In this document: positions 1 through 64,000 of the stretch, one piece after another
How the letters are laid out: each line of letters opens with the position of its first letter
Numbering within the stretch: the first letter of the stretch is position 1
Source: Marsupella aquatica
Lineage: Eukaryota; Plantae; Marchantiophyta
Assembly (NCBI GenBank): GCA_973895155.1
Contig: OZ316894.1
Location: forward strand, 11,277,892-11,341,891
Direction: 5' to 3'
Length of the DNA stretch: 64,000 bases
Made by a program: the position numbers and the translations under genes
Notes under the pieces: generated by a model
What the model saw: the letters and a program-made list of their open reading frames with translations, nothing else
Told to the model about the DNA's origin: nothing
Database searches by the model: none

Positions 1-441
1 TAAAAACAATTAAAATATTGGGCCACTCTGACAAAATATTCTATAGTGCTATTGTGGAGAACCTCGAAAGGATTAAAAATGTTAGAAAGATTGTAAGCAT
101 CTTGGTGTAAACACTGATTTTTTCAGTGTTTACATTACTTATACAATTCTTCAAACACAGGAGTGTTGTATGTGGAGTTACAATTAATAAATATCTCACA
201 GGAAAATATTGTAAGCTTTTTTACGTAAACATTTTCTTCTTGATTCATGGTAGGCCCAGGACTTCTTCTCCAATTGGAATTGGGTCGCTCCAGAGAATCG
301 GAGTAGCGGCTGGGAGCATTATACGGAATACCTTTGCAGTACTTTTAATGTATTGAATTCAAGTTGGCATTGCACTGTCTTTAGTTGTGGAGTCTGTGTT
401 TCCCTCTGAAAAGGCAGTCAGACAAAATCTGTGGCCAGGGT

Positions 442-470
442 TGGAATGGAATGGAATGGAATGGAATGGA
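442..470. repeat. (TGGAA)n microsatellite, ~6 copies
   Basis: tggaa repeated directly in the sequence. Confidence 0.9.
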
Positions 471-674
471 GAGGTTACGCTGGTTTTTACTTGTTGGCAA
501 ATGTAATACTAGGTGAAGGAGAATATGCTTAGAATGCTCTTTATCAAAATTCTGTTTATTAATTTCTGACTATCAGACCTCCTGAAGCTTGGATACTGTT
601 ACATTCTGGTTAATGGAAGACAAAAACCCTAACAATTTTTTAGCAAACAGGGCCAACTTTTTAGAGCATGGAAT

Positions 675-1006
675 TGTTGAACTAAGACGTCATTCGTAAC
701 GACCATACAACCATGACTTATTCCATGCACACGTAGTCGACACAATCTCTACGTGGTTCACCTCTTCTCCAAGGCTACGTCCACACGAACACTCAAGCTT
801 TACTTCAAGAGTAAACGAACACACATGCTCTCCCTCTTCCTCAAGTTGCTCCATTACAATGAGAAAGCACCACACACCAGCGGCTTACACTAGCCCTGGT
901 ATATACAAGGTCACACACGACTAACCTAACCTCAGCTAAGACCCTAACTATGGTTAGCCTAAGTGCCGTAACTTTTGAGTCACAAGACTAAGAGCAATCC
1001 TTAATA
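675..1006. mobile_element. Solo LTR, probably Copia-type, 332 bp
   Basis: Starts TGTTGA and ends TTAATA (decayed ..AACA). Flanked by 5-bp direct repeat GGAAT (670-674, 1007-1011). Contains TACGTGGTTCAC..GGCTACGTCCAC. Homologous to 28703-29047. Confidence 0.85.
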
Positions 1007-1013
1007 GGAATGT

Positions 1014-1330
1014 GGCAAATTCTTGTCACTAAACAAAATCCTGACACCTCACAAGTTTTTTGCACTAAGCAAAATGGAGACACCTGGCAAATTTTTGCTT
1101 CTAAACAAAATGCGTACACTTAGTGATTTTGGGCACTAACCAAAATGCTGATTAGAACTGGACCCTCTCGTCTTGATGTACCACCTTTGAGAGCACTTAG
1201 CAAAGTCTTGCAAATAAAATGCTGATGGGAACTGGAGCGTCTCATCTTCAGGTACCACCTTTGGCAAATTTTTGCCACTAAACACAATAGGGATCCCACC
1301 TAGCTAATTTTTGCCACTAAACAAAATGCT
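1014..1330. repeat. Degenerate tandem repeat (GGCAAATTTTTGCCACTAAACAAAATG-like units)
   Basis: Six to seven diverged copies of a cactaa-caaaat core. Confidence 0.65.
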
Positions 1331-2497
1331 CATTGAAACTCGAGGTACAGGGACCTAATGAATTCTGATCTCAAGTTTGTCTAGATGCTGATTAACCTCT
1401 GCATCTCGTCTCGAGTACATGGGCAGAATGAATTCTGATCACAAGTTTGTCTAGAGAGAATCATTAGCTCTTTTCTTGTATGCCCTGATGAGTGATGAGT
1501 GACCAATTTGGCGAGCTACTGTAGTTGCATAATTATTCTTGTTGTTCACTAGGCTATCTACAGTTCACTAGTCTACTGGTCCAGTTTGCTTCTGACGCAG
1601 ACTGAGGTCAGAGGCTGGGGTAAATTCTGATCCCAGGAATCTCACAACCCCTTTTCTTGTGTTTCCTGGCCGAGATTTGCTAAGGAGTGCAGCTTAAAAT
1701 TTATGCTTTTTTCTTTCTAGCTATGGTGGGGAATGTCACCTTGGAGGAATATGAATATGCTAAGCATATTAATTATAACTTTATTTAATCTTGATTTCTG
1801 ACATTATACCTTAGATTTCAGGATACGTCAGATTCTGGCTGATCAAAGACAAAACACTCTCAAATTTTGCTGCGAGTGTCAAAGGCTTTTTATTTGTCTT
1901 GAATGGAAATGATGAAGAATGCTTAGTGGACCCTCATCCCAATAGTGACATACATTCATTGTAGGGAACCCATTTCAGGGTGAGCCCCCCCAGATCTGAA
2001 AGGGACTGCACCTGGAAGGATAGAGTATTTAAGCAAAGCCACAAAGTGGACAATAGCAAAGGCCGGGTAGATAATCAGAACTCCTATCCATTACCTACCA
2101 AACTCATCCCACCCACCCACCCACCCACACATAAACCCTCCACAACCCTGTGTGGTGAGGGAGGATTGAACCTCGCACCTTTCAATTTCTGGCTTCCCCT
2201 GGCCAACTGAAGTGACAAAGGCTTTTGGAATGTTGCAATATTCCCAGTGAAAAGAACGTTGTTGTACTCTTCCAGTAATGATTGAGGTTCTCAAAAGTAG
2301 AGTACAATGGCCATGAAGTACACATTCAATATTTTCTTGTATCAAAGTTAACAAGAAGGGCCCCTTTTTTGCCGGCCTTGCCATGACTAACATAGATTAC
2401 AAGTGACTGCAAGCTGCATTCAAAATGTCATCTAACAGTTGGTTCCTAGTAAAGTAACTTTGTTGGCAATTCTCACTTGCAAAAAGTTATTTTTATG

Positions 2498-2687
2498 TGC
2501 CTCCAAACTTCGGTGAGGGGCATTGAAATGTTTTCTCAACCAAAAGGTTTTCTCAGTCTTTTTTTCTTGATCTTTGCCAAATACAATTTTTTTTTATTTG
2601 CCTCCAAACTTCCGTGAGCGGCATTGAAATGTTTTCTCAACTAAAAGGTTTTCTCAGTCTTTTTTTCTCAACCTTTGCCAAATACAA
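2498..2687. repeat. ~100-bp tandem duplication
   Basis: tgcctccaaactt..ggcattgaaatgttttctcaa..ctttgccaaatacaa occurs at ~2498 and ~2599. Confidence 0.85.
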
Positions 2688-3040
2688 CCATATAACACCG
2701 TCGCCAACCTGAATAATTTATGGCTGTCGTGCCTGGAACTTAATGTCCTTGCAATTTCTCAAAAGTGCAAGCAGATATTTCCACCCCATCACTTTTGTGC
2801 TAAAAGAAACCAGTTAGTTTTTTTTTTTTATGAACCTAATTACCACTACAATGGTATACCGGGTACACATCCAAATAATCAAGTCTAGCTAGGAGGTGTG
2901 TTCCAGTGTGTGTTTTGAGATTGGGGAAGTAAGATTGGACTGCAAGTCAGTTATGATGATGGGAGGTATGCAAGGGATTTCGACATACGATGACCAACAA
3001 TTGCAGCTGATCGAACAGTTAATCAAGCCACAAACAAAAT

Positions 3041-3420
3041 TTATTCATTTATTCTCAAGAAAGTGGACGTACATTAGTTTTAGTTGTCAACCATAGCTAC
3101 TTCCCCCATACTTCCCTACAAACCTGGCCCGCCCCTCACTTTTGCATTTTTACCCTATCCCGCGCCACTCATAATTGTAGGGCCAGGTTTGTATGGGAGT
3201 GTTCAGGGGAGTAGCGCTGGTTGACAACTAAAATATATGTCTGAATACGTTCTTGAAAATAAATAAACAACCCTGGCCCGCCTCTCACTTTTGCATTTTT
3301 GCTTCATCCCCACCACTCACAACTGAAAAAAAAGTATGTCTACTTTCTTGAGAATAAATAAACAAACTGGCCCACGTCTCACTTTTGCATTTTTGCTTCA
3401 TCCCCCACCACTCACAAATT
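3041..3420. repeat. Foldback/MITE-like inverted repeat with internal direct repeats
   Basis: ~90-bp imperfect arms 3041-3130 and 3181-3267 (tagttgtcaacca/tggttgacaacta, acaaacctggccc/gggccaggtttgt). ctggccc..ctcacttttgcattttt recurs at ~3124, ~3273 and ~3367. Confidence 0.7.
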
Positions 3421-4644
3421 GAAGGGGTCAGTGGAATTTCAACCTGTGAGAAGATGAACATTGGCTTCTCTCCTCCAGACGCATGTACTTTATGGGTTGG
3501 TTGCATTGGAACATTTGACAAACGGCAAACTTATCCAGCTCGGATCAGATGTCCACTCTACACTATTCTCTTTAGAAAGACTCCGCTGTGCATATTATAT
3601 TGGAGCAGCATGCTTTTGGCGTTAGGATGGTGAAACATTTCTTGAAAGTTATCGACATATGGCAGGCCTCGTCAATTATGACATCTGTTGCTAGACTCAA
3701 ACGAGTCAGTATATCTTGGCATGGACATTTGTCAGTTCACTCTAATTTGTGTGATATATATAAATATAATTTGTACCCCATCCAATGAAGATTTGGTAGT
3801 AAAGCTCCCTCCAGCTCAAAAAGGCTAGTCACGTATTTGTTGCATGACACGAGTCACCTCTAGGTAGGACTATTGACCAAAACCGCCAGAATCAAAGTTT
3901 GTGCGGCATTTTGGTGGAGTATATGCTTTAATCATTGAATTCATCTCTGACCTTGGGAATTTCAAAGTTTTTCTTTTCTTTCAAGTAACCCAAGGCCCTG
4001 GTATTGCATAGTGTAAAGTGATATTGAGAGAAAGTGTTGTTGAATATAAGTGAGATGACCAGGCAGTCCGATGCTGTGGGCAGGGTGATGGGTTCCGCAT
4101 GGAGAAGGTGCCCAGTGTGCACCCTAGGTTCATCTCATGGTTATGCAAAAATGTCACAATGATTGACTGGTCTCTGCCAGAAATAGATTTCCCAAATATA
4201 TCACCAGACAAAAAAAACAAGATAGGATATTACAATTTGCAGATGTTTTACACCTTGAGGTGACAATCTGGCAAAGTCACCACAAAGGCGAAACTTCTAA
4301 CTTCAATGGTTTTCCTAGTATATATAGACTAAAGGCTCCTTCCTCATCCGCCCTCTTTTCCTCCCAGTACCCGCTTTCGCAGTGAGACGGCAGACTGCAC
4401 CCCTTTTTCAAGAACGGCAATAGAGTGTGAAACAAGGTCTAAAGGAAAGAAAAACAACTATTTACAATCTCCCACGGAAACAGTACAGAAGACCACAATC
4501 TTCAATCTCAACTGTCACAGATTGATTCCTACGGTGGTTCTGGCTTTGCAGGAAGGGTAGCATAATAAGAGTCCACTCTCATGTCATCTGTCCTTGAATT
4601 TCCAGCCCTTATCACTCCCAAAGCTGCTGGGGAAGCAGATTACT

Positions 4645-4960
4645 CTTGTCCAGAAATTCTGTGTAAAGGCTATGTGTGTACTGGTCGTCCTTTGCGACTA
4701 AAGATTATACAGTGCACTGCAACTCATACTTGTCCAGAAAATCTGTGTAAATGCTATGTGTGTACTGCTTGTCCTTTGCAACTAAAGATTATACAGTGCA
4801 ACTCACACTTGTCCAGAAAATCTGTGTAAATGCTATGTGTGTATTGCTTGTCCTTTGCAACTGAAGATTATACAGTGCACTGGAACGCACACTTGTCTAG
4901 AAAATCTGTGTAAATGCTATCTGTGTACTACTAGACTAAAGTTTATAGAGTGCACTGCAG
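4645..4960. repeat. Minisatellite, four ~80-84 bp units
   Basis: cttgtccagaaaatctgtgtaaatgctatgtgtgtact..aagattatacagtgca units start at ~4645, 4728, 4808 and 4892. Confidence 0.9.
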
Positions 4961-5589
4961 CGGGTTATCCCCCTCTCTTATCCCCCTCTCTGCAAAATGT
5001 TGCATTTGTTCTTTTGTTTTACTTTTTGCAGTTTGAGGTTGGGACCTGCAAGGCCAAAAAGTTCCTAGCACTTGCCGTTGAAAATGCAAATTTTTTGCCT
5101 TCAGGCCTGGCACACGAGGGGGTTGAGGCTGGTTTCTCTCTATGATATGGTGGCTTGGATCTCACATGCGAGTTGGGTCTACAAATTTCCAGAAACCTTA
5201 GTACCATGGTACATTCGTTTTTTACAATGATGCTGCTGTTGCTTTCTATCGTGTAAATGAGAGAAGATGGCTCACTTGATTCTGGTAGGCTTGTTGAACC
5301 AGAGGCATGAGCAATGTCAGCAATGCTGTCGCTATCGAGGTCCTTCCTCTCAACCATCCACAGGTTTGCCTCCTTCGGAATATCCAACTTGTTGGAAAGC
5401 CCCCAGACGGATTATTGTGGACATCATGTTCAATAATTTTCTCGAACAAAATTGTCGTAGTCGTTTGTTAAATTTTACGCATCCAGCTTTCCTGAAGGAC
5501 AGACATAAAAAAATCCAGTTTCATTTTCTTCTAGTTTGCCAAGGTACTGCAAGCTTCAAAAGTAACCATCTTGACCTCCTTGTTCTACT

Positions 5590-6250
5590 TCTCTAATAAA
5601 ATCTCGTGCGCCAAAACATTCTGATGCACCCAATTCTATTTCCCAAACTGAACCTGCGTCCATTTCCATATGTTGCAGGTAATCCTCGAGTGTTCATTTT
5701 GTCAAATTTCGTGCACAAAGTTCCTGGTGGAAGCTTTGCCCTCTTTACATCTCGAGCTGCATCCAACTCCGAATCTAGTTGTTCACCCTCTCTTTTCTGC
5801 TTTCCTTTTGCCTTTATATTGTGTTTGAATCCGTCTGCATTAGGTTTTTTAGTGGACACGCGACACCTTTATCGTGGAACAGCAACCTTACCCATGCTTG
5901 GTAAGCCCTTCCTATTTTTACAATATATAGTCTCAATCCCGACCCTCTGGGAGCCATGCAATGCTTCTGCAAGTTGGAGCCTTGACCTGAAATCGTTGCC
6001 CTGGCGCACCGTGGAATCTGTTGAACCTGTTCAAAGGCCATGCGCTTCACCGTTTTCGCTTCGCCTGTCTCTCGCCCAATGCAGAATTAGGGGCGACAGC
6101 TTCTTGAACAACACGAGCTCTCTTTCTTGAACGTTCGACCGGTATTCCTCCTCAGACTTCTGGAATTCCATTAAGGACATCTCCAATTCATCGAGGATCT
6201 CCCTGATAGCCAGTTTAAGATTAGACTCTGTTTCGATCTTTTAGAGTTGG
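5590..6250 (-). pseudogene. Decayed ORF of unknown, probably TE-derived protein (charged, helical)
   Basis: One minus frame reads KIETESNLKLAIREILDELEMSLMEFQKSEEEYRSNVQERELVLFKK..STKKPNADGFKH.. with a few stops; no family recognised. Confidence 0.3.
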
Positions 6251-8331
6251 TTTGTCAATAGGGTTTGGGGTCCGTCCTTACAGCGCTTGTGAAGGGAATT
6301 AGCCTCTATAGTACAGAAATTGGTGGAAAAGGACTATTTGATGGAATGAGTATCCGGTTAAGATGCATTACACACCTTTAACAGGGACAATTATATTGTT
6401 TGTAAAATTCGCAGTGTTATGAAACAGATAGCAGCTTCCATAGGCGTACAGAACTTATTGATTCAGAAATGAACAAATAACACACAGGCTATAGCTCAAA
6501 TTAAGCACAACGATAATAGTGTGTGCAAAAAATATGTCAATGACATTTTGGGCGAGCTCCAGAATCTTAAAGCAGGAGAGGGCTTACAGCTACGTGGAGA
6601 GTTACTACACAAGAAGTTTGAGAGTTCCCAGACATTTGGGTCAATCTGGAGGGGACGCTTAGACAAGCTGTTCTAGCTCAGTCAGTTGATACTCCAAATT
6701 TTGAGATCTGGGAGCCGGAATGCAGACGTCTGTGACTATGTACAGTAGCTTCTAAAGTAAATCTGAATCGTGTGCATGTCTTCACTAATTGCTCGCTCGC
6801 AATTGAGTCTTTAGTTGATACTTTTGATTGAGCTAGACAGTTCCTAGATTGGTTCATAAAGAACACAGTGTTTACATGACTAGAGTAAATGGACCTAGGA
6901 AGTAATGCTACACTTCAAAAGTCTGAGGTTTTCAGGCAACCTGCTGAGGTAAAGAATGCTCTCGTTGTGGTAGCTATCTTGGTGCTTTTTAATTCATTGC
7001 TTGTCCATTGTAGAACGCTTCATGCATTACGTAACATCTGTTAGATTCTTAATTCATTTAAGCAACGAGGCAGACGAGTCATGGCGAGTTTTATCTGGGA
7101 ATCCCTGCTTTCATTCGTTATGTAAGCCTGGGAGCTAGTTAAGGTTTCAGTGGAATAAGTAGGTTTTTCTCCTTTTCTATTTTATCAAGCTAGCTTACTG
7201 ACTCGAAGATGGAAGTCTGGCACAGCAAAGCTCACTCTACATAAGCTTCTGCTGAGACTACGCTCATGAAGCGGGACGACATCATGACATAGATGCTAAA
7301 GTAATCGTCAGTAAGGAACACAGACTATAAGTGCAACTAAAGGATAGTGACCAATCAGAGTTACCAGTGAGTAGGAGGCTTTTGGCGAGCTCATCGGATT
7401 TAGGGTTTCAATCCTTGTGGCCTAAGAAGCAGAATAGGAGCAAAACAGTGTCGATCCAGATTGCAGACGTTCTCTAACGCTGATCGTTTTCTTTGTTACA
7501 GAAGTTTGTGTAATCTCATTTGATAAATTTTGAACCAGAATCGACTTATTTAATTTCAAGATTGTGACCAGGGTCAATTTGAGAACAAGGCTACCCCAGT
7601 TCGTTGCTAGACATGATTTGCTATCTTGGAGTATGTCCAGGATTAACCTGGTAAGCAACTGGTGCTCTTCCAGCCCCCAATCGAAAAAGTATTGGTCGAC
7701 CACAGGGGAAGAATACCTGACTCAATTAATACCTACAGAGAGATGACCTACACAATGCTACACATCACGTCAATTACCCATATTTATCTACAACGAGTGG
7801 AGGTCATACGAAGCTGGAGGGGATGCCAACTTTAAGTGAGGCTTGAAACCATGAAACGCTCGATGCAGATACCCGGAGTCATCTAGCACTTGATGCAGAT
7901 ACACAAAATCCTGACGTGATGCATTCTTGCACCTTGCTCAACTTTTTCGAAGTCCATCAATATTATTCTGAAATGGTGCAACTAAGGTGTTTCCAGTGAG
8001 TCTTATGGTATGATCTGTTTCTTTTGTGGGGGTAGAGTCGCTCGCTTTGCTCAATATTTCTTTTACTTTCCTAGCGTTGATGACGCATGTCGAGTGAACG
8101 GCACAAAGGTTTGCTTGCCTGTATTACAGGGAACTTTCATTGGTATCTTGTCATTAGACGGTTGGAATTTTACTGCACATCTATCCATAGATTTTACTGT
8201 CATCATCAATTAGTGGTCCGAAATTATGTTGGCCAGTTTTATTTTATCTGAAATGTTGTACCAATGGTAACTTGATATACAAACAAGAAGAACGGTCTCA
8301 GACATTCGCTTCAGGAAAAGAATCGAGTTAG

Positions 8332-8415
8332 AGATTCAGCTGACATGAATTCTTATTGGATAATAGGACCCAGAGATTCACCCTGACATGAATTCTTATT
8401 GGATAATAGGACCCA
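8332..8415. repeat. ~43-bp tandem duplication
   Basis: agattca..ctgacatgaattcttattggataataggaccca occurs twice. Confidence 0.85.
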
Positions 8416-9175
8416 AAGACATCTTGCTTTGGATTGTTGATAGATTTTCGTTAGCTCTGCGAGCAGACCTGACTTTTTCTAGAGTTCAACTTGGTCGTTT
8501 GACTTGGCAATCTTCTGGGGCCTTTTCAATTATGTTGCAGACATCCTTACCTCGCAAATGAAACATGTATCTGATGCATTCTGTTCGTGCCTCCGACATC
8601 AAATTCTTGCTTGTTTAAAAAACAAAGCAGATTCAAATTCGCCACCATAAATCAGGACCGCAGGTAAATAATGGAGATTTGTAATCAGAAAACAAAGGAT
8701 AAACCTATAAATATTCTATATCAGTTCAGATTCTGAACAAACAGAACCATAGCTTATAGCTTAGACTCAAAATGTAGAGGACCACGAAGCAAACTGGATC
8801 GAGAGTTAAGGGAAAATGTCTGCGATGTTAATAAGAAAAGCTGAAATACATGAGAGGCTGGTCAATAGTTACAGCATCTTCGTGTCCTACTTGGAATGTG
8901 ATTTATATTCTTATCTTATCTTATGTGTTATAACAATCATTCAACAACGGTGGATGAGTTCACGGAGAAAAGAAAGTAGAGGAGGCCAATCCAAGATCGG
9001 ACTGCCGTTTCGTTTCAGGGGAATCTAAATTGCAAACCTCAGAAGAGGGTCACTGAAAAGACTGCGGGTCAAAACAACAAGAACACAGGGTAGATCACGA
9101 GATTGACGGTAGTTCTAATCTGGTGAAACAGAGAGTTTATAATGTACTGTAATTTGCTGCTACCCCGACCAGAGA

Positions 9176-9256
9176 GTCAATATGGCCGAGTTGGTCTAAG
9201 GCGCCAGTTTCAGGTACTGGTCCGAAAGGGCGTGGGTTCGAATCCCACTGTTGACA
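9176..9256 (+). tRNA. tRNA-Leu(CAG), nuclear, intronless
   Basis: Acceptor stem GTCAATA/TGTTGAC + A; A-box TGGCCGAGTTGG; anticodon arm CCAGT-TT-CAG-GT-ACTGG; long variable arm (CCGAAAGG); T-arm GTGGGTTCGAATCCCAC; no encoded CCA. Confidence 0.97.
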
Positions 9257-10667
9257 TTTGCGTCTCCTCCTGCTGCTTTTGCAAACAATTTAAGAAGCAA
9301 GGTGTGACTGGAGCTCGATTTTATATTTTTTCTGAGTAGACTAAGAGAAAAGGAGGTGCACACAAGTCTAATTGGAGCTCGATTTAACATTTGTTTTAAG
9401 ACGGATGTAAGAGGTACACATCAGTCTGGCTGAAGCTCCATGTTTACATTATGGAGGAAGTTAGGAGCCACCTGAATGGGCGTTTCATTTGACAGATGCA
9501 AAGATAAACCTGAACTTTTGAGTGCGAATTGTACTGTAGGTGACTTGGGGTGAGTACTCCGTGGTGTTCTATTCAAATTGATTGTCATGCCTATTTTGTA
9601 AGAATGATGTTGTTACATTCTTTGCCTAGTGTTCCAGGGACAACTCATGAGAATGGTGGGCTTCAACTCCATCTAGTTTCGGATAGAGGTTGTAATTATT
9701 ACTGGCGATAACCATTCATGAGGAACGTGGTATGATATATTGTCCAAAGTCTATGCCTATTTCTTTCATTGGTCTTGAAAATCCAGCTTGAATTTAACAC
9801 AACCTTACTAAGAAAAGTAGTAGATGGATGTCAAGTATATGTTTTGGTCAGATAAATGAGTCACTCCACCCTAGTCCAGAGTGGGCTCTGATGGCTCTTT
9901 CTTGCTGGCAAGTAACTCCCAACAATGGATTGATGAAGCACGTCATTGAGATCTCAGCCCACCTTGTTATAATTGCAGCTGTGAAATCCAGACCAACTAC
10001 CTACCTTGAGATTAATCTGGCAAGGATGGTTGATTGTGAGAGACTGGCTGCCTAAACATGAGGTGTTTTGGCTGCCAGGGACATGGACGCTCTTTCTCAA
10101 TTGGTGCTATAGCATGGTAAGTTCTTGTCTGCAGCCTGCTTAGAGTAAAAAGTTAGATCCCCCAACATAACTAGGTAAATGTATTTTTAGATTGAAGCCT
10201 CCATTGATCACAAAGTTTGACAAGATGTTCAGATGAACTCTTGGAACTGGCATGGACCCCCCCTGAAACATTATTAATTACTCAGACATTATATTGTTCT
10301 GTACAAACGGCCGCTTTTGGGGTCAAGAAATGCTGAGGTTAGACATCGTGATCCATCTAAACTTCAACTTAAAACATTGTGGGCAGTATTCTAGGGCAGG
10401 GGAAAAAAATGGTGGGCACTGATTTTCCTCTGACTTTGAAAAAACTAATTAGTAAACCGCCACTTATTCTTGCACTTATTGTTGAGGTTTTGGACCTCGT
10501 CAGTTTAAAATGGATGGTTTGGGCCTATCTCAATGGGTCACGGTAACTGCACATCAAAACATGACATGTGCTCCCTAATTGCAAATCAAAATATGTAACT
10601 GTACATCAAAAAATGATATGTGCTAGGTAATTGCAAATCAAAATAAGACATATACAGCTTACAACAG

Positions 10668-10881
10668 TCTTCCATACCATGATAAACATCGTTATTTCTT
10701 TAAATCAATGAGTGCACACCTTATTACCAGAGTAAATCTAGTAAATCACAACATTCTTCCATACCATGATAAACATCCTTATTTTATTTTAAATTAATTA
10801 TTTTCTTTAAATCAGTGAGTGCACACCTTATTACCAGAGTCAATCTAGTAAATGAATCAGTGCAAACCTTATTACCAGAGT
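10668..10881. repeat. Local duplications
   Basis: tcttccataccatgataaacatc twice; gtgcacaccttattaccagagt-type block three times. Confidence 0.75.
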
Positions 10882-13800
10882 GATCTCAACAGGTCCATTA
10901 GAAATTTAGAACGCTTTGCATTGCATTTGGCATTTGGGCATTAAGTCGATGCCACTTCATCCTTTCTTATCTTCATTGGCAATGTGCTGAAAAGTCCACC
11001 AGAAAGCAAACACGGAGTCTACTGTAGCAAAATATCCCTGCCCGTCTGCAACTAACGAGGTGTTGACCCCGACTCACACACTCCAAGCCTTAAACCGTGG
11101 CATTCTCTTCCATTAACAAAAATAATATTAAACAATCCACAATTATTTCTATTCCCAATCCCCAGAAGCACGTAATCTGTATGAGTGTATGACGTTGCGT
11201 CGTCACTGTACATAATTAAGTATACTTATGTATGTTAAGCTGTAGAGGAGGGTTGATGGATAGGGTGGGAGAAATTGCCTCCCTGAAATCCTGAATCCTG
11301 AATCCCTGACGACCCGGCCGTCCCTCACGGATATCCTCGGTTTCTGTTTCATCGATGTGAGTCATCTGACTGTAGTAAATTGTTGTGTGGGTAATTATGT
11401 CTTGCGCAATTCAGAGATTGACTCATTACGTTCTGAGTCGTATAGGCAGTGCAAGGCCTCAAGCATGCACTGTCACGTTGGATTTCAACCCATAGCAAGC
11501 AAGTTTGGGAGCTTGCTGATCCCTTGTCACGAGGGCTGCTTATCCTGTGTCACGAGGGCTGCTGATCCTCTGTCAGTGTGGCTGTCGTTTGTCGCCAATC
11601 GCATGAGTATTGTCTTGGGCATCAGCAAGCCTCTCGTTCATCTCGGAGACGACAGGCTGCCGAGTAAACCGTGCCTCTTGTATGCACGAGCCTCCTTTTC
11701 TGTGGAGTGTGGACCCCAGTATTACCTCCACTCTCTCTCTGTCTCGATTTCTCGATCTCTCTCTCTTTCTAAGCCACTTGTCCTTTATGCTCAACCTGAT
11801 CGCTGATGAGCTGAGAATGTACGACAGTAATCGAAGCCCACTGGTCATCTTGACATCGTGTGCTTCAGGGATATGGTTCGTTTCTGGGAATTGAGCGAGC
11901 TAGCCACTATTAAAGTTTGTGTCACACCCGAATGGAAAGAGTAACTCCCTGTGAAGCTACGGTGGTAATGATTGTGTTAGCATGGTTTTGGGTGGATCAA
12001 ACTTTTCGAAAAAAATTGGATTCCACCAAGCTGTCATAATTCTTTGAGGGCCCAAAAAGTCACTACATTTTAGCCTGCAATTTTTTTCATTAGGTCAAAG
12101 CACCCCCTTCTCTTCTTTTCCCCAATTTTTTCTTTTCATTTCCCCAAATGAATTTCTTTGATTTTATTTGTTTATATCTTTTTATTCCCCTCCCTCCTGG
12201 AACCTCAATTTATTAGGTGCTTTTGGCTTATCCAAGGGTGATAGTAAATTGTGATATTATTGGAGGGTCAGGATCTTGTCCCGATTTTTTAGCATTCTGC
12301 AAGCAAAGTATCTGGGTTGGGACGGGATTGCATATTATAGAAGAACTATATAATATATTATGTAATGAGTTTCGAAGTTGGAGTCAAGGAATTATTGAAT
12401 GCTTGTTTCTCCTGAAAAGGATCTTTTCTCCTGCCCAGAAGTCACTCAGGAGTGTTTGTTTGTTTGCTTGCCTGTTCTGAAAGATCCAAACAGCGAGGTT
12501 GAACCGCTTGAACAGCATCTATGGAAGACTAGTACTAGAGTAGTGGAGTCGCTTGGTTTCCAAGATTGAGTCACGTGCCTTTCACGTTGGACTCTAAACT
12601 AGAGCACAGGTCTGGCTAGTATACGTTTGACTTTAAATCCTGGAGTCTTTTCTACTTTATATTTATATTTATATGTTTTTGTTTTTTAAATAACATAGTT
12701 TCTTCCTCAAGTTTCTAACGTTCAAGCCCTGTGCTGTCTATGAGAAAGTAATCACTTTCCTCCACTGGTGAATCACAGGATAGTGGGTTTAGAGACAGAC
12801 TTGATTGTGTGGAGCAAGCTAGTGTGTATATCAAACTCTCACAAAAGAAGGACTTCAATGGGGCAAGCTACTGTGTATATCTAACTCACACAAAACAAAA
12901 TCACTGTCAAACTGGACCCAATAAAGGAGGAGAAAACAAGAGGGGAGAAAAGGAGGAAAACAAATAGCTCGAAAGCCTTAGAGTTCCTAACAATGGCAAG
13001 AAAACTAAAACCCAACTAAGGAACAAACTGAAAAGCCTTGTAAAGATCCAGAGTACAGTGAGTAGGAGGATCACAGAGAAGCAGTTGTTTAAAGGCCCTG
13101 AAGGCAAGCTAATGGGAACTAGGCTCTGGCTTAGTATTATTGGATATACAGACAATTTCCAGCCCCAGTTGGCATAGACTTCCAAGTTCTAATACTGTTT
13201 AAACACATGAGCCAACCAACCATAATTTGAGATGACCCAATACTCGTGCACCAACATTCTTTGCCTAGCTGTACAGCAGTACAATCCAAACCTTTTAACC
13301 TTCCAATCACTACTTGGGACACTACACCCATACTAGATTACTAGTTAGTCCCTTCCTCCAAAAGTTTATCAACTTGTGTCCAACACCATATGTGCACCGC
13401 AAACAAACCCCCCTCTCTTTGCCTTCCCTTTCTGTCACCATCTTTTCTACTTACCCTACCCTTTTCTTTGTCCGAACCAAAGCCAGCCTTGACACCCATT
13501 TCAGCCTATCCAACTGTGCCAAGAAAACCTCACAAAACTGGGATGATTGTGTTTTGTTTCTATCTGCCAAAATTTGCATGGTCACCCTGGGCATGTTTTT
13601 TCAATGAAATCTACTTCATAATCGGGAGCTAATTACGCTATTTTCAGGGCCTACATCTAGAGTGAAGCCTCTAAACCTAGTCTCCTAGGACCTAACTCTC
13701 CTAGGGCCTAACTTTGTTAGGTGTGAGAGTGGAAACCGAGAATAGGTGGAAACCGAGAATTGATTTTTACAGAAGAAGGGCCCCATTAGATGTACACATG

Positions 13801-16800
13801 TTTTAATTTTTCATTGCGTTTAAGAGATCACTAATTATCACCAGCTGTATAAAGAAGTGGGACGGCTATAAAGAAGTTGGAACTTGGAAGGCGAAGAGCT
13901 TTCACTGGAAGGACGAAAGGAAGATCGTACTGCATCAGTTCTCCTTCTTTTTGCGACAAAAGGAGCAAAAAAGTTTTAATGCGAATCATCACCTCAGTTC
14001 TATATTATGCGGTCAAGTGATTAAAGATTGCTCGTCACCTGGGCCCATCCCCGACTCCGATCATGGTCTTTACCGATCGAGCCATTTCTTGTGAGATGCC
14101 TTCTTGGCCAGATTGCCTGCCACGCTACAGAGCAAGTGTTCGGAATGTTTTCACAGAGCAACTTTGGGGATGGAGGATTGTTACTTCCGAACTCAACTGG
14201 ATAGGCTCCCAGCTTTTGGCAGAGGAGGCCTTTCCAAGTTTGCATCATCTAGTCAGGCGTCGATCAAGTCGTTTGATCAGCTCAGATGACCGCAATCACA
14301 CCTGAAAGTATCATTCATGCCCGCTTGAAACGCTTCAGAACGACGTCAGTTTGCCTTCCTCGGCATCTCCCAAACCAATCCGAGCTGGAGAAGGTCCAGT
14401 TCAGATAATTGTTTCAATCATTGTTATGATTAGGCGACAGTTGAATGAAATTCTCGCACTTCAGTATCGTGTTGCTCTTAATTGAAATTCCATTTGCAGC
14501 AAAACCTCGTACTTTTGAAATTTCTTGCTCCAGAGTAGCGTTCTACACACCCAACGGGCAGGTCAGATAATAAGAACCTGGGACTGCTGTTGAGGGCATG
14601 GATCAGAATTTGGCCACGACCTTAAGGTCCTTACTCGTTACCGCAGTAGAACTCTCCTTTACCAAAAGATTCGCGCACGCAATCGGAGAGTCATCGATTC
14701 AGGTTATCCAATGCATCGACAGCCTGAAAATCCGCACTCGGGCCTTCCAGCAGACGGCAAATGATCCCTCGTCATGTCCCCTTCACCGTAAAGCCGCCAT
14801 CCGTGGACGGGGCGCAATCATGTTCTGAATGGTCATTCAGGGTCCTTTTGTGGAGAGATATTTCTCCCTGCCGGACATTTTTCCCTTCCTAGTTCCTTTC
14901 CTGCATGCTCTTTGATTCTTTTAGTTTCCCTGGAAAAGTTTTGCACAGATTTCCATTTCAAGAAACAGTGAATGCTTTGTTCTTATGTTCTCATGATTCT
15001 CTCCTTTATTGGGGTTTCTCACTTTTGGGTTTGTCCCATGTTCGCTTTGGCGTCCACGTTCGTCTTGCAATGATATTTATGCTTCTTCACCAATTCTGAG
15101 ACCCACCACCTGCCCACTTCCCCCACTTACTCACGTTCAGTCCCCCAGACAATCCGAGGCAGCTTAAGCAATGTGTCATTTGCTCATTGATTGACAAGTA
15201 GAGCATTTGACATTCTCCGATCTCGGCTATCGTTTGGGTTCCCACCATAGATTTGTAACATCAAAGCGAACTGGCATTATTCAGTTCCCTACCATCTAGA
15301 TGCCGCTTTCTGATTCTGCAGAGAGGGATGTAGAGAGAGAGAGAGAGCTAGCGAGCCAGCCTCGCAAGTGACGACTATACCAGCTCCACTGGTGTGTACC
15401 GTGTATGCAAAATGAGGTGACGCCTCAACTTCCTACGGTTGCATCAGCATCCTGTAACAGCTACAGCAATTATTAAAACCATTCACCTGTGGCACATGGG
15501 TCCACTTATGCAGTCGGCCATTTTTAGCATTATCCCCTACTGGCTACTCTCATCTACTCTCGTTCCCTGGTTGTAGTCCGTGAACTTTTTAATCATTTTC
15601 CCGATTCTTCTTCGTTCTTTCCACGGCGGCTGGGACCTGCTTCGCCAGCATCGATCCTCGAGCTTCTTCCTTCACGACCGGGCCAGCCACCATGCAATGA
15701 CCATCTTTCTCCCCTATATGGACCGCCGTTGCTTTGCAAGGATGAACCATGAACCATTCAATTTCCTGGCGTCTGTCGATCTAGCTACCAGCTCTGTTTC
15801 TCTTAGGCCTCGATCGCCTGTAACCATCATTTTTCGAAGCTCGATGTACCGCCCCTGTGACGGACCACTCTCGTCTATTGAGAATGGTCCTTGTCATCTT
15901 CTGCAGTGTTCGCTCTCGCAACTCTCGGACGGCGGAATTCTATTCAGACTGACGGATGATCTCGTCGATCTTCTGCAGTGCCCCTCCACATTTCTTTACA
16001 GATTGACGGGGAGCTCCTTGCAGCTGGCTTTCGAGTTGTCCAAACAGAAACCGAGTAAATCAAAACTGCTTGTGTTTTCAATTTCTTGATCAAATTATTT
16101 ACGACGTTCTTCTTCTCTCAAGCTGCTCTGCTTTCTTTACTTACCGGATTACGTCGACTTAACTCGAATCGTCATCAGTAATGGCATTATTCACTTCAAA
16201 TCATGAGAACGTCGGTTCTTTCAACTCAAATCTTCGTTCATTGCTGGAAATCATTCCCTGACTTCGTACTTTCGTTCCTTGCGAGATTGAGAGTGACCTC
16301 AACATTTCGGTACCGAAATTCAATTCTGCCTCTCTGCTAACGCCAAATTCCCCGAACTTCATCAGTAAATGTGTAGGTCTTTCTCTCTAGCATGTGGGAT
16401 GAATCTTCTGATTGCACCGGATGACCGGAGGATCTCGTCTATCCTCCAGAGCGGTCATTCTTGGGACTACTACCTGACGAAAAGGTTTTGTCGATCATTT
16501 GTCAAGTTTGTAGGGCTTTATTTGCTTGTCTTTATCGATCAACAAGGCTGACCACCATTAAGAGCTCTTTCGATCAGAGGATCTCGCCCATCTACCGTCC
16601 TTGCACTTTCTATCATTGTCTACTGTGCGCTACTGTAGGTCCGTAGGCCCCGTTTCCAACTTCCTCGATCGACCGTCCAGAAGCTGCATTTACTCAGCTG
16701 ATGATGTGAGCGCAGGCATTTTCTGTGCTCATCAGCAAAATTCGAGAACGAAAAGCTGGCCGCCAAATCCGTCCGTTTTCGAAGAAAACAAAACGCTTTC

Positions 16801-16831
16801 TCTCTCGTCGCGTGCACCACCGCATGCATGA

Positions 16832-16885
<54 letters not shown>
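16832..16885. repeat. (CT)n/(GA)n microsatellite in a CG-rich, promoter/5'UTR-like context
   Basis: ~27 CT units followed by (CG)n. Confidence 0.9.
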
Positions 16886-16895
<10 letters not shown>

Positions 16896-19559
16896 TGTGT
16901 CCCTCTCTCTCACATTCCTTGCTCGGTCGCTCGCTGGGCCAGGCCAAGGTAACGGATAAACTCGGGGATTGCTGGGGCCCCCCGCCTGTCGAATTGGCAA
17001 CTGTCCTAAATCTTCGTGCCACTCGTGATCGACGGCTTTTGACCACTGCTGCTTTATATTACGTTTGTCTTAGCTCGCTTTCTCTTTCTTCTTTTTTACT
17101 GTGCGCACAGCTGAGTTTATTTCTGTACGATCAAGTAGCTGGGTTATGTTGCCTTGAATCCCCCCGACGTAGGGTCCCAACAAAAGCATATTCTCTGCGA
17201 TTCAAAGTGTGACAAGATAATGACGGACCAGCCATCCACATAGACACAGAGAGAGAGAGATAGAGAGAGACCAAGCTCCATGATCGATCTCAAAAGTCTA
17301 CATTCTTGTTGTGTCTAGGTTAGGTGGACTGTCCATCAATGCAGCTCGAATGCATGGTCTCGAGCCTCGGATGAGTTAAGTACTGTAATTGCTGTAGGCA
17401 CTTACGATTGCTCACGTGAGGTCACGTTAAGTTGCTGAAACTCCATCATCGGAAATCACAATCTGACCGGATGAGTGCGGAGTCGCTCAGGAAATGAAAT
17501 TCTTTCATGCACAAAGACCAAAGAGCCCATCAGTCTCCAACTCTCTCTCTATCCCTAGATGTGGTAACAGGTTCCAAAGCAAACGAAACAATCATCAATG
17601 CTGAGACAAAAACGTCCAATGAAAGTTCGATACTTTACTCCAAACCCAAATTCCCAGAGGAAATTCTTGGATCTATCCAAATTCCAGAGCAGATTCTTCC
17701 AAGCTGTAATAAAAACCAGTCAAAATAAGAATTCCTGTAGTAAACAATTTCCCAATCCTTCCATTTGAAAGTTGGAAATTGGATCCAAGCCTGCAACCAG
17801 CCAAAATAAGAATTACTGTAAGACATTAACTAGCCCAGTTTTAACAATGACGAGACTCGAACTATAGCATTCCTCAGGTGTGTTGTTGATGTCAGTTAAA
17901 TTCTACCATAACTGACAGAAATGACTCTTCGTACACTCTTAGTTCCACAAAGAATCCTGGTACGAAACTCATACAGATGATGATTGAATTGATCATATTC
18001 AATGATTGGGTTGTGAGTCCCTTATTACCAGCCATTCGCCATGGACCAAGATAGTCCTAAACTTGGAAAAGTACATTTACACCTATCCAGATTTGTGCAG
18101 GCCAAGAAATGAAGTTAGAAATCCAGGGCAAGGCACGAACAATTATTTTAATAGAATCCTTGTTCGAAAGTGGACTACACGCGTTTCCATTGTCGAAGAA
18201 AAATGCTTTCAGAGACCAAAACCAAATTTTAAAAATGGACAAAAGCCATGCAAATAGTAGCCTATTGAGATCATTCTGTAGATTTCTTTGCAAGTGGACG
18301 AGCATGGGCCCTACTCAGCTTGACTTTGGGGGTCTTTGTTGATATCTTGCAGTTGACTGCAATTCTGCAACAGGAGCACAGCTAACCGAAGGATTTGATG
18401 ATCCAGTTGCTAATGATTACAGTCCAGCCTCGAGAACGGTGAAATCTCCCTCTTGCACTATTGTGAAGTCACTAGCTTATTATCCATTCCTTGAAGTAAA
18501 TAGAACAGTCACTAGATTACCCTCCTTGAATAGTGAATAAAGGAAAGGAGACAAAAACAACCTTGCAGAAAAAAAATTCTACCTCATTTACTATCCATCT
18601 TTGCCCCCATCCATATGCACCCACACTTTCACTTAGAGGGTTACTGTCCGGAGGCTTCACTTTCCACTTGGACTTTTGCCTCTAACTATTGTAAGTAATA
18701 CTTGAAAGTCCAATAAATCCAGTTTTCCACTACCACTTTTCTTTTAATTTTTTGTTCTAAGTTGGGGAGCGAAACTTCACCAGAGAAATTGCCCAGGGTG
18801 GCTTGGTGGGGGGGGGGGGAGGGGGGCGGAACCTCAAAGTTTAATTTCAAGGGAAAGGTAGAAGTTACCTGCCATAGCGGAGTTGTTAGCCATTCTGATC
18901 GAGTGCCTCAATTGGTCACAAGGAGCCATCAAGCAAAATCAATAGCCAGGGTCAGCCTGCTCACCAGTCACTACCAGTACTTGGAACAATTTCCCCCAGC
19001 CTAAGGGCCAATTCACACATTATCGGCCCTTCAGAAAGCAGCCCTGAAATTGCTACATGTCATTGTTGGGTGCACACTGGTTAGGCAGGCCTGACGGCAG
19101 GTCTTATGGGCACCCAAGGGCAAGGGCGCGAAATGTTCCAGCCCTTGCAGGTCCCGACTTTTGATTGGCTAATAAACAAAATTTGAAGGTTTACAGCCTT
19201 GTATAAATGCTGCACATACAACACAGCAGGGACATGAGCCCCTTCACAAACACAACACGTATAAGCCACAAGAATTGTTTTGATGGTGCTTTTTCTGAGA
19301 CTGGCACAAGTGGTAAGGGCCGCATTCTGAAGGATCTCCACATGCGAGTCAGCCTGAAGCTCCACAAAGGTATCAAGAGTGTGCCGATCATCACTAGTCA
19401 AGCCACCTCTTCCTACTTAAATACTCCTGGGCCTTGCAGGTGTGTGCATACATAGGAGGTTGTATCTGGAGGAGGGTGCATGATTATCTATTAGGGTGGA
19501 GACCCTAACTGTTCACTGTTGTGACCACCTGGGTTTGGTCACAGGCCTGATTTTTTAGC

Positions 19560-19780
19560 ATTGATTGTGTATGCACTTCAGTGAGGTCTAGCTCTGCAAG
19601 GGTGTTGCGGCAAACAAAGCATTCCCTTTGGAGGAGAAAATACCCCTCCATAACTGTCTTGCCCTCCAGAAAAAAAGTCCAGTAGAGTCTCTCCCTGTTC
19701 TATCAAGAGTTCCCCAGTCCTCTTAAGCATTCAAAAGGGCTTGGCATGAGGGTTGACAAAACCATCCTTACTCTTTTCGA
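19560..19780 (-). pseudogene. Remnant of an amino (N4-C/N6-A) DNA methyltransferase-like C-terminal region (motifs X-I)
   Basis: My translation: KDGFVNPHAKPF*MLKRTGELLIEQGETLLDFFSGG, then a frameshift to KTVMEGYFLLQRECFVC. This fits the HP.xKP..L..LI....G..vLDpFxGxG SAM-binding pattern of beta-class MTases. Not in the ORF track because of the stop. Confidence 0.6.
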
Positions 19781-22700
19781 GGCAATGAAAACAAACCATC
19801 CTTACTCCCCACCATCTCAAATGGTCTTTTACCTCAACTCTCCTAGGTCAGCTTAAGGCTCATCCAGATTCTGTTTACCCTTGCTTTTCCCCTTCTCCAA
19901 CTTGCTCTTTTGCATTATGAAATCCAAATCACTAGACCAAATACCAAACACCAAATCAAAACACAAACCAATCAGTCTTGATCAGATTACCTTTGAAATG
20001 CTTTTATTTTTATATATGAGAGCCAGGAAAACCTTAGTGGCAAGGAGGGAAAACCAGCAGCATACTCAACCCACAAACAGAAATATCTCCTACCATAGAT
20101 TAGATATTACACGATAAAACCCTGAAACAAGGAAAGAAGGAGCTTGGACTAAACAATAATATCCCTTAATTAGGCTGAGTCAGCCTGCCACATCTGAGGC
20201 AAATTCCAAGCAGATAGGCATCATAGTCGAGTTCAATTAAATCGTGTGAAAGCTATTTTGGGGCATCCAGATTCTCGCCTGAAATGCGAACCCAGTTGCA
20301 AAAAGTAATTGGACGACATGTGGTCTTCAGACTTCCCACCCAATGACATTTAAGATCTCCACATGCACACCACGAGCTTAACTGCAAATTTTCATTTCGA
20401 GACTCTCGTGATGATGAAGTGCGCCTGTTATTATTACCGACAAAGTACAAAGGCTGGGGGGAATCTCTTCGCTGAGCTGGTCTCTTTCAGTAGAAACTGT
20501 GGATGAAACAAAAGAAATTTGGCCGACTCAAATTCAACGCTGAAAATTTAAAGAGCAGACACAAAATATACGCAGTGAAATTTATCGTTCCAGGCAAAAT
20601 GTTTCCAAATTCGATCGCGAAGATAAGTATTTGGAATCGCGTTTCTGTAGATGGTTCGGTGTTTCCCCGTTTCACAGATTCATCGTTGAAAATTCAAGAG
20701 AATCACCACTTCTCAGATTTCTGGGAATGCGCATTGTCTCGCTTGAGGTCATTTGTCACCTGTCCACCATGGCTTGAACAGAATCTCTTGCACTATGACG
20801 GTGGGCCTGATTGCGGAATCATAATCATTGTCTCGACATTGGGACCGGAACATTGTGCCAAAGCTCATGTCGCCGCCACATTATTTTGGCGATTTCTTGC
20901 GTGCGGTGGTGTAAACTGTAAACTCAGTACTCAAACTGTACAGTCCAGACAATCGACCGAGGCACTGCCATACCGGCAGTCAGCCGGAAGGTCTGCCAGA
21001 CCAGGTGCTCGCTCACTCCGTCGTCGTCTCTGTTGTAAAGCTGGAATGAACTGATTCCACTTCATTTGGATGAATCAGAAATCCATGCAAATTTGAACCT
21101 TGGATGAACGATCTCAAAAGCAGCTTGACGAAGGATGACTCACCCGCATGCTTGTGCGCTCATACTCACCACAGAATATATGCCAACTTTGCGTACATTT
21201 CCGTCAGAAGGCACGGTAGAGCTTCCACGTCAATAGTGACCCCAACATGAATCTCTTTCATTTAGATACACAATACGTGGTCGATCGTAAACGGTTTCAG
21301 AGGATTACATTCCAAGAAAAAGGTTGCGATCTTGCAACGGAGTTTTGCCAGCGCCGAGCTCTGAGCCCAGAACTCTCTCGTTAGCTGACTCTGCATGAAC
21401 ATAGCCAGGAAATATCTCTTACATTACGGCACTTTCAGAGGAAAATTTAAGCAAAGTCTTCCGGAGCTGACTCTGAGTGATCCATTGAATCCTCGGCTGA
21501 CTCAACATGAGGATCGAGAATAATGAAAAGCTCTCGTACATGACTCTACCAAGAGGAAAACCTAAGTCAACAAGTCTTTCACGAGCTGACTGGTGAGTAA
21601 TCCGGTCCTCAGCTGACTCTGCATGGAGTTCGAGAATATTACCAGGAAAACCGGTAAGAACGAGGTATACCTGATTAGTATTCTAATTGTTTTTCTGTTT
21701 CCACCATCATGTTTTGCCAGTTGGAAGTGGAAGTTATGAGAACTCAACTATGCTACCATCAGATTCCCAATTTACAAGACCTCATGCACCGTACAATATC
21801 GTCAGATTCGGAGGACATGAGAATTCAACTCCGACTCTTCGAGCCTGAAAGGAACAGATAACTTACAATAACCTGCGAATTGATTAGAAAAATGATTTAT
21901 TCTTCTTCATTGATCGTTCAGCTCTCAACTTGACCCAACACATCGTCTCGCACTACGTGACCTAGATTCGAAAGTATTGAGGTGATGGGTTGTGCATTGA
22001 AGATGAGCATTGACCATGCATGGATCATTCGGCAACTGTCGTCAGTCGATCAGAGAAAGAGGCACAAAATATCATTCAGACGGCTCTGTCATTAGTTTTT
22101 CAGGTATTCTGATAATAACCATGGCAACAAAATTCCAGCAAATAATTGACGCCATAATTCTGGTCTGGCACTTATACGGTAGGCCCTCGCTTCCTCTGGC
22201 TCCGATCCAAGTGTGGGGAGAATTCGGATGCTTTCTCGTGCCCTCTCTGTGTTGAATGAAAATATCCTTCGAGTCAAGAGTCGAATCGGTATCAGATGAA
22301 CATGGAATTGGACTTCACTTCCAGTACTGCACCCTCAGTGATGGATTTCAGAACAGAAGGAGGTCGAATTCAACTTTGCTTCCCCAATTCCGATGCTCTA
22401 CGTACCATAACGAATTTAATCAAGATTTTCATTGATGGTACTCTGTTTCATCGTCGACGGTATTCAAATCAAGTATTGTATAACTGTATCACACAAGTAG
22501 AGTAATTACTGTACCGACGGGCTAGCGGAAATCGCGCAAATAGGTTTTGTCTTTGCAAAGTATGGTCGGTGCATGAGAGAAAATTGTCAGCGCAATGTCA
22601 GGGCGTCCGAGACTCAGTTGAGTCTGCGGAGATTCTCGTCTGAGCAGCCGCACCATTGCCGCTTTGCTGTGTGGACAAAACATCATGCGTGGCTATCTGT

Positions 22701-25700
22701 GAGTTACGCGTGGCTATTGCAATCTTCTATCTGTTATCGCATAGCTCCACCGGACCTAGCAGTAGACGCTCACCTGCCCTGTCTTCGACCCAGATCGGTC
22801 TGTCAGCGGGATTCCCTGTTTCTGTAGACGACGATAACGTGGGGTCTGGTCAATCCATGTCAGGTCCACTTCCATATCAGTCCCGTTAACCAGAATTAAT
22901 GAATTATCGACGATCCTTTGGAAACCATCCTTGGAGGTCCCTGTAATGATGGCGGTTGCGTCCTGTCACTCTGTCAGGCGTGCAAGTTTGCACTGACCTC
23001 CACAATCCTTTAGTTTACCACCCTTCTGTAATTCTACTGTAGGCTGGCTGGACTGACACTGTCCGAGGAGAATTTGTGCACATGCGCTTGCTTGGGAGCT
23101 TGAGAGCTTGAGTAAAGGCGAGGCGGACTTCGCATGATAGTGTTTCTCTCTCTTCGTGTCTGGTGGTCCTCGTGCTGCACAGCTGCAGCAGTATTCCTGG
23201 AATCTGGAACGGCGAATTTCAAATGCATCTCATCATTCTTGTCCTAATACTTAATGTCTCTGCTTATTGCGCATCTGGAAAGAGTTGCGTAGAGACTACA
23301 GACTCATCCATCACTCGACCACTGACGGCTTTGGAGTTCTCAGTTCTCAGTGCCCCACACGTTGGGCTGCTCAATGCCATTTTTGTTTCTTTGCCTTTGA
23401 AGTTCTCCCTTCTCATTTCTCAAGTTCTCAGTGCTCCACACGTTTGGCTCATGAATGGCGTTCTGTTAGTTTGCTTTGAAAGATTTCAATGAATTCCAAT
23501 CAAACAACAGACAGGCAGAATGGCATTTATGAAGGATAGTTCAGCGACCACATCACCACAATGTTCCTCACACGGCATCACTCTTAACTACTCGACATCC
23601 AGAACAACGAGAATTTCGCACACTGCTCAAGGTACTGCATAAGATGCTCGAATCCTTGCAGCATTGAAAACAAGGGAAAAGACGAGCAATTTAGTGCAAA
23701 ACACCGCTGCGCACATGGAACAGTCGAAACCATTTACCATGGGCACGTGCTCATTGGGTTCATGGATGCTCAAGGCACTCAAGACACTCAGGGGTCTGAG
23801 AACTCTTGATTGATTACTTTACTTTCCTTGCAATGTTCGAATAGCCAGCTACACATGGTAGTGCCTTACGCAGAATCAAAGAGGAATTTCGTTCAACTAA
23901 ATAATCTTTTACTTTATTTTATCTCCATTGGGTGACTGTATGATCTGGAAAATAAAGACCAGATGTAGGTGTCAGTTGTGAAACCAGGATGTACCTAGGG
24001 ACTTGAAATGTCTAAATAGACTCTAGTAATACCTCACAGGGTTTTGATTATAATCTGACCTCTAAACAGGCTCCTAAACTTGGTGATAAGTCACTCCCCA
24101 TGCCTAAACTACTCAGGATATCCTTTACAAAGTGTTCTGTCCATTGGCAGTTTGGAATATTTGACCATTCTCATGCTCATTGGAAATGAAACTAATGATC
24201 TCATTAAAATTTCAAACTTTGTGGAGTAATATATTGAATATCAGAGAACATGTTGGAGAATTTTGAGATTTAATAAACATCCAAAAGCTGTCCAGATAAA
24301 TGAACAAGTTTTGGCAAAACTTGACATTGTACAATTAATTAGGGTCTCTGGAAAAACTACTTGAGTCCTTTGGAAGAATGAAACATCCTTCCAACAGCAA
24401 TCTGTACTTTGTATCCCAGTCCTCTAGGCATCCTTTGGAAAAGTGAAACATCCTTCCAACAGCAATCGGCACTTTTTTCCGGAGAGAAATTGACTGATGA
24501 GTATATGCAGTTTATGCCCGAGTCCATGGCCAGAGGAGTGGCAGAACAAACCTCTGGTCCATCCAAGGCTACTATTCTATAATCAGACTCAAACATTATA
24601 ATTGATCTCAAGCATTAGATCTGCTGGGAGGATGAGAACTTTGAAACTAATATTAATTTTCCATTTTCTTGTGTTTGTCCAGGTGGTGGAGGGAGGAGTT
24701 TGGGGAGTAGGGGTAGGGGAGTAGGGAGGAGGGAGGAGCTAAGGCATTTTGGAGCCAAAAGTTATGCTCTATTTAGAGCTTGGGTCAAGTATTCCAAACA
24801 TCCCTAGCTTGTGACCATTACTCAGATGCAGGCTGGTCCAAGCAGCGTCTGCTGCACCAGTCCATGTGCGGTAAATTTAGGGTTCAATCTTGGCATACCC
24901 GATACAAATCCAGGTGCAGAGCTCCAGTCCATGTGTGCTATGGCGCGTCAGCACGTTATCAAAGCAACTTCAACGGACCATAACATGACATATTGACATC
25001 CATTGGCAACGTGTCTTATAGCATTACAATTAGGCCAATTGGTGCTCATCTCTAGGCTATAGGGTCTGACTTCCGTCCCACTCTCGCGATGATAACTCCC
25101 ATATCTTAGCTTTCTTGGCTAGAGAGAAGTCGCAAGATGGGTCCGTGCCATTCTCCCCAAATGCAAGCATCAATCAATGTCCTCATCAACCTGAGACACC
25201 CTCTTGAGTAAGGCTCAGGCTATCCAAGGGGTGTCCCATATCACGCACAAACTTTTGGGGGAATAAACCCATAAAATTTAAGTCAATAAAGTTGTTTTGA
25301 GGAATTTTTTACCGCCTAGCTTAATGAAATATTCTTGGAATAGTCTCAAATTTGATTTTAAAAACCATATGATTCTTATAATTCTCAAAACTGCATTAAA
25401 ACAACCCTAAAAGTTTTTCACTAAACCCAATAAAAAAACCTTATACTTATTCGCACATGATGCATGGATTGGAAGAAAAAAAGTGAGGACCCTGGGAAGT
25501 AAGGTGACGCAAATTTCCAATAATTTGCAAAAGAAGAACTTTATAGCAAGCTTCATCTTAGGTTAGGTTGTGCAGGAGGTTGTGATTGCACTTCCCAAAT
25601 GGAACCCAGCTTTGCATCTTTCTTTGGTGCATTAGCTAGAACGTCTTATCTCCAGCCTACTCAATAACGCTAATCTAAGTGGTTGTGGGTCCCAGCCACA

Positions 25701-28022
25701 TCAACAGTCACCATTAGTCGACAAAATTATTCAGAAACATCACATGAAATCTCATAATGCTCACTGTTGCAAGATAGTGACAATTTTATACATTTCAAAG
25801 AAAGTAATCATTTGGCCCATTACTTAGTACCTGCAAATGATAATGTTTAGGGTTTGGCCCAATGATGTTGTTTGGCCTCTCTTTCATTGCAGTTCAAACA
25901 TCTTGAAGGGTAGCCATAGTAGGAACACGAGCATGAACATGAGAAAGAATAGCACAAAAAAGAAAGTGTTGAGAGATTAAGCTAAACACAATGAGAACAA
26001 AACAGGTTTCATAAAGGACTGGCACATTTGAATTTGTAAATTCCTTTGACATTTTGATACAATACTCACATTGTCTTCAAAAAAGTGGTGAGGTTGGGGG
26101 GCTATAGTGCCTGCACCTATGCAGTAGTAAATGGTTCTAGTTTGAATACAATAACCACAATGTATTCAACCAAGCTGGGAGGCCGCTTTACAACACCTGG
26201 GTGCTCCAATATGGCCATAGGATCCATTATTATTGTATAGTCTGAATACAATCGCCACAATGTATTCAACCAAGTTGGGAGGCTGCAGCACTGCATTGCG
26301 GCCAGGGGCTACAGTGCTTGTGTGATCCATGCACTACACAATAATTACCTGTTGACATTACTGCACAGACCAACCACAATGTCATGAGGCCATAGTCAGC
26401 CTGAACTGTGTTGTAAACCATTTCACCGGCCAGCACATTGTTGTATGGAGTGGGCCCGGAGGTAAACTTAGAGAGAATCTAAGATTTTGGTTCCGCTCGT
26501 AGAGAATCTTTTGGTCCATTAAGAGAAAAAGCTTTGTTTGGGGGTCCACTAAGTAAGTATATAATTTCTCAGAAGTTGGAGTAATGAAGAGTTGCATATT
26601 GGAATATGTTTGAATATGGAGATGAGAGTACAACGACTAAATGGAGGATTCTAATTGAAGTGGGTCTTGAGGTAGTTAGGACACTAGTGAGGACACTCTC
26701 AATTTTGTTGAAGACAAATAGAAGATTAGCCATGGTCAGAGTCCATGGAAAATTAACTGACTTTCCATATGATACTAATATGTCCATAAGGTCCATGTAA
26801 CATTCCATAAAATCCATGAAAAATGTTACAATACCCAAAGTGTTACTTACCTATCCAACGATTAATATGTGCAAATCGTATGTTTCTTCGCTTAAACCGT
26901 TGGTATCGTATTACGGGGTCGTGAATGGACGCTATTTGGAGGATTTCCACACCTAAGGATGAGTATGTTTAATTTCGCTCCTGGAAGTGTACTTTTTGAT
27001 CAAGTCTACCGACTGGTCTCTCTGTATTTGATCAAGTCCAAGGGACTGGCCCTACCATCTACAACTCATGCCCACCGGGTGAGTGCTGTCACCACCCCCC
27101 ATCCTGGGCAAGCATACAACCGTTTACAATATGATTTGAACACTAGTGACACAGGCAAATGTTTCCACAACAAAACCGACCATATGCACTAGGGGAGGAA
27201 AACAAACAACACAAGCAACAACAAGTGACACACAAAATATTGGAACCTCAAGCCAAATCCATATCTCTTGGTGTTTCCGGTAACACATGCAAGGACAACC
27301 CGGTCTCCTGCCGTCTGCCCAACTCCTGCCTCCCGGGGACAACTGCTACGGTTCTCCATCTCACTACTCTAGCTTGAACTTCTTCTAATTGGTGCGCTAC
27401 TCACAAAAGCTACTCAAAAGCATCAAAGTGCTACGCTGAGTTCCCCCCTCACTACTCCGGGGCTCTCCCCCTAAATACTGGAAATAAACACACCAAAGCA
27501 CCCCTCACGGGGTCACAAAGATGGCGGCTACCCTAGCGGCGCTGCTAAAACCTTCCACAAGGAATCCCTAACCTAAAACATGCGGCACACACATGCTCCT
27601 AAAAACCCTAATCTAACCGCCGGTGCCTTCGACGGTGCCAACCACACTCGGTAGTCACGGGGAAGTGAGGGGGCTACTCAAGGTCAAAAACCTCCAACTA
27701 TTTTGAACTACCCCCTGAGGAGCGCCCTGGATAGCTCTGCTTCCCCTGATCTTGAATCCGTAAATGGTTTCGCAAACGGACACCGGGCGACCAAGTTACG
27801 GGTGTTTGACCCCGCAATACGCCCGAGCTCATAACTTCTTTATCCAGACTCCGTTCTGGGCGTGCCACACCTTGCCGGAATCAGCACCTCGAGCTCCTTC
27901 CAACAAACCCGTGATTCCCCTCATCCAAGGCATTGCAAAATTAAAAATCCGTACGACCAATGTCTGTATGCCTCACTAGTCTTCTCCCGACTCACTCACG
28001 AAACCAGGACTCCACCCCCTAG

Positions 28023-28068
28023 AATCCTCACTACCAGCGCCTTCCACTGAGCGCTGGTAGTGAGGATT
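28023..28068. other. Perfect 18-bp hairpin with 10-nt loop
   Basis: AATCCTCACTACCAGCGC-cttccactga-GCGCTGGTAGTGAGGATT. Confidence 0.9.
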
Positions 28069-28276
28069 ACCGGGGGAGTCCTTCCTGGGGTTTGGCCAGA
28101 ATCCCCCCGTCTCCTCAAGGCCGCCAAAGCTTGCCAGGCCCTAACATAACCCTGGCTGATTGTGTCCTTCCACAGAGCGGCCTCCTTCCCTCCCTGCAAT
28201 TCCAAGGGCAAGACCTGACCGGTAGCCAAAGGGGTTCCTGGGTTTGCTGTCTTGGGTGGCATATCCGACATTCCCG

Positions 28277-29297
28277 CTATTCCATGACTAGGGGAGATCT
28301 CCGCCCGTAATGATGGGGATACGGTGGCTCCGTGATTCCCTTGGGTCTCCTATAATGATTACGTGACTCCCGTAACTTCTTCTCCAATATCTTACACTTC
28401 TCCTTGTTTTTCCTTGCTGAATCCAACATGGGTCCGTACTTCTGAGTCACCTTTGTTACCACCATCTCTATAGCCTTAGAGACCAAGTCAGGGGGAGAGT
28501 AGGGCTAGGTGAGGATGGGCTTTTCCTCTTCCCCAACCTCAGCATATCGTTTCTCTTGGCCCTGGTCTCAAGGAGCCCAACCTAACCCCGTAACTCCACA
28601 ACTTGTCGCTTCAGCCTCTCTATCTCACTGGTGCTCTGCTTGAGCTTGGCCAATTCTTCCCTCAAGGCTCCCACCTCTAACGCTTCCTTAGCCTTGGTAG
28701 ACTGTTGAGCATAGACGACGATCACAACGGCAAGCCCATGAACCATCCAACGCACAATAGTCAACACAGAGAGATACGTGGTTCACCTCCACATGAGGCT
28801 ACGTCCACGGGAACACACAAGAGCTTTACTGCACTCTAGGCCGACCGGCCATACCAAGCATCCACAGCACAAGCTCTCCCTATCTCTCAACTGGCTCCGT
28901 AACAATGAGCTTGAGTTCCTACTCTCCAAGCAAACACGGCTTGGTTATAGAGTGTGCACAGCATGACTAACCTAACCAAGTCTACGACTAAGGTTAGCCT
29001 TAACTACGGTATAGTCGTGACTCTAGACCTAAGAGTAAATCCTAACATAGACAAGGTTCTGTGTAACTGAGAAATCTGAACCTGTGCCTCCATAAGTTGT
29101 CCACCTTGCTCTTGGATCACTACCTCCTTAGCCTTTATCACCTCTTTCAAAGCCCGGCTGCTTGTCTGCAAGGTTTCCACCCTGGCATTGGCTTGGTTGA
29201 GGGCCTCTCTCAAAGTTTGGCACAACTTCAGCCCCTCATGCACTCCATTGCGGAAATCACATAATTCAGCCAAATACACCTCGGGCACATCATAATT
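28277..29297 (-). pseudogene. C-terminal coiled-coil part of the host-element ORF, split by a solo LTR
   Basis: NYDVPEVYLAELCDF..QLHRTLS joins TKAKEALEVGALREELAKLK in frame when the LTR and one TSD are removed; stop at 28582-28584; frameshifted tail to 28277. Confidence 0.7.
28703..29047. mobile_element. Solo LTR, probably Copia-type, 345 bp
   Basis: TGTTGAG..CCTAACA termini; 5-bp TSD TAGAC (28698-28702, 29048-29052); removal restores the interrupted frame; same family as 675-1006. Confidence 0.92.
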
Positions 29298-29301
29298 AAG
29301 G

Positions 29302-29318
29302 AACCCCAATTTAAGGAA
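29302..29318 (+). repeat. Left TIR, AACCCCAATTTAAGGAA
   Basis: Exact reverse complement of 50335-50351. Confidence 0.92.
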
Positions 29319-29518
29319 TATTGAAGTATTAGATTAATTCCAATTTTATCTAAATATTATTAGTTAATGAATGATCAACCTCTTTAACATTTGGTGGGAT
29401 ACTCAAAAACTAAAAATATTTTGTTGCAAGATCTTTATAACAATGCATCACTAAATGACATCAAGTACCTCTTGATCCATGTACAAATCCTTAATTAAAC
29501 TGTCATTCATTGTTTCAA

Positions 29519-30096
29519 TTGTCTATTTAATTATTATAGGGTTGAATACAAAAAAGATTGACACGCACCAGGGTGCGTGACCTACAATCATAGTAAGTAC
29601 CACCCTTTAATTAGTTAGTTTCTTTACAACAATTAATAGGATTGTTGTATATTACAATGTCTACTCGACATTCATTTGAATGTCAATAATATCATGCCTT
29701 AATATCACCAAACTAAGGCCCCACTAACTAATATTATATCTTAAATAAACTAACCAACTAACTAACTTGTCTATTTAATTACTATAGGGTTGAATACAAA
29801 AAAGATTGACACGCACCAGGGTGCGTGACCTACAATCATAGTATCACCCTTTAATTAGTTAGTTTCTATTGCTTTGACTCAATCAGGCATGGAACCATAT
29901 AAAATCAGAAATCATTGAAAGTTGAGTTCACTTGAAGGTGTAACTATAATTATTATTTATTAATAGGATTGTTGTATATTACAATGTCTACTCGACATTC
30001 ATGTGAATGTCAATAATATCATGCCTTAATATCACCAAACTAAGGCCCCACTAACTAATATTATATCTTAAATAAACTAACCAACTAACTAACTTA
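29519..30096. repeat. Subterminal duplicated blocks (A-B-A-x-B) with palindrome variant ACGCACCAGGGTGCGT
   Basis: Block A at ~29519 and ~29767; block B at ~29633 and ~29959. Confidence 0.85.
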
Positions 30097-30189
30097 GACA
30101 ATAAGACTTGCCTAAACTTGAGTTCTCTGGCTACTACTATTTTGAGTTGCCTTTTAAACTGTATGCTAAACTACATGCTTCATTACTGT

Positions 30190-33100
30190 CTAGGATTTGT
30201 CACTTGCTATGCATGTCAAGAGATAGTCTATTGCCTTGGCAGCAACATTCTTTGGAATTCCTACCAGCCCTGTCACTGGTCCTTTGCGTGCTTTGAAACA
30301 CCACAAGGCAGAGGAAACATCTATTGTCTCAGCTTCCTTGTATATTGGAGCTGGATCACGTTCCTATTCTTATCCCAAGAATCTACCCACCGCTCTCTTG
30401 GCTGCCAGTCTGATTGACCACGTTGCTTCTTTGCCATAAATGGTCTAAACCACTCAACGCCACATACATGAGTAAGAAGGTTTTGTTCATTCACTGGTCC
30501 TTCTACCACATCTGTAACAACTAACCCCATATGGATGGGATAAACATCCAGGTCTGAGTCGTCCGGCCGTACCAACACATAACAGCCCTTCACAACATCA
30601 ACCCTAGGGTTAAAACTCTCAGGAGGTTTATCTTTTGCTGGTCCCACATAATCCACTGTTGCCTCCAACTCACATGCCACATTTTGATATTCTGGTGGAA
30701 CGTGCTCTCTCCATATTGATAAAGGCCAAAACCCGTATTCCAAGTGGTGTGCACCTTCAGGTTCATATTGCACCTGCTCACCCTGTAGAGTATCTACAAT
30801 GTCATTCCAATAATTTATGAGAGTTGTCCAACGTCGCTTTGGTTCTTCCTCTTTTGTTCGCTTTAGAATAAACTCAAAGAATGACACATGCTTCTTCAAC
30901 CCTGTCAGCACTTCAGGAAGCATTTTCAACTCCATCATTGGTAGCCGTTTGGGCACCCCAATTGGGATGTGAGGACTTTTGTCATCTTTCCATGACCACA
31001 TTTCAATACCTTCCTTGGGTAACCATCCCTGATCAGTTGATTTCATTTTGTATTGGAAGCATGGCATACTATCATGACAAACATAGAACCTAAACAGCCT
31101 AGGTTTTAAATGCCCCACCAATGCCTCAGGGCCCTTCAACATGAATGGAGCTAAGTAGTTTTTGAAATCTGGGACCTCCTATAGAAAATGTGGGACTGCA
31201 TTGGGTGTCCTTGCTCTCATGAACAAGGACATTAACTCAGGCAATGAGTATGTGGGGTTATGCATCATAGACTCTGAAAAATGCTCGAACATACCGTCAA
31301 TGTCCTCATGAGTATGCCCAACCACCATAAAACCAAGATGAACCTCTTCAAACACCTCCCTTGCCGTCAACAATGACAAATAAGCCATCATATATATGTT
31401 CTTGTTGTTTGAGGCACAATTATCCAGTTGTAGCTTCAATACTCGTGGAAGGGGCCTGAACTTTGGTGCCTCAGGTGCTGCATCACAATGTAACAATCTC
31501 AGAATGCTTTAAAATAAAACCCTAGTCAGACCCTAAACCCCAATTTAGGGTTTAGGGTTTAAACCCTATTAATGAAACCTTGGCTAAGAGGAGCAACAAC
31601 TACACAAAGTAGAGTGTCAGTGTGTGTGAGCTTATATTATTAAATAATTATAAATTAAAGGATTGTGAGTAAAGTACCTACGCTTGAGATGTAGGCAATG
31701 TCATCCTCAAATGCTCTAAGGACACTTGCCTCCAAGATATCTTTCTCCCAAAAAGGAGGTCTTTAAAAAGACTTGTCAAGTCTGGCCCCTCCACAAGTGA
31801 TTTGATCATTGGATTTGGGTTTTCCAACATCCTTAGTATTGAATCAATTGACCCAATAGTGATGTTGACATCACCTGGCCACACTCCAACATGATATTGG
31901 GCTATGGCCTTGGGACCATGACCATGAGTAAGGATACCAGTGACAGTGACGATAATTGAGAACTTTTGGACACCATCCACATGCTTAGGATTGAAGGGCA
32001 TTCTTGGGAGAGCTGTCTTTGAATGATCCATCTTATCATGAATAAGGCATAACACTTCCTTTGGATGATGGATGGACTCATATCTCCAGGTATGATAGCA
32101 CATTCTTTGCTGTGTGTGGTCTTGGTGATGTTCCTCCTCATCACGCCTTAGGCCCTCTAACTCTTCCTTAGCTCCTGTAAGGTTTGCTTTCCGTTGAAGC
32201 AACTCACTACAAGTTGTACATTTTGAAAAGTTGTTGCCCTTTTTGTGACGCGAGAACTCCCTGAAATACATCTGATGTAGATGACTCAAGGTGGGTTGGG
32301 AAATTGGAGGAAGACCAGCCTCCTTATTGACAACATTAACCCTATTTCTAATATTCTCCCAAGTAAGATTTGTTGGCAATTCCCTCAAAACCATCCTTGT
32401 ATTATCTGCCATGGTTCTCAACTTGGCTGGATGATGATCAGCTGCCTCCTCAATAATCTCTTTCATTGACATGAACGCTTGAGATACTTTCTCGGACATA
32501 CGCCTTTTTCCAGCATTACCATGGGTACCTATGTTCATTTTAGCCATCACAGTCTTCTTCAAGGCATAAAATTGAGTCTTTCCTCTTGAATGAATGATTC
32601 TCCATGCCTCCAAGCACAATACTTTGCCCTCCACTGCTAGAATCCTTTCTCCAGTACCCAAGTGTATTGTATTTTTAATAGCCTTGATTTCCTCCTCCTT
32701 GCGCTCCGCAAAATATTTTGACCACCACTTTTGCCTAATTGCCATAGCCAAGTTGCGGTCCAAATATTGGCAACAATGTTCACTACAACAGTCCTTAGAT
32801 GTGTCTCTTCTGGATGTCTAGGAAGATGGACTCTTTCTTTTCCTACTTTTATGGACGTAGGACCGCTTGCCACTTGTTGGAGATGTGTTCCCTCCCACAG
32901 CTTGCCTGATGTTGTGGAAAGACAACAAGTTGCCATCCTTGGCAATGAGTTGGTCCATCGACCAAGCTTTTAAGCAATCTCTATGCTTCAGATGATCTAT
33001 GATAGCTCCCTCGACAAAATCGTTGATCAGAATTCCCACATGTGTATTCCCAAGGGTGACATCCCCAAGCTTCACTATAGGATCTAGAACATGTATAGTT

Positions 33101-33550
33101 GCCACTGCAAAAATCAACTTGTTCTCATCCACCACCTTTACAGGCATGCCCATCCACAAGGCCTTTGGTAAAACTACTTCCACACCAGACCGACTCTCAT
33201 TATGGTTGTTCCCATCAGAATTTTGATTGACTGGATCTTGATCATCACCAACATTGCCAAACACATCCTCCGATTCCATGGGAGCTCGAAAAAGCTTATT
33301 CCTTTCCCATACAAGGTAACCCCCAATCATGTCCTTCAAAAGTTTGCCATCTTCGCATAGAATGGTCTTGTAAAAAACTTCCTCCAATAGAAGAAGACCT
33401 CTGTCCGCCCCAAGAGGAACATTCTGATAAACCCTGGAAGGATCAAGACTTATCACGCGACCTTTTCCAACCTGTTTCTCACGTATGCCTATAATAACTT
33501 GTCCGTCTTTCCTGATCCAGATTGTCAATGTCACCATAATAATTATGATC
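30190..33550 (-). pseudogene. Sola-like DDD transposase, two exons, disrupted
   Basis: ORFs 32818-33558 and 31678-32763 share a frame across one TAG. Intron 31677-31478 (GT..AG). ORFs 31179-31496 and 30321-31142 share a frame across one TAG. Motifs: CC..HCC, VLCLEAWRIIH, FSKCTTC..H, LIHDKMD, LQLDNCASNNKN, FMVVGHTHEDIDGMF. Frameshifts near 31750 and 30365. Confidence 0.8.
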
Positions 33551-33582
33551 CTGCACATCAGAGAATATCATTGTAAGCGTAC

Positions 33583-34243
33583 AGTCCTGTCACGTCCGTC
33601 AACTTCACTGCATTATCCCTAAACTGCACGCGATTGGTCGCGTGACCCTAGAGGTACCACACATACCGGCAACAGACTATGCATGGTCCGTCAATCATTT
33701 CAAGTGAATGAGAACGACCACAATCGATTACGATCAATCATTTCACATCCACTCAGAACAAATGAGTGGACAATACCAGTTTACCAATGAGTGGACACTG
33801 GACAGTCAGTAACTACCGAGGACTATAATTCTAATAAGCGCCAGTAAAAAATCCGTGAATTGCATTGTCCTGTCACGACCATCAACAAGTAAGCAGAATG
33901 TAGTCAATGCACTGCCCTGCACGCGACTAGTCGCGTGACCTTAGTCAGAGGGTGTAGGGATAATAGGGTCTACAAAGTAGAAGCTAGAAGCCTAGGCCCA
34001 AACTCTAGCTCGTACTTGGTACTTCATAAGTAAGATACGATTGCGCATGAGACAGTAAGATACAATTATGGATCTGAAGGCATCACACATACCGGTAACA
34101 GATTATGCATGGTCCGCCAGTCATTTCAAGTGAATGAGAATGACTACAATCAATTACGAACAATCATTTCAACTCCACTCAGAAAAAATAAGTGGACAAT
34201 ACCAGTTGACCAATGAGTGGACACCGGACAGTCAGTAACTACT
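33583..34243. repeat. Duplicated block upstream of the transposase, each copy with the 16-bp palindrome
   Basis: ctgcacgcga..gtcgcgtgacc at 33628 and 33921; cacacataccgg..ggacagtcagtaactac at ~33658 and ~34084. Confidence 0.85.
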
Positions 34244-34560
34244 GACCCTCATAAGCAATCTCAGTACTTCATTAGCAATCAGTATTCCCGGGGTGGTTGC
34301 CAAACGTGAAATTAAAGCCATAATTAGAGGACAACTGAACTTCCCACCAATTCTAATACGCGCCAGTCAAACGCGCACTCTCTTCTAGAAACCACTATGT
34401 ACAATGACTAGTGGAGACTAAACAGTATAAAGCATTGAGATGATCCCTACTACTCATTCCCCCACGCATTCCACTTTCTGGCTATTGGATAATCTATTCG
34501 CACATCAACTCTCTCATTTCCAATTCTTAGTCTCGGTCTGAATCTCTTGTTTGAAGGGCG

Positions 34561-35105
34561 ATGACTACTCCGCTGAGCTCAAAGAATGAGGATGTTCCGA
34601 CGGACGATTCAGAAGATTCGACATATCAAATTCGTGGTACTCCTTACAGAATGTGTCAGCGATGGAATATAATGTTTACGGTGACTAAATCGGGTCAAAT
34701 GTTTTGTGAGAGACGACATTGTTCGCCACATTTGTCGATGGAAGATCAGATGGAGAGCAATCCGACATAGATGACTACAAAGATGGCATCAGGGGAGAAG
34801 TTAAAGGGCAAAGCCCTCGTCAAATCCGTTTTGGGGGGGGGGAGAAGTTGAAGGCCAAAGCATGCGCTGAATCCATTTCGGGGGAAGCAGCAGCAGACGC
34901 TAAGACAGTCAAGAAGGAGGCCAAGAAAGTGGACGCACCGAAGAAAAGGCAATTAGAGATGAACAAAGATTCTGATTTGTATTACAAAAAGAGCAAGCCA
35001 AGAAAATCTATGGACGTTAGGACTTGGGCAAAGGAAGAATTCCTGGATTCAAGGGAATCCACACCAAACACCGATGACTGGATGCCTTCATCTTGGAATG
35101 ACTGA
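34561..35105 (+). pseudogene. Small frameshifted cargo ORF of unknown function (Cys-containing N-half, Lys-rich C-half)
   Basis: Overlapping ORFs 34561-34770 and 34719-35105 look like one gene with a frameshift; TATAAA at ~34426. Confidence 0.4.
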
Positions 35106-35349
35106 CTCGATCGAAGTCTACAATATTTTGAGTAGTCAAAGATTAGAACTACAGATTCAAGAGTAGTTCAAGTTAGAACTTGTTATAGATACTGTGTAGC
35201 TTAATTTTGTCCCGTGGAAAATAGTGTTCGAAAGACCAGGTCAGTTAAATTCCTGGATAGTGCTAGTGGATATGGATTCCACATCCGAAGTCCTTCAGGA
35301 TCGATGTAACCATTTTTGCAATCAAGGAAAAATCATCCACAAGATTCCT

Positions 35350-36395
35350 CTGACCTCTAAAACATTAACGCGACCGGGCGTGTGATGAAACAAAGACGTT
35401 GGTTTTAAAATAGATTTCTGGCCAATTTGCTAGGCTGTCGACTCCAATAAACAATATCAAAAAGACCTGAGATAAATTGGTTCACGTGACTATACACGTG
35501 ATGAACTACATGTGTAACCGAAAAAACAGGTCATCCAACTAACAAGTTGAGATCAGTCAGATCTGAGAAATAAAGCACGATTACGTTTAAGAGTGTAGAG
35601 CTTTTGCTGACCTCTAAAACATTAACGCGACCGGGCGCGTGATGACACGAAGACTTTGGTTTTAGAATAGATTGCTGGCCAATTCGCTAGGCTGTCGACT
35701 ACAATAAACAATATCAAAAGACACGAGATAAATTGGTTCACGCGATTGTGCGCGTGATGAACTACATGTGTAACCAAAAAATCAGGTCATCCTACTAACA
35801 AGTTGAGATCAGGCAGATCTGAGAAACAAAGGGCAATTATGTCTAAGAGTGCAGAGCTTTCGCTGACCTCTAAAACATTAACGCGACCGGGCGCGTGATG
35901 AAACAAAGATCTCAGTTTTAAAATAGATTTATGGCCAATTCGCTAGGCTGTCGACTACAATAAATAATATCAAAAGACACGAGATAAATTGGTTCACGCG
36001 ACTGTGAGCGTGATGAACTACATGTGTAACTGAAAAATCAGGTCATCCTACTAACAACTTGAGATCAAGCAGATCTGAGAAATAAAGGGCGATTACGTCT
36101 AAGAGTGCAGAGCTTTCACTAACCTCTAAAACATTAACGCGACCGGGCGCGTGATGATACGAAGACTTTGGTTTTAGAATAGATTTTTGGCCAATTCGCT
36201 AGGCTGTCGACTTCAATAAACAATATCAAAAAACCTGAGATATATTGGTTCACGCGACTGTGCGCGTGATGAACTACATGTGTAACCAAAAAATCAGGTC
36301 ATCCTACTAACAAGTTGAGATCAATTTGATCTAAGAAATGGCCCTCGATTACGTTTCGTTTCGCTAGGCCGTCGACTACAATAAACAATACCAAA
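35350..36395. repeat. Tandem array of four ~256-bp units, two palindromes per unit
   Basis: ctgacctctaaaacattaacgcgaccgggcg starts at ~35350, 35607, 35863 and 36119. Confidence 0.95.
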
Positions 36396-38954
36396 ATGTA
36401 CGGACAACTATAATTGAGCGCCATACAATTTTAGACTAGAGAATTCATTCGGATCCTCTACTAGTACTTCTGATACATTGCTTCTGTATTGGACTTGAAA
36501 CACGGATTGATCAAAATCGGAGTGAGAAATTGGACCATAACTTCATTGACTCAATTCATGCATTGAATGCGTGATTTAAGGCAACTACTCTCCTCATTTA
36601 TTGCAGAATTAATGCTTATTGATACTTACAAGTTATTCAGTTGCGTGTGGTCTCAGCGATGTTGGCGGCAACCCTCCTCCCAGCCAAGCCTCTTCCTTCC
36701 AGCGTAGCCTCTTCCTTCCAGCGTAGCCTCCTCCTTGTCCTAGCCAACTAAGCCTCCTCCTTCGAACTCCAATTTCCTTGAGTATTGTGACCGAATCCCA
36801 CCACCAGAGAATGACAACTTGTTGATCGTATCGAGATCAAAATCCTCGACCAGACAGTGATTTCAGAATAGCCTCTCTTTGTTGGTCCGCTAGAATGTTT
36901 CGATGAATGAGGCAGACTATGGAGGTTCTAAATCTTTATCGTCTCGCTTCGTCGCAACTCTCTTTCGCTTGATCGGATGTGCCCTCCCCAAGAAGGTGAT
37001 ACAACAAGAACTGCGCCAGCGTTGCTTGAATGAGCTTCGCCTCCGACTGGAATAGTTGAATGATCCAATCTGCTCCACCTCAAATGTGCCTTGGATCAGC
37101 CTCCGCTGAGAGCCTAGCTAGTATCCTGGTCAGGAGAAACTGAAAATGAAGAATGATCCGTGAGCAATGAGATCAGTCTATTGACTCCATGAAGGATGTG
37201 TTCATCTGGAATCAATTTTGATTTTGAAAATTGGTTGAGTCTCCAGTCGTGAGAATCATTGTACAGGATTGATTTTGAATATCGGTTCTCCTCGACCGTG
37301 AGAATCATTTTACGTTGTTTAGAGTTTGGGTTTGAATTGGCAAGATAGAGAATGGAGTACGGATCCGGATCCGACAGTCTCCACTACCAAAATGGAATGA
37401 TTTTGAAGTTTGCCTCACTCCGATCGTGAGAAAGTTGTCATTCGTTCACATTTTGGATTTGAATTGGCAGATATAGTGAAGATACGGATCCGGATCCGGG
37501 GGTCCCCACTAACAATCTTTTGCAGTTGCATAATTACCGGTTTAAATTTCAAATTGGCGATCAAATAGAAATCTCCTTTAGTACGGCAAATCAAAAGGAT
37601 TTTGGTAATCTTTTCTTCACGATTGCATAGTTTGTTGAGTCAATGGTGGAGTGTACAAAGATCATCTGGAACCTTCTTGTCGCTAGGCTGTTATTAGGGT
37701 TATGCTAAAATGATATCCTAATTAGTCCTTCCTTAGTGTCGGTGCCCACGGTCTCAAGTTCACTGTTCATTGTTGTTGTTTCTCGCTCCCTAGACTTTTG
37801 TGCGCCTACTCTCGTTGCTCTCGCTCTCGCTCTTGCTCCTGCCCTAGATTTCATTTTTGTCTTGTAGCTTGTTCGTTGTGGTCAGGTGCTTGTCGGCGCA
37901 TTGCAGCTCTTAGCAGTTGTCGATTGTTTCGGTCAGGAGCTCGTTGGTGTGTTGCAGCTTGCATTTACAGCTCGTATTCACTTCTAGTTTGCTCAAAGGG
38001 ATTCTTAGGAGCTCAATGGGTTTGTTGCAGCTAGTTTTTGGGAGTGCTTGTATCAGCTCGTGTTAGCCAATTTTAAGCTCATATCAGCTTGATCAACGTG
38101 TTTCAGCAGCTCGAACTACTTTTTGGCAGCTTGTTTTAGCTCCTTTCATTCATCATTCAGGTTTGTTTAAGCTCTTTCAATCTTCAAGTTTAGTGCACTT
38201 TTATTCATGCTCACTTTGTCTATTGACATCTTTGATTGTACTTCTGGAAGAGTCTTATTAACTCGACATAATGAGTTCCTTAGCATTAAGCACATGTTAT
38301 TCAATTGGCAGCAGCGAAGCTCTATGTATAGAAGTATAGAAGCTGTGTTGTTGTTGCTTAGCATATTAATATCTTCAATCTTATATTTACTTTTTGGAAT
38401 GCCGCAGCAAGGTCTTCAAGTGCTTGGACGTCAATCTCTCAGACGATTACATCAATTTTTCAGAATTCAGGTGCAATTTCTACATTATCTGCTGGTGTTG
38501 ATTGTTGTTTGCTAAAATTTCTCTTGATTGTTAAGCTGAGTTTTCATAATGCAGTTTGTCTGTAAACTCAAATATGTCTGAATCATACAAACTCACTAAT
38601 TAAAATACAACCTGAATCGTCTTAAGTAAGTCATTACAAACCTGCACGCTGTGAATTTAATCATATAAACTCTCATGTTATGTTACACTGAATCCTTTAA
38701 TTGACAAATACAACCAGTAGACTGCTAAATTGAATCATCTTAGCTGAATCATTCTCTAAATTGAATTCCTTGCAATATGAAAACTTCTGATATATAATAG
38801 TTTCACAATGAAAGAGCTCAAACATCTGAATTATTGTAAAGTTCATGAATAAATACAAATGAATGAAATCATGCTTACTCGGATTTCCCTGTTCGTAGGG
38901 GTCAGTAATCACAGTTGTATCACTGTATTATCCTAGTGTCCAAAAGTTATTTGA

Positions 38955-39702
38955 GCTGTTGATGCGACCAGTCGCATGAGAAGATTGTGAGGTTCCATTT
39001 AGGATCAGTTGACGCGACCAGTCGCGTCTGAGGTAGCTCTCTCATTGACTGGTTCTGTTAGAGGAGGTAAGGTTCCATTTAGTTTAGTTGACGCGACCAG
39101 TCGCGTGTGAGAAGGAAACAGGATAGATTACTGAGCGCGTACCATATCCAAATCTCCAAAAGGAAGGTTCAGTGGATATAGTTGTTTAGGTTCAGTTGAC
39201 GCGCTCAGTCGCGTCTGAGGTAGCTCTCTCATTGAATGGTTTTGTTAGAGGAGGTAACGTTCCATTTAGGATCAGTTGACGCGACCAGTCGCGTCTGAGG
39301 TAGCTCTCTCATTGACTGGTTCTGTTAGAGGAGGTAAGGTTCCATTTGGGATCAATTGACGCGACCAGTCGCATGTGAGAAGGAAATAGGATAGATTATT
39401 GAGCGCGTACCATATCCAAATCTCCACAAGGAAGGTTCAGTGGATATAGTTGTTCATGTTCAGTTGATGCAACCAGTCGCGTCTGACATAGATCTCTCAT
39501 TGACTGGTTCTGTTAGAGAAGGTAACCTTCCATTTAGGATCAGTTGACGTGACCAGTCGTGTCTGAGGTAGCTCTCATTGACTGGTTCTGTTAGAGGATG
39601 AAGCAACATTAATGATTTGTCACGTTGTGACCTAAAAAAATCACAATCTTCCAAAGAATTGTTTAATATACATTCTGATTTGTAGACGCGACCAGTTGCG
39701 TG
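38955..39702. repeat. Array of ~80/~108-bp subunits, each led by GTTGACGCGACCAGTCGCGT
   Basis: Nine motif copies at 38962, 39012, 39091, 39199, 39279, 39359, 39467, 39547 and 39686. Confidence 0.92.
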
Positions 39703-39742
39703 AAAATCATCCCTGGGATGTATCATTTGGCTGAAAAGAGTC

Positions 39743-40296
39743 ATGGGGGAACCTAGTCTGGAGAGCTTCAGATATCTATGCCCAATATTTGACGTTTTGG
39801 ACAGAAGCCAAGATGGTCTACTGGCGGGATATTCTGTAATTGTTGAAACACTACTACCTGGACTTCCAGATTTGATTGTCGCGGAATTGATATGGCCTCG
39901 GATCAAGGAGTCATTGAATTCCTTGGTTAATGCATGAAATTTCTCAATAAAGGAATTGGATGAGTTTGTAGGACTATCTTCAATGTGCCGCAGATGGCGC
40001 CACCTTGTTGGGAATACCTATCTTTTGGGTGTAATCAAGTTGAGTTTATTAGATTTGGCTTTCCCAGGAAATCCTACTAAACCGATTCAAAATGAGTCTC
40101 TCTCATCGACAGTTCAAAGTTTCTTCTAGAAATACCCAAGAATTAAATTCATGGGGTCAATGTCCAGAGATCTTAGGGAACTCTTCACGAAGACTTACGA
40201 TGCTCTTCACCCTCTTGAAAAATGGAAATTTACAGTTAGATGCCACGAAGTTGGATACCTTGAGGGTGACATCTACGCTTTTAAGGAATGCTAGTT
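39743..40296 (+). pseudogene. F-box-like module 1 (disrupted)
   Basis: LLPGLPDLIVAELIWP..(*)..LSSMCRRWRHLV. Confidence 0.65.
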
Positions 40297-40359
40297 AACT
40301 TACGCGACCGGGCACGTTGTATGTCTTCTAACAATGTTTTGTGATATGATAAAAGCAGG

Positions 40360-40887
40360 ATGAGCCAACTTTTGAATGAGGCTCGAGATTTCCTTTCATC
40401 TCATGAAAGGAAACAGAAAACAATATGGGATACGCTGGATGAAACCTCCTCTAGTCTCATTGGAGGAATACCAGATGTTTTGGTCATTTCAAACATTTGG
40501 CCAATACTCTACAAACACTTTATTTCAATTGAAGGATTGCGTCGATATCGACACCCCGATAACAATTTGGTTATCGATAGGATCCGAGACCTTATTCGGC
40601 TTGGAGCTTGTAGCAAGAAGTGGAACTTTTTAGTTACAAATACAAGGTTATGGGCTATCCTCAAACGAGCAAACCGGATTGTCAATGACACAAATGAAGC
40701 ACTTTACTACATACCCAAAACTGATGAGTTGGAGTTTGACTCAATCTGTCGAGTTATTCAAGAGGATATTTCTATGTTCCCAGAAATATCTGTTCTTGGG
40801 ACTACTACTTCTGACAAAATCGTATTGTTTACGAACAAATATAACTATTTAGATGCTCAAGGAAGAACGAGATGTTCTAATCGAAAG
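40360..40887 (+). CDS. F-box-like module 2 (exon)
   Basis: LIGGIPDVLVISNIWP..LGACSKKWNFLV..RLW; phase-0 donor at 40888. Confidence 0.65.
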
Positions 40888-40973
40888 GTTTGGTAGATTT
40901 TCTCAGAATCTAGGTGGTCCCAATTCTTAATGGATAGGTTCTTGTTCTTAATCTTTTCCATATTATGTTGCAG

Positions 40974-41491
40974 TCCTTTGACATGAATCAAAAATCTCAT
41001 CGTCAAATGATGATGAAGCGCATTGCACGTGCAAAGGTTATGAACCAAAACATGATATGGAGTCAAGCTGAAAACCTGATACCCGGTCTTCCAAACGATG
41101 TTGTCGAGAAATATATTTGGCCATTAGTCAAAGAGTTTTTCCACTCTCGTGAGAATTTGTCAGATAATGCGATTAAAAATCGGGTCATGGACTTGATCGC
41201 CATTCAAACAGTCAATAAGAAGTGGTGCCACATAGTTACTTATAGTAGTACTTGGGCGACGGTCACCTTGGTAGCTTACGACTTCACTGATAGACTAGGA
41301 TATGAATCGCTTCGAAGGAATTTGACTTCACGGAGTGTAGCATTCAAATTTACAGAATCCATCATAACTCTCCCGCCGCTGGACATTCTGAGTGGATTTG
41401 AAGGATCTGAACTTGACACGTTTAGGAACCTTTGGTTTTTGTTAGATGAAGATGAGCAAAAGGATTGGGTCAGGATAAACGTTCCTAAAAT
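40974..41491 (+). CDS. F-box-like module 3 (exon)
   Basis: LIPGLPNDVVEKYIWP..IQTVNKKWCHIV..TW; acceptor AG ends at 40973. Confidence 0.7.
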
Positions 41492-41569
41492 GTAATTTGG
41501 CACGACACGACCATGCGCGTGTTAGTATTTTATAATAAATGTTTAACTTTCATATTTGTCTATTTCAGA

Positions 41570-44500
41570 ATGGATCCTACCGGAACTTCAAAGCGGAAAA
41601 GAGACTCGTCTAAAGCTACTTCTCAAAAGAAAGCCAAGACAAAAATGACTCCCGCGGAGACATTCATACTTGCATATCGAGGAAAGTCAATCAGAGAGAG
41701 AACAACGGAGACAAAGAGTATCCATCTCTTTGATTCGACTGAGATATTCGATCTTGGAATAGTCGTTCGCAATGGGGCTGTCCGTCTTGTGGTGGCAAAA
41801 AATGATAAAGCTACAGTTTTGGAGAGGTCGCAAATTTTTGGGTGTTTCTTTGAGAAGAACATGAAAGTTAAAGAGTGTACAGAGGGCTTGGTTATGCTAG
41901 TCAACGACGACCAGCAGGAGGACAAAATAAGCATTTGTTTGGATCGAACGCAATATGTAACCTTCAATCAGCCCAGAATCAATGATCTTCTAGGTGCAAG
42001 GCACGCCTTGGAAAAGGTTACTAGTATGGAATATCCTTCCAATCCAGAGGGATCAACGGGAGATTTGATTTGTCAATACATTATTGACGTACTTGAGTTT
42101 CAGAGAGTTAGTTTCAACCAGGGATTTTGCTTGGGAAAGGCCCCCCCAGTTACCAAGGTTGAAATATACTCGGTGGAGAATCTTCCGAAAGTAATTACCT
42201 CAACAAATGTCGGGGCTCTGTTCGATTCTTTCCTCAAAGAATATAGTGTTGTGAATATATTTAACAGCAAGTCATTTTTTGTTGAGACATCACGTTGTCA
42301 TCTTGCACCGGACCACATCAAGTGCCGAGAGTGGAATCAGGATTTACACAAATAGGCTAAAGAATTCACTCCTCTCTCATTCGGCTATAAAGTTTAAAAA
42401 GCGATGTTGCTTTTTAGTCCCTGTGAAGTGGGTTCAGTCGGAGGCCGACAGAGATCCCGACTACAATGGGACACCCTACGATTTGGCGCTAACAGAGGAG
42501 GACATTATGACCAGTCATTTTTGGATACTCGGAGGCCAGCACACAATAATGGCGTACAAATTGCTGAAAAAGGATGACAAAGTCAGCCAAGTTGTACGAG
42601 ACGCATGCGGTACTGTAGAAGCTGTAATGTTTTGGGCAACGCTCAACAACAACAATAATGTTCATTTGATGGGACTATCGAAGGCTCTGAACCACTATCA
42701 TCAAACATCAATCGAAGGACAGTTTCTCACCATTGTACGACAATGTCGTAATATCTGAACTCATTTGGGCGGCCTGGATCACATTATCATCATCCAAATT
42801 GGAAGGTATATAAATAACCTTCTTCGATCACATTATCGTTTAAAATTTTGTTACGCAAACCGGCGCGTCAATCTTAGAATTTTTCTCACGCAAACGGTCA
42901 CATCAATCTTAGAATTGTCATGTTTCCATTGTTTTTCAGGTATTTATGAGAGCTACAAGTTTTGTTTGCCCATGGGCTCAAATGGGGAAGAACGCAATAA
43001 TGAAATTTGGAGAATTGGCTCCATTTCTCTTTACAATGGAGGACAAAACATTCAAGAAGTGGATGGAGGTCTACAAACTATCAAGGACAAGAGAGCTTGT
43101 AATTTACAACGGAATTTTATAGAGGGACGCCGTCAAAATTGTGGATAATCCCTGTGCTTATCATCTTCTGAAGAAGACGTTCCGTTCTTGTCAAGGATGC
43201 TCGGACTCGGTTCTTTGAAAGGCAGCGGAATATATGTTGAGCGGAAGACTGTCTATACTCAAAAACCAAAGCATCAAAGTGAAATCTGGGGGCTCTGTTG
43301 TTGTCAACGACCAGCATGAGTTTGGAGCAATTCTGTATAAAGAAGAAGACAAAAGTTGAGTTTGAGATTTTATTATTGAGTAAACTCAACGGGGACACAT
43401 CCACCCGGACGGAGCTGCAAATTCTGACAGATTCAGTGCGGAAATTGCGGGTCAAAGGAATGATTGATCGCTTTAAGCTTGACAAGATGGTGCTGAAGCA
43501 GTTGAGAGATGCGTTGAGTGGTTATCTGAAGAAGTGCTTAAATGTAAATATTAGTAATGATAATTTGTTGAAAGAGATCGACCCGATATTCCACAGGTTG
43601 GTGGAAGGAATACAGAAATTAGTTGAGAGTCAAGGAAACCAACTAGTGCGACCGGTCGATGAGAGGCTAAAATTGCAATCCCTGTAGGATATACAAAATG
43701 TTGGGTTTGTAGACTGTATCATACGTGAAGACAAGAACCTTGCAAGCTTGATTTATTTTGATTCCTCATCAATGGGAGATTTGCGTCCGCCAAATTGCTC
43801 ATTCTATGAGGGGTTATTTTGTGTGCTACTAGCGAGATAGGGGCAAAACCACACCATGTGGTTATTATTGTAGCCTCTCTCGTTGAGTCTTATTTAATCA
43901 AATGGGATTTAGGGAAGTACACACACTACGTTGTTGTCGATAGCCATTATATTCAGAAGCGGCCGAAGGAGAAGAAGCTTATTGTAACCTACGCTTTTCA
44001 TAGCTTGGCCTTCAGCACAATGGGCGATCCACAAGCCCTCGAGTTCCAATTGGTCTCCAAATATCAGATTGAGAAGATAGCCAATTTTGAAGAGAGCGGC
44101 GAGTACACGACACCTTCCCCAGAAAAGATACTTCCATTCTTTGAAAGTATTGTTAGTCAATTCGTCCAATGTGGGGAATGGGCTATATGCTTTGGCGAGG
44201 GAACCAACTTGATCCAGTGCTTAATGGTAAGTTTTGAGATTTATATTTTGGGGTTTTAATTTTAAGATTGTTTAGATTTTTATATTCTCAATTAATATTG
44301 TGAACTAATTTCGGCTTTTTTTACAGGATGCTAGATCCAATGTAAAATATTACTGCCCTGTGGCAACGCATAGGGAGTTATCTTGTTTCTTGCAACACAC
44401 CACGGCGACAATTGATACAATGCTGTCATTAATTGACCCAATACGGGCTAGTATAGAAAAATGTATAGATAAATTAATGAAGTACCGTCCATCCGTAACT

Positions 44501-44648
44501 GCTCTCAGGGCTGATGTTTTGGATGTCCTCCACGAACAACATATCCCTGATAATATTTGTAATCAATTATTGCAAGAGAATGCCCTCTCTGAAGATTCTG
44601 ATCGATTGTACATTCGACCAACGAAGTACCCTCATGGGCCAATCCAAG
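41570..44648 (+). pseudogene. NLS + ParB/Srx-like domain + helical region + degenerate amino-MTase-like domain (exons 41570-42805, 42940-44226, 44327-44648)
   Basis: KRKR..KKAKTK; CHLAPDHIKCREWNQD..RLKNSL..FWILGGQHTIMA..LSKALN (ParB-like GxH motif); ASLIYFDSS (motif IV position); PEKILPFFESIVSQFVQCGEWAICFGEGT (motif X-I position); several stops and frameshifts. Confidence 0.55.
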
Positions 44649-44776
44649 GTAGGTTACTTTTGAACCCTCTTACTTTTTCTTGTGTCACGCGAACATGCAC
44701 GTGGACATTCTTAACATTTCTTCTCACGCGAATATGCGCGTGAGTCATTCTTATCTAATGATCTGATTTTATTCAG

Positions 44777-46372
44777 ATCAAGTTGACTGCTGCTTCAATG
44801 TTGAGGATGCAGGGAGCAATGGTGATGCGGATGGTGAGGGGGAAGGTGACGTGGAAGGTGACACGGATGGGGATGTCAATGACCAAGATCCAGAGTGGAT
44901 GACCGATATGCAGAACGACATCGGAGATTCCGACAATAGCGAGGAAGAGAGTGACGGAGAGGAGATGAAGGACGCTGAGGACGCTGATGAAGAGGACGAG
45001 GAGATGGAGGGTTCTGAGGACGCTGAGGACTCTGATGAAGAGGCCACACAGGAGCCTCGACATGAGGCGGACCGAGAGGAGGCGGCCCGGCAGGAGGAGG
45101 CCAGAGAGGAGTCGGCCTGGCAGGAGTTGGTCTGGCAGGAGGCGACCCGGCAAAAGAAGGAGGCGGCCCGGCAGGAGAAGGCCCGACAAGAGGCGTCTCG
45201 GCAAGAGGAGCTTCAAAAGAAGGAGGTGACCCAGCAAGAGGAGGCCTGGCAGGAGGCGTCCTAACAAGAGGCGGCCCAGCAAGAGGCGGCCCGGCAAGAG
45301 GCGCTTCGAAAGAAGGAGGCTAAGAAGAAAAAGGCGGCAGCTAGAAAAGCAACTGCTGCAAAGAAGAAGGAAAAAGCCAACGCTGAGAAAGCCCAAGCAA
45401 AGAAAGCCGAAGCTGAGAAAGCCGAGGCTGAGAAAGCCCATGCTGAGAAAGCCCAGGCTGAGAAAGTGGAGGCTGAGAAAGCGGAGGCTGCGAGAGTCCT
45501 TTTAGTGACAGAGGCAAATAGGGCCAAGGCGGAGAGTGTGGCGGCTGAGAGGCTGCTGGCCGAGACGATGGTGGACGAGATCAAACAGACCGCAAGACCA
45601 GAGAGGGTGGAGGCGGAGAAGTTGAAGGCGGAAAAGGTCGATTCCGCAAGACTGGAGAGAGAAGAAGCCGCAAGATTGGAGAGGGTGGAGGCGGAGAAGG
45701 TGGAGGAAGTGAGGAAGGAGGCCGAGAGGGCCAAGGATCTTTCGCTTATTCCTGAGGCACAACATCTACCAAAAATAAAGTTGAATTTGAAGAAGCCTTC
45801 TTCACCCTCAGTTGCAGTTAAGAAGAAAATATTAGATTATTTTCTTCGCCCGGAGTTTGAATTTAACGATCCACCCTTAAGTACGGTCTCATTGGATGAT
45901 TGGAATAAACATTCACCAGAGCAGCTCCAAGTCCAGGTTGTCTTGGCTTTGCAATATTGGAAGGGTCTTTTGATTACCGAGGAGAAGACTGCCACTGCAT
46001 CCAGAATGGAGACAATCATCAATAATGTCTGCTTTTCCAAAAATTGAGTGCAAGACCTGGGAACGTCTTTGGCACCAGACTCGGCTCAAGTCGTTAAGAG
46101 ACTAACAGCTGACTTGACGCGACCGGGTTCGTGGTCTCAACCCCGATATACTGCAGAGGTCACTCACGCAGAAATTGTGGCACCGGATATTTTGGAATTG
46201 GATTCCTAGCCTGTGGAATATTTAAATCAAATGCCACAACCATTCGAAGGTCTTTCCGCCTCATCGCTCCAACCTTCGCAAACTGGTCCGGTGGAGCGAT
46301 CACTGCGGTCTCGAGGAGGGCTGAAGGATGTTGTTGCAAAGGAGGCACCCAAGAGATCAGCTGCAAAAACAG
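44777..46372 (+). pseudogene. Acidic low-complexity and E/A/K/R coiled-coil exon of the cargo gene
   Basis: In phase with the upstream exon; D/E-rich tract, then (RQEEA) and (AEKAE) repeats; in-frame stops at 45262, 46045 and ~46207. Confidence 0.7.
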
Positions 46373-46373
46373 T

Positions 46374-46470
46374 CTATTTCAATTATTATATTTCCTGAAG
46401 TATCATACCAATACGCGTTTTAAAGTTTTGATTGATATTTGTGGCGTTGATCATCACTCTCAAAAATGAA
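46374..46470 (+). pseudogene. nad9: Mitochondrial nad9 fragment (NUMT)
   Basis: LFQLLYFLKYHTNTRFKVLIDICGVDH.SQK resembles plant mt Nad9 LFQLLxFLKxHTxTRxQVLIDICGVDYPSRKRR; AT-rich; out of frame with the surrounding exon. Confidence 0.85.
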
Positions 46471-46645
46471 AGGCCGGATCCACCCAATCCAAAGGTCATT
46501 CGCAAGCTATAAGCTTAAAGTTTCTATTATAGCCGTCATTATTTTATTATTGATTTGTTATTGTTTCTGTTTTCTGAGGTAGAACACTTAGGCTACAACC
46601 TCAGTACGTTATTTGAAGGCGTACTGAAATCTCTATTTTTTGCAG

Positions 46646-47434
46646 TTTTTTGGAAATTTGGCTAGTCGAATAGATCAATGCCTTGATCCTTCTAAGGATA
46701 TGGAAGAGCTATTGACCAAGTTCTTACAACACTCGATCAAGAGGAAACATATGATGTGTCTAAGACCGCGCGAGTTGCTCACCGATGATATAATTAACGC
46801 TTATTTGAGTTTTCTCGAACTGATTCTCGATAGAGTTGGAAAGTCAGACCTTGTCAAATTCTTCCAAACACACCATTTTGAGCTTCTCTCCATGGATCCT
46901 ACCATTTTTGATGAGGAGAGAACAACTTGGACAAAGGAGTTTCCGCTAAAAATCAATGAATACGACAAACTGGTCTTTCCAATACACAATGATGTGAAAG
47001 AATATTGGTCATTGGTAGTTGTGTATCCGAAGGAGAAACGGCTCGAGTACCTAGATTCTCTAGTTCATAATCGACAAAATTCTGGGGTGCTAGAAATTGT
47101 TGGGAAGTATTACGCCGACAAAATTGGCTGGAGTACTGGTGTCAACTTGGATCTCTCAGGTTGGGAACGGATATATCGGAATGATATTCCTCACCAGAGT
47201 GACAGCCACAGTTGTGGTGTGTTTATCTTGAGATACGCCAAGTGCTTGTGTCAAGGAAACAAAATTAATTTTGCCACGGATCAAATTGAGAAATTCCGTA
47301 GGGAGATAGTCTTGTCATTATTTGACATGGACTTTCGCAAGCCAACGTCCGCAAATAACCTAGTTACCGGGATCCGTGCTGCTATGATTGACATTTTTGG
47401 CGGAATTCCAGCACTGAACGACCGTCTTGTACAT
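46646..47434 (+). CDS. Ulp1/peptidase C48 SUMO-protease domain exon; catalytic His replaced by Tyr
   Basis: LRPRELLTDDIINAYL, FFQTHHF, LVFPIHND..EYWSLVVV, YLDSL, PHQSDSHSCGVFIL. Confidence 0.85.
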
Positions 47435-47520
47435 GTAATACACTTCATTTCAGTGTCTCTCTTTATAGTCACGCGACCGTTTGCGTTATAAACTTATTTT
47501 CATTTCTTAATGTTTTACAG

Positions 47521-48424
47521 AAGCCTATCCCAAAACCCCCTGATCGAGTATCAAAGGCACCAGTCTGAAAGTCCGGTGATCGTCCGGAGGCGGGAAACAA
47601 ACAGACCGTTCTAGTACGTTCTCCAAACCCCGCGACATCAAAATCACAGGTACAGATGACGCCTAATCCATCAGCAAAGAAGTCACCGGTTCAGAAGAGA
47701 CTTGTAATTTTTGATCTGAATCGGTACTTATCTGGTCAGAGAAGATCAGCCCTGGGATGCCCATTCGGTCAAGGGGTGTGAGACAGATGCACAAGGTTAT
47801 CTATCCAAGGCCTGATTTAATGGAATTTCTTGAGAAGTGGCAGATCTATACGACATTGTGATCTGGTCATGCATGTTCAAACAAAATATTCTATCTTGTG
47901 TAAGGCTGATACTTCGACCCAAAGTTTTGAAACGTATTAAATTTATATGGGGACAAGAATCAACTCGACCTATTGGGAAGAATAATAATGACATCCCCTT
48001 ATTTGTGAAATGTCTCTCCGACATTGCCACCGATATTAAAGATTACAACATCGAGAATGTCATTCTTATCAATGATGTTACATATAAGACGAGCCTTAAT
48101 AACTTCTATTCATCGCTGTATCCCGATGCATATTCTGGGCTCGATGATGACCTATTTTTTAGAAAGAAACTATATCCATATCTATGCGACATGTCAATTG
48201 ACAAGTTGACATTCCGCGAGCTCCTTAGTGGATATGGGATTCCAACGTTCTCTCAAGAAAATCTTGAGAGAGATTATATTGATAAGACGAATCTTTGGAG
48301 GAGAAATGTGATCATTCGTAATCAGGGGAATAAAGACCATTTAGAAAAGTTTGACGAATATATGAAATACTTATCTGCCAAAAAAGACCGTGCTATAGAA
48401 GCCCGGGATAAGTCCGATAAGTAA
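47521..48424 (+). pseudogene. FCP1/NIF-like HAD domain 1
   Basis: KRLVIFDLNR, YDIVIWS, KFIWGQE, PLFVKCL, ENVILINDVTYKTSLN; disrupted near 47566-47830. Confidence 0.75.
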
Positions 48425-48555
48425 ACGTTTATTGTTTATTATCAATTATTATCTATAAATTGATTGAGATTGAACTTTATATTTTGGGAGTGACGCGCCC
48501 GGTCGCGTGGTTGTTTGCAATTGCATAATATGATAATCGAATTGTTCATTTATAG

Positions 48556-49180
48556 GTGTCTAAGTGGAGTAGGTCGCGTAAACATCTAGTTTTAGGACTA
48601 GAAAACTTCAACTAGAAAGCTCTGTTTAAAAATATACTCCTCAGCTCAAGTCGACACCCGGAATTCATATCGGATCTCTATGTGTCGTTCCGAGGCCGCA
48701 TCTTCATGATCTTATAAAATTCTGTTATGATCATTTTGATGTGATGGTCTAGTCTATTATTGACGACAAACTGGTTTATCAGATACTTTCAGAAGTGTTG
48801 TCGAGCACGACCTGTTGCAACTGATATATGTGTTCACGCGGGATCATTGCTGGAATCTTGGTTATGTGAAGAAAAATTATAAGACTGTTGTCATCAAATC
48901 TATCGAGAGACTACGTGATATGTTTCAAGATTATCGACCAGAGAATATAATCCAGATTGATGCCTATCCTTCCCATACATGCCAGACAGCTGTATGCGGA
49001 TTATTGTTTGCTATGTTGTTTCAAGGATCGTTGGATGATGTCTTTTTTGGAGGGATGACCTCATTCCATATTTACGAAAGCTATCAGATTCAGGGCTTTG
49101 TCTTGCGTTCGCTAACAAGTTTGATTATCCCATCTGGTTGATTAGAAATCTACATCGAGATTGGGATCTGAATGAGGATA
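48556..49180 (+). pseudogene. FCP1/NIF-like HAD domain 2 (degenerate)
   Basis: KHLVLGLENF, RPHLHDLIKFCYDHFDVMV, YVFTRDHC, VIKSIERL, ENIIQIDAYP; frameshifts and stops. Confidence 0.65.
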
Positions 49181-49355
49181 TATGGGAGCATCTGTACGTG
49201 CAGAGACATGTGGATCAAGTTCTTATCAAGCACTTCAACAGACGTCACTTATCAATGGCCAGAGTGTAGAGGATGTTGTCTCTGTAATATGTGACGCGAC
49301 CATTCGTGTGACTACATCCATACGGGCTCATGCATCTTCTTGTGTTTCTCTACAG

Positions 49356-50045
49356 GAGATTCATTGCAGCAGAGAAAATGGGCTCATAGTTTTAGACATG
49401 GAGCATCTACTCTGTTACACTGCACCGCATTCTCGACTAATGGCGGTCTCAACTAGAATTCGGATTGAGAATATATACGTTTTTCCAAGGCCTCATCTTC
49501 ACGAATTCTTGAGATTCTGTCTTGAGAATTTCGATGTAGGGATCTGGGCCTCTCTTGGGAAGAACCTTTTAGATCAGATTTTAGCATCTATTTTTACTGC
49601 GATGGAAATGGTCTCATTTAAGTATATTTGGGATCAGTCTCATTGTTACTTATGCGATGGGGTGACATCAAATAAACAGATATTTTTGAAGTGTTTTGAG
49701 AAGGTTGGAATTTATACAAAGGCGTATTTGCAGCAAAATATAATGTTTATCGAATTCGATGCATTTCATGCTTGTTTAGATCCTGTTGTTGGATCATAAT
49801 TTCCCCCCAAATATTTTGGGTCGGTCAACGACAATTTCCTGATTAACTTGTTGATTCCGTATCTTAGCAAGCTAGCAAAATCTTGTGAGCCACTTGTCAT
49901 TCCCAATGGAAGAGATTATCCTGATTGGTCAGTTAAATCTATTTTTAGAAATTATGATTATAATCATACTCTATGGGAAGACCCTGTGATTCAGAGGCAT
50001 GGAGATAGATATCTAGTAGAGCAATTTAACAGACGCCCAATTTAG
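49356..50045 (+). pseudogene. FCP1/NIF-like HAD domain 3
   Basis: LIVLDMEHLL, FPRPHLHEFLRFCLENFDVGIWAS, FKYIWDQSHC, IFLKCFEKV; stop at 49797-49799. Confidence 0.8.
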
Positions 50046-50334
50046 GACGCTTCCGAAATAATAGTCGGCATGAGATCAGATTAATTTGTATTGTCGTTCT
50101 AGAAATGATTTGTAAACTCCTTATATACTGGTTATCATATATAAAGGATCTCAGAGATTTATTTCTCTATTGTTATTATTTGCGTGAGCATGTCTTTTGG
50201 TCCCGTCAAGTTGGATTGGTTCAAATGTGACATTGCAGTCATTTCAGGGTTTCACGCGCAGCCACACGTCATGTCGCCCCCTTTTTATTAAAATAATAAT
50301 ATTTAGTGATTTTCGGAATTTCCAAAGTTCGGTT

Positions 50335-50351
50335 TTCCTTAAATTGGGGTT
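50335..50351 (-). repeat. Right TIR, TTCCTTAAATTGGGGTT
   Basis: Exact reverse complement of 29302-29318, followed by TSD AAGG. Confidence 0.92.
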
Positions 50352-51305
50352 AAGGGGCTCCTCCGGATTTCCCACAAGCGACTCCATCCACTCCATCGTG
50401 CTATCCTCATCCGGGTTCTCTTCTATAGTGGTTTTGGCTAGAGGTTCAGACGGTGGTTCCTTTGCAAGACTCCCCAAGATGGTAGTTGCAATCCTCCGTA
50501 TTTCCATGGTGAAGGGTGGCCCTGATTCTTCAGTTTCAGGAGAGGGGAGGAGCCCTTCTGACCTGGCCAAGAGGAATGACACCATCAAGTGAACGCTTCC
50601 TCCGGACTTCAGACTTTTAGGATCCATGGCCAATGTTTTCTTCAGCCCAAAGTACCACCATCCGTAAGTGTGACTTGGGTGAGCTTTGATGTCATTGGCA
50701 CTAGCCAGTTGATCTCCACTCACCATTCCAGATTGCCCCCAGCCAAGCACCCGTTGGTGTATCTTGGCCACCAACCCCTTGAAGGCTGGTTCCTTGAATG
50801 ATGAAAGGGGAATGTTGGTCACGGAGGTGGGATCTCTGACAACCCTAGCTAGCTGCTCCAACGTAAGTATCCCCGGTGGCTCCGTTGGCTGAAAAGTGAA
50901 ATCTTGGTTGTCCAAGAACAATAGCTTGGCCAGCTCCGTATTGGGAATCAATTTTTGTGTGCAATGAAAGTATATCCCCTCCGTACGGAACTCTAATCCT
51001 GCCTCCACGTTCCAAGTCCTACCATGGGGAATCCTGATCTCTACCCGAATGAAATTGGTGAGACGTGTGGCCTGAAAAATTTCCTTGCGTTCCTCCATCA
51101 TCTTGGCAGAAGTCCGCGGGTAGACTCTTTGGAAAACCCTCCTCTCAACCGATGCGCTATGGGTACTGTATGGTCCGGTACTCATGGCTGTATGTCTCTC
51201 TTCCCCCTCTTCAGCAATTTGCGACGCAATGTAATCCCGGTAAGCGGCCTTGTATCTACGTATATGGGCCCTACTGAACTCCGGTCTTTCCAATGACGAC
51301 CTCAT
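50352..51305 (-). pseudogene. N-terminal 318 codons of the host-element ORF (accessory TE protein, family not established)
   Basis: Open frame from ATG at 51305 to the TSD; continues in frame at 29297 once the transposon is removed. Confidence 0.7.
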
Positions 51306-54300
51306 TCACATTTGGCTCACACAAATTCCTTCTTTCACTCGTATCACAATTCACTCCCGGGCCCAAAGAAAAACCCCCATAACACGATCAAATGCCCACA
51401 GCCAAACCACCAGAGAAAACCGTCACAAAAAGTCTCACGTTTCCGGCAATTATCCCCCAAATCCTTGTTTCCCCCTAGCCCAAACGGCCACCGTGTCACA
51501 ATTGGCTCCACCCCTATCACCAGGGCACCCCGATGCTGCCGTCACAAATGCTTCCGAAGCAAGCATTCAATCCTCCAACACAACTCAATGCCGAGCTCAA
51601 GGAAAAGAACTAGAGAGAAAAAAAACTCTGGGAAAGTTGGAGAACCAGGGTACTGTTTACAAAGGAAGTAGTTTTGAGGGAAGCTTTCGGCATCTCAAGG
51701 GAAGCGCAAAAAAAATCAAGGGGGAAGAAAAAGGGTGTGGCTTCCCTAAGGGCGCAAGCCCCCCTTTAAGTATACCCCGGGCGCCAGGTGCTGTCCACTG
51801 CCCTCTCCCGGCTACGTACTCACCCGAGTATTGGGGAGTATCTTCTTCCCCCCCCCCCCCTTGGCATTTGCGTATCTGCCCCCCCCCGTGAGTCGGGGCT
51901 TAATTTGCCCCTTCACCTGCCTCCCCGAAGCTTCCCAGCTCCTCCTCCGCGCAAAGCGCTTTGCGGCTGTGACCGCGTTCTGCGGGCGGCACGCGGCCCT
52001 ATACAGGGCTCGCGACCGCGACTCCTTTGCCCGGGTAGCCCTCCTCATCTCGGCAGCGCTTCGCTTCACCTGCCTCCCGGGAGCCCCTTATGGTCCCGGC
52101 AGCCTCCTTCGGACCAGCAGCTTCGCTCTGCGCCCTGGCCAAATCTCCCGTCTTGCCACTCCCGGGGTTGCGCATTGCACGCGGCCCTATGCAGGGCTCG
52201 CGCTCATTTTTGGGGGATTTAATCCCCCTTTTCCCTTGTCATTTTCTCCCCGTGCGCCTGGGCAGTCTTGCGCCCCGGCTTCTGCCGTGCCTCCCGGCAG
52301 TCTTGCGTCCCGGCAGCACCTCGCGGCTGCCTCCTTTACTCCCCGGCTCTCCTCCCTATGCAGGGGGGCTCGCATGCTCCCGGCGTGCCACCTCGCGCTG
52401 GCAGCCTTTTCTTTGCCCTCGGCAGCCTCCTTATGGCCCTGGCAGCCCTTTTTACGGAGGCTCGCCTCATCCTGGCCTCGCCCCCCTTTTTAGACAGCGC
52501 CATGCGGCAAGAAGAGGGCCCGAGGCTTCCCCCAAGGCTGGGGAGTTTAATTCCTCCTCGTCCCTGCACACAGCCCTATAATGGAGAGCACGTCTCCTTA
52601 CTCCCCGGCTCGCTTCCTCGCCCCCGGCTGCCTTAAAACGAGAGGTTTTAAACCCCTCTAAAGCCTCCCTAAGGGACAGAAAAAACCTTCTACAAAGGCT
52701 TGCATAGCCACTCCCTCTTAGCTACTCTTCCGCATCCAGCCCCTCTCCAATATTACCCAGGGCCTGGAACAACTGCCGGGGTCTCCAAATATTACTTGGT
52801 GGTACCCCACAATAAGAATCGCTATTTTATTCTCCCACAACGACAAGACCCAAGAGAGCAAAGGGTCAATTAAAAAAATTAGTTCCTCCCGGGTTCAAAT
52901 TGCTCCGGCCCTCCAGAGCAACATGAACACACACCGGGATGAATAACTTTTAAGAAATTAAAAAAATTAAAAACTCTTGTATATATTGGCTTATTTATTT
53001 ACATGCATCTTGCCAATAACACCTAACGGTGACTTTTCAAGATGGGACCCCGTCACACAAAGGGTTAGGTAAGTACATTCCCTTGGTAACCCTTTGTCCA
53101 TAGTAGCTAAAGGGTAATTTTGGTTTTCCCTTGGAATTCATTTATGCATATATTAGTCTCATAGGGTCTGTTAATACATGTTCCCTTCAATTTCTCTGTC
53201 CATGGTAGTCAAAGTGTTTTGAAATTTTCCTTGGAATATTTTGTGAAATTTCCAAGAACTGAATTATTTTAAAAATCAAAACAAGTGTGGAATAAGCTTT
53301 TTATTGTCCTTTGACTCAAAATGGTCTGACCCTAGCATGCTTGTTGGCTTTTTGAGCATTTAGGTCGGCAGTAGTACAAAGGCCACAGAATGGAAATTCT
53401 TGGAACCTAGTTTGCAGCAAATGAAACACCCAAAGCTACTGTACAGCCCCAACTGCAGTTCAGTACACTGTTTACCATAATTAGTATCATAACCTATTTA
53501 GTCTCCCTGCTTAAATACTCTCACACACACTAATAAGGATGTGACTACAAATCTCAAAAAAATAATTATAGAAATTAAGTAGGTTCCTTATTAGTCTCAT
53601 ATGGATTAATAAAAAATGAAACTAAGAAAAGACCTCAATGGATTTCGAAGTTGAAAATGACAATCCAGATCATAATATAATGAATCTGAACATGACAGTT
53701 CAATCTAACTCCATTTCCAGATCTAGATTGAAGTAGTACAAGCACCAAGTTTAGTCTACTGTATATAATTCATTCTAGTTTGATTTTGATTGCATTCAAA
53801 ATCTGCTTTTCAATTCATCATACCATAATAAAGTTTGAATTTTAATTGGCCTTCATTTTTTATTTTATATGAAAATAAGTATTACTATTGGAACAATTTA
53901 TATTTTTTATAAATTACACACATCAATTCACATTTCATCACAAATTATTTGCGTGTCACGAGAAATAATTTCAATCACTTTAATTTAGAATGACAGATAT
54001 CTAATCTCACACAGATTAATTATGTTTATTAACTTCTTATACAGCCTCAAATACATTAATTATGGTGACTAATTAAGATAATCAGTGCTTTCTGTAATCT
54101 AATCTGAAGAATGTGGTACTTTCCAAACTACCAACACTCCAGCATGCAAAGAAAACGATGATCTGCATGGTGGCGGCTCTGTGGCTCTGTCTGAGCGCAG
54201 AAGGATACGAATCCTATTCAATTCCATCGTAGAAAAAGCGTGGCACCATGTGCTACCCTATCCTCCTGGCCAAATGAAGTCGCACGGGCGTCTCGTGCGT

Positions 54301-54470
54301 TTCCTACGGACTGTCGAGATAGTAAATCCGAGTTAACGTGTAGGTTCGATCATCCAGATAAGCACAAGTTTAAGGGGCTAGCTACACATAGTCTACGGGA
54401 CTTACCGATGCTGCATGGACGCAGTTGTCTTCCCAATTGCATGCTGAATTGCTGCTAGACTTCGTATCAT

Positions 54471-54670
54471 GGGCTGGCCTGCGTAGTCCAGGGTGATGAA
54501 AGAATGAAATGAATTTCTCTAGACGACAAGAATGTTGCGATTTCTCCTGAATTGCATGCGTCTCCTGCTCACGGGCTGGCCTGGGTAGTTGAGCATGGTG
54601 AATGAAGGAATGAATTTCTCTCGACGACAACAATGTTGCGATTTCTCCTGAATTGCATGCGTTTCCTGCT
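54471..54670. repeat. ~103-bp tandem duplication
   Basis: gggctggcctg..aatgaatttctct..gacgacaa..atgttgcgatttctcctgaattgcatgcgt occurs twice. Confidence 0.85.
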
Positions 54671-57600
54671 TACCGACCCGAATCAAACAGATGCACTGCA
54701 TGTCTCGATACCTTTGAGGATTGCTGGTATATTGAAAAAGAATCGGCTGTAAAGATTTGAACGCATTCCATCGTGGTGTATTGAAAATGAACGAGGTCGA
54801 AGGACCTGCCTACGCTTTGTCCCCTTGGCAAGGCTTCCTCTTTCCCAATTTTAAACAGGACCGACTAACTTATGTATGCTCTTCATCGACAGCGACGAAC
54901 ACCTTCACATTCGCGCCAGAGAGAGAAATAATACTGCGAAACTTTCACTCTCGACATAGGGATGATTGGATAGTTGCATGCATGGAATAAAGACGAAAGA
55001 CGGAACGACGTAGCTTGCGAAAGGACGAATCACAGAAACGATCCACGATCCCCCTGGGGGTGAACAGCTGAGATCCGCTCGAGGAGGAGTGTCTGCAATT
55101 GCACAATAATAAATATTTGATTGATTGACAAAGTTTTATGTTTAACGTGTGTCGTGGGTAGTGGGTACCATTTGCACGAACCGTGGCTAAAATAAGACCG
55201 GCACCAAAAATCTAGGGCATCCCCACATTTAATATTGTTGCTTGTGTTGGACGACGCTGTAATTAAGAATGAATTTCATTGTCTTCCTGGTCTGGATCTG
55301 GACCTGGACGACATTTCCAGCCAGCAAGAAGAGCACAGGACGATCCGACTTGGCTGTTTCCTATCATCATCCTACCTACTATACCGGCACCACCAGTCTG
55401 GACCGTATTTTGGAGATTATGATCGAGCCATTCACCAGGCAGTCGTCCTCGTAGGGAAGTAAGAATGTTCCTGCCTGACTAAAATTAGGGGTGTTTCACA
55501 GATGCTTTTGGTCGAAGCGAGAATGTTCCTGCTATCGTAGCCAGATGACCAAATCTGTTCATCCTGCTTTGCAGTACAACTTGTGGACTGCATGGATCTC
55601 ACAAAGTTCCTCAACTTCGTGCGGAGTTTTCCCGAGTGATCATAGCGTTGCACTTGACTATACCATCTGGTCACGGTATACAAGGCTTGTCCAGGTGTTG
55701 AAAATCACCTTGAGTGAAGCTGAAGATGCTAAGAAGATTCCTTATATAATTTCCCTAGACTAGTGTCTGACCCTTACATGTCCCTAGGTGTAAGGATAAA
55801 CATAAGACTCTGGCTAATGGGGTCTGTGCCTAGGAGGGAAACTAGTTGCTGGAAAGACAAAGAGCCTGCAAAGATTTTGAATACTACTCCATGAGGCCCA
55901 ATTTGGTGGATTTTGCCACTAAAACAAAAGCTGTCGATTACCTCAAATAGTATAGCTGACATCCAAATTATTGTTACGAGCACTAGCTAATTGACGAGTA
56001 ATGGTTCTAGACCAAAAGTAACGTTAACTCCTGTCCGTTCCATAGACTGAATTTCCCTGGAAAACTTGCACCTTCTGGCTGTTACAAGCTTGATATTGAG
56101 GGAGCAGGAACTGGAAGCTGGCCTCTCACGGGGTTGGAAGACCTTAAAAAGAGCAATAGCCATTTCAGGATCAAACCAAGGAGCTCTCCTGATTCGATCA
56201 GCTCCTTCGTCCTCTCAGCTCCCTCCTCACCCACTCCATCGTACGGCCACATTTTCCCAAACTCATTTTTGAAGCAAACTCCTGGAACTATTGCCTTGCC
56301 TACCATCAGTCGTCTTGAGAATAAATAATATGAGGAAAGAGCTTTGCTTAAGAATACAAATGTAACCTACTGCAGTGCTGGTAGAGTTATCTACGAAGGC
56401 CCAGTTGTGGGCCTTGACTGTGCTAAAATCTACAACTTCCTATATTCCAACAAACAAAAGCAATGAGTGGGTCTGCCATGTGGTCCTCTCTTAGGTGGGG
56501 ACACAAAAGCCTCATCATTGGCTTCCAACCATTTCCTTCTTAGTCTTTTGGGGAGGGTGTTAGACAATTATGCCTAGGTCTAGAGTGATGACAATAACCA
56601 TAGTCACAGACTTGGTTAGACTAGTTGTGTTGCATCCTATCTACCCAAGCAGTGTTTTTCTTATAGAGCAAAAACTCAGGCTCATTGTTATGGAGATAGG
56701 GGCCCAAGACTTGATATGGCCGATGGGCCTAGACTGTAGTAAATATCTCGTTTGTCGTCGTTGATGTAGACTCATTGGAGATAAAGCACATCTCTCTGTG
56801 ATGACTACTTATTTGTTAAATGGTCATATCCATGCCTTTGCTTAGTCATATCTTGCTCAACAGAGGGGGTGATGTAATGATAATCAAACCGGAGCAGCCC
56901 GTCCACAAACTGGCTGGACTACTTGGGTGCGTGGAAATCCTTAAATTTATATCCGAGACCTAAGCTATGGACTCTTTCGGGAGCGGAAATAGCGCCCACC
57001 TTCCAGCTGGACTACTTGGGTGCGTTCCAATCTACCACTAAGGAAAGGAAAACAACCTTGGAGGCTGAAATGACAAGCCAGGGAAAAAAAGAGCGGGGTC
57101 TTAAGAAGTTGCTGACAAACAATCCTTGCAAGCAGATTATGACAGCAGTGAGGAAGGACCCTGTCTAAATAGGAGGCCAAGTAAATTTGACAATGAACAT
57201 GTCAGCGACAAGCAGCACTATATTCTCCTTAGTCAATGTTAATTAATGACTTTTCAAGGAAACCAAAACGGGAAACAACCCAAGCTGGAATGCATGCAAG
57301 CTGCAAAAGACTTCAGGGCTTCCGAGACTACAATCTAGAAAGAACTATTGATCCCCTTTTGCCATGTAAATGTTTGCTAAGATGGCCTGTGGATTCTATG
57401 TAGATAAATTGTTGACAGTTGAGATATGTTGGTCACCCATCATTTCTACATGCTAGACACGGGGCTAGACAACAAGGCCAATTGCTAGGGCCCCTAAATT
57501 CTAACTTGAGCTTCTTCATGTATGAAATGCAGGCGTACTTGGGGGCAATGCTGCATTGCAACATGTTGTGTAGGTAGGTGTGTAGGTACAGTGGGAGCAG

Positions 57601-59829
57601 GGCTATACCGGGCCAATAATAGAGGGGGTTTCCTGGGGAGGGGAGATAAAAGAGGTGATGAAAATGGGGGAAGGGCGGGCAGGAATATGGCAGAGAAAGA
57701 GGGGGGAAAATAAAGGGTTTGAATGGAATCTAAGATAGAGAAACTGTCCCGCCAATGTTTACAGGAAGAATGGAGCTTAGTACATATTTTGCCCTAAAGA
57801 ACCTTTTTGGGTGGAGCCATTGAGTTAAGGTTGAACTGAAATATCAAGTTGGCCATGATGGTTTCTTTCTTGAAAATGACAATCATACTTGGTTTAATCA
57901 TTGTTTTTGGTGATCGACATAAATTTTGGAAGCTGTGTATAATACGATGAGGCAGTCTCCATGGACTGTTTGTTATGAACCCAATAATGCACCATATGTG
58001 TGGTAGGAACTAAGTCTATGTTGGAAATCTATAACCTTCACTGTTCCCGAGTGAACCACGTAGCAAGGTCCCAGAGAGTAATTTGTCTACAAGCCCCGAA
58101 ACCAAGAGCCACAGCCTTATCAAGAACAGTGAATGCCCCAGCTCTCGATAATCCACCATGCAAACTTGTGAGGTCCATCGAGGCTTCAACTTGGTGTTGA
58201 GACTAAAGTTGGTAGAAGAAAATTCCAAGTTTGGATGCAAAAGAGGTTATGTTTTCGTCAAACCATAACTGCCTCTATGAAAGGGGCCTGTTACCAGTCA
58301 CCTGCTCATTTGCTTAGTTGATCAATAGACCTACCCCCTCCCCCACTCGCTTCCCACCATAGGACCTTTCTACCCTTAGAACATTTTTTAATTTCTCAAA
58401 AAGATTATCAACTATTTTTAGATGTGTTCTTCATCGGAAGGTCGGAACATACTGTAGATGTGGATCACATCCAGATTTTGTATAGGTCGCCCCCTACGGT
58501 GATTGATGAGACACGACTGATATTACACGAAAGTAAATTGTGCTCCTTCGTAGATAAGATTGTATTGTATGTGCAATAATCATTGCGATTTACCCGGAAC
58601 TTTATACACGAACTTGAGGTTTAAAATACTACTTATACAACATATTGCCTTGTGTTTCTTTAAATCATGGGATCTGAAAGTGAGATTAGATAAAGTTATT
58701 TAATTTCAAAATGTCTTTGTGTGGTACGATACCAACTACAGAAGCTTGCATGTGGGAACAAATCCCAACCAGGTTATTCCTCGTCAGTATTTCTCCACGT
58801 GTGCTCTCATAGAATCTGTTGGGGTGGTGCCCAAGTGGCAACCCTGGAAATGCAACATTTGAAGGATTAGAAGCTTGGAATGAATGCAAACACAATCATT
58901 CCACTTGGTACCGTGGGCCCGTTAACTGAAATCATGACAACCACAGAGGCCCCACTGTAGACTTTAAAATGCCAATGCTCTATCAACAAGACAAAAATTC
59001 AAACACCCATCAAAAAATTGCCATAAACCAATCCAAAAAGTAGGTTTAAAGGAGCTTTACAAGAACTCAAGGGCACAAATTTACTCCTCATCCATTTCTT
59101 CATCGATTGCAAACGTGAGATTCATTATATCCACTAAAGTTAAAATCACCTACTGTACAAGCTGAAATGCATGCTCCAAATTGTGTCAGGTTTGAGGAAA
59201 AAAAACACAAGGTACTTTAAAAAATGGATCGAGTAGTCCATTATTTTAGTAAAACACTGTCTCTCAAGATAAGACCTTAAAGACAAAATATGGATATTAT
59301 TTTACTATAAATATTTTTGCATGCTATGAGACGTACAAACTTCAACAAGAAATTTCAAGCACGCATATTGAAATACACAATTTTTGTAGGTCTTCTCTCA
59401 CTATCACACAAACTGAAACCAGGTTTAGTGTTTTTGTGTCATCTACTAGGAATTGTTGTACAGTCAGACAGTGAAAGTTACAATCCAAAACTTATCATGA
59501 GATTGCAGTCAACATGCTTAGCAAAGGCCAACTGTTCAGATTACTCTACATTTAGACAGTTCGACTACAGATAGTCATCTACTGTACTATTCTGGTTTAT
59601 TTTTGGGTCCTGCTTCACATGGTCAAGAATTAATTTTTTTAAGCTAAGCTCCTTCAATTCTTGAGAGGCTCACAAAATTATAAAATCAAACTGTCTCTCA
59701 AAGGGACTGTGACGCGTGTCCCGCCACCTGTGATAGTCTACCTGTTCCCACAGTGTGGAAAACATGTCCTGGAAAAATACAGTAGGGGTGCAAAAACTAC
59801 TGACGTCCCTTTGGGATGCAGGCGGAAAG

Positions 59830-60044
59830 CTTAAACCACACCTGCCCCTATAAAGGGCTACGGGTAACCCGTAGCTCTCATTCTAAAGAGTACAAGTTCA
59901 GAAATGGGTTTTGAGCTCCACAAAAGGTGCTGACTGCAAAACCTTTTTTTGGCAAGTACTTCACAAAAGGTGCTAGGTTTCCACCTTTTATGGTGAGTAG
60001 TGAGACATGGAATGAGGCTTTTATAGTGGCAGGTGTGGTTTAAG
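59830..60044. mobile_element. MITE-like element, 215 bp
   Basis: Termini CTTAAACCACACCTGCC(C/A)CTATAAA in inverted orientation (25 bp, one mismatch); the TTAA/TAA at both ends could be a TSD. Confidence 0.7.
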
Positions 60045-61090
60045 ATTGCAAGAGTTGTTGGCATCTTTTTGTGCCTGACAAAGTTTTCCCTTCACCTTGA
60101 ACATCACAGTTCAAGACTAGGTCACAGTTCAAAGACGAGTCCAAGGCTCTTTATGTTTCATGGAATGGAGACCCAAAATCCTTGGTTACGGCACTTTGGG
60201 AATCTCCCCTAGGAAGTCTTATGGGCGTGTGTTTTCAAAGTGGCATGGCTAGATTCCACCCCTCTAAAATAAATTTGTCATTTTTAGTAAAGATTCAGTA
60301 GATTTTCTGTCACCATCAGCAGCCAGTTTTCCACTTAGCCACAGACCATATTACAACAATCTGACTGTCTTCCTTAAATATAGGAAGATCTGAGTCGAGG
60401 GAAATGTTATATTACCATCCAAACTATATCACATTGTTCACCTTAATTATTGTTATTTACACAAATTCAAGAGCAACAATTTTCACTGTCTATTTGTGAA
60501 TCAATGTTAATCACATATTTTGTCATTACACTAATTCCTCAAACATGAATTAGTGTTACTGTGGTCTCTAGAGGGGAAAAACAGAGGGGGGAAAGACCAG
60601 TTTGAAATATAGCTCAAAACATATGCAAGAATCAGTGTTACTTTGCACTCACAATCACCCATTTTTTACTAACAGCTTAAACAGAAGTGGAAAAACCTAT
60701 TCTAGAAAGTAGACAAAAGTTAGTGTTACTTTGACTCAAAATCATACCAAAATCTGGGATGGATGGAGACTTTGTCCCTGCCCATCCCCATGGACTGCAT
60801 AAAGGCATCAGTCATTTTTACCACCCCCACAAAAAGGAACCGGTTGCGGATCATTGTTGATGACTTTGACTACCTTGGGGAGAAAGTAGTCAAGATCTCA
60901 GGTCATAATTATTTTTAAATGGCCTTTGTTCAGTGTAATGCTGTCTACATGGGTCACCTAAAAACCAGTCTTCCTGAGTAATGGCATGATGTCTTGACGG
61001 CTTTTGGTTCAAGGTTGTCTTGACATAGTTTTGGTTCCAGGTCATCAAGTTGTCAATTTACCAAGGAGACTGGTTTGATAATGTTAGTGA

Positions 61091-61170
61091 TGTTGAGCAT
61101 AGACGACATTCGTAACGGCAAGTCCATGAACCATCTAACGCACAAGAGTCGACACAAAGAGATACGTGGT
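61091..61170. mobile_element. Truncated LTR fragment of the same family as 28703-29047
   Basis: tgttgagcatagacgac..aacggcaag.ccatgaaccatc.aacgcacaa.agtc.acaca.agagatacgtggt matches the first 80 bp of the solo LTR. Confidence 0.85.
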
Positions 61171-62030
61171 AAGGCCAACGTTGTGGTACAAGAAAGCATC
61201 ATAATAAGGCCACATTTCCTCCAAAGACCACAGTAAAATCACACCAGGTTAAATCAACACCGCATTAAGGCTCCCTAACCTTCTTGGGGCCCCGTACCCT
61301 ATCCGTCACTAATCCCAATGCTGCTGCCTGCAAGCCCGCGCATCCGTCAATCACCGTTCTGGCGCACTTGAAACGTATTAGCCCCGATCGGCGACGAACG
61401 GAAAATTTCCGTCCATTTCAAATTTCATGGCCTTTAGGGCGCGGGACATGCTTACCCGGCCTCCAGTCCACCTCTGTTTTTGTCACATGTTCTCATTCTC
61501 AGTTGTTATCATTGTGGTCCCGCTGCTGGAAATACTCAATGTGCAGCGTTGTGCGTTCTGTCGTCATATCATTTTCTAGCGCGCGCGAGCATTCTGCCCG
61601 AAGTTTGCAGAGTCTTGAGCTCTTGTTTCTTGTCTCCCATCCGCACTATCAAATGCGATTCGGCCTTTTCAGTTAAGATTGTCAGTGTTTTTCCACTGTG
61701 CATATATGTTTTTACTTTTTCTTCACCACGGATTATGTTAACAATGTCTTTCGTATTAAGTTCTAATTTGTTTCACTAAGCACCTCAGTAGTGTTCAGCG
61801 TTCTGTACTTGGCGCCTCTGCCCCAAGCAAGAGAAGATCAAGATCAGGTTACTGGCAACGTTGCAGTGCACTTTTTGCATGTGTGGACCCTATCACTATT
61901 GAGGAGCATTGATCGTGGGACAGATTGCCTCCGTCATCTCTTTCCATGTAAAACGTGTTAGAACAATGGTGTTTGTGTAGTCGTTCTACCAGTCCCACAC
62001 AGTTATTGGATGTGACGTACCCTAGTTGTA

Positions 62031-63956
62031 ATGGACATGACCGGGGGCGTGATTCAGGACCTACCTCCTGGGAAGTCCTCCGCATTGTCACTTGTTTGGA
62101 CTCTTAATCAAGCTATCATTCCTTGGGAACGCCTGACAGACTTTAGGGATGGGGAGGGCAGAAGAGATCCTAAATTTGAGACATCTTTTTACATTAGGAC
62201 TTCAAAGAAATCAGATTCTGAGAACACAGATTGGGTAGAGTATAAGATATTCTGGTGTTCTTATGGCCCGCAAGAACACAATGTCAATCTATGTGTTCCT
62301 CCTCTCCAAGGAACACATCCAAAGTCAGGAATTGGGAGCAGGCCACGTCTATGCAAAAAGAACTTCAACAATCACGCAAAAAGGAATTGTCAATGTCACT
62401 TCATTGCAAAGAGATTCAAGATGATCCCTGACGCTATTCAAATCACGTATAGTAATAGGTACAAACTACTTTCTGACTCAAAATGAACTTCTATGACTCT
62501 GTTCTTGCGTTCCAATTTGAGTTTTCCTTACTGTTCTGCCACCATGTACTCTTCACATCATAGTAAGTTATTTGCGATATAGTGTGTGTTCTGGCATCAA
62601 ACTTCACTAAAACTATGTGATGTTGTTACTGTTCTGTCACCAAACATCACTGAAATTGTGTGTGGTTATTACTGTTCTGGTTGCAGAATCCATTGCAACC
62701 TTAGAGGTGACATAGTGCATGGTTCTTGGGAGCATGAAATGGGGCCGCCAACATGGGAGCCAAAGTGTAGTGTTGCTCCATGGCTGACCAACGAGTTGCA
62801 AAAACACCTAGAAGACTTGTTGAGGGCAAAGTGGTCTGTCCTTGACATATATGACCTACACTGCCAGTCACAATTTGAGAGGGATGGTGATGATCGTGGC
62901 CATAATGTCACTGACATGGAAGTCACACTAAGCTTTGATGGTAGAGACGACCTTTTGTCAAAACAGGACCTGCGAAACCTGAAGAGGAAAATTGACAAAG
63001 AGTTGTGGTTATGGGATGACAATGACCAAGCCTCAATGCGGAAATGGAAATGCCTTTACCCTGAAAGAGTTTTTCTTTCCCATGAGTACTTGGAGGGACC
63101 TCCAGAGCAGGAGTTCATGCTTGGACTCCAATCACCTTGGCAGCTTGCTCAAATGACAAAGTTGTCTCATGGGTCGGTCTTGACCCTGGACTCCACATTT
63201 GCAATTAACGAATATGGGGTCAGTTCTCTTGGTCCCTTTCCTACATTATCTTTTATTCATTTTTGTGATGTTATCGTGTGTTTGAATTACCGTTCTGGTT
63301 GATTTCTATGTTGAATGACATTACTGTTTTGGTTTTTTTTGTATTGACTGACATTACTGTTCTGGCATGTAACCTTAATTACATTTGTTATGATGATAGT
63401 TTCCTTTCTTTACTCTTGTTGCATTTGATGAACACCAAATGGGACTACCCATAGCGTGGTGTATACAACAGTCAGAGTCAGCAGAACATATTGGGTTGTT
63501 TTTACAAGCTATGAAAGATAGAGCCTTGTTGACCAAACCGGATTGGAGTCCAAGTTGTTTCATCATCGACTGCGCTCAGGCTGAAGTTAGTGCCTTACAA
63601 GTAGTGTTTCCTAACATCCCAATATACTTCTGTAGTTGGCATGTCAGAAGGTATGTTTGAAACCACATACCACGGACCATTCTCATGTTTAGTTATCATC
63701 ATCACTTATAGAGTCTTTCTGTTACTGTTCTACCCATTTCACTCACAGGTACTTCCATACAGGGTTTGGAAGGAGAATCTGATCAAGAAGGTTCCCAACA
63801 GAGCCAAGCTCCTAAACATGAATGATGATCTTGGAGATTTAATGTATGCTGAGACTGAGGAAGACATGCAAGCCTTGTGGCATGCCTTCAAAATTAAATA
63901 CAACTCTGAAAAGCTATTTCTAAAGTATTTTGAGGACACTTGGATGTACAGAAGAG
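62031..63956 (+). CDS. Mutator-like (MULE) transposase, spliced, continues past the window end
   Basis: Exons 62031-62458, 62687-63218, 63400-63650 and 63763-63956 with GT-AG introns in compatible phases. Motifs: YKIFWCSYG..KRNCQCHF..H.N...VHG; LDSTFAINEYG-FPFFTLVAFDEHQMGLPIAW; FIIDCAQAEVSALQVVFP..IYFCSWHVRR. No stops seen. Confidence 0.85.
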
Positions 63957-64000
63957 GTATGTGGTTTGCTATTTGGGGTATGCCTGGCCATTTTAGTAAA

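Follow-up and report, generated by a model that had tools for sequence, protein, structure and literature searches.

Organization of the locus and insertion site

The window (the whole stretch analysed, 64,000 nucleotides of Marsupella aquatica contig OZ316894.1) contains a 21,050-bp unit, 29302–50351 between the outer ends of its terminal inverted repeats (TIRs), which carries a transposase gene, a divergent cargo block, two tandem arrays and a dispersed palindrome, and which interrupts an open reading frame (ORF) of the host (Table 1).

Table 1. Features of the 21-kb unit and its immediate flanks (window coordinates)
Feature	Coordinates	Strand	Remarks
Left target site duplication (TSD), AAGG	29298..29301	.	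TTAAGG register possible
Left TIR	29302..29369	+	17 bp perfect (29302-29318), imperfect to ~68 bp
Dispersed palindrome, first to last copy	29563..50269	.	exact and 1-mismatch scan
DUF7869/Sola-type DDD transposase gene	30321..33567	-	broken; motifs and Pfam
Short charged ORF in two frames	34560..35105	+	without family match
Tandem array, 256 bp x 3.8	35350..36323	.	two palindromes per unit
Possible decayed coiled-coil gene	36650..38520	-	read by eye
Tandem array, 80/108-bp units	38992..39598	.	one palindrome per unit; immediately upstream of cargo block
F-box-like paralog 1	39743..40096	+	one stop
F-box-like paralog 2	40360..40896	+	Pfam F-box-like, E 0.003, below cut-off
F-box-like paralog 3	40965..41495	+	called from similarity to paralogs 1 and 2 only
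Predicted spliced polyprotein gene, ~2,050 codons	41570..48424	+	broken: 7 stops, ~6 frameshifts; order: N-terminal domain, ParB-like, MTase-resembling segment, acidic/coiled-coil repeats, Ulp1, NIF/HAD 1
ParB-like part of polyprotein	~42300-42800	+	
Methyltransferase (MTase)-resembling segment of polyprotein	~43740-44230	+	unconfirmed
Ulp1 part of polyprotein	46646-47434	+	Peptidase_C48, E 9e-20
NIF/HAD paralog 2	48600..49269	+	two frameshifts; start uncertain
NIF/HAD paralog 3	49368..50045	+	Pfam NIF, E 5e-11; a single stop; degenerate first HAD motif
Right TIR	50284..50351	-	17 bp perfect (50335-50351), imperfect to ~68 bp
Right TSD, AAGG	50352..50355	.	
Interrupted host ORF, 5' part	50356..51305	-	continues at 29301-29004

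The left TIR, AACCCCAATTTAAGGAA, recurs at the right end as its exact reverse complement, with termini that read AACCC–GGGTT, and AAGG stands outside both ends, in agreement with the perfect 17-bp repeats and 4-bp duplication described in the first-pass annotation. The arms remain alike, with gaps, to ~68 bp, a score reached by one of 2000 shuffles; this 17-bp TIR with its 4-bp repeat ranks first among the 13 pairs of TIR and direct repeat in the window, and none of 40 Markov windows held a pair of at least 17+4. In-silico removal of the element with one AAGG restores the flanking ORF, as had been noted earlier, into a stop-free frame of 415 codons that shrinks to 317–341 codons if one or two bases more or fewer are removed, the chance of in-frame rejoining by itself being about one in three. 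The interrupted ORF is itself repetitive and without a family match. Since TTAAGG is present on both sides, the register of the TSD is ambiguous by 2 nt from this one site; symmetric ends are obtained in the AAGG register only, and TTAA was rejected as the TSD because it would leave the ends asymmetric.

The transposase

The transposase gene is damaged by stops at 32818 and 31179 and a frameshift near 31752, and contains a probable intron at ~31677–31506. Its catalytic motifs, HDKMD (32040–32026), QLDN (31430–31419) and HEDID (31310–31296, within GHTHEDID), all align with those of its relatives, and the spacing of 42 between the second and third acidic residues (D42D) is common to this enzyme and to all 27 of the 28 aligned proteins in which the motifs were found. 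Motifs of this type are those of Sola, and both Sola features, a DDD triad and a 4-bp TSD with TIRs, are present. The only Pfam domain detected in the transposase is DUF7869, for which the literature searches returned no paper using that name, and CACTA, MULE and KDZ backbones were rejected on the same Pfam result. CACTA/EnSpm elements have CACT termini with a 3-bp TSD, and KDZ/Zisupton elements a KDZ transposase domain; both are excluded by the AACC termini, the 4-bp TSD and the lack of any such Pfam domain in the 28 frames scanned.

The nearest relatives of the transposase are liverwort proteins, and it groups with the DUF7869 proteins of Riccia sorocarpa (SH-aLRT 98) in a quickly built tree of 28 rows picked by length and motifs, in which the window enzyme sits on a long branch. 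The Riccia sorocarpa and amphioxus DUF7869 proteins, ~25–31% identical and annotated as hypothetical, have the same DDD core with D42D, and in the amphioxus record XP_035667799.1 a Ulp1 domain is fused to a DUF7869-type transposase; a word-based protein search found no longer relatives of the transposase piece. The 21-kb unit would very probably have been cut and pasted by the transposase of intact relatives, and it likely moved as one piece with its cargo.

Cargo genes

Several of the cargo genes listed in the first-pass annotation are probably exons of a single gene. One spliced gene of ~2,050 aa, predicted with five phase-compatible GT-AG introns, likely contains the ParB-like and Ulp1 pieces together with the first NIF/HAD piece, and protein P0160 links its N-terminal and ParB-like frames. 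The Ulp1 assignment was borne out by the Peptidase_C48 match, with a Tyr at the position of the catalytic His in this copy; the triplicated HAD gene was likewise confirmed, the third copy by Pfam and the other two by blastp matches to it (E 4e-13 and 8e-18), and the HAD motifs of these domains are non-canonical. The three F-box-like genes are paralogs of one another (E 5e-10 to 2e-7), as had been proposed, but their Pfam F-box scores are weak and all below the cut-off (0.003, 0.11 and no match).

The ParB-like frame falls into an Atlas cluster of ParB_N at 0.95 (ParB_N being present in 35% of the cluster) and into a DUF3723 cluster at 0.94, and the word-based protein search gave one longer relative; the earlier ParB-like label agrees with this clustering, but PHROG offers a ParB-like match at E 0.2 only, and Pfam and PDB none. 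That PHROG match aside, comparison of the cargo frames with phage (tblastn), PHROG, PDB sequences and viral contigs gave no supporting match, and AlphaFold models were poor, with pLDDT values of 43 for the MTase-like frame and 36 for P0160.

None of the searches gave a significant match for the MTase previously proposed for the cargo: compared with a profile of 10 beta-class enzymes, the segment scores −2.7, as shuffles do, its frame matches nothing in Atlas at 0.9 or above, and the word-based protein search gave no longer relative. The segment has probably decayed to a remnant in the window copy. It is improbable that intact copies encode an active N4C/N6A DNA methyltransferase which the ParB-like domain guides to the element to mark it chemically; a gene joining ParB and MTase in the same position has been published for the Ectocarpus element Sola1-1_Ec32 (in the available part of PMC12477816), the palindrome of the window element is CG-rich, and the sole hhalign match covers the motif X–I (SAM-binding) region of MTases, but this match is non-significant (P 0.14, for the broken copy), the expected position shows no DPPY/SPPY-type motif, and the glycine loop lacks its preceding acidic residue.

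The palindrome and its distribution

A 16-bp palindrome, ACGCG-N6-CGCGT (core ACGC-N8-GCGT), occurs in 19 exact copies inside the element and in none outside it in the window, where 0.12 are expected. With one mismatch allowed, 29 copies lie inside, 27 of them in non-coding DNA, in an element that is 59% coding (P 5e-9); outside the arrays, 14 of 16 copies are non-coding (P 3e-5). The palindrome is found in nearly every intergenic gap, on either side of the transposase gene, 97 bp from the right end and also in introns, most copies being internal and distant from the ends. Because of this non-coding pattern, the earlier suggestion that the element is equipped to counter host control is strengthened.

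ParB recognises parS, and ParB-like domains are a palindrome-binding type. By this analogy, the ParB-like part may recognise the 16–20-bp palindrome as a dimer, as ParB does parS, a proposal nearly as probable as its opposite. It is rather unlikely that the palindrome is instead bound by the transposase (for synapsis of ends over 21 kb or for self-activation) or by a host transcription factor, within one mobile unit whose cargo has no anti-silencing role. Palindromes close to either end and in front of most genes, together with the degenerate catalytic residues of the cargo in the window copy, fit this alternative, and transposases can themselves activate cognate copies, according to the available text of a 2026 preprint (10.64898/2026.08.24.746577); against it, most palindromes are internal, in introns and in tandem arrays distant from the ends, and the ParB-like domain is encoded in cis, with a ParB gene kept in the same orientation in the Ectocarpus relative, as far as its available description goes (PMC12477816).

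Copy state, abundance and CpG content

The copy in the window is dead and heavily broken, and other copies have small indels at at least seven of its frame breaks (seven of the 12 entries listed, out of 87). In three DNA runs, the read depth of the cargo half is ~80–250 times that of the single-copy flank contig and remains high as far as 78 bp from the right end, with medians over 22 of 22 bins of 8270, 8358 and 1736 against 33.4, 45.2 and 22.2 for the zero-mismatch flank contig; these values cover only the cargo half (40000–50273), and depth summed over contigs does not amount to a copy number. Repeats are present in the flank as well, the highest flank bin in run X3 (1445) exceeding the lowest inside bin (1231). 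Neither a second full-length copy, nor an independent TSD, nor an empty site came to light, and the queried stretch is spanned by none of the contigs of the DNA runs. The 17-mer of the TIR was present at 72 metagenome loci, none of which is related to the window by blastn or tblastn, as expected of chance occurrences.

CpG at synonymous sites is retained in the cargo (75 against an expected 101) and lost in the palindrome-free transposase (14 of 46 expected), with NCG codons at 57/349 in the former versus 8/182 in the latter (P 4e-5). Local CG protection and a different origin of the cargo fit this contrast equally well. A composite structure, with a cargo half that moves or once moved independently and a transposase end present in only some of the copies, is quite improbable; the sharp CpG difference, a high depth known for the cargo half only and the frequency of fixed nested insertions among the giant Ectocarpus elements, as given in the available part of PMC12477816, are in its favor, but the same palindrome flanks the transposase and lies close to the right end, depth stays high almost to that end, and the search for nested TIR/TSD pairs inside the element yielded nothing convincing, only one chance-level 11+3 pair. 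The possibility raised in the first-pass annotation that the cargo might prove a nested element with its own termini was not borne out by that search. The evidence supports a single unit bounded by TIRs and TSD, in which a Sola-type DDD transposase is combined with a divergent and highly repeated cargo.

Relationship to known elements

Repbase contains a ~15-kb Sola1 from Physcomitrella. The former view that the element matches no known family must be given up, since Sola1-1_Ec32 from the brown alga Ectocarpus, of about the same size and layout, has already been published; the available text (PMC12477816) gives it 21,549 bp (21.5 kb), AACCG–CGGTT termini, a 4-bp TSD of a type that tends to end in A, a best match to Sola1-1_PPa, and a ParB-methyltransferase gene on the strand opposite to the transposase, a gene whose 1,104-aa product, according to the proposal made there, binds the element that encodes it and modifies it. 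The two elements resemble each other in size (21,050 vs 21,549 bp), in their AACC...GGTT ends, with four of the five terminal bases the same, in the 4-bp TSD and in an accessory gene on the strand opposite to the transposase, whose ParB-like domain is putative in the window element. They differ, on the same partial description, in the TIR (282 bp and imperfect in Sola1-1_Ec32 vs ~68 bp), in abundance (two intact Sola-1 copies in Ectocarpus vs a roughly 100-fold depth) and in the accessory protein (in Sola1-1_Ec32, 1,104 aa including a recognisable MTase; in the window element, ~2,050 aa with Ulp1 and NIF and no confirmed MTase); the AAGG of the window, a single site, ends in G and not in A. 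The three F-box-like genes, the two extra NIF genes and the palindrome arrays are not mentioned for Sola1-1_Ec32 in this text, the comparison being by description only. The additions of the window element would be what is probably a ~2,050-aa polyprotein, the three F-box-like genes, another two NIF genes, and the element-confined palindrome. The literature searches, which were not exhaustive, found no paper on its family.

The dictyostelid Sola2-Fanzor elements, as partly described in PMC3627910, share the Sola backbone, the short TIRs, the 4-bp TSD and a variable cargo half, but their TSD is AT-rich (AWWT-type) instead of AAGG, and no Fanzor match was found in the window element. As in the VANDAL/KIU MULEs (from the available parts of PMC5735166 and PMC13317346), an element-specific short motif occupies intronic, intergenic and terminal DNA and tandem arrays, and a Ulp1 domain is fused to an accessory protein. 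On these descriptions, the MULE transposase, TIR-less ends, VANC domain and non-palindromic 9-bp motif of VANDAL/KIU are absent here, and in their place the window element has a DUF7869 DDD enzyme, TIRs, a ParB-like domain and a spaced palindrome. Anti-silencing by VANC, motif-directed and with local CG protection, has been demonstrated in VANDAL according to these sources, whereas for the window element it is deduced.

Proposed function and significance

The reading that is slightly favored is that of a dead 21-kb Sola-type element which likely moved with its cargo and whose ParB-like polyprotein would bind the element's own palindromes against silencing. Once bound, the SUMO protease and the NIF/FCP1-like domains, along with the F-box-like adaptors, would act locally on host silencing, removing or diverting its marks and factors; such local counteraction, in the manner of VANC/KIU in VANDAL, is advanced tentatively and by analogy. 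In its widest form, the proposal is that land plants possess, on giant Sola transposons, a second anti-silencing system that is independent of VANC: a bacterial-type ParB clamp would load on parS-like palindromes in almost all non-coding gaps of the element and bring along the SUMO protease and CTD-phosphatase-like domain fused to it, F-box decoys lying alongside. This remains doubtful.

A survey of 1,007 plant genomes limited its elements to 2–12 kb, according to the available text (PMC12973397), so that giant families such as this one would have escaped it. For the ParB-type accessory proteins of algae, binding to their own element has been proposed with no target site named in the available text (PMC12477816); the palindrome, a single motif that occurs in the window only within the element and there almost always in non-coding DNA, now supplies a candidate target and makes the idea directly testable. 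Should the mechanism fail, a known group would still gain a large member not described before. If the mechanism holds, these transposon accessory proteins would have their first identified target site in the palindrome, the range of giant Sola elements would widen to a probable land plant, where their copy number is high, and the system would represent a convergence with VANDAL/VANC on a different transposase backbone.

Element Termini and Insertion Site

The 21,050-bp element, a giant Sola-type transposon, is highly repeated, and the copy in the window is dead. Its perfect 17-bp TIRs, its 4-bp TSD (AAGG at either end) and its total length were re-found where the first-pass annotation, made from the sequence alone, had placed them. 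These ends rank first among 13 TIR-plus-direct-repeat pairs in the 64-kb window, a pair as good appeared in none of 40 Markov windows, and the likeness between the TIRs extends to ~68 bp, with a score reached by 1 of 2000 shuffles. Excision of the element with one AAGG restores a 415-codon frame (removals off by 1–2 bases give 317–341), in line with the in-frame rejoining of the flanking ORF claimed earlier, which by itself has a chance of about 1 in 3. TTAAGG is also present on either flank, and the TSD register is ambiguous from a single site; the ends are symmetric in the AAGG register only. The interrupted host ORF had no family match in the family searches and is itself repetitive in the read-depth data; it is a coiled-coil ORF of 415 codons within a GC-rich repeat, pieces of which reappear inverted. 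In the TIR scan of metagenomes, all 72 matches were unrelated to the element.

Features of the element and its flanks (window coordinates)
Feature	Position	Strand	Remarks
Host repeat	27000–29301; 50352–52600		GC-rich
Inverted host-repeat pieces	56595–56695; near 61024		
TIRs	29302–29318; 50335–50351		17 bp, perfect
Local duplications	29632–30095; 33652–34245		137 bp at 99%; 168 bp at 90%
Transposase gene	33567–30321	minus	DUF7869 match, E 1.5e-30
Telomere-like repeats	31500–31580		TTTAGGG/AAACCCTA
Possible decayed gene	36650–38520	minus	a pair of short, similar blocks at about 37360 and 37490
F-box-like paralogs (three)	39743–41495		mutual likeness, E 5e-10 to 2e-7
102-bp segment	46367–46468		

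Transposase

The transposase aligns along full-length relatives and retains the motifs HDKMD, QLDN and GHTHEDID, which we take to be marks of Sola; the spacing of the last two aspartates is 42 in 27 of 28 proteins, that is, in all those with the motifs found. The gene carries two stops and one frameshift, and this copy is therefore dead; it also has a probable intron, inside which lie repeats resembling plant telomeres that yield a third TIR match (at 31536, 3 mismatches). A profile search with an E limit of 0.001 returned 467 relatives, among which those named are hypothetical proteins, either from the liverwort Riccia sorocarpa or from marine deuterostomes. A quick tree with 28 rows puts the transposase, on a long branch, in a group with Riccia that has SH-aLRT 98, a placement from which we infer a non-seed land plant as host. 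DUF7869 was named by no paper found in the literature search. Intact relatives would very probably encode a DDD enzyme that excises and reinserts the whole unit, leaving 4-bp TSDs.

Copy Number

Read depth was compared over 40000–54000 (the cargo half and right flank) in four sequencing runs of the six listed. The median summed depth in 22 bins inside the element was 8270, 8358 and 1736 in X1, X2 and X3, against flank medians of 1226, 1910 and 599; in X3 the highest flank bin exceeds the lowest bin inside the element. Relative to the zero-mismatch flank contig (33.4, 45.2 and 22.2), the inside depth stands at 248, 185 and 78, and the lowest inside bins at 146, 125 and 55, summed contig depth not being equal to copy number. 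We read each part of the cargo, all the way to the right end, as repeated on the order of 100 times. Depth was low in 28 of 30 bins in X5, which bears a different organism label. None of the contigs in the runs compared spans 40000–54000, and the high depth covers the cargo parts, not their linkage elsewhere. Small indels set other copies apart at seven frame breaks of this copy (7 of the 12 rows shown, 87 in total), so that the family is more intact than the window copy.

Cargo Genes

The three F-box genes proposed earlier stand as mutually alike paralogs, but Pfam support for an F-box is weak, below cut-off. After them come three NIF/FCP1-like paralogs with non-canonical first motifs, which bear out the three HAD genes of the first-pass annotation. 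The database protein P0160, 58% identical, shows the 41570 frame to belong to a single protein with the ParB-like frame, and five phase-compatible GT-AG introns lead from the latter via Ulp1 into the first NIF domain; on these grounds, the 41570 frame, ParB-like, Ulp1 and first NIF parts are predicted to form one gene of ~2,050 codons, one junction near 46370–46470 being tentative. In many other copies, this gene either omits the 102-bp segment or has something else in its place, with the joint present in X1, X2 and X3; the segment is possibly a subfamily marker.

The Ulp1 assignment is upheld (E 9e-20; SENP1 1.7e-16), though the catalytic His position is Tyr in the window copy. Moderate support for the ParB-like label comes from Atlas, a protein-cluster resource, where the frame scores 0.95 to a cluster in which 35% of the members carry ParB_N, and 0.94 to a DUF3723 cluster. 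The methyltransferase label is not supported, with no significant match in any search run, a shuffle-like score against a profile of 10 beta-class enzymes, and an hhalign placement on motif X-I at P 0.14; that intact copies encode an active 4mC/6mA writer is improbable.

Palindrome

A feature absent from the first-pass annotation is a spaced palindrome, ACGC-N8-GCGT (consensus ACGCG-ACCRKK-CGCGT), with 19 exact occurrences in the element and 0 in the remaining 43 kb of the window (expected 0.12); with one mismatch allowed, 29 lie inside and 4 outside. The sites occupy introns, intergenic gaps and two tandem arrays, on either side of the transposase, and one lies 97 bp from the right end. Non-coding positions hold 27 of the 29 (P 5e-9; coding share 59% by gene models), and 14 of 16 outside the two arrays (P 3e-5). 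Local duplications adjoin palindrome-bearing segments.

ParB–parS pairing offers an analogy for palindrome binding. Beyond the sequence anatomy the mechanism is a proposal: with a likelihood a little short of even, the ParB-like part of the polyprotein, as a dimer, would bind the palindromes; somewhat more tentatively, the polyprotein, once bound, would deliver its SUMO protease and its phosphatase-like domains there, and the F-box-like proteins would act towards the ubiquitin ligases of the host as adaptors or decoys. It is unlikely, yet the likeliest of the alternatives, that the palindrome is a site for the transposase or a host factor and the cargo neutral.

CpG at synonymous sites persists in the cargo (75 observed against an expected 101) and is depleted in the transposase, which lacks the motif (14 versus 46; NCG codons P 4e-5); the pattern fits local protection from methylation and fits a separate cargo origin too. 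The palindrome is spread across the element and therefore ties both halves together; a composite element appears marginally less probable even than the active writer.

Comparison with Known Systems

The earlier view that the element matches no known family is superseded, because the Ectocarpus giant Sola1-1_Ec32 already combines a giant Sola layout with a divergently oriented accessory gene of ParB type (available part of PMC12477816). In that account it has 21,549 bp, AACCG–CGGTT termini, a 4-bp TSD and, on the opposite strand, a gene whose 1,104-aa ParB-like plus N4C/N6A methyltransferase product is proposed to bind and modify the element that encodes it; comparable proteins of green and red algal transposons are cited there. 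The window element, likened by its described layout, would work like Sola1-1_Ec32 and may belong to the same group. The palindrome placement mirrors that of targets of VANC, the VANDAL anti-silencing protein, whose sites are found in introns, between genes, in terminal regions and within tandem repeats (PMC5735166, in part). Ulp1 carried by MULEs (PMC13317346), Sola2 elements with swapped cargo (PMC3627910) and Sola elements in ferns (PMC6786969) are already described in the available portions of these sources; those of PMC6431247, PMC4738411, PMC5751038, PMC4455052 and bioRxiv 2021.09.26.461848 hold nothing on this Sola-type family.

An amphioxus database record fuses Ulp1 to a transposase of this type (P0167, N-terminal Ulp1 domain, E 1.8e-19), and P0122, another DUF7869 protein (partial), has such a domain as well; the Sola-type/Ulp1 pairing therefore recurs outside plants. 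A non-exhaustive literature search found no published account of this cargo set or palindrome. What is new here is the greater size of the predicted polyprotein, the repeated F-box-like and NIF genes, and a palindrome spread over the whole element; together they give a directly testable model.

Follow-up and report, generated by a model that had tools for sequence, protein, structure and literature searches.

A palindrome recurring within a giant transposon

What is the role of a short palindrome that recurs in the repeat arrays and introns of one giant transposon? The question was raised by a 64,000-nt stretch of Marsupella aquatica DNA (GCA_973895155.1, OZ316894.1, 11,277,892-11,341,891, forward strand), hereafter the window, in which a single element was found to hold 32 copies of the 16-bp palindrome ACGCG-N6-CGCGT, 31 of them clear and one weak (Table 1). 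The element is a decayed copy belonging to a multi-copy family. Its ends are marked by terminal repeats (AACCC...GGGTT, 17/17) and by a 4-bp target-site duplication, AAGG at both ends. In silico excision of the element with one AAGG restored a 415-codon frame with 0 stops, where the other two frames have 22 and 23. Read cover over the right end falls past 50343 in three runs.

Table 1. Coordinates of the element, its genes, its predicted introns and its palindromic sites in the window.
Feature	Position	Strand	Remarks
Left target-site duplication, AAGG	29298..29301
Whole element, giant DNA transposon, Sola-like	29302..50351		21,050 bp
Left terminal inverted repeat	29302..29318	+	17/17 match; imperfect extension to ~70 bp
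Two variant sites (29563, 29811)	29563..29826		248-bp subterminal duplication
Broken transposase gene, DUF7869	30140..33567	-	PF25273, E 1.5e-30
Two sites upstream of transposase	33628..33936		293 bp apart
256-bp tandem array	35350..36323		two site contexts per unit, 8 sites
80/108/268-bp array	38962..39701		9 sites, upstream of cargo frames
Three paralogous F-box-like units	39704..41492	+	Pfam F-box-like match, weak (E 0.003); blastp among the units, E 1e-3 to 4e-12
Predicted intron, 77 nt	41492..41568	+	site 41505
Exon, PH-like and ParB/Srx-fold domain	41570..42805	+	frameshifted in this copy
Predicted intron	42806..42939	+	sites 42853 and 42888 (35-bp duplication)
Helical and methyltransferase-like region	42940..44648	+	resemblance by eye; predicted intron 44227-44326 without site
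Predicted intron	44649..44776	+	sites 44687 and 44726
Acidic, coiled low-complexity exon	44777..46381	+	half-perfect site 46117
SUMO-protease domain, Ulp1-family (C48)	46647..47434	+	PF02902, E 9e-20
Predicted intron	47435..47520	+	site 47471
Three paralogous NIF/FCP1-like phosphatase units	47521..50045	+	PF03031, E 5e-11 (third unit)
Weak right subterminal site	50254..50269		matrix scan
Right terminal inverted repeat	50335..50351	-
Right target-site duplication, AAGG	50352..50355
Site starts	29563, 29811, 33628, 33921, 35368, 35484, 35625, 35740
Site starts, continued	35881, 35996, 36137, 36252; 38962-39686 (nine copies)
Site starts, continued	40302, 41505, 42853, 42888, 44687, 44726
Site starts, continued	46117, 47471, 48493, 49294, 50254

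Among the element frames no match to the MULE family was detected; the transposase matches DUF7869, and its gene, which has one predicted intron (31509-31677), is CpG-depleted and holds no site. The exon that follows the ParB domain is broken, and no relatives of it were among those collected. Longer relatives were not found by searching, nor were matches returned by PDB sequence searches or by tblastn against plasmids and phages. No related loci were detected in metagenome contigs (searched with the transposase and the ParB alignment) or in viral contigs, and a motif scan of the viral contigs returned 36 loci with a single site each in unrelated context. A repetitive bacterial protein (P0008) was left out of all alignments.

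Form and distribution of the palindrome

Re-reading of the 32 coordinates listed in the initial annotation recovered the expected sequence at every one. The strict pattern matched 13 sites exactly and 11 with one mismatch, all within 33628-50269, and none at 0-1 mismatch in the remaining 43 kb, as had been claimed. The full written consensus ACGCGACCNGTCGCGT is matched by only 3 of 32 sites (39012, 39091 and 39279); the conserved part of the palindrome consists of the two 5-bp arms, with conservation of 1.00, 0.97, 0.92, 0.84, 0.80, 0.59, 0.65 and 0.62 from the outside inward. When the window was scanned with a symmetric weight matrix, the top 31 matches were all listed sites, followed by a site outside the element at 62035 (rank 32, 15.9 bits), by 50254 (rank 33, 14.4) and by a next score of 8.4. 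With each context group left out in turn, the best site of 13 of the 14 groups outscored every position outside the element. The exception, 50254, scored 8.0 and was equalled by two outside positions, and was graded weak for this reason. Counting arms that carry no more than one CpG transition gave 23 in the element compared to a mean of 0.027 and a maximum of 1 in 300 second-order Markov simulations. When spacer lengths of 0-14 were allowed, 23 matches were found at 6, one at 8 and none at the other 13, with none outside the element.

The variable positions displayed no excess of base pairing (35 pairs compared to 33.8 expected, p=0.41), and an RNA hairpin was rejected on this basis. A fixed spacer of 6 without extra pairing thus points to a DNA site for a protein dimer, as judged from its geometry, rather than a hairpin. 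A perfect site holds four CpGs, and CpG transitions account for 26 of 28 arm mismatches; the sites themselves were therefore once methylated in this copy. Three variants are mirror-symmetric (29563/29811, 35484 and 38962), a symmetry that CpG decay alone could plausibly explain.

The palindrome had been described as marking the whole transposon, introns included. Sites do lie in most predicted cargo introns, in repeats and near both ends; the transposase gene is free of sites, and 'whole element' is therefore overstated. Site-free stretches span 3,817 bp (29811 to 33628) and 2,710 bp (36252 to 38962). Introns were predicted from GT-AG ends and frame continuity (the donors near 40293 and 49265 being uncertain), and by this approach 7 of 10 predicted cargo introns were found to carry a site, with 3 of 10 intron-like gaps lacking one. 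Intron-like DNA makes up 11.2% of the span and holds seven of the eight independent cargo site groups (p=1.6e-6). Site 40302 lies in the first gap between F-box-like units and sites 48493 and 49294 in gaps between NIF/FCP1-like units; site 46117 is located in an open reading frame. For the intron at 42806..42939, the called frames of relatives continue beyond the same position.

Four repeat blocks hold 21 of the 32 sites, such that tandem arrays inflate the count, and six separate duplications in the element each include a site. Cover over the array at 38962..39701 is deeper than in adjacent bins in three of four runs. The claim that the sites occur in unrelated contexts was upheld for 15 representatives, the flanks of which have a mean identity of 0.31 (null 0.29) and a maximum of 0.42, equal to the 99th percentile of the null. 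Duplication thus cannot explain these sites.

Sites in other copies and CpG retention

Comparison of the 41505 and 44687 regions revealed that sites are kept at equivalent positions in other copies of the family. Site 41505 has perfect arms in the family majority, and at 41507 and 44699 the arms are better in other copies than here. By hand count of 40 of 54 rows, in numbers too small to show purifying selection, non-CpG changes were found at 1 of 10 arm positions of site 41505 compared to 16 of 61 other positions of the intron. In the same 40 rows, also counted by hand, no indel falls in the site and five indel places lie elsewhere in the intron.

Codon-controlled CpG odds ratios were 0.20 and 0.07 for the site-free transposase compared to 0.59 and 0.52 for the cargo (p=1.8e-4 and 1.8e-7), such that the cargo, which bears the sites, has lost far fewer CpGs. 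This contrast could alternatively be caused by gene-body methylation or by longer residence in the lineage. No gradient of CpG retention with distance from the sites was detected (cargo 0.71, 0.85, 0.78, 0.74 and 0.62), and both the 80-bp array (0.26) and the left subterminal region (0.14) have little CpG outside the sites.

Fold of the candidate binding protein

A ParB/methyltransferase-like product had been named as the best candidate for the binder. Evidence on its fold was taken from P0001, a relative 57% identical over the ParB part of the cargo protein. When the P0001 model was searched with Foldseek, the first 14 matches listed were all of ParB/Srx type, with a best E of 3.1e-3 and none at 0.001 or better. 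VIA-align likewise placed ParB/Srx-type structures in its top 8 matches, led by PadC (Z 8.1, borderline by the tool's own caution threshold; rmsd 2.8, 96 aligned) and then KorB (Z 7.3). On the strength of this model, the cargo protein family is assigned a ParB/Srx domain. The methyltransferase half of the description was not confirmed: a 139-aa fragment had no match in profile, sequence or fold searches, and its model was set aside as low in confidence (pLDDT 52), fold matches to it being meaningless.

The sequence-reading part of ParB is its helix-turn-helix; ParB-N domains are not known to read sequence. CTP-binding ParBs carry an arginine motif, GxxR. This arginine motif is absent here: GGQHT takes its place both in the window and in each of the six relatives that span the position. 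In KorB, the R117A substitution abolishes CTP binding (PMC11790492).

Relation to known systems

The closest parallels are with elements for which self-binding was already proposed. Sola1-1_Ec32 of Ectocarpus (21,549 bp, AACCG-CGGTT termini, 4-bp duplication) carries a ParB-methyltransferase gene opposite the transposase, and its authors proposed self-binding by the protein of this ParB-like accessory gene (PMC12477816). The two elements have in common a length of ~21 kb, AACC-type termini, the 4-bp duplication and a ParB-like gene that runs opposite to the transposase. They differ in that Sola1-1_Ec32 is from a brown alga and the available passages on it give no binding motif (PMC12477816), whereas the present element is from a land plant and has a defined site. 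The terminal repeat of Sola1-1_Ec32 is 282 bp and imperfect compared to 17 bp and perfect here. The present element additionally has F-box-like, Ulp1 and NIF units and a PH-like domain that is N-terminal, and its methyltransferase is a resemblance seen by eye. Binding to own sequence was likewise proposed for PAG3, a ParB-like protein of the 17-19 kb Bostrychia Plavaka elements with tandem inverted-repeat arrays (10.1101/2025.02.11.637652). Giant size, a ParB-like accessory protein and arrays with inverted repeats are shared with Plavaka; its transposase is of EnSpm type, its ParB is fused to a 2OG oxygenase, and its arrays lie beside the gene rather than one per intron. The novelty of self-binding ParB-like genes was thus overstated. 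New here is a land-plant case in which the site is explicit, countable and dispersed over introns. In the literature covered, from which most subscription papers were absent, no description of the element or the motif was found and nothing on DUF7869.

Anti-silencing by VANC has been shown experimentally for VANDAL elements, which also carry an element-specific short motif, multiplied in tandem, in intronic, intergenic and terminal non-coding DNA (PMC5735166, PMC10398659). VANDAL differs in its MULE transposase, a 9-base non-palindromic motif and an unrelated binder; the element here has DUF7869. With KorB, the operator OB of which is a 16-bp site of the ParB family (PMC11790492), and with ParB/parS, the element has in common the ParB/Srx fold and an inverted-repeat site of 16 bp that lies on the mobile element itself. 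It differs from both in the missing arginine motif, a eukaryotic spliced gene, another site sequence and the lack of a ParA-like ATPase among the 24 element frames scanned, which are fragments.

Interpretation

Our preferred reading, to which we assign a probability of about 0.42, is that the palindrome is a landing site for the element's own ParB-fold protein, bound as a dimer about once per kb, and that this protein keeps active copies self-marked and less silenced. The proposal of a self-recognition code for a dimeric element protein is borne out in part by the dimer-site geometry, the confinement of the sites within the window, their retention in other copies and the ParB/Srx fold. By this scheme, the ParB-fold cargo protein would be the binder, and sites would have been gained singly in introns and then multiplied in tandem arrays, gathering there because coding DNA could not hold them. 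The bound protein would oppose host CpG methylation and perhaps spread as a clamp, recruiting the SUMO-protease, phosphatase and methyltransferase-like domains beside it. With four CpGs per perfect site, host methylation could in turn switch binding off. The reading is also favoured by the enrichment of sites in intron-like DNA, the parallel design of Sola1-1_Ec32 and PAG3, the weaker CpG loss of the cargo and the better arms in other copies. Against it weigh the missing arginine motif, ParB-N domains not being known to read sequence, fold matches short of E 0.001, the lack of a methyltransferase match, CpG retention that shows no gradient around the sites and is low in the 80-bp array and the left subterminal region, and past methylation of the sites themselves in this copy. 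A more far-reaching version seems unlikely as a whole: a eukaryotic ParB/parS system whose ParB-fold protein would load at ~30 private 16-bp sites, spread over the 21-kb element and bring together, in one spliced anti-silencing apparatus, a SUMO protease, phosphatases of the CTD type and a methyltransferase of bacterial type. Every family would co-evolve a palindrome of its own, with methylation of its CpGs as the on/off switch.

The same site and fold evidence would apply if the ParB-fold protein had another job, such as repressing the element's genes over long range in the manner of KorB, condensing the 21-kb element so that its ends pair for transposition, or tethering copies. KorB, the second-best fold match, acts from 16-bp operators over a distance (PMC11790492), no CpG gradient surrounds the sites, and sites lie close to both ends as well as along the element. 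We consider such a job doubtful: the transposase gene has no site, SUMO-protease and phosphatase domains suit control of chromatin or transcription, CpG is better preserved in the site-bearing part, and no ParA-like ATPase was found among the 24 element frames. That the transposase or another element protein is the binder appears quite improbable. Both TnpA and the AtMu1 transposase bind element motifs that occur in clusters, and activate their own copies (10.64898/2026.08.24.746577), and sites flank the transposase gene on both sides. These two proteins bind termini (10.64898/2026.08.24.746577), whereas here the palindrome is not present in the terminal repeats and sites reach as far as 10 kb inward, within cargo introns; moreover, ParB-like genes beside inverted repeats also accompany a different transposase lineage (10.1101/2025.02.11.637652).

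We give little credence to a captured host transcription-factor site (LEAFY type III or a CGCG-box factor) for tissue-specific expression. The LEAFY type III site is also a 16-bp palindrome with a similar centre, its crystal oligo being a spacer-less 16-mer that agrees with the idealised palindrome at 11 of its 12 central bases (10.64898/2026.04.13.717636), and 16 of 64 half-sites here read GCGACC. LEAFY contacts central G1, G2 and C5, with the central CCGG contacted by both monomers (10.64898/2026.04.13.717636), whereas here conservation drops inward, the centre is variable and the outer arms are fixed. A CCGG centre occurs in 7 of 32 sites and two good halves in 0 of 32, and the other 43 kb are without a site. 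LEAFY of liverwort and most vascular plants is type I, and that of moss type II. Equally slight is the prospect that the palindrome acts in RNA as a hairpin or splice signal, or is neutral filler that duplication has spread. The mostly intronic position of dispersed sites and the array-inflated count would suit it; the unrelated flanks, the lack of excess pairing, the sites that lie on both sides of the transposase on the opposite strand, and the lack of an Rfam match over 29000-51000 argue against it.

Self-marking by the element's ParB-fold protein is directly testable, since the site is precise and 31-fold and intact relatives of the candidate binder are at hand. If true, VANC and TnpA would be joined in plants by a second sequence-specific system of self-marking, independently built from a bacterial clamp fold and possibly of use as a tool for targeted chromatin change.

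Occurrence and distribution of the palindrome

The 16-bp palindrome was found at all 32 positions listed in the initial annotation, and the set is real and well above chance. A total of 23 sites was observed compared to 0.027 expected under a second-order Markov model (300 simulations). The conserved core is ACGCG-N6-CGCGT, and less strictly T(C/G) is preferred on the outer side of the arms and (A/C)(C/A)(C/T) on the inner side; of the full consensus first proposed, the arms were conserved, but the exact 16-bp form occurs in only 3 of the 32 sites. When spacers of 0-14 were scanned, the arms were 6 nucleotides apart in 23 matches and 8 apart in one, and no other length was detected. As first reported, no full site lies outside the element: all 24 arm matches with 0-1 mismatch fall within 33628-50269, with none in the other 43 kb. 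A weight-matrix scan of the window placed 31 listed sites on top, followed by 62035 (outside the element) and then the right subterminal site 50254. With each context group left out in turn, the matrix succeeded for 13 of 14 groups and failed for 50254. The sole outside site, 62035, is weak and lies in an open frame within 62016-64000, judged by eye to be a MULE-type transposase fragment with introns; a Pfam search of two fragments of this region gave no match.

Four repeat blocks (248, 293, 256 and 80/268 bp) contain 21 of the 32 sites. Since the flanks of 15 representative sites were no more similar than random positions, tandem duplication accounts for the count inside the arrays and, as originally argued, not for the spread. 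Within the cargo, a site occurs in 7 of 10 intron-like gaps, and seven of eight independent site groups fall within the intron-like 11.2% of the span (p=1.6e-6); site 46117 is inside an open frame. By contrast, neither the transposase gene nor its intron has a site, and the description of sites marking the whole transposon, introns included, thus applies to the cargo gaps but not to this gene. The transposase intron carries at 31531-31560 a copy of the terminal-repeat core beside telomere-like repeats. Upstream of the 256-bp array, a short frame on the plus strand (34545-35105) matched no family.

Element structure and copies

Features of the element (window coordinates)
Feature	Position	Strand	Remark
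Element	29302-50351		21,050 bp; 17/17 terminal inverted repeat starting AACCC
Target-site duplication	both sides of element		AAGG
DUF7869 transposase		minus
Cargo span with both sets of paralogous units	39704-50045	plus
F-box-like units		plus	three, paralogous
ParB-like region		plus
Methyltransferase-like region		plus	resemblance by eye alone
Acidic/coiled stretch		plus
Ulp1 protease		plus
NIF-like phosphatase units		plus	three, paralogous

Excision of the element in silico left a 415-codon frame without a stop. This minus-strand frame, which the element interrupts (29004-29297 plus 50356-51305), belongs to another, apparently repeated sequence, and a Pfam search of it returned no family. Short, AT-rich gaps lie between the cargo units, and six were inspected for GT...AG ends. 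By eye, splicing at 41492-41568 would create one reading frame that runs from the third of the F-box-like units into the ParB exon, and the whole cargo may therefore form one long spliced product. Stops and frameshifts disrupt the copy in this window. The host is probably a seedless land plant: the one relative with a named source comes from the liverwort Calypogeia fissa, Sola1 is listed for Physcomitrella (PMC9033089), and in one sequencing run a TTTAGGG-type repeat adjoins the site array.

Contigs from four public sequencing runs (X1-X4) covered 30 of 30 bins of 31000-50999, and depth dropped beyond the right end of the element in three. In X2, collapsed contigs near 1,400 in depth compared to divergent contigs at 22-41 suggest tens of copies. 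The motif was kept at equivalent positions in other copies, as the initial annotation had asked to be checked: the arm-completing G at 41507 was at full depth in three runs and in two of four contigs of the remaining run, and the arm-completing base at 44699 made up 88-100% of depth in all four. Site 41505 was spanned by contigs of 80-90% identity, differing mostly by CpG transitions. In X2 and X4, three contigs each matched the window up to the end of this site (41521) and continued into different sequence. These contigs mark a sister subfamily in which the site is kept and the remaining intron is not. Such retention across copies is suggestive and might reflect selection on the sites. The 80/268-bp array (39004-39670) reached about 6x the depth of neighbouring bins in X1 and X3 and about 2x in X2, and one X1 contig joined a TTTAGGG-type repeat to it at 39408; other copies may carry an expanded version of the array, or it may exist as a satellite.

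The ParB-like protein as candidate binder

Relatives were sought with region 41570-42758. P0001, a 418-aa relative, is 57% identical over the ParB part of the cargo protein and was modelled on a 15-row alignment (mean pLDDT 71). Foldseek placed ParB, PadC, Noc, SbnI and sulfiredoxin in its leading rows (best E 3.1e-3; none at E <0.001). By VIA-align, the best eight rows for residues 226-371 were all ParB/Srx-type (PadC, Z 8.1, rmsd 2.8, 96 aligned; KorB, Z 7.3), and residues 30-173 were PH-like (Z up to 5.0). An Atlas search returned ParB_N as lead. The corresponding PH-like domain in the window (41570-42100) is N-terminal, with a basic, localisation-signal-like start common to relatives. Across the family, GGQHT stands where the arginine motif of ParBs would be, making canonical CTP hydrolysis doubtful. 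Of the ParB/methyltransferase-like product first proposed, the ParB/Srx fold is supported by the model of P0001, but the methyltransferase-like fragment, with degenerate look-alikes of methyltransferase motifs, gained no support from domain, sequence or structure searches. We put the probability that the element's ParB-fold protein binds the sites at about two in three.

Nature and function of the sites

A site acting as a hairpin was set aside. Pairing at the variable positions showed no excess (35 observed, 33.8 expected, p=0.41), and this result, the fixed spacing and the base preferences at inner positions together fit better a two-fold symmetric protein reading double-stranded DNA. In viral loci from the motif scan (L001-L036, 3001-3020), a similar palindrome is set within a longer imperfect inverted repeat in 33 of 36, once per locus, and is likely an unrelated phage hairpin. 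The LEAFY type III site has a similar centre but a mismatched conservation pattern (10.64898/2026.04.13.717636).

Among arm mismatches, 26 of 28 were C-to-T or G-to-A at CpG, which on sequence grounds is the mark of methylation decay. CpG observed/expected was 0.29 in the site-free transposase compared to 0.77 in the cargo, and odds ratios controlled for codon position were 0.20 and 0.07 compared to 0.59 and 0.52 (p=1.8e-4, 1.8e-7), with 0.16 and 0.39 in flank frames. This contrast agrees with lasting protection of the part that bears the sites within a transposing lineage, where a bound ParB-fold protein would counter silencing of element copies; gene-body methylation or a younger cargo is an alternative cause. 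Two results count against protection: CpG showed no gradient with distance from sites, and outside the sites it is low in both the 80-bp array and the left end. For these reasons anti-silencing, the leading candidate function, is given only modest odds. Its main rival is that the ParB-fold protein is bound for KorB-like repression or end-pairing; KorB slides from 16-bp operators (PMC11790492).

The element resembles VANDAL/VANC in layout and ParB/parS in fold and site but is a member of neither. VANC binds motifs within introns and tandem arrays (PMC5735166, PMC10398659), and TnpA and the AtMu1 transposase bind terminal motifs (10.64898/2026.08.24.746577). Ectocarpus Sola1-1_Ec32, for which self-binding and self-modification were put forward by its authors, is of nearly the same build (PMC12477816), and the element probably belongs to this class, with transposase clade and methyltransferase both putative. 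In Bostrychia Plavaka elements, tandem inverted repeats adjoin a ParB-like gene (10.1101/2025.02.11.637652). The relevant passages of PMC4738411 link eukaryotic methylases to ParB and describe no element of such design. A ParB-type self-binding design has recently been proposed for other transposons, and this element would add a variant to it.

Follow-up and report, generated by a model that had tools for sequence, protein, structure and literature searches.

A decayed accessory gene with a predicted ParB fold and a likely methylase-derived tail in a 21-kb Sola1-like transposon of the liverwort Marsupella aquatica

Among the closest described systems, Sola1-1_Ec32 of Ectocarpus is an element of 21,549 bp with AACCG-CGGTT ends and a 4-bp duplication; its best match is Sola1-1 of Physcomitrella. 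According to the available part of its description (PMC12477816), it carries a gene of 1104 aa which joins a ParB-like and an N4C/N6A methylase part, placed opposite to its transposase, and for the protein a 4mC or 6mA activity is predicted. Sola1 also has an entry for Physcomitrella in the accessible table of a review of land plants (PMC9033089). For the accessory genes PAG2 and PAG3 of Plavaka elements in Bostrychia self-binding has been proposed (10.1101/2025.02.11.637652), and for VANC demethylation has been shown for VANDAL elements (PMC5735166), as stated in the available parts of both papers. In the portion of 10.1101/2021.12.13.472469 at hand DUF3723 is tied to TIGR02168, not to ParB. 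Pairings of ParB and methylase are described in phage ParB-terminase loci and some algae in the accessible text of PMC4738411. Prokaryotic fusions of ParB with N6N4-methyltransferase are also counted among the closest systems. The matches listed in our literature search include no report from land plants; subscription journals, Repbase or bioRxiv supplements (Bostrychia Table 6) may have one.

The locus described here belongs to Marsupella aquatica. We have analysed a window of 64,000 nt (assembly GCA_973895155.1, contig OZ316894.1, positions 11,277,892–11,341,891, forward strand), to which all coordinates below refer. It contains a complete cut-and-paste DNA transposon of 21,050 bp at 29302–50351, defined by terminal repeats, target duplication, a rejoined target frame and coverage. 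The left terminal inverted repeat (29302–29362, plus strand) starts with AACCCC and the right one is found at 50294–50351 on the minus strand: their first 17 nt are identical, and they are imperfectly alike over about 60 nt. Immediately outside there are the two 4-bp copies of the target-site duplication AAGG (29298–29301 and 50352–50355). When the element is excised in silico, one unbroken minus-strand frame runs across the insertion site. All 30 bins of the interval 30000–49900 are covered in each of four public runs from two studies, with summed contig depths over the element bins from hundreds to tens of thousands. The element is thus a high-copy repeat, and the gene reported here is a dead copy. 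The sequence-only reading had placed this gene in a plant transposon; a complete element with ends, duplication, transposase and many copies bears it out.

The terminal inverted repeats, the target duplication and a DDE-type transposase, with DDE residues read by eye, make this a cut-and-paste element. Its ends AACCC..GGGTT may be set beside AACCG..CGGTT of Sola1-1_Ec32, and the duplication AAGG has the 4 bp of Sola1; the element is filed as Sola1-like from its ends, duplication and layout. A link between DUF7869, the Pfam domain of its transposase, and Sola1 was not found among the literature matches listed. CACTA, Mutator and piggyBac were rejected by the rules of these families for ends and duplications: neither the ends nor the 4-bp duplication, which is not TTAA, fit them.

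The element splits a long minus-strand ORF with a terminal coiled coil, present at 50352–51305 and resuming at 29297 downwards; its right-hand part has no match in Pfam. The setting of this ORF is retroelement-like. An 80-nt direct repeat (28703–28782 and 61091–61170, 89% alike, both beginning with TGTTG) resembles two LTR starts, one on each side of the element, and a 38-nt inverted pair in the flanks (28959–28996 and 56595–56632, 79% complementary) probably represents further retroelement pieces. ORF fragments at 62016–63302 resemble by eye a Mutator/SWIM-type transposase, with no significant Pfam match. In positions 1–29300 none of the ORFs of at least 105 residues has a Pfam match above cut-off and no host gene was recognised; this region contains a number of short tandem families as well as a CT microsatellite (16830–16885).

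The transposase gene (30321–33567, minus strand) is broken by stops and has one intron-like gap. It matches Pfam DUF7869 (E 1.5e-30 on 31182–31508) and has Cys clusters; three acidic motifs, at 32040, 31433 and 31319, look by eye like the DDE triad. At 32797–32798, near a stop of the window copy, contigs of runs X1, X3 and X4 have about 31 extra letters. The plus strand carries the accessory genes. Two ORFs come before the gene reported here: 40345–40896, with a weak F-box-like match (E 0.003, under the Pfam cut-off), and 40938–41495, which is F-box-like by eye only and has no Pfam match. After it we find a Ulp1-type protease domain at 46628–47340 (Peptidase_C48, E 9e-20), with a Tyr, as read by eye, where the catalytic His is usual. 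There follow a NIF/FCP1-like phosphatase remnant at 47700–48424, recognised by eye (47834–48421 has no Pfam match), and a second NIF-like phosphatase domain at 49383–50045 (Pfam NIF, E 5e-11).

The reported gene is spliced and decayed, and occupies 41570–44648 of the plus strand, perhaps more. Exon 1 (41570–42805) codes for a basic NLS-like start, a PH-like beta domain and the ParB-fold domain; exon 2 (42940–44226) has a helical middle region and, from about 43730, the methylase-like region; exon 3 (44327–44648) is delimited by splice sites. Splice sites also give a fourth exon from 44777, an in-frame continuation (44777–46370) which, judged from splice phase only, would join exon 3; it has an acidic tract and a coiled coil of 15-nt repeats, with stops at 45262, 46045 and 46207. 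Upstream of 44648 there are four frameshifts and four stops, and the window copy is unable to make the protein. The breaks at 42343 and 43821 are mostly absent from contigs of the four public runs, and that at 42756 from those of three of the four. A>G and T>C are the commonest differences of the contigs from the window copy, as expected if this copy decayed through C-to-T change. All the motifs quoted by the sequence-only reading are found in their places, spread over three reading frames. The N-terminal beta domain (41675–42110, residues 30–175 of the relative P0001) is predicted from the model of this relative to be weakly PH-like. We rejected a chance ORF, given the conserved family and the introns, and also a host gene, given the position inside the terminal repeats. 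The element ends, the palindrome array, the PH-like domain and the Ectocarpus precedent were outside the earlier reading.

A word-index search with the reported gene gave a single relative, P0001, out of 183 candidates. A full HMMER search (E up to 0.001) gave 30 proteins, most of them exon fragments. Many of them stop at one intron point, Trp-Lys/Glu-Val. Among 30 proteins looked up together with their cluster members, those with an organism name are five, all from the liverwort Calypogeia fissa. A deeper profile gave two long relatives out of 4229 candidates, P0040 (E 5e-40) and P0041 (E 9e-40), which make up a subgroup of their own, well supported and different at the N-terminus. Their frames read through apparent in-frame introns at the positions of introns 1 and 2 of the window. 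P0001 was nearest to the window copy in a tree which we set aside because the window row has about 37 residues in the wrong frame. Pieces of the gene and its relatives have no significant match in Pfam, PHROGs or NCBIfam; the best sub-threshold profiles are ParBc_2 (E 0.045) and phrog_1033, ParB-like (E 0.13–0.21). Sequence searches of the PDB with the same material were blank. Locus scans gave one short locus among 33 pattern matches in metagenomes and none in viral and prokaryote genomes, and tblastn against phages gave nothing better than E 1.

The ParB/sulfiredoxin-fold domain is placed at 42250–42715 (plus strand). ParB/sulfiredoxin folds rank first in three fold searches with the model of P0001, which is 58% identical to the window copy over this domain; the fold foreseen by the sequence-only reading is thus supported, as predicted from an intact relative. 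The structural comparison included the ParB-CTPases of Caulobacter (7bm8), Myxococcus (7bnr) and Bacillus (6sdk), together with PadC (6ryk) and KorB (8qa8). The arginine of Box II (GxxR) is absent: GGQHT is found in the window and [GD]GQ[HY][TS] in 22 of 22 motif copies, so that its loss is not mere decay of the window copy. From its strand-helix position in the model, this motif appears to be the equivalent of Box II. The best Atlas feature matches of the ParB part of P0001 (residues 215–410) are DUF3723 clusters (0.95), and DUF3723 may itself be a ParB-fold protein; our literature search found no paper which joins DUF3723 with ParB.

A degenerate beta-class N4/N6 methylase-like domain is likely, with moderate confidence, at 43730–44226 (plus strand), from a profile alignment and motifs read by eye. 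The motif X-I position is 44122–44205, and YFDSS was placed by eye at the motif IV position. The methylase profile is a modest one, not that of Pfam: of the 64 distinct sequences found in 74 of 75 viral loci it includes 48, plus YhdJ, leaving out near-identical YhdJ-like rows. The tail claimed by the sequence-only reading holds in part. In its favour, the tails of P0040 and P0041 align with the motif X-I region of the profile, and none of 153 and none of 141 shuffles reaches the score; the match lies where a domain of some 200 residues ends, and it follows the beta-class order. Against it, the HHalign probability of this alignment, over about 35 columns, is 7%, and the window's own piece has no significant match with the profile. 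The motif IV position is outside the program's alignment, and the order from motif IV to X-I was read by eye.

The catalytic [DSN]PP[YF] is absent from the tails of the window, P0040 and P0041. At the SAM-binding FxGxG we find CFGEGT in the window and VFGGTK and IFGGSK in the relatives, and the acidic residue of DPF is absent. Neither full-length relative keeps DPPY/SPPY or FxGxG, so the erosion noted earlier goes beyond decay of the window copy. In all three tails seen there is still an Asp at the motif IV position (DFRNIP, YFDSS), and motif I still has a Gly pair or G-x-G. A single-sequence model of the tail has pLDDT 52 and its fold search gave noise; with the methylase-like piece, the homolog search gave none of 136 candidates and the Atlas search no usable match. 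Judged from its sequence, the tail likely descends from a beta-class N4/N6 methylase.

The element also has 26 copies of a 16-bp palindrome, ACGCGAC-NN-GTCGCGT with up to 3 mismatches, between 33628 and 49309. All 26 matches of the scan are inside the element and 0.42 were expected, with a pattern derived from the same sequence and 17 copies in two tandem arrays, which are not independent. These arrays are at 35342–36396 (256-bp unit, two palindromes each) and 38947–39702 (80/108-bp units, one palindrome each); single copies are found in introns, spacers and coding stretches, and none in the transposase gene. Their distance to the nearest end is 1 to 17 kb, and the first 4.3 kb has none. When 4 mismatches are allowed there are 39 sites, 35 of them inside the element and three near its ends. 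Upstream of the transposase there is a 168-nt direct repeat (33652–33819 and 34078–34245), with a palindrome shortly before each copy. Near the left end, 29519–30095 is a local duplication which has the variant palindrome CACGCACC-NN-GGTGCGTG twice (29563 and 29811); CpG is nearly absent from it apart from these variants (o/e 0.13).

The palindrome is CG-rich, with four CpG per copy. CpG is kept in the palindrome-bearing arm (o/e 0.76) in comparison with the transposase gene (0.30). With the motifs masked, the values are 0.67–0.82 in the accessory genes and 0.66 in 33568–40344; the transposase has 0.30, the first kilobase 0.13 and the flanks 0.54–0.56. This contrast is the pattern that long shelter from CG methylation would leave, but later capture or codon use could equally produce it.

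We give about even odds (0.5) to the following reading: a decayed, spliced accessory gene of a complete Sola1-like transposon, whose nuclear product, a ParB-fold and methylase-like scaffold, likely enzyme-dead, would bind the CG-rich palindromes of its own element. The 16-bp palindrome resembles the ParB target parS. An intact protein would enter the nucleus and dimerise, and the dimer would read the palindrome as ParB reads parS. Once bound, it would mark the element as self and, without catalysis, would shelter the palindrome-bearing arm from host CG methylation, like VANC for VANDAL; alternatively it would help to assemble the element for transposition. Binding, dimerisation and anti-silencing are proposed by analogy with ParB/parS, red-algal PAG3 and VANC (PMC5735166, available part). 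With the sequence-only reading, we infer an inactive DNA-binding scaffold; we take the gene for a land-plant variant, probably enzyme-dead, of an accessory gene already known from transposons.

It is doubtful that the ParB-fold gene travels as passive cargo or serves some function apart from the palindromes, which would then be sites of the transposase or a host factor. Transposase binding sites are subterminal, unlike the 26 good palindromes with the placement given above. Ulp1, NIF and F-box-like cargo in the same element and the palindrome variants near both ends speak for passive cargo; however a red-algal element pairs its ParB gene with inverted-repeat arrays (10.1101/2025.02.11.637652, available part). 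Somewhat less probable, and compatible with the other alternatives, is a real ParB half with a tail not derived from a methylase. The few aligned columns and the blank library searches would agree with a short helix-strand coincidence at motif X-I, but the shuffles argue against it, as do the place and order of the match and a protein layout like that of Ectocarpus (PMC12477816, available part). We consider it quite unlikely that intact copies encode an active N4-cytosine/N6-adenine methylase whose active site has been rebuilt and which the ParB fold directs to the palindromes, so that the element writes its own mark. The prediction for the Ectocarpus protein, the residues kept at motifs IV and I and the CpG of the palindrome favour such an enzyme, but both full-length relatives lack [DSN]PP[YF] and FxGxG in the tail.

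In the preferred reading, the enzyme-dead scaffold, the ParB-methylase accessory gene of a brown-algal Sola1 is extended to land plants, with nearly equal element size, ends and layout. For tests there are now the exact limits of the element, a 16-bp sequence as candidate target, intact relatives and an internal CpG contrast. Should the protein bind and protect, it would be a second, independent plant anti-silencing system and possibly a sequence-specific tool for the epigenome; otherwise it is ordinary cargo of a transposon, prokaryotic in origin. A broader and rather improbable conjecture is that in land plants, algae and fungi giant transposons (Sola1, Plavaka and, via DUF3723, Starships) share a borrowed bacterial, enzyme-dead ParB-fold module which reads their own parS-like palindromes and shields them from host CG methylation, an anti-silencing unrelated to VANC.

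The protein resembles the ParB-CTPases in its predicted fold and in having a strand-helix motif where Box II lies. It differs by Thr/Ser in place of the GxxR arginine, a long insert before Box II, the absence of ParA and a spliced eukaryotic gene. VANC is not known to be related to it. The likeness with VANC of the Arabidopsis VANDAL elements is a proposed working one, an accessory protein and short motifs in tandem repeats of the element, and VANDAL is a Mutator-like element (PMC5735166). DUF3723 of fungal Starships is likewise conserved cargo of giant mobile elements (10.1101/2021.12.13.472469), but it is tied to the ParB part by Atlas features only, with no alignment or E-value. PAG2/PAG3 of Bostrychia likewise belong to a giant DNA transposon, in which a ParB-like accessory gene lies next to tandem inverted repeats; however Plavaka is of the EnSpm superfamily, ParB there forms a fusion with a 2OG oxygenase, and a different fusion, with SET, carries the N6 methylase (10.1101/2025.02.11.637652). 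All these comparisons, and the following one, refer to the available parts of the papers. Sola1-1_Ec32 (PMC12477816) differs in its host, a brown alga instead of a land plant, and in its terminal repeat of 282 bp instead of about 60. The methylase motifs are unrecognisable here, the PH-like, Ulp1, NIF and F-box-like cargo is additional, and the palindrome array has no mention in the available part of its description. Both elements have a size of about 21 kb (21,050 and 21,549 bp), AACC..GGTT ends, a 4-bp duplication, imperfect terminal repeats and an accessory gene that runs opposite to the transposase; their proteins, likened by description, have the same order from ParB to methylase-like.
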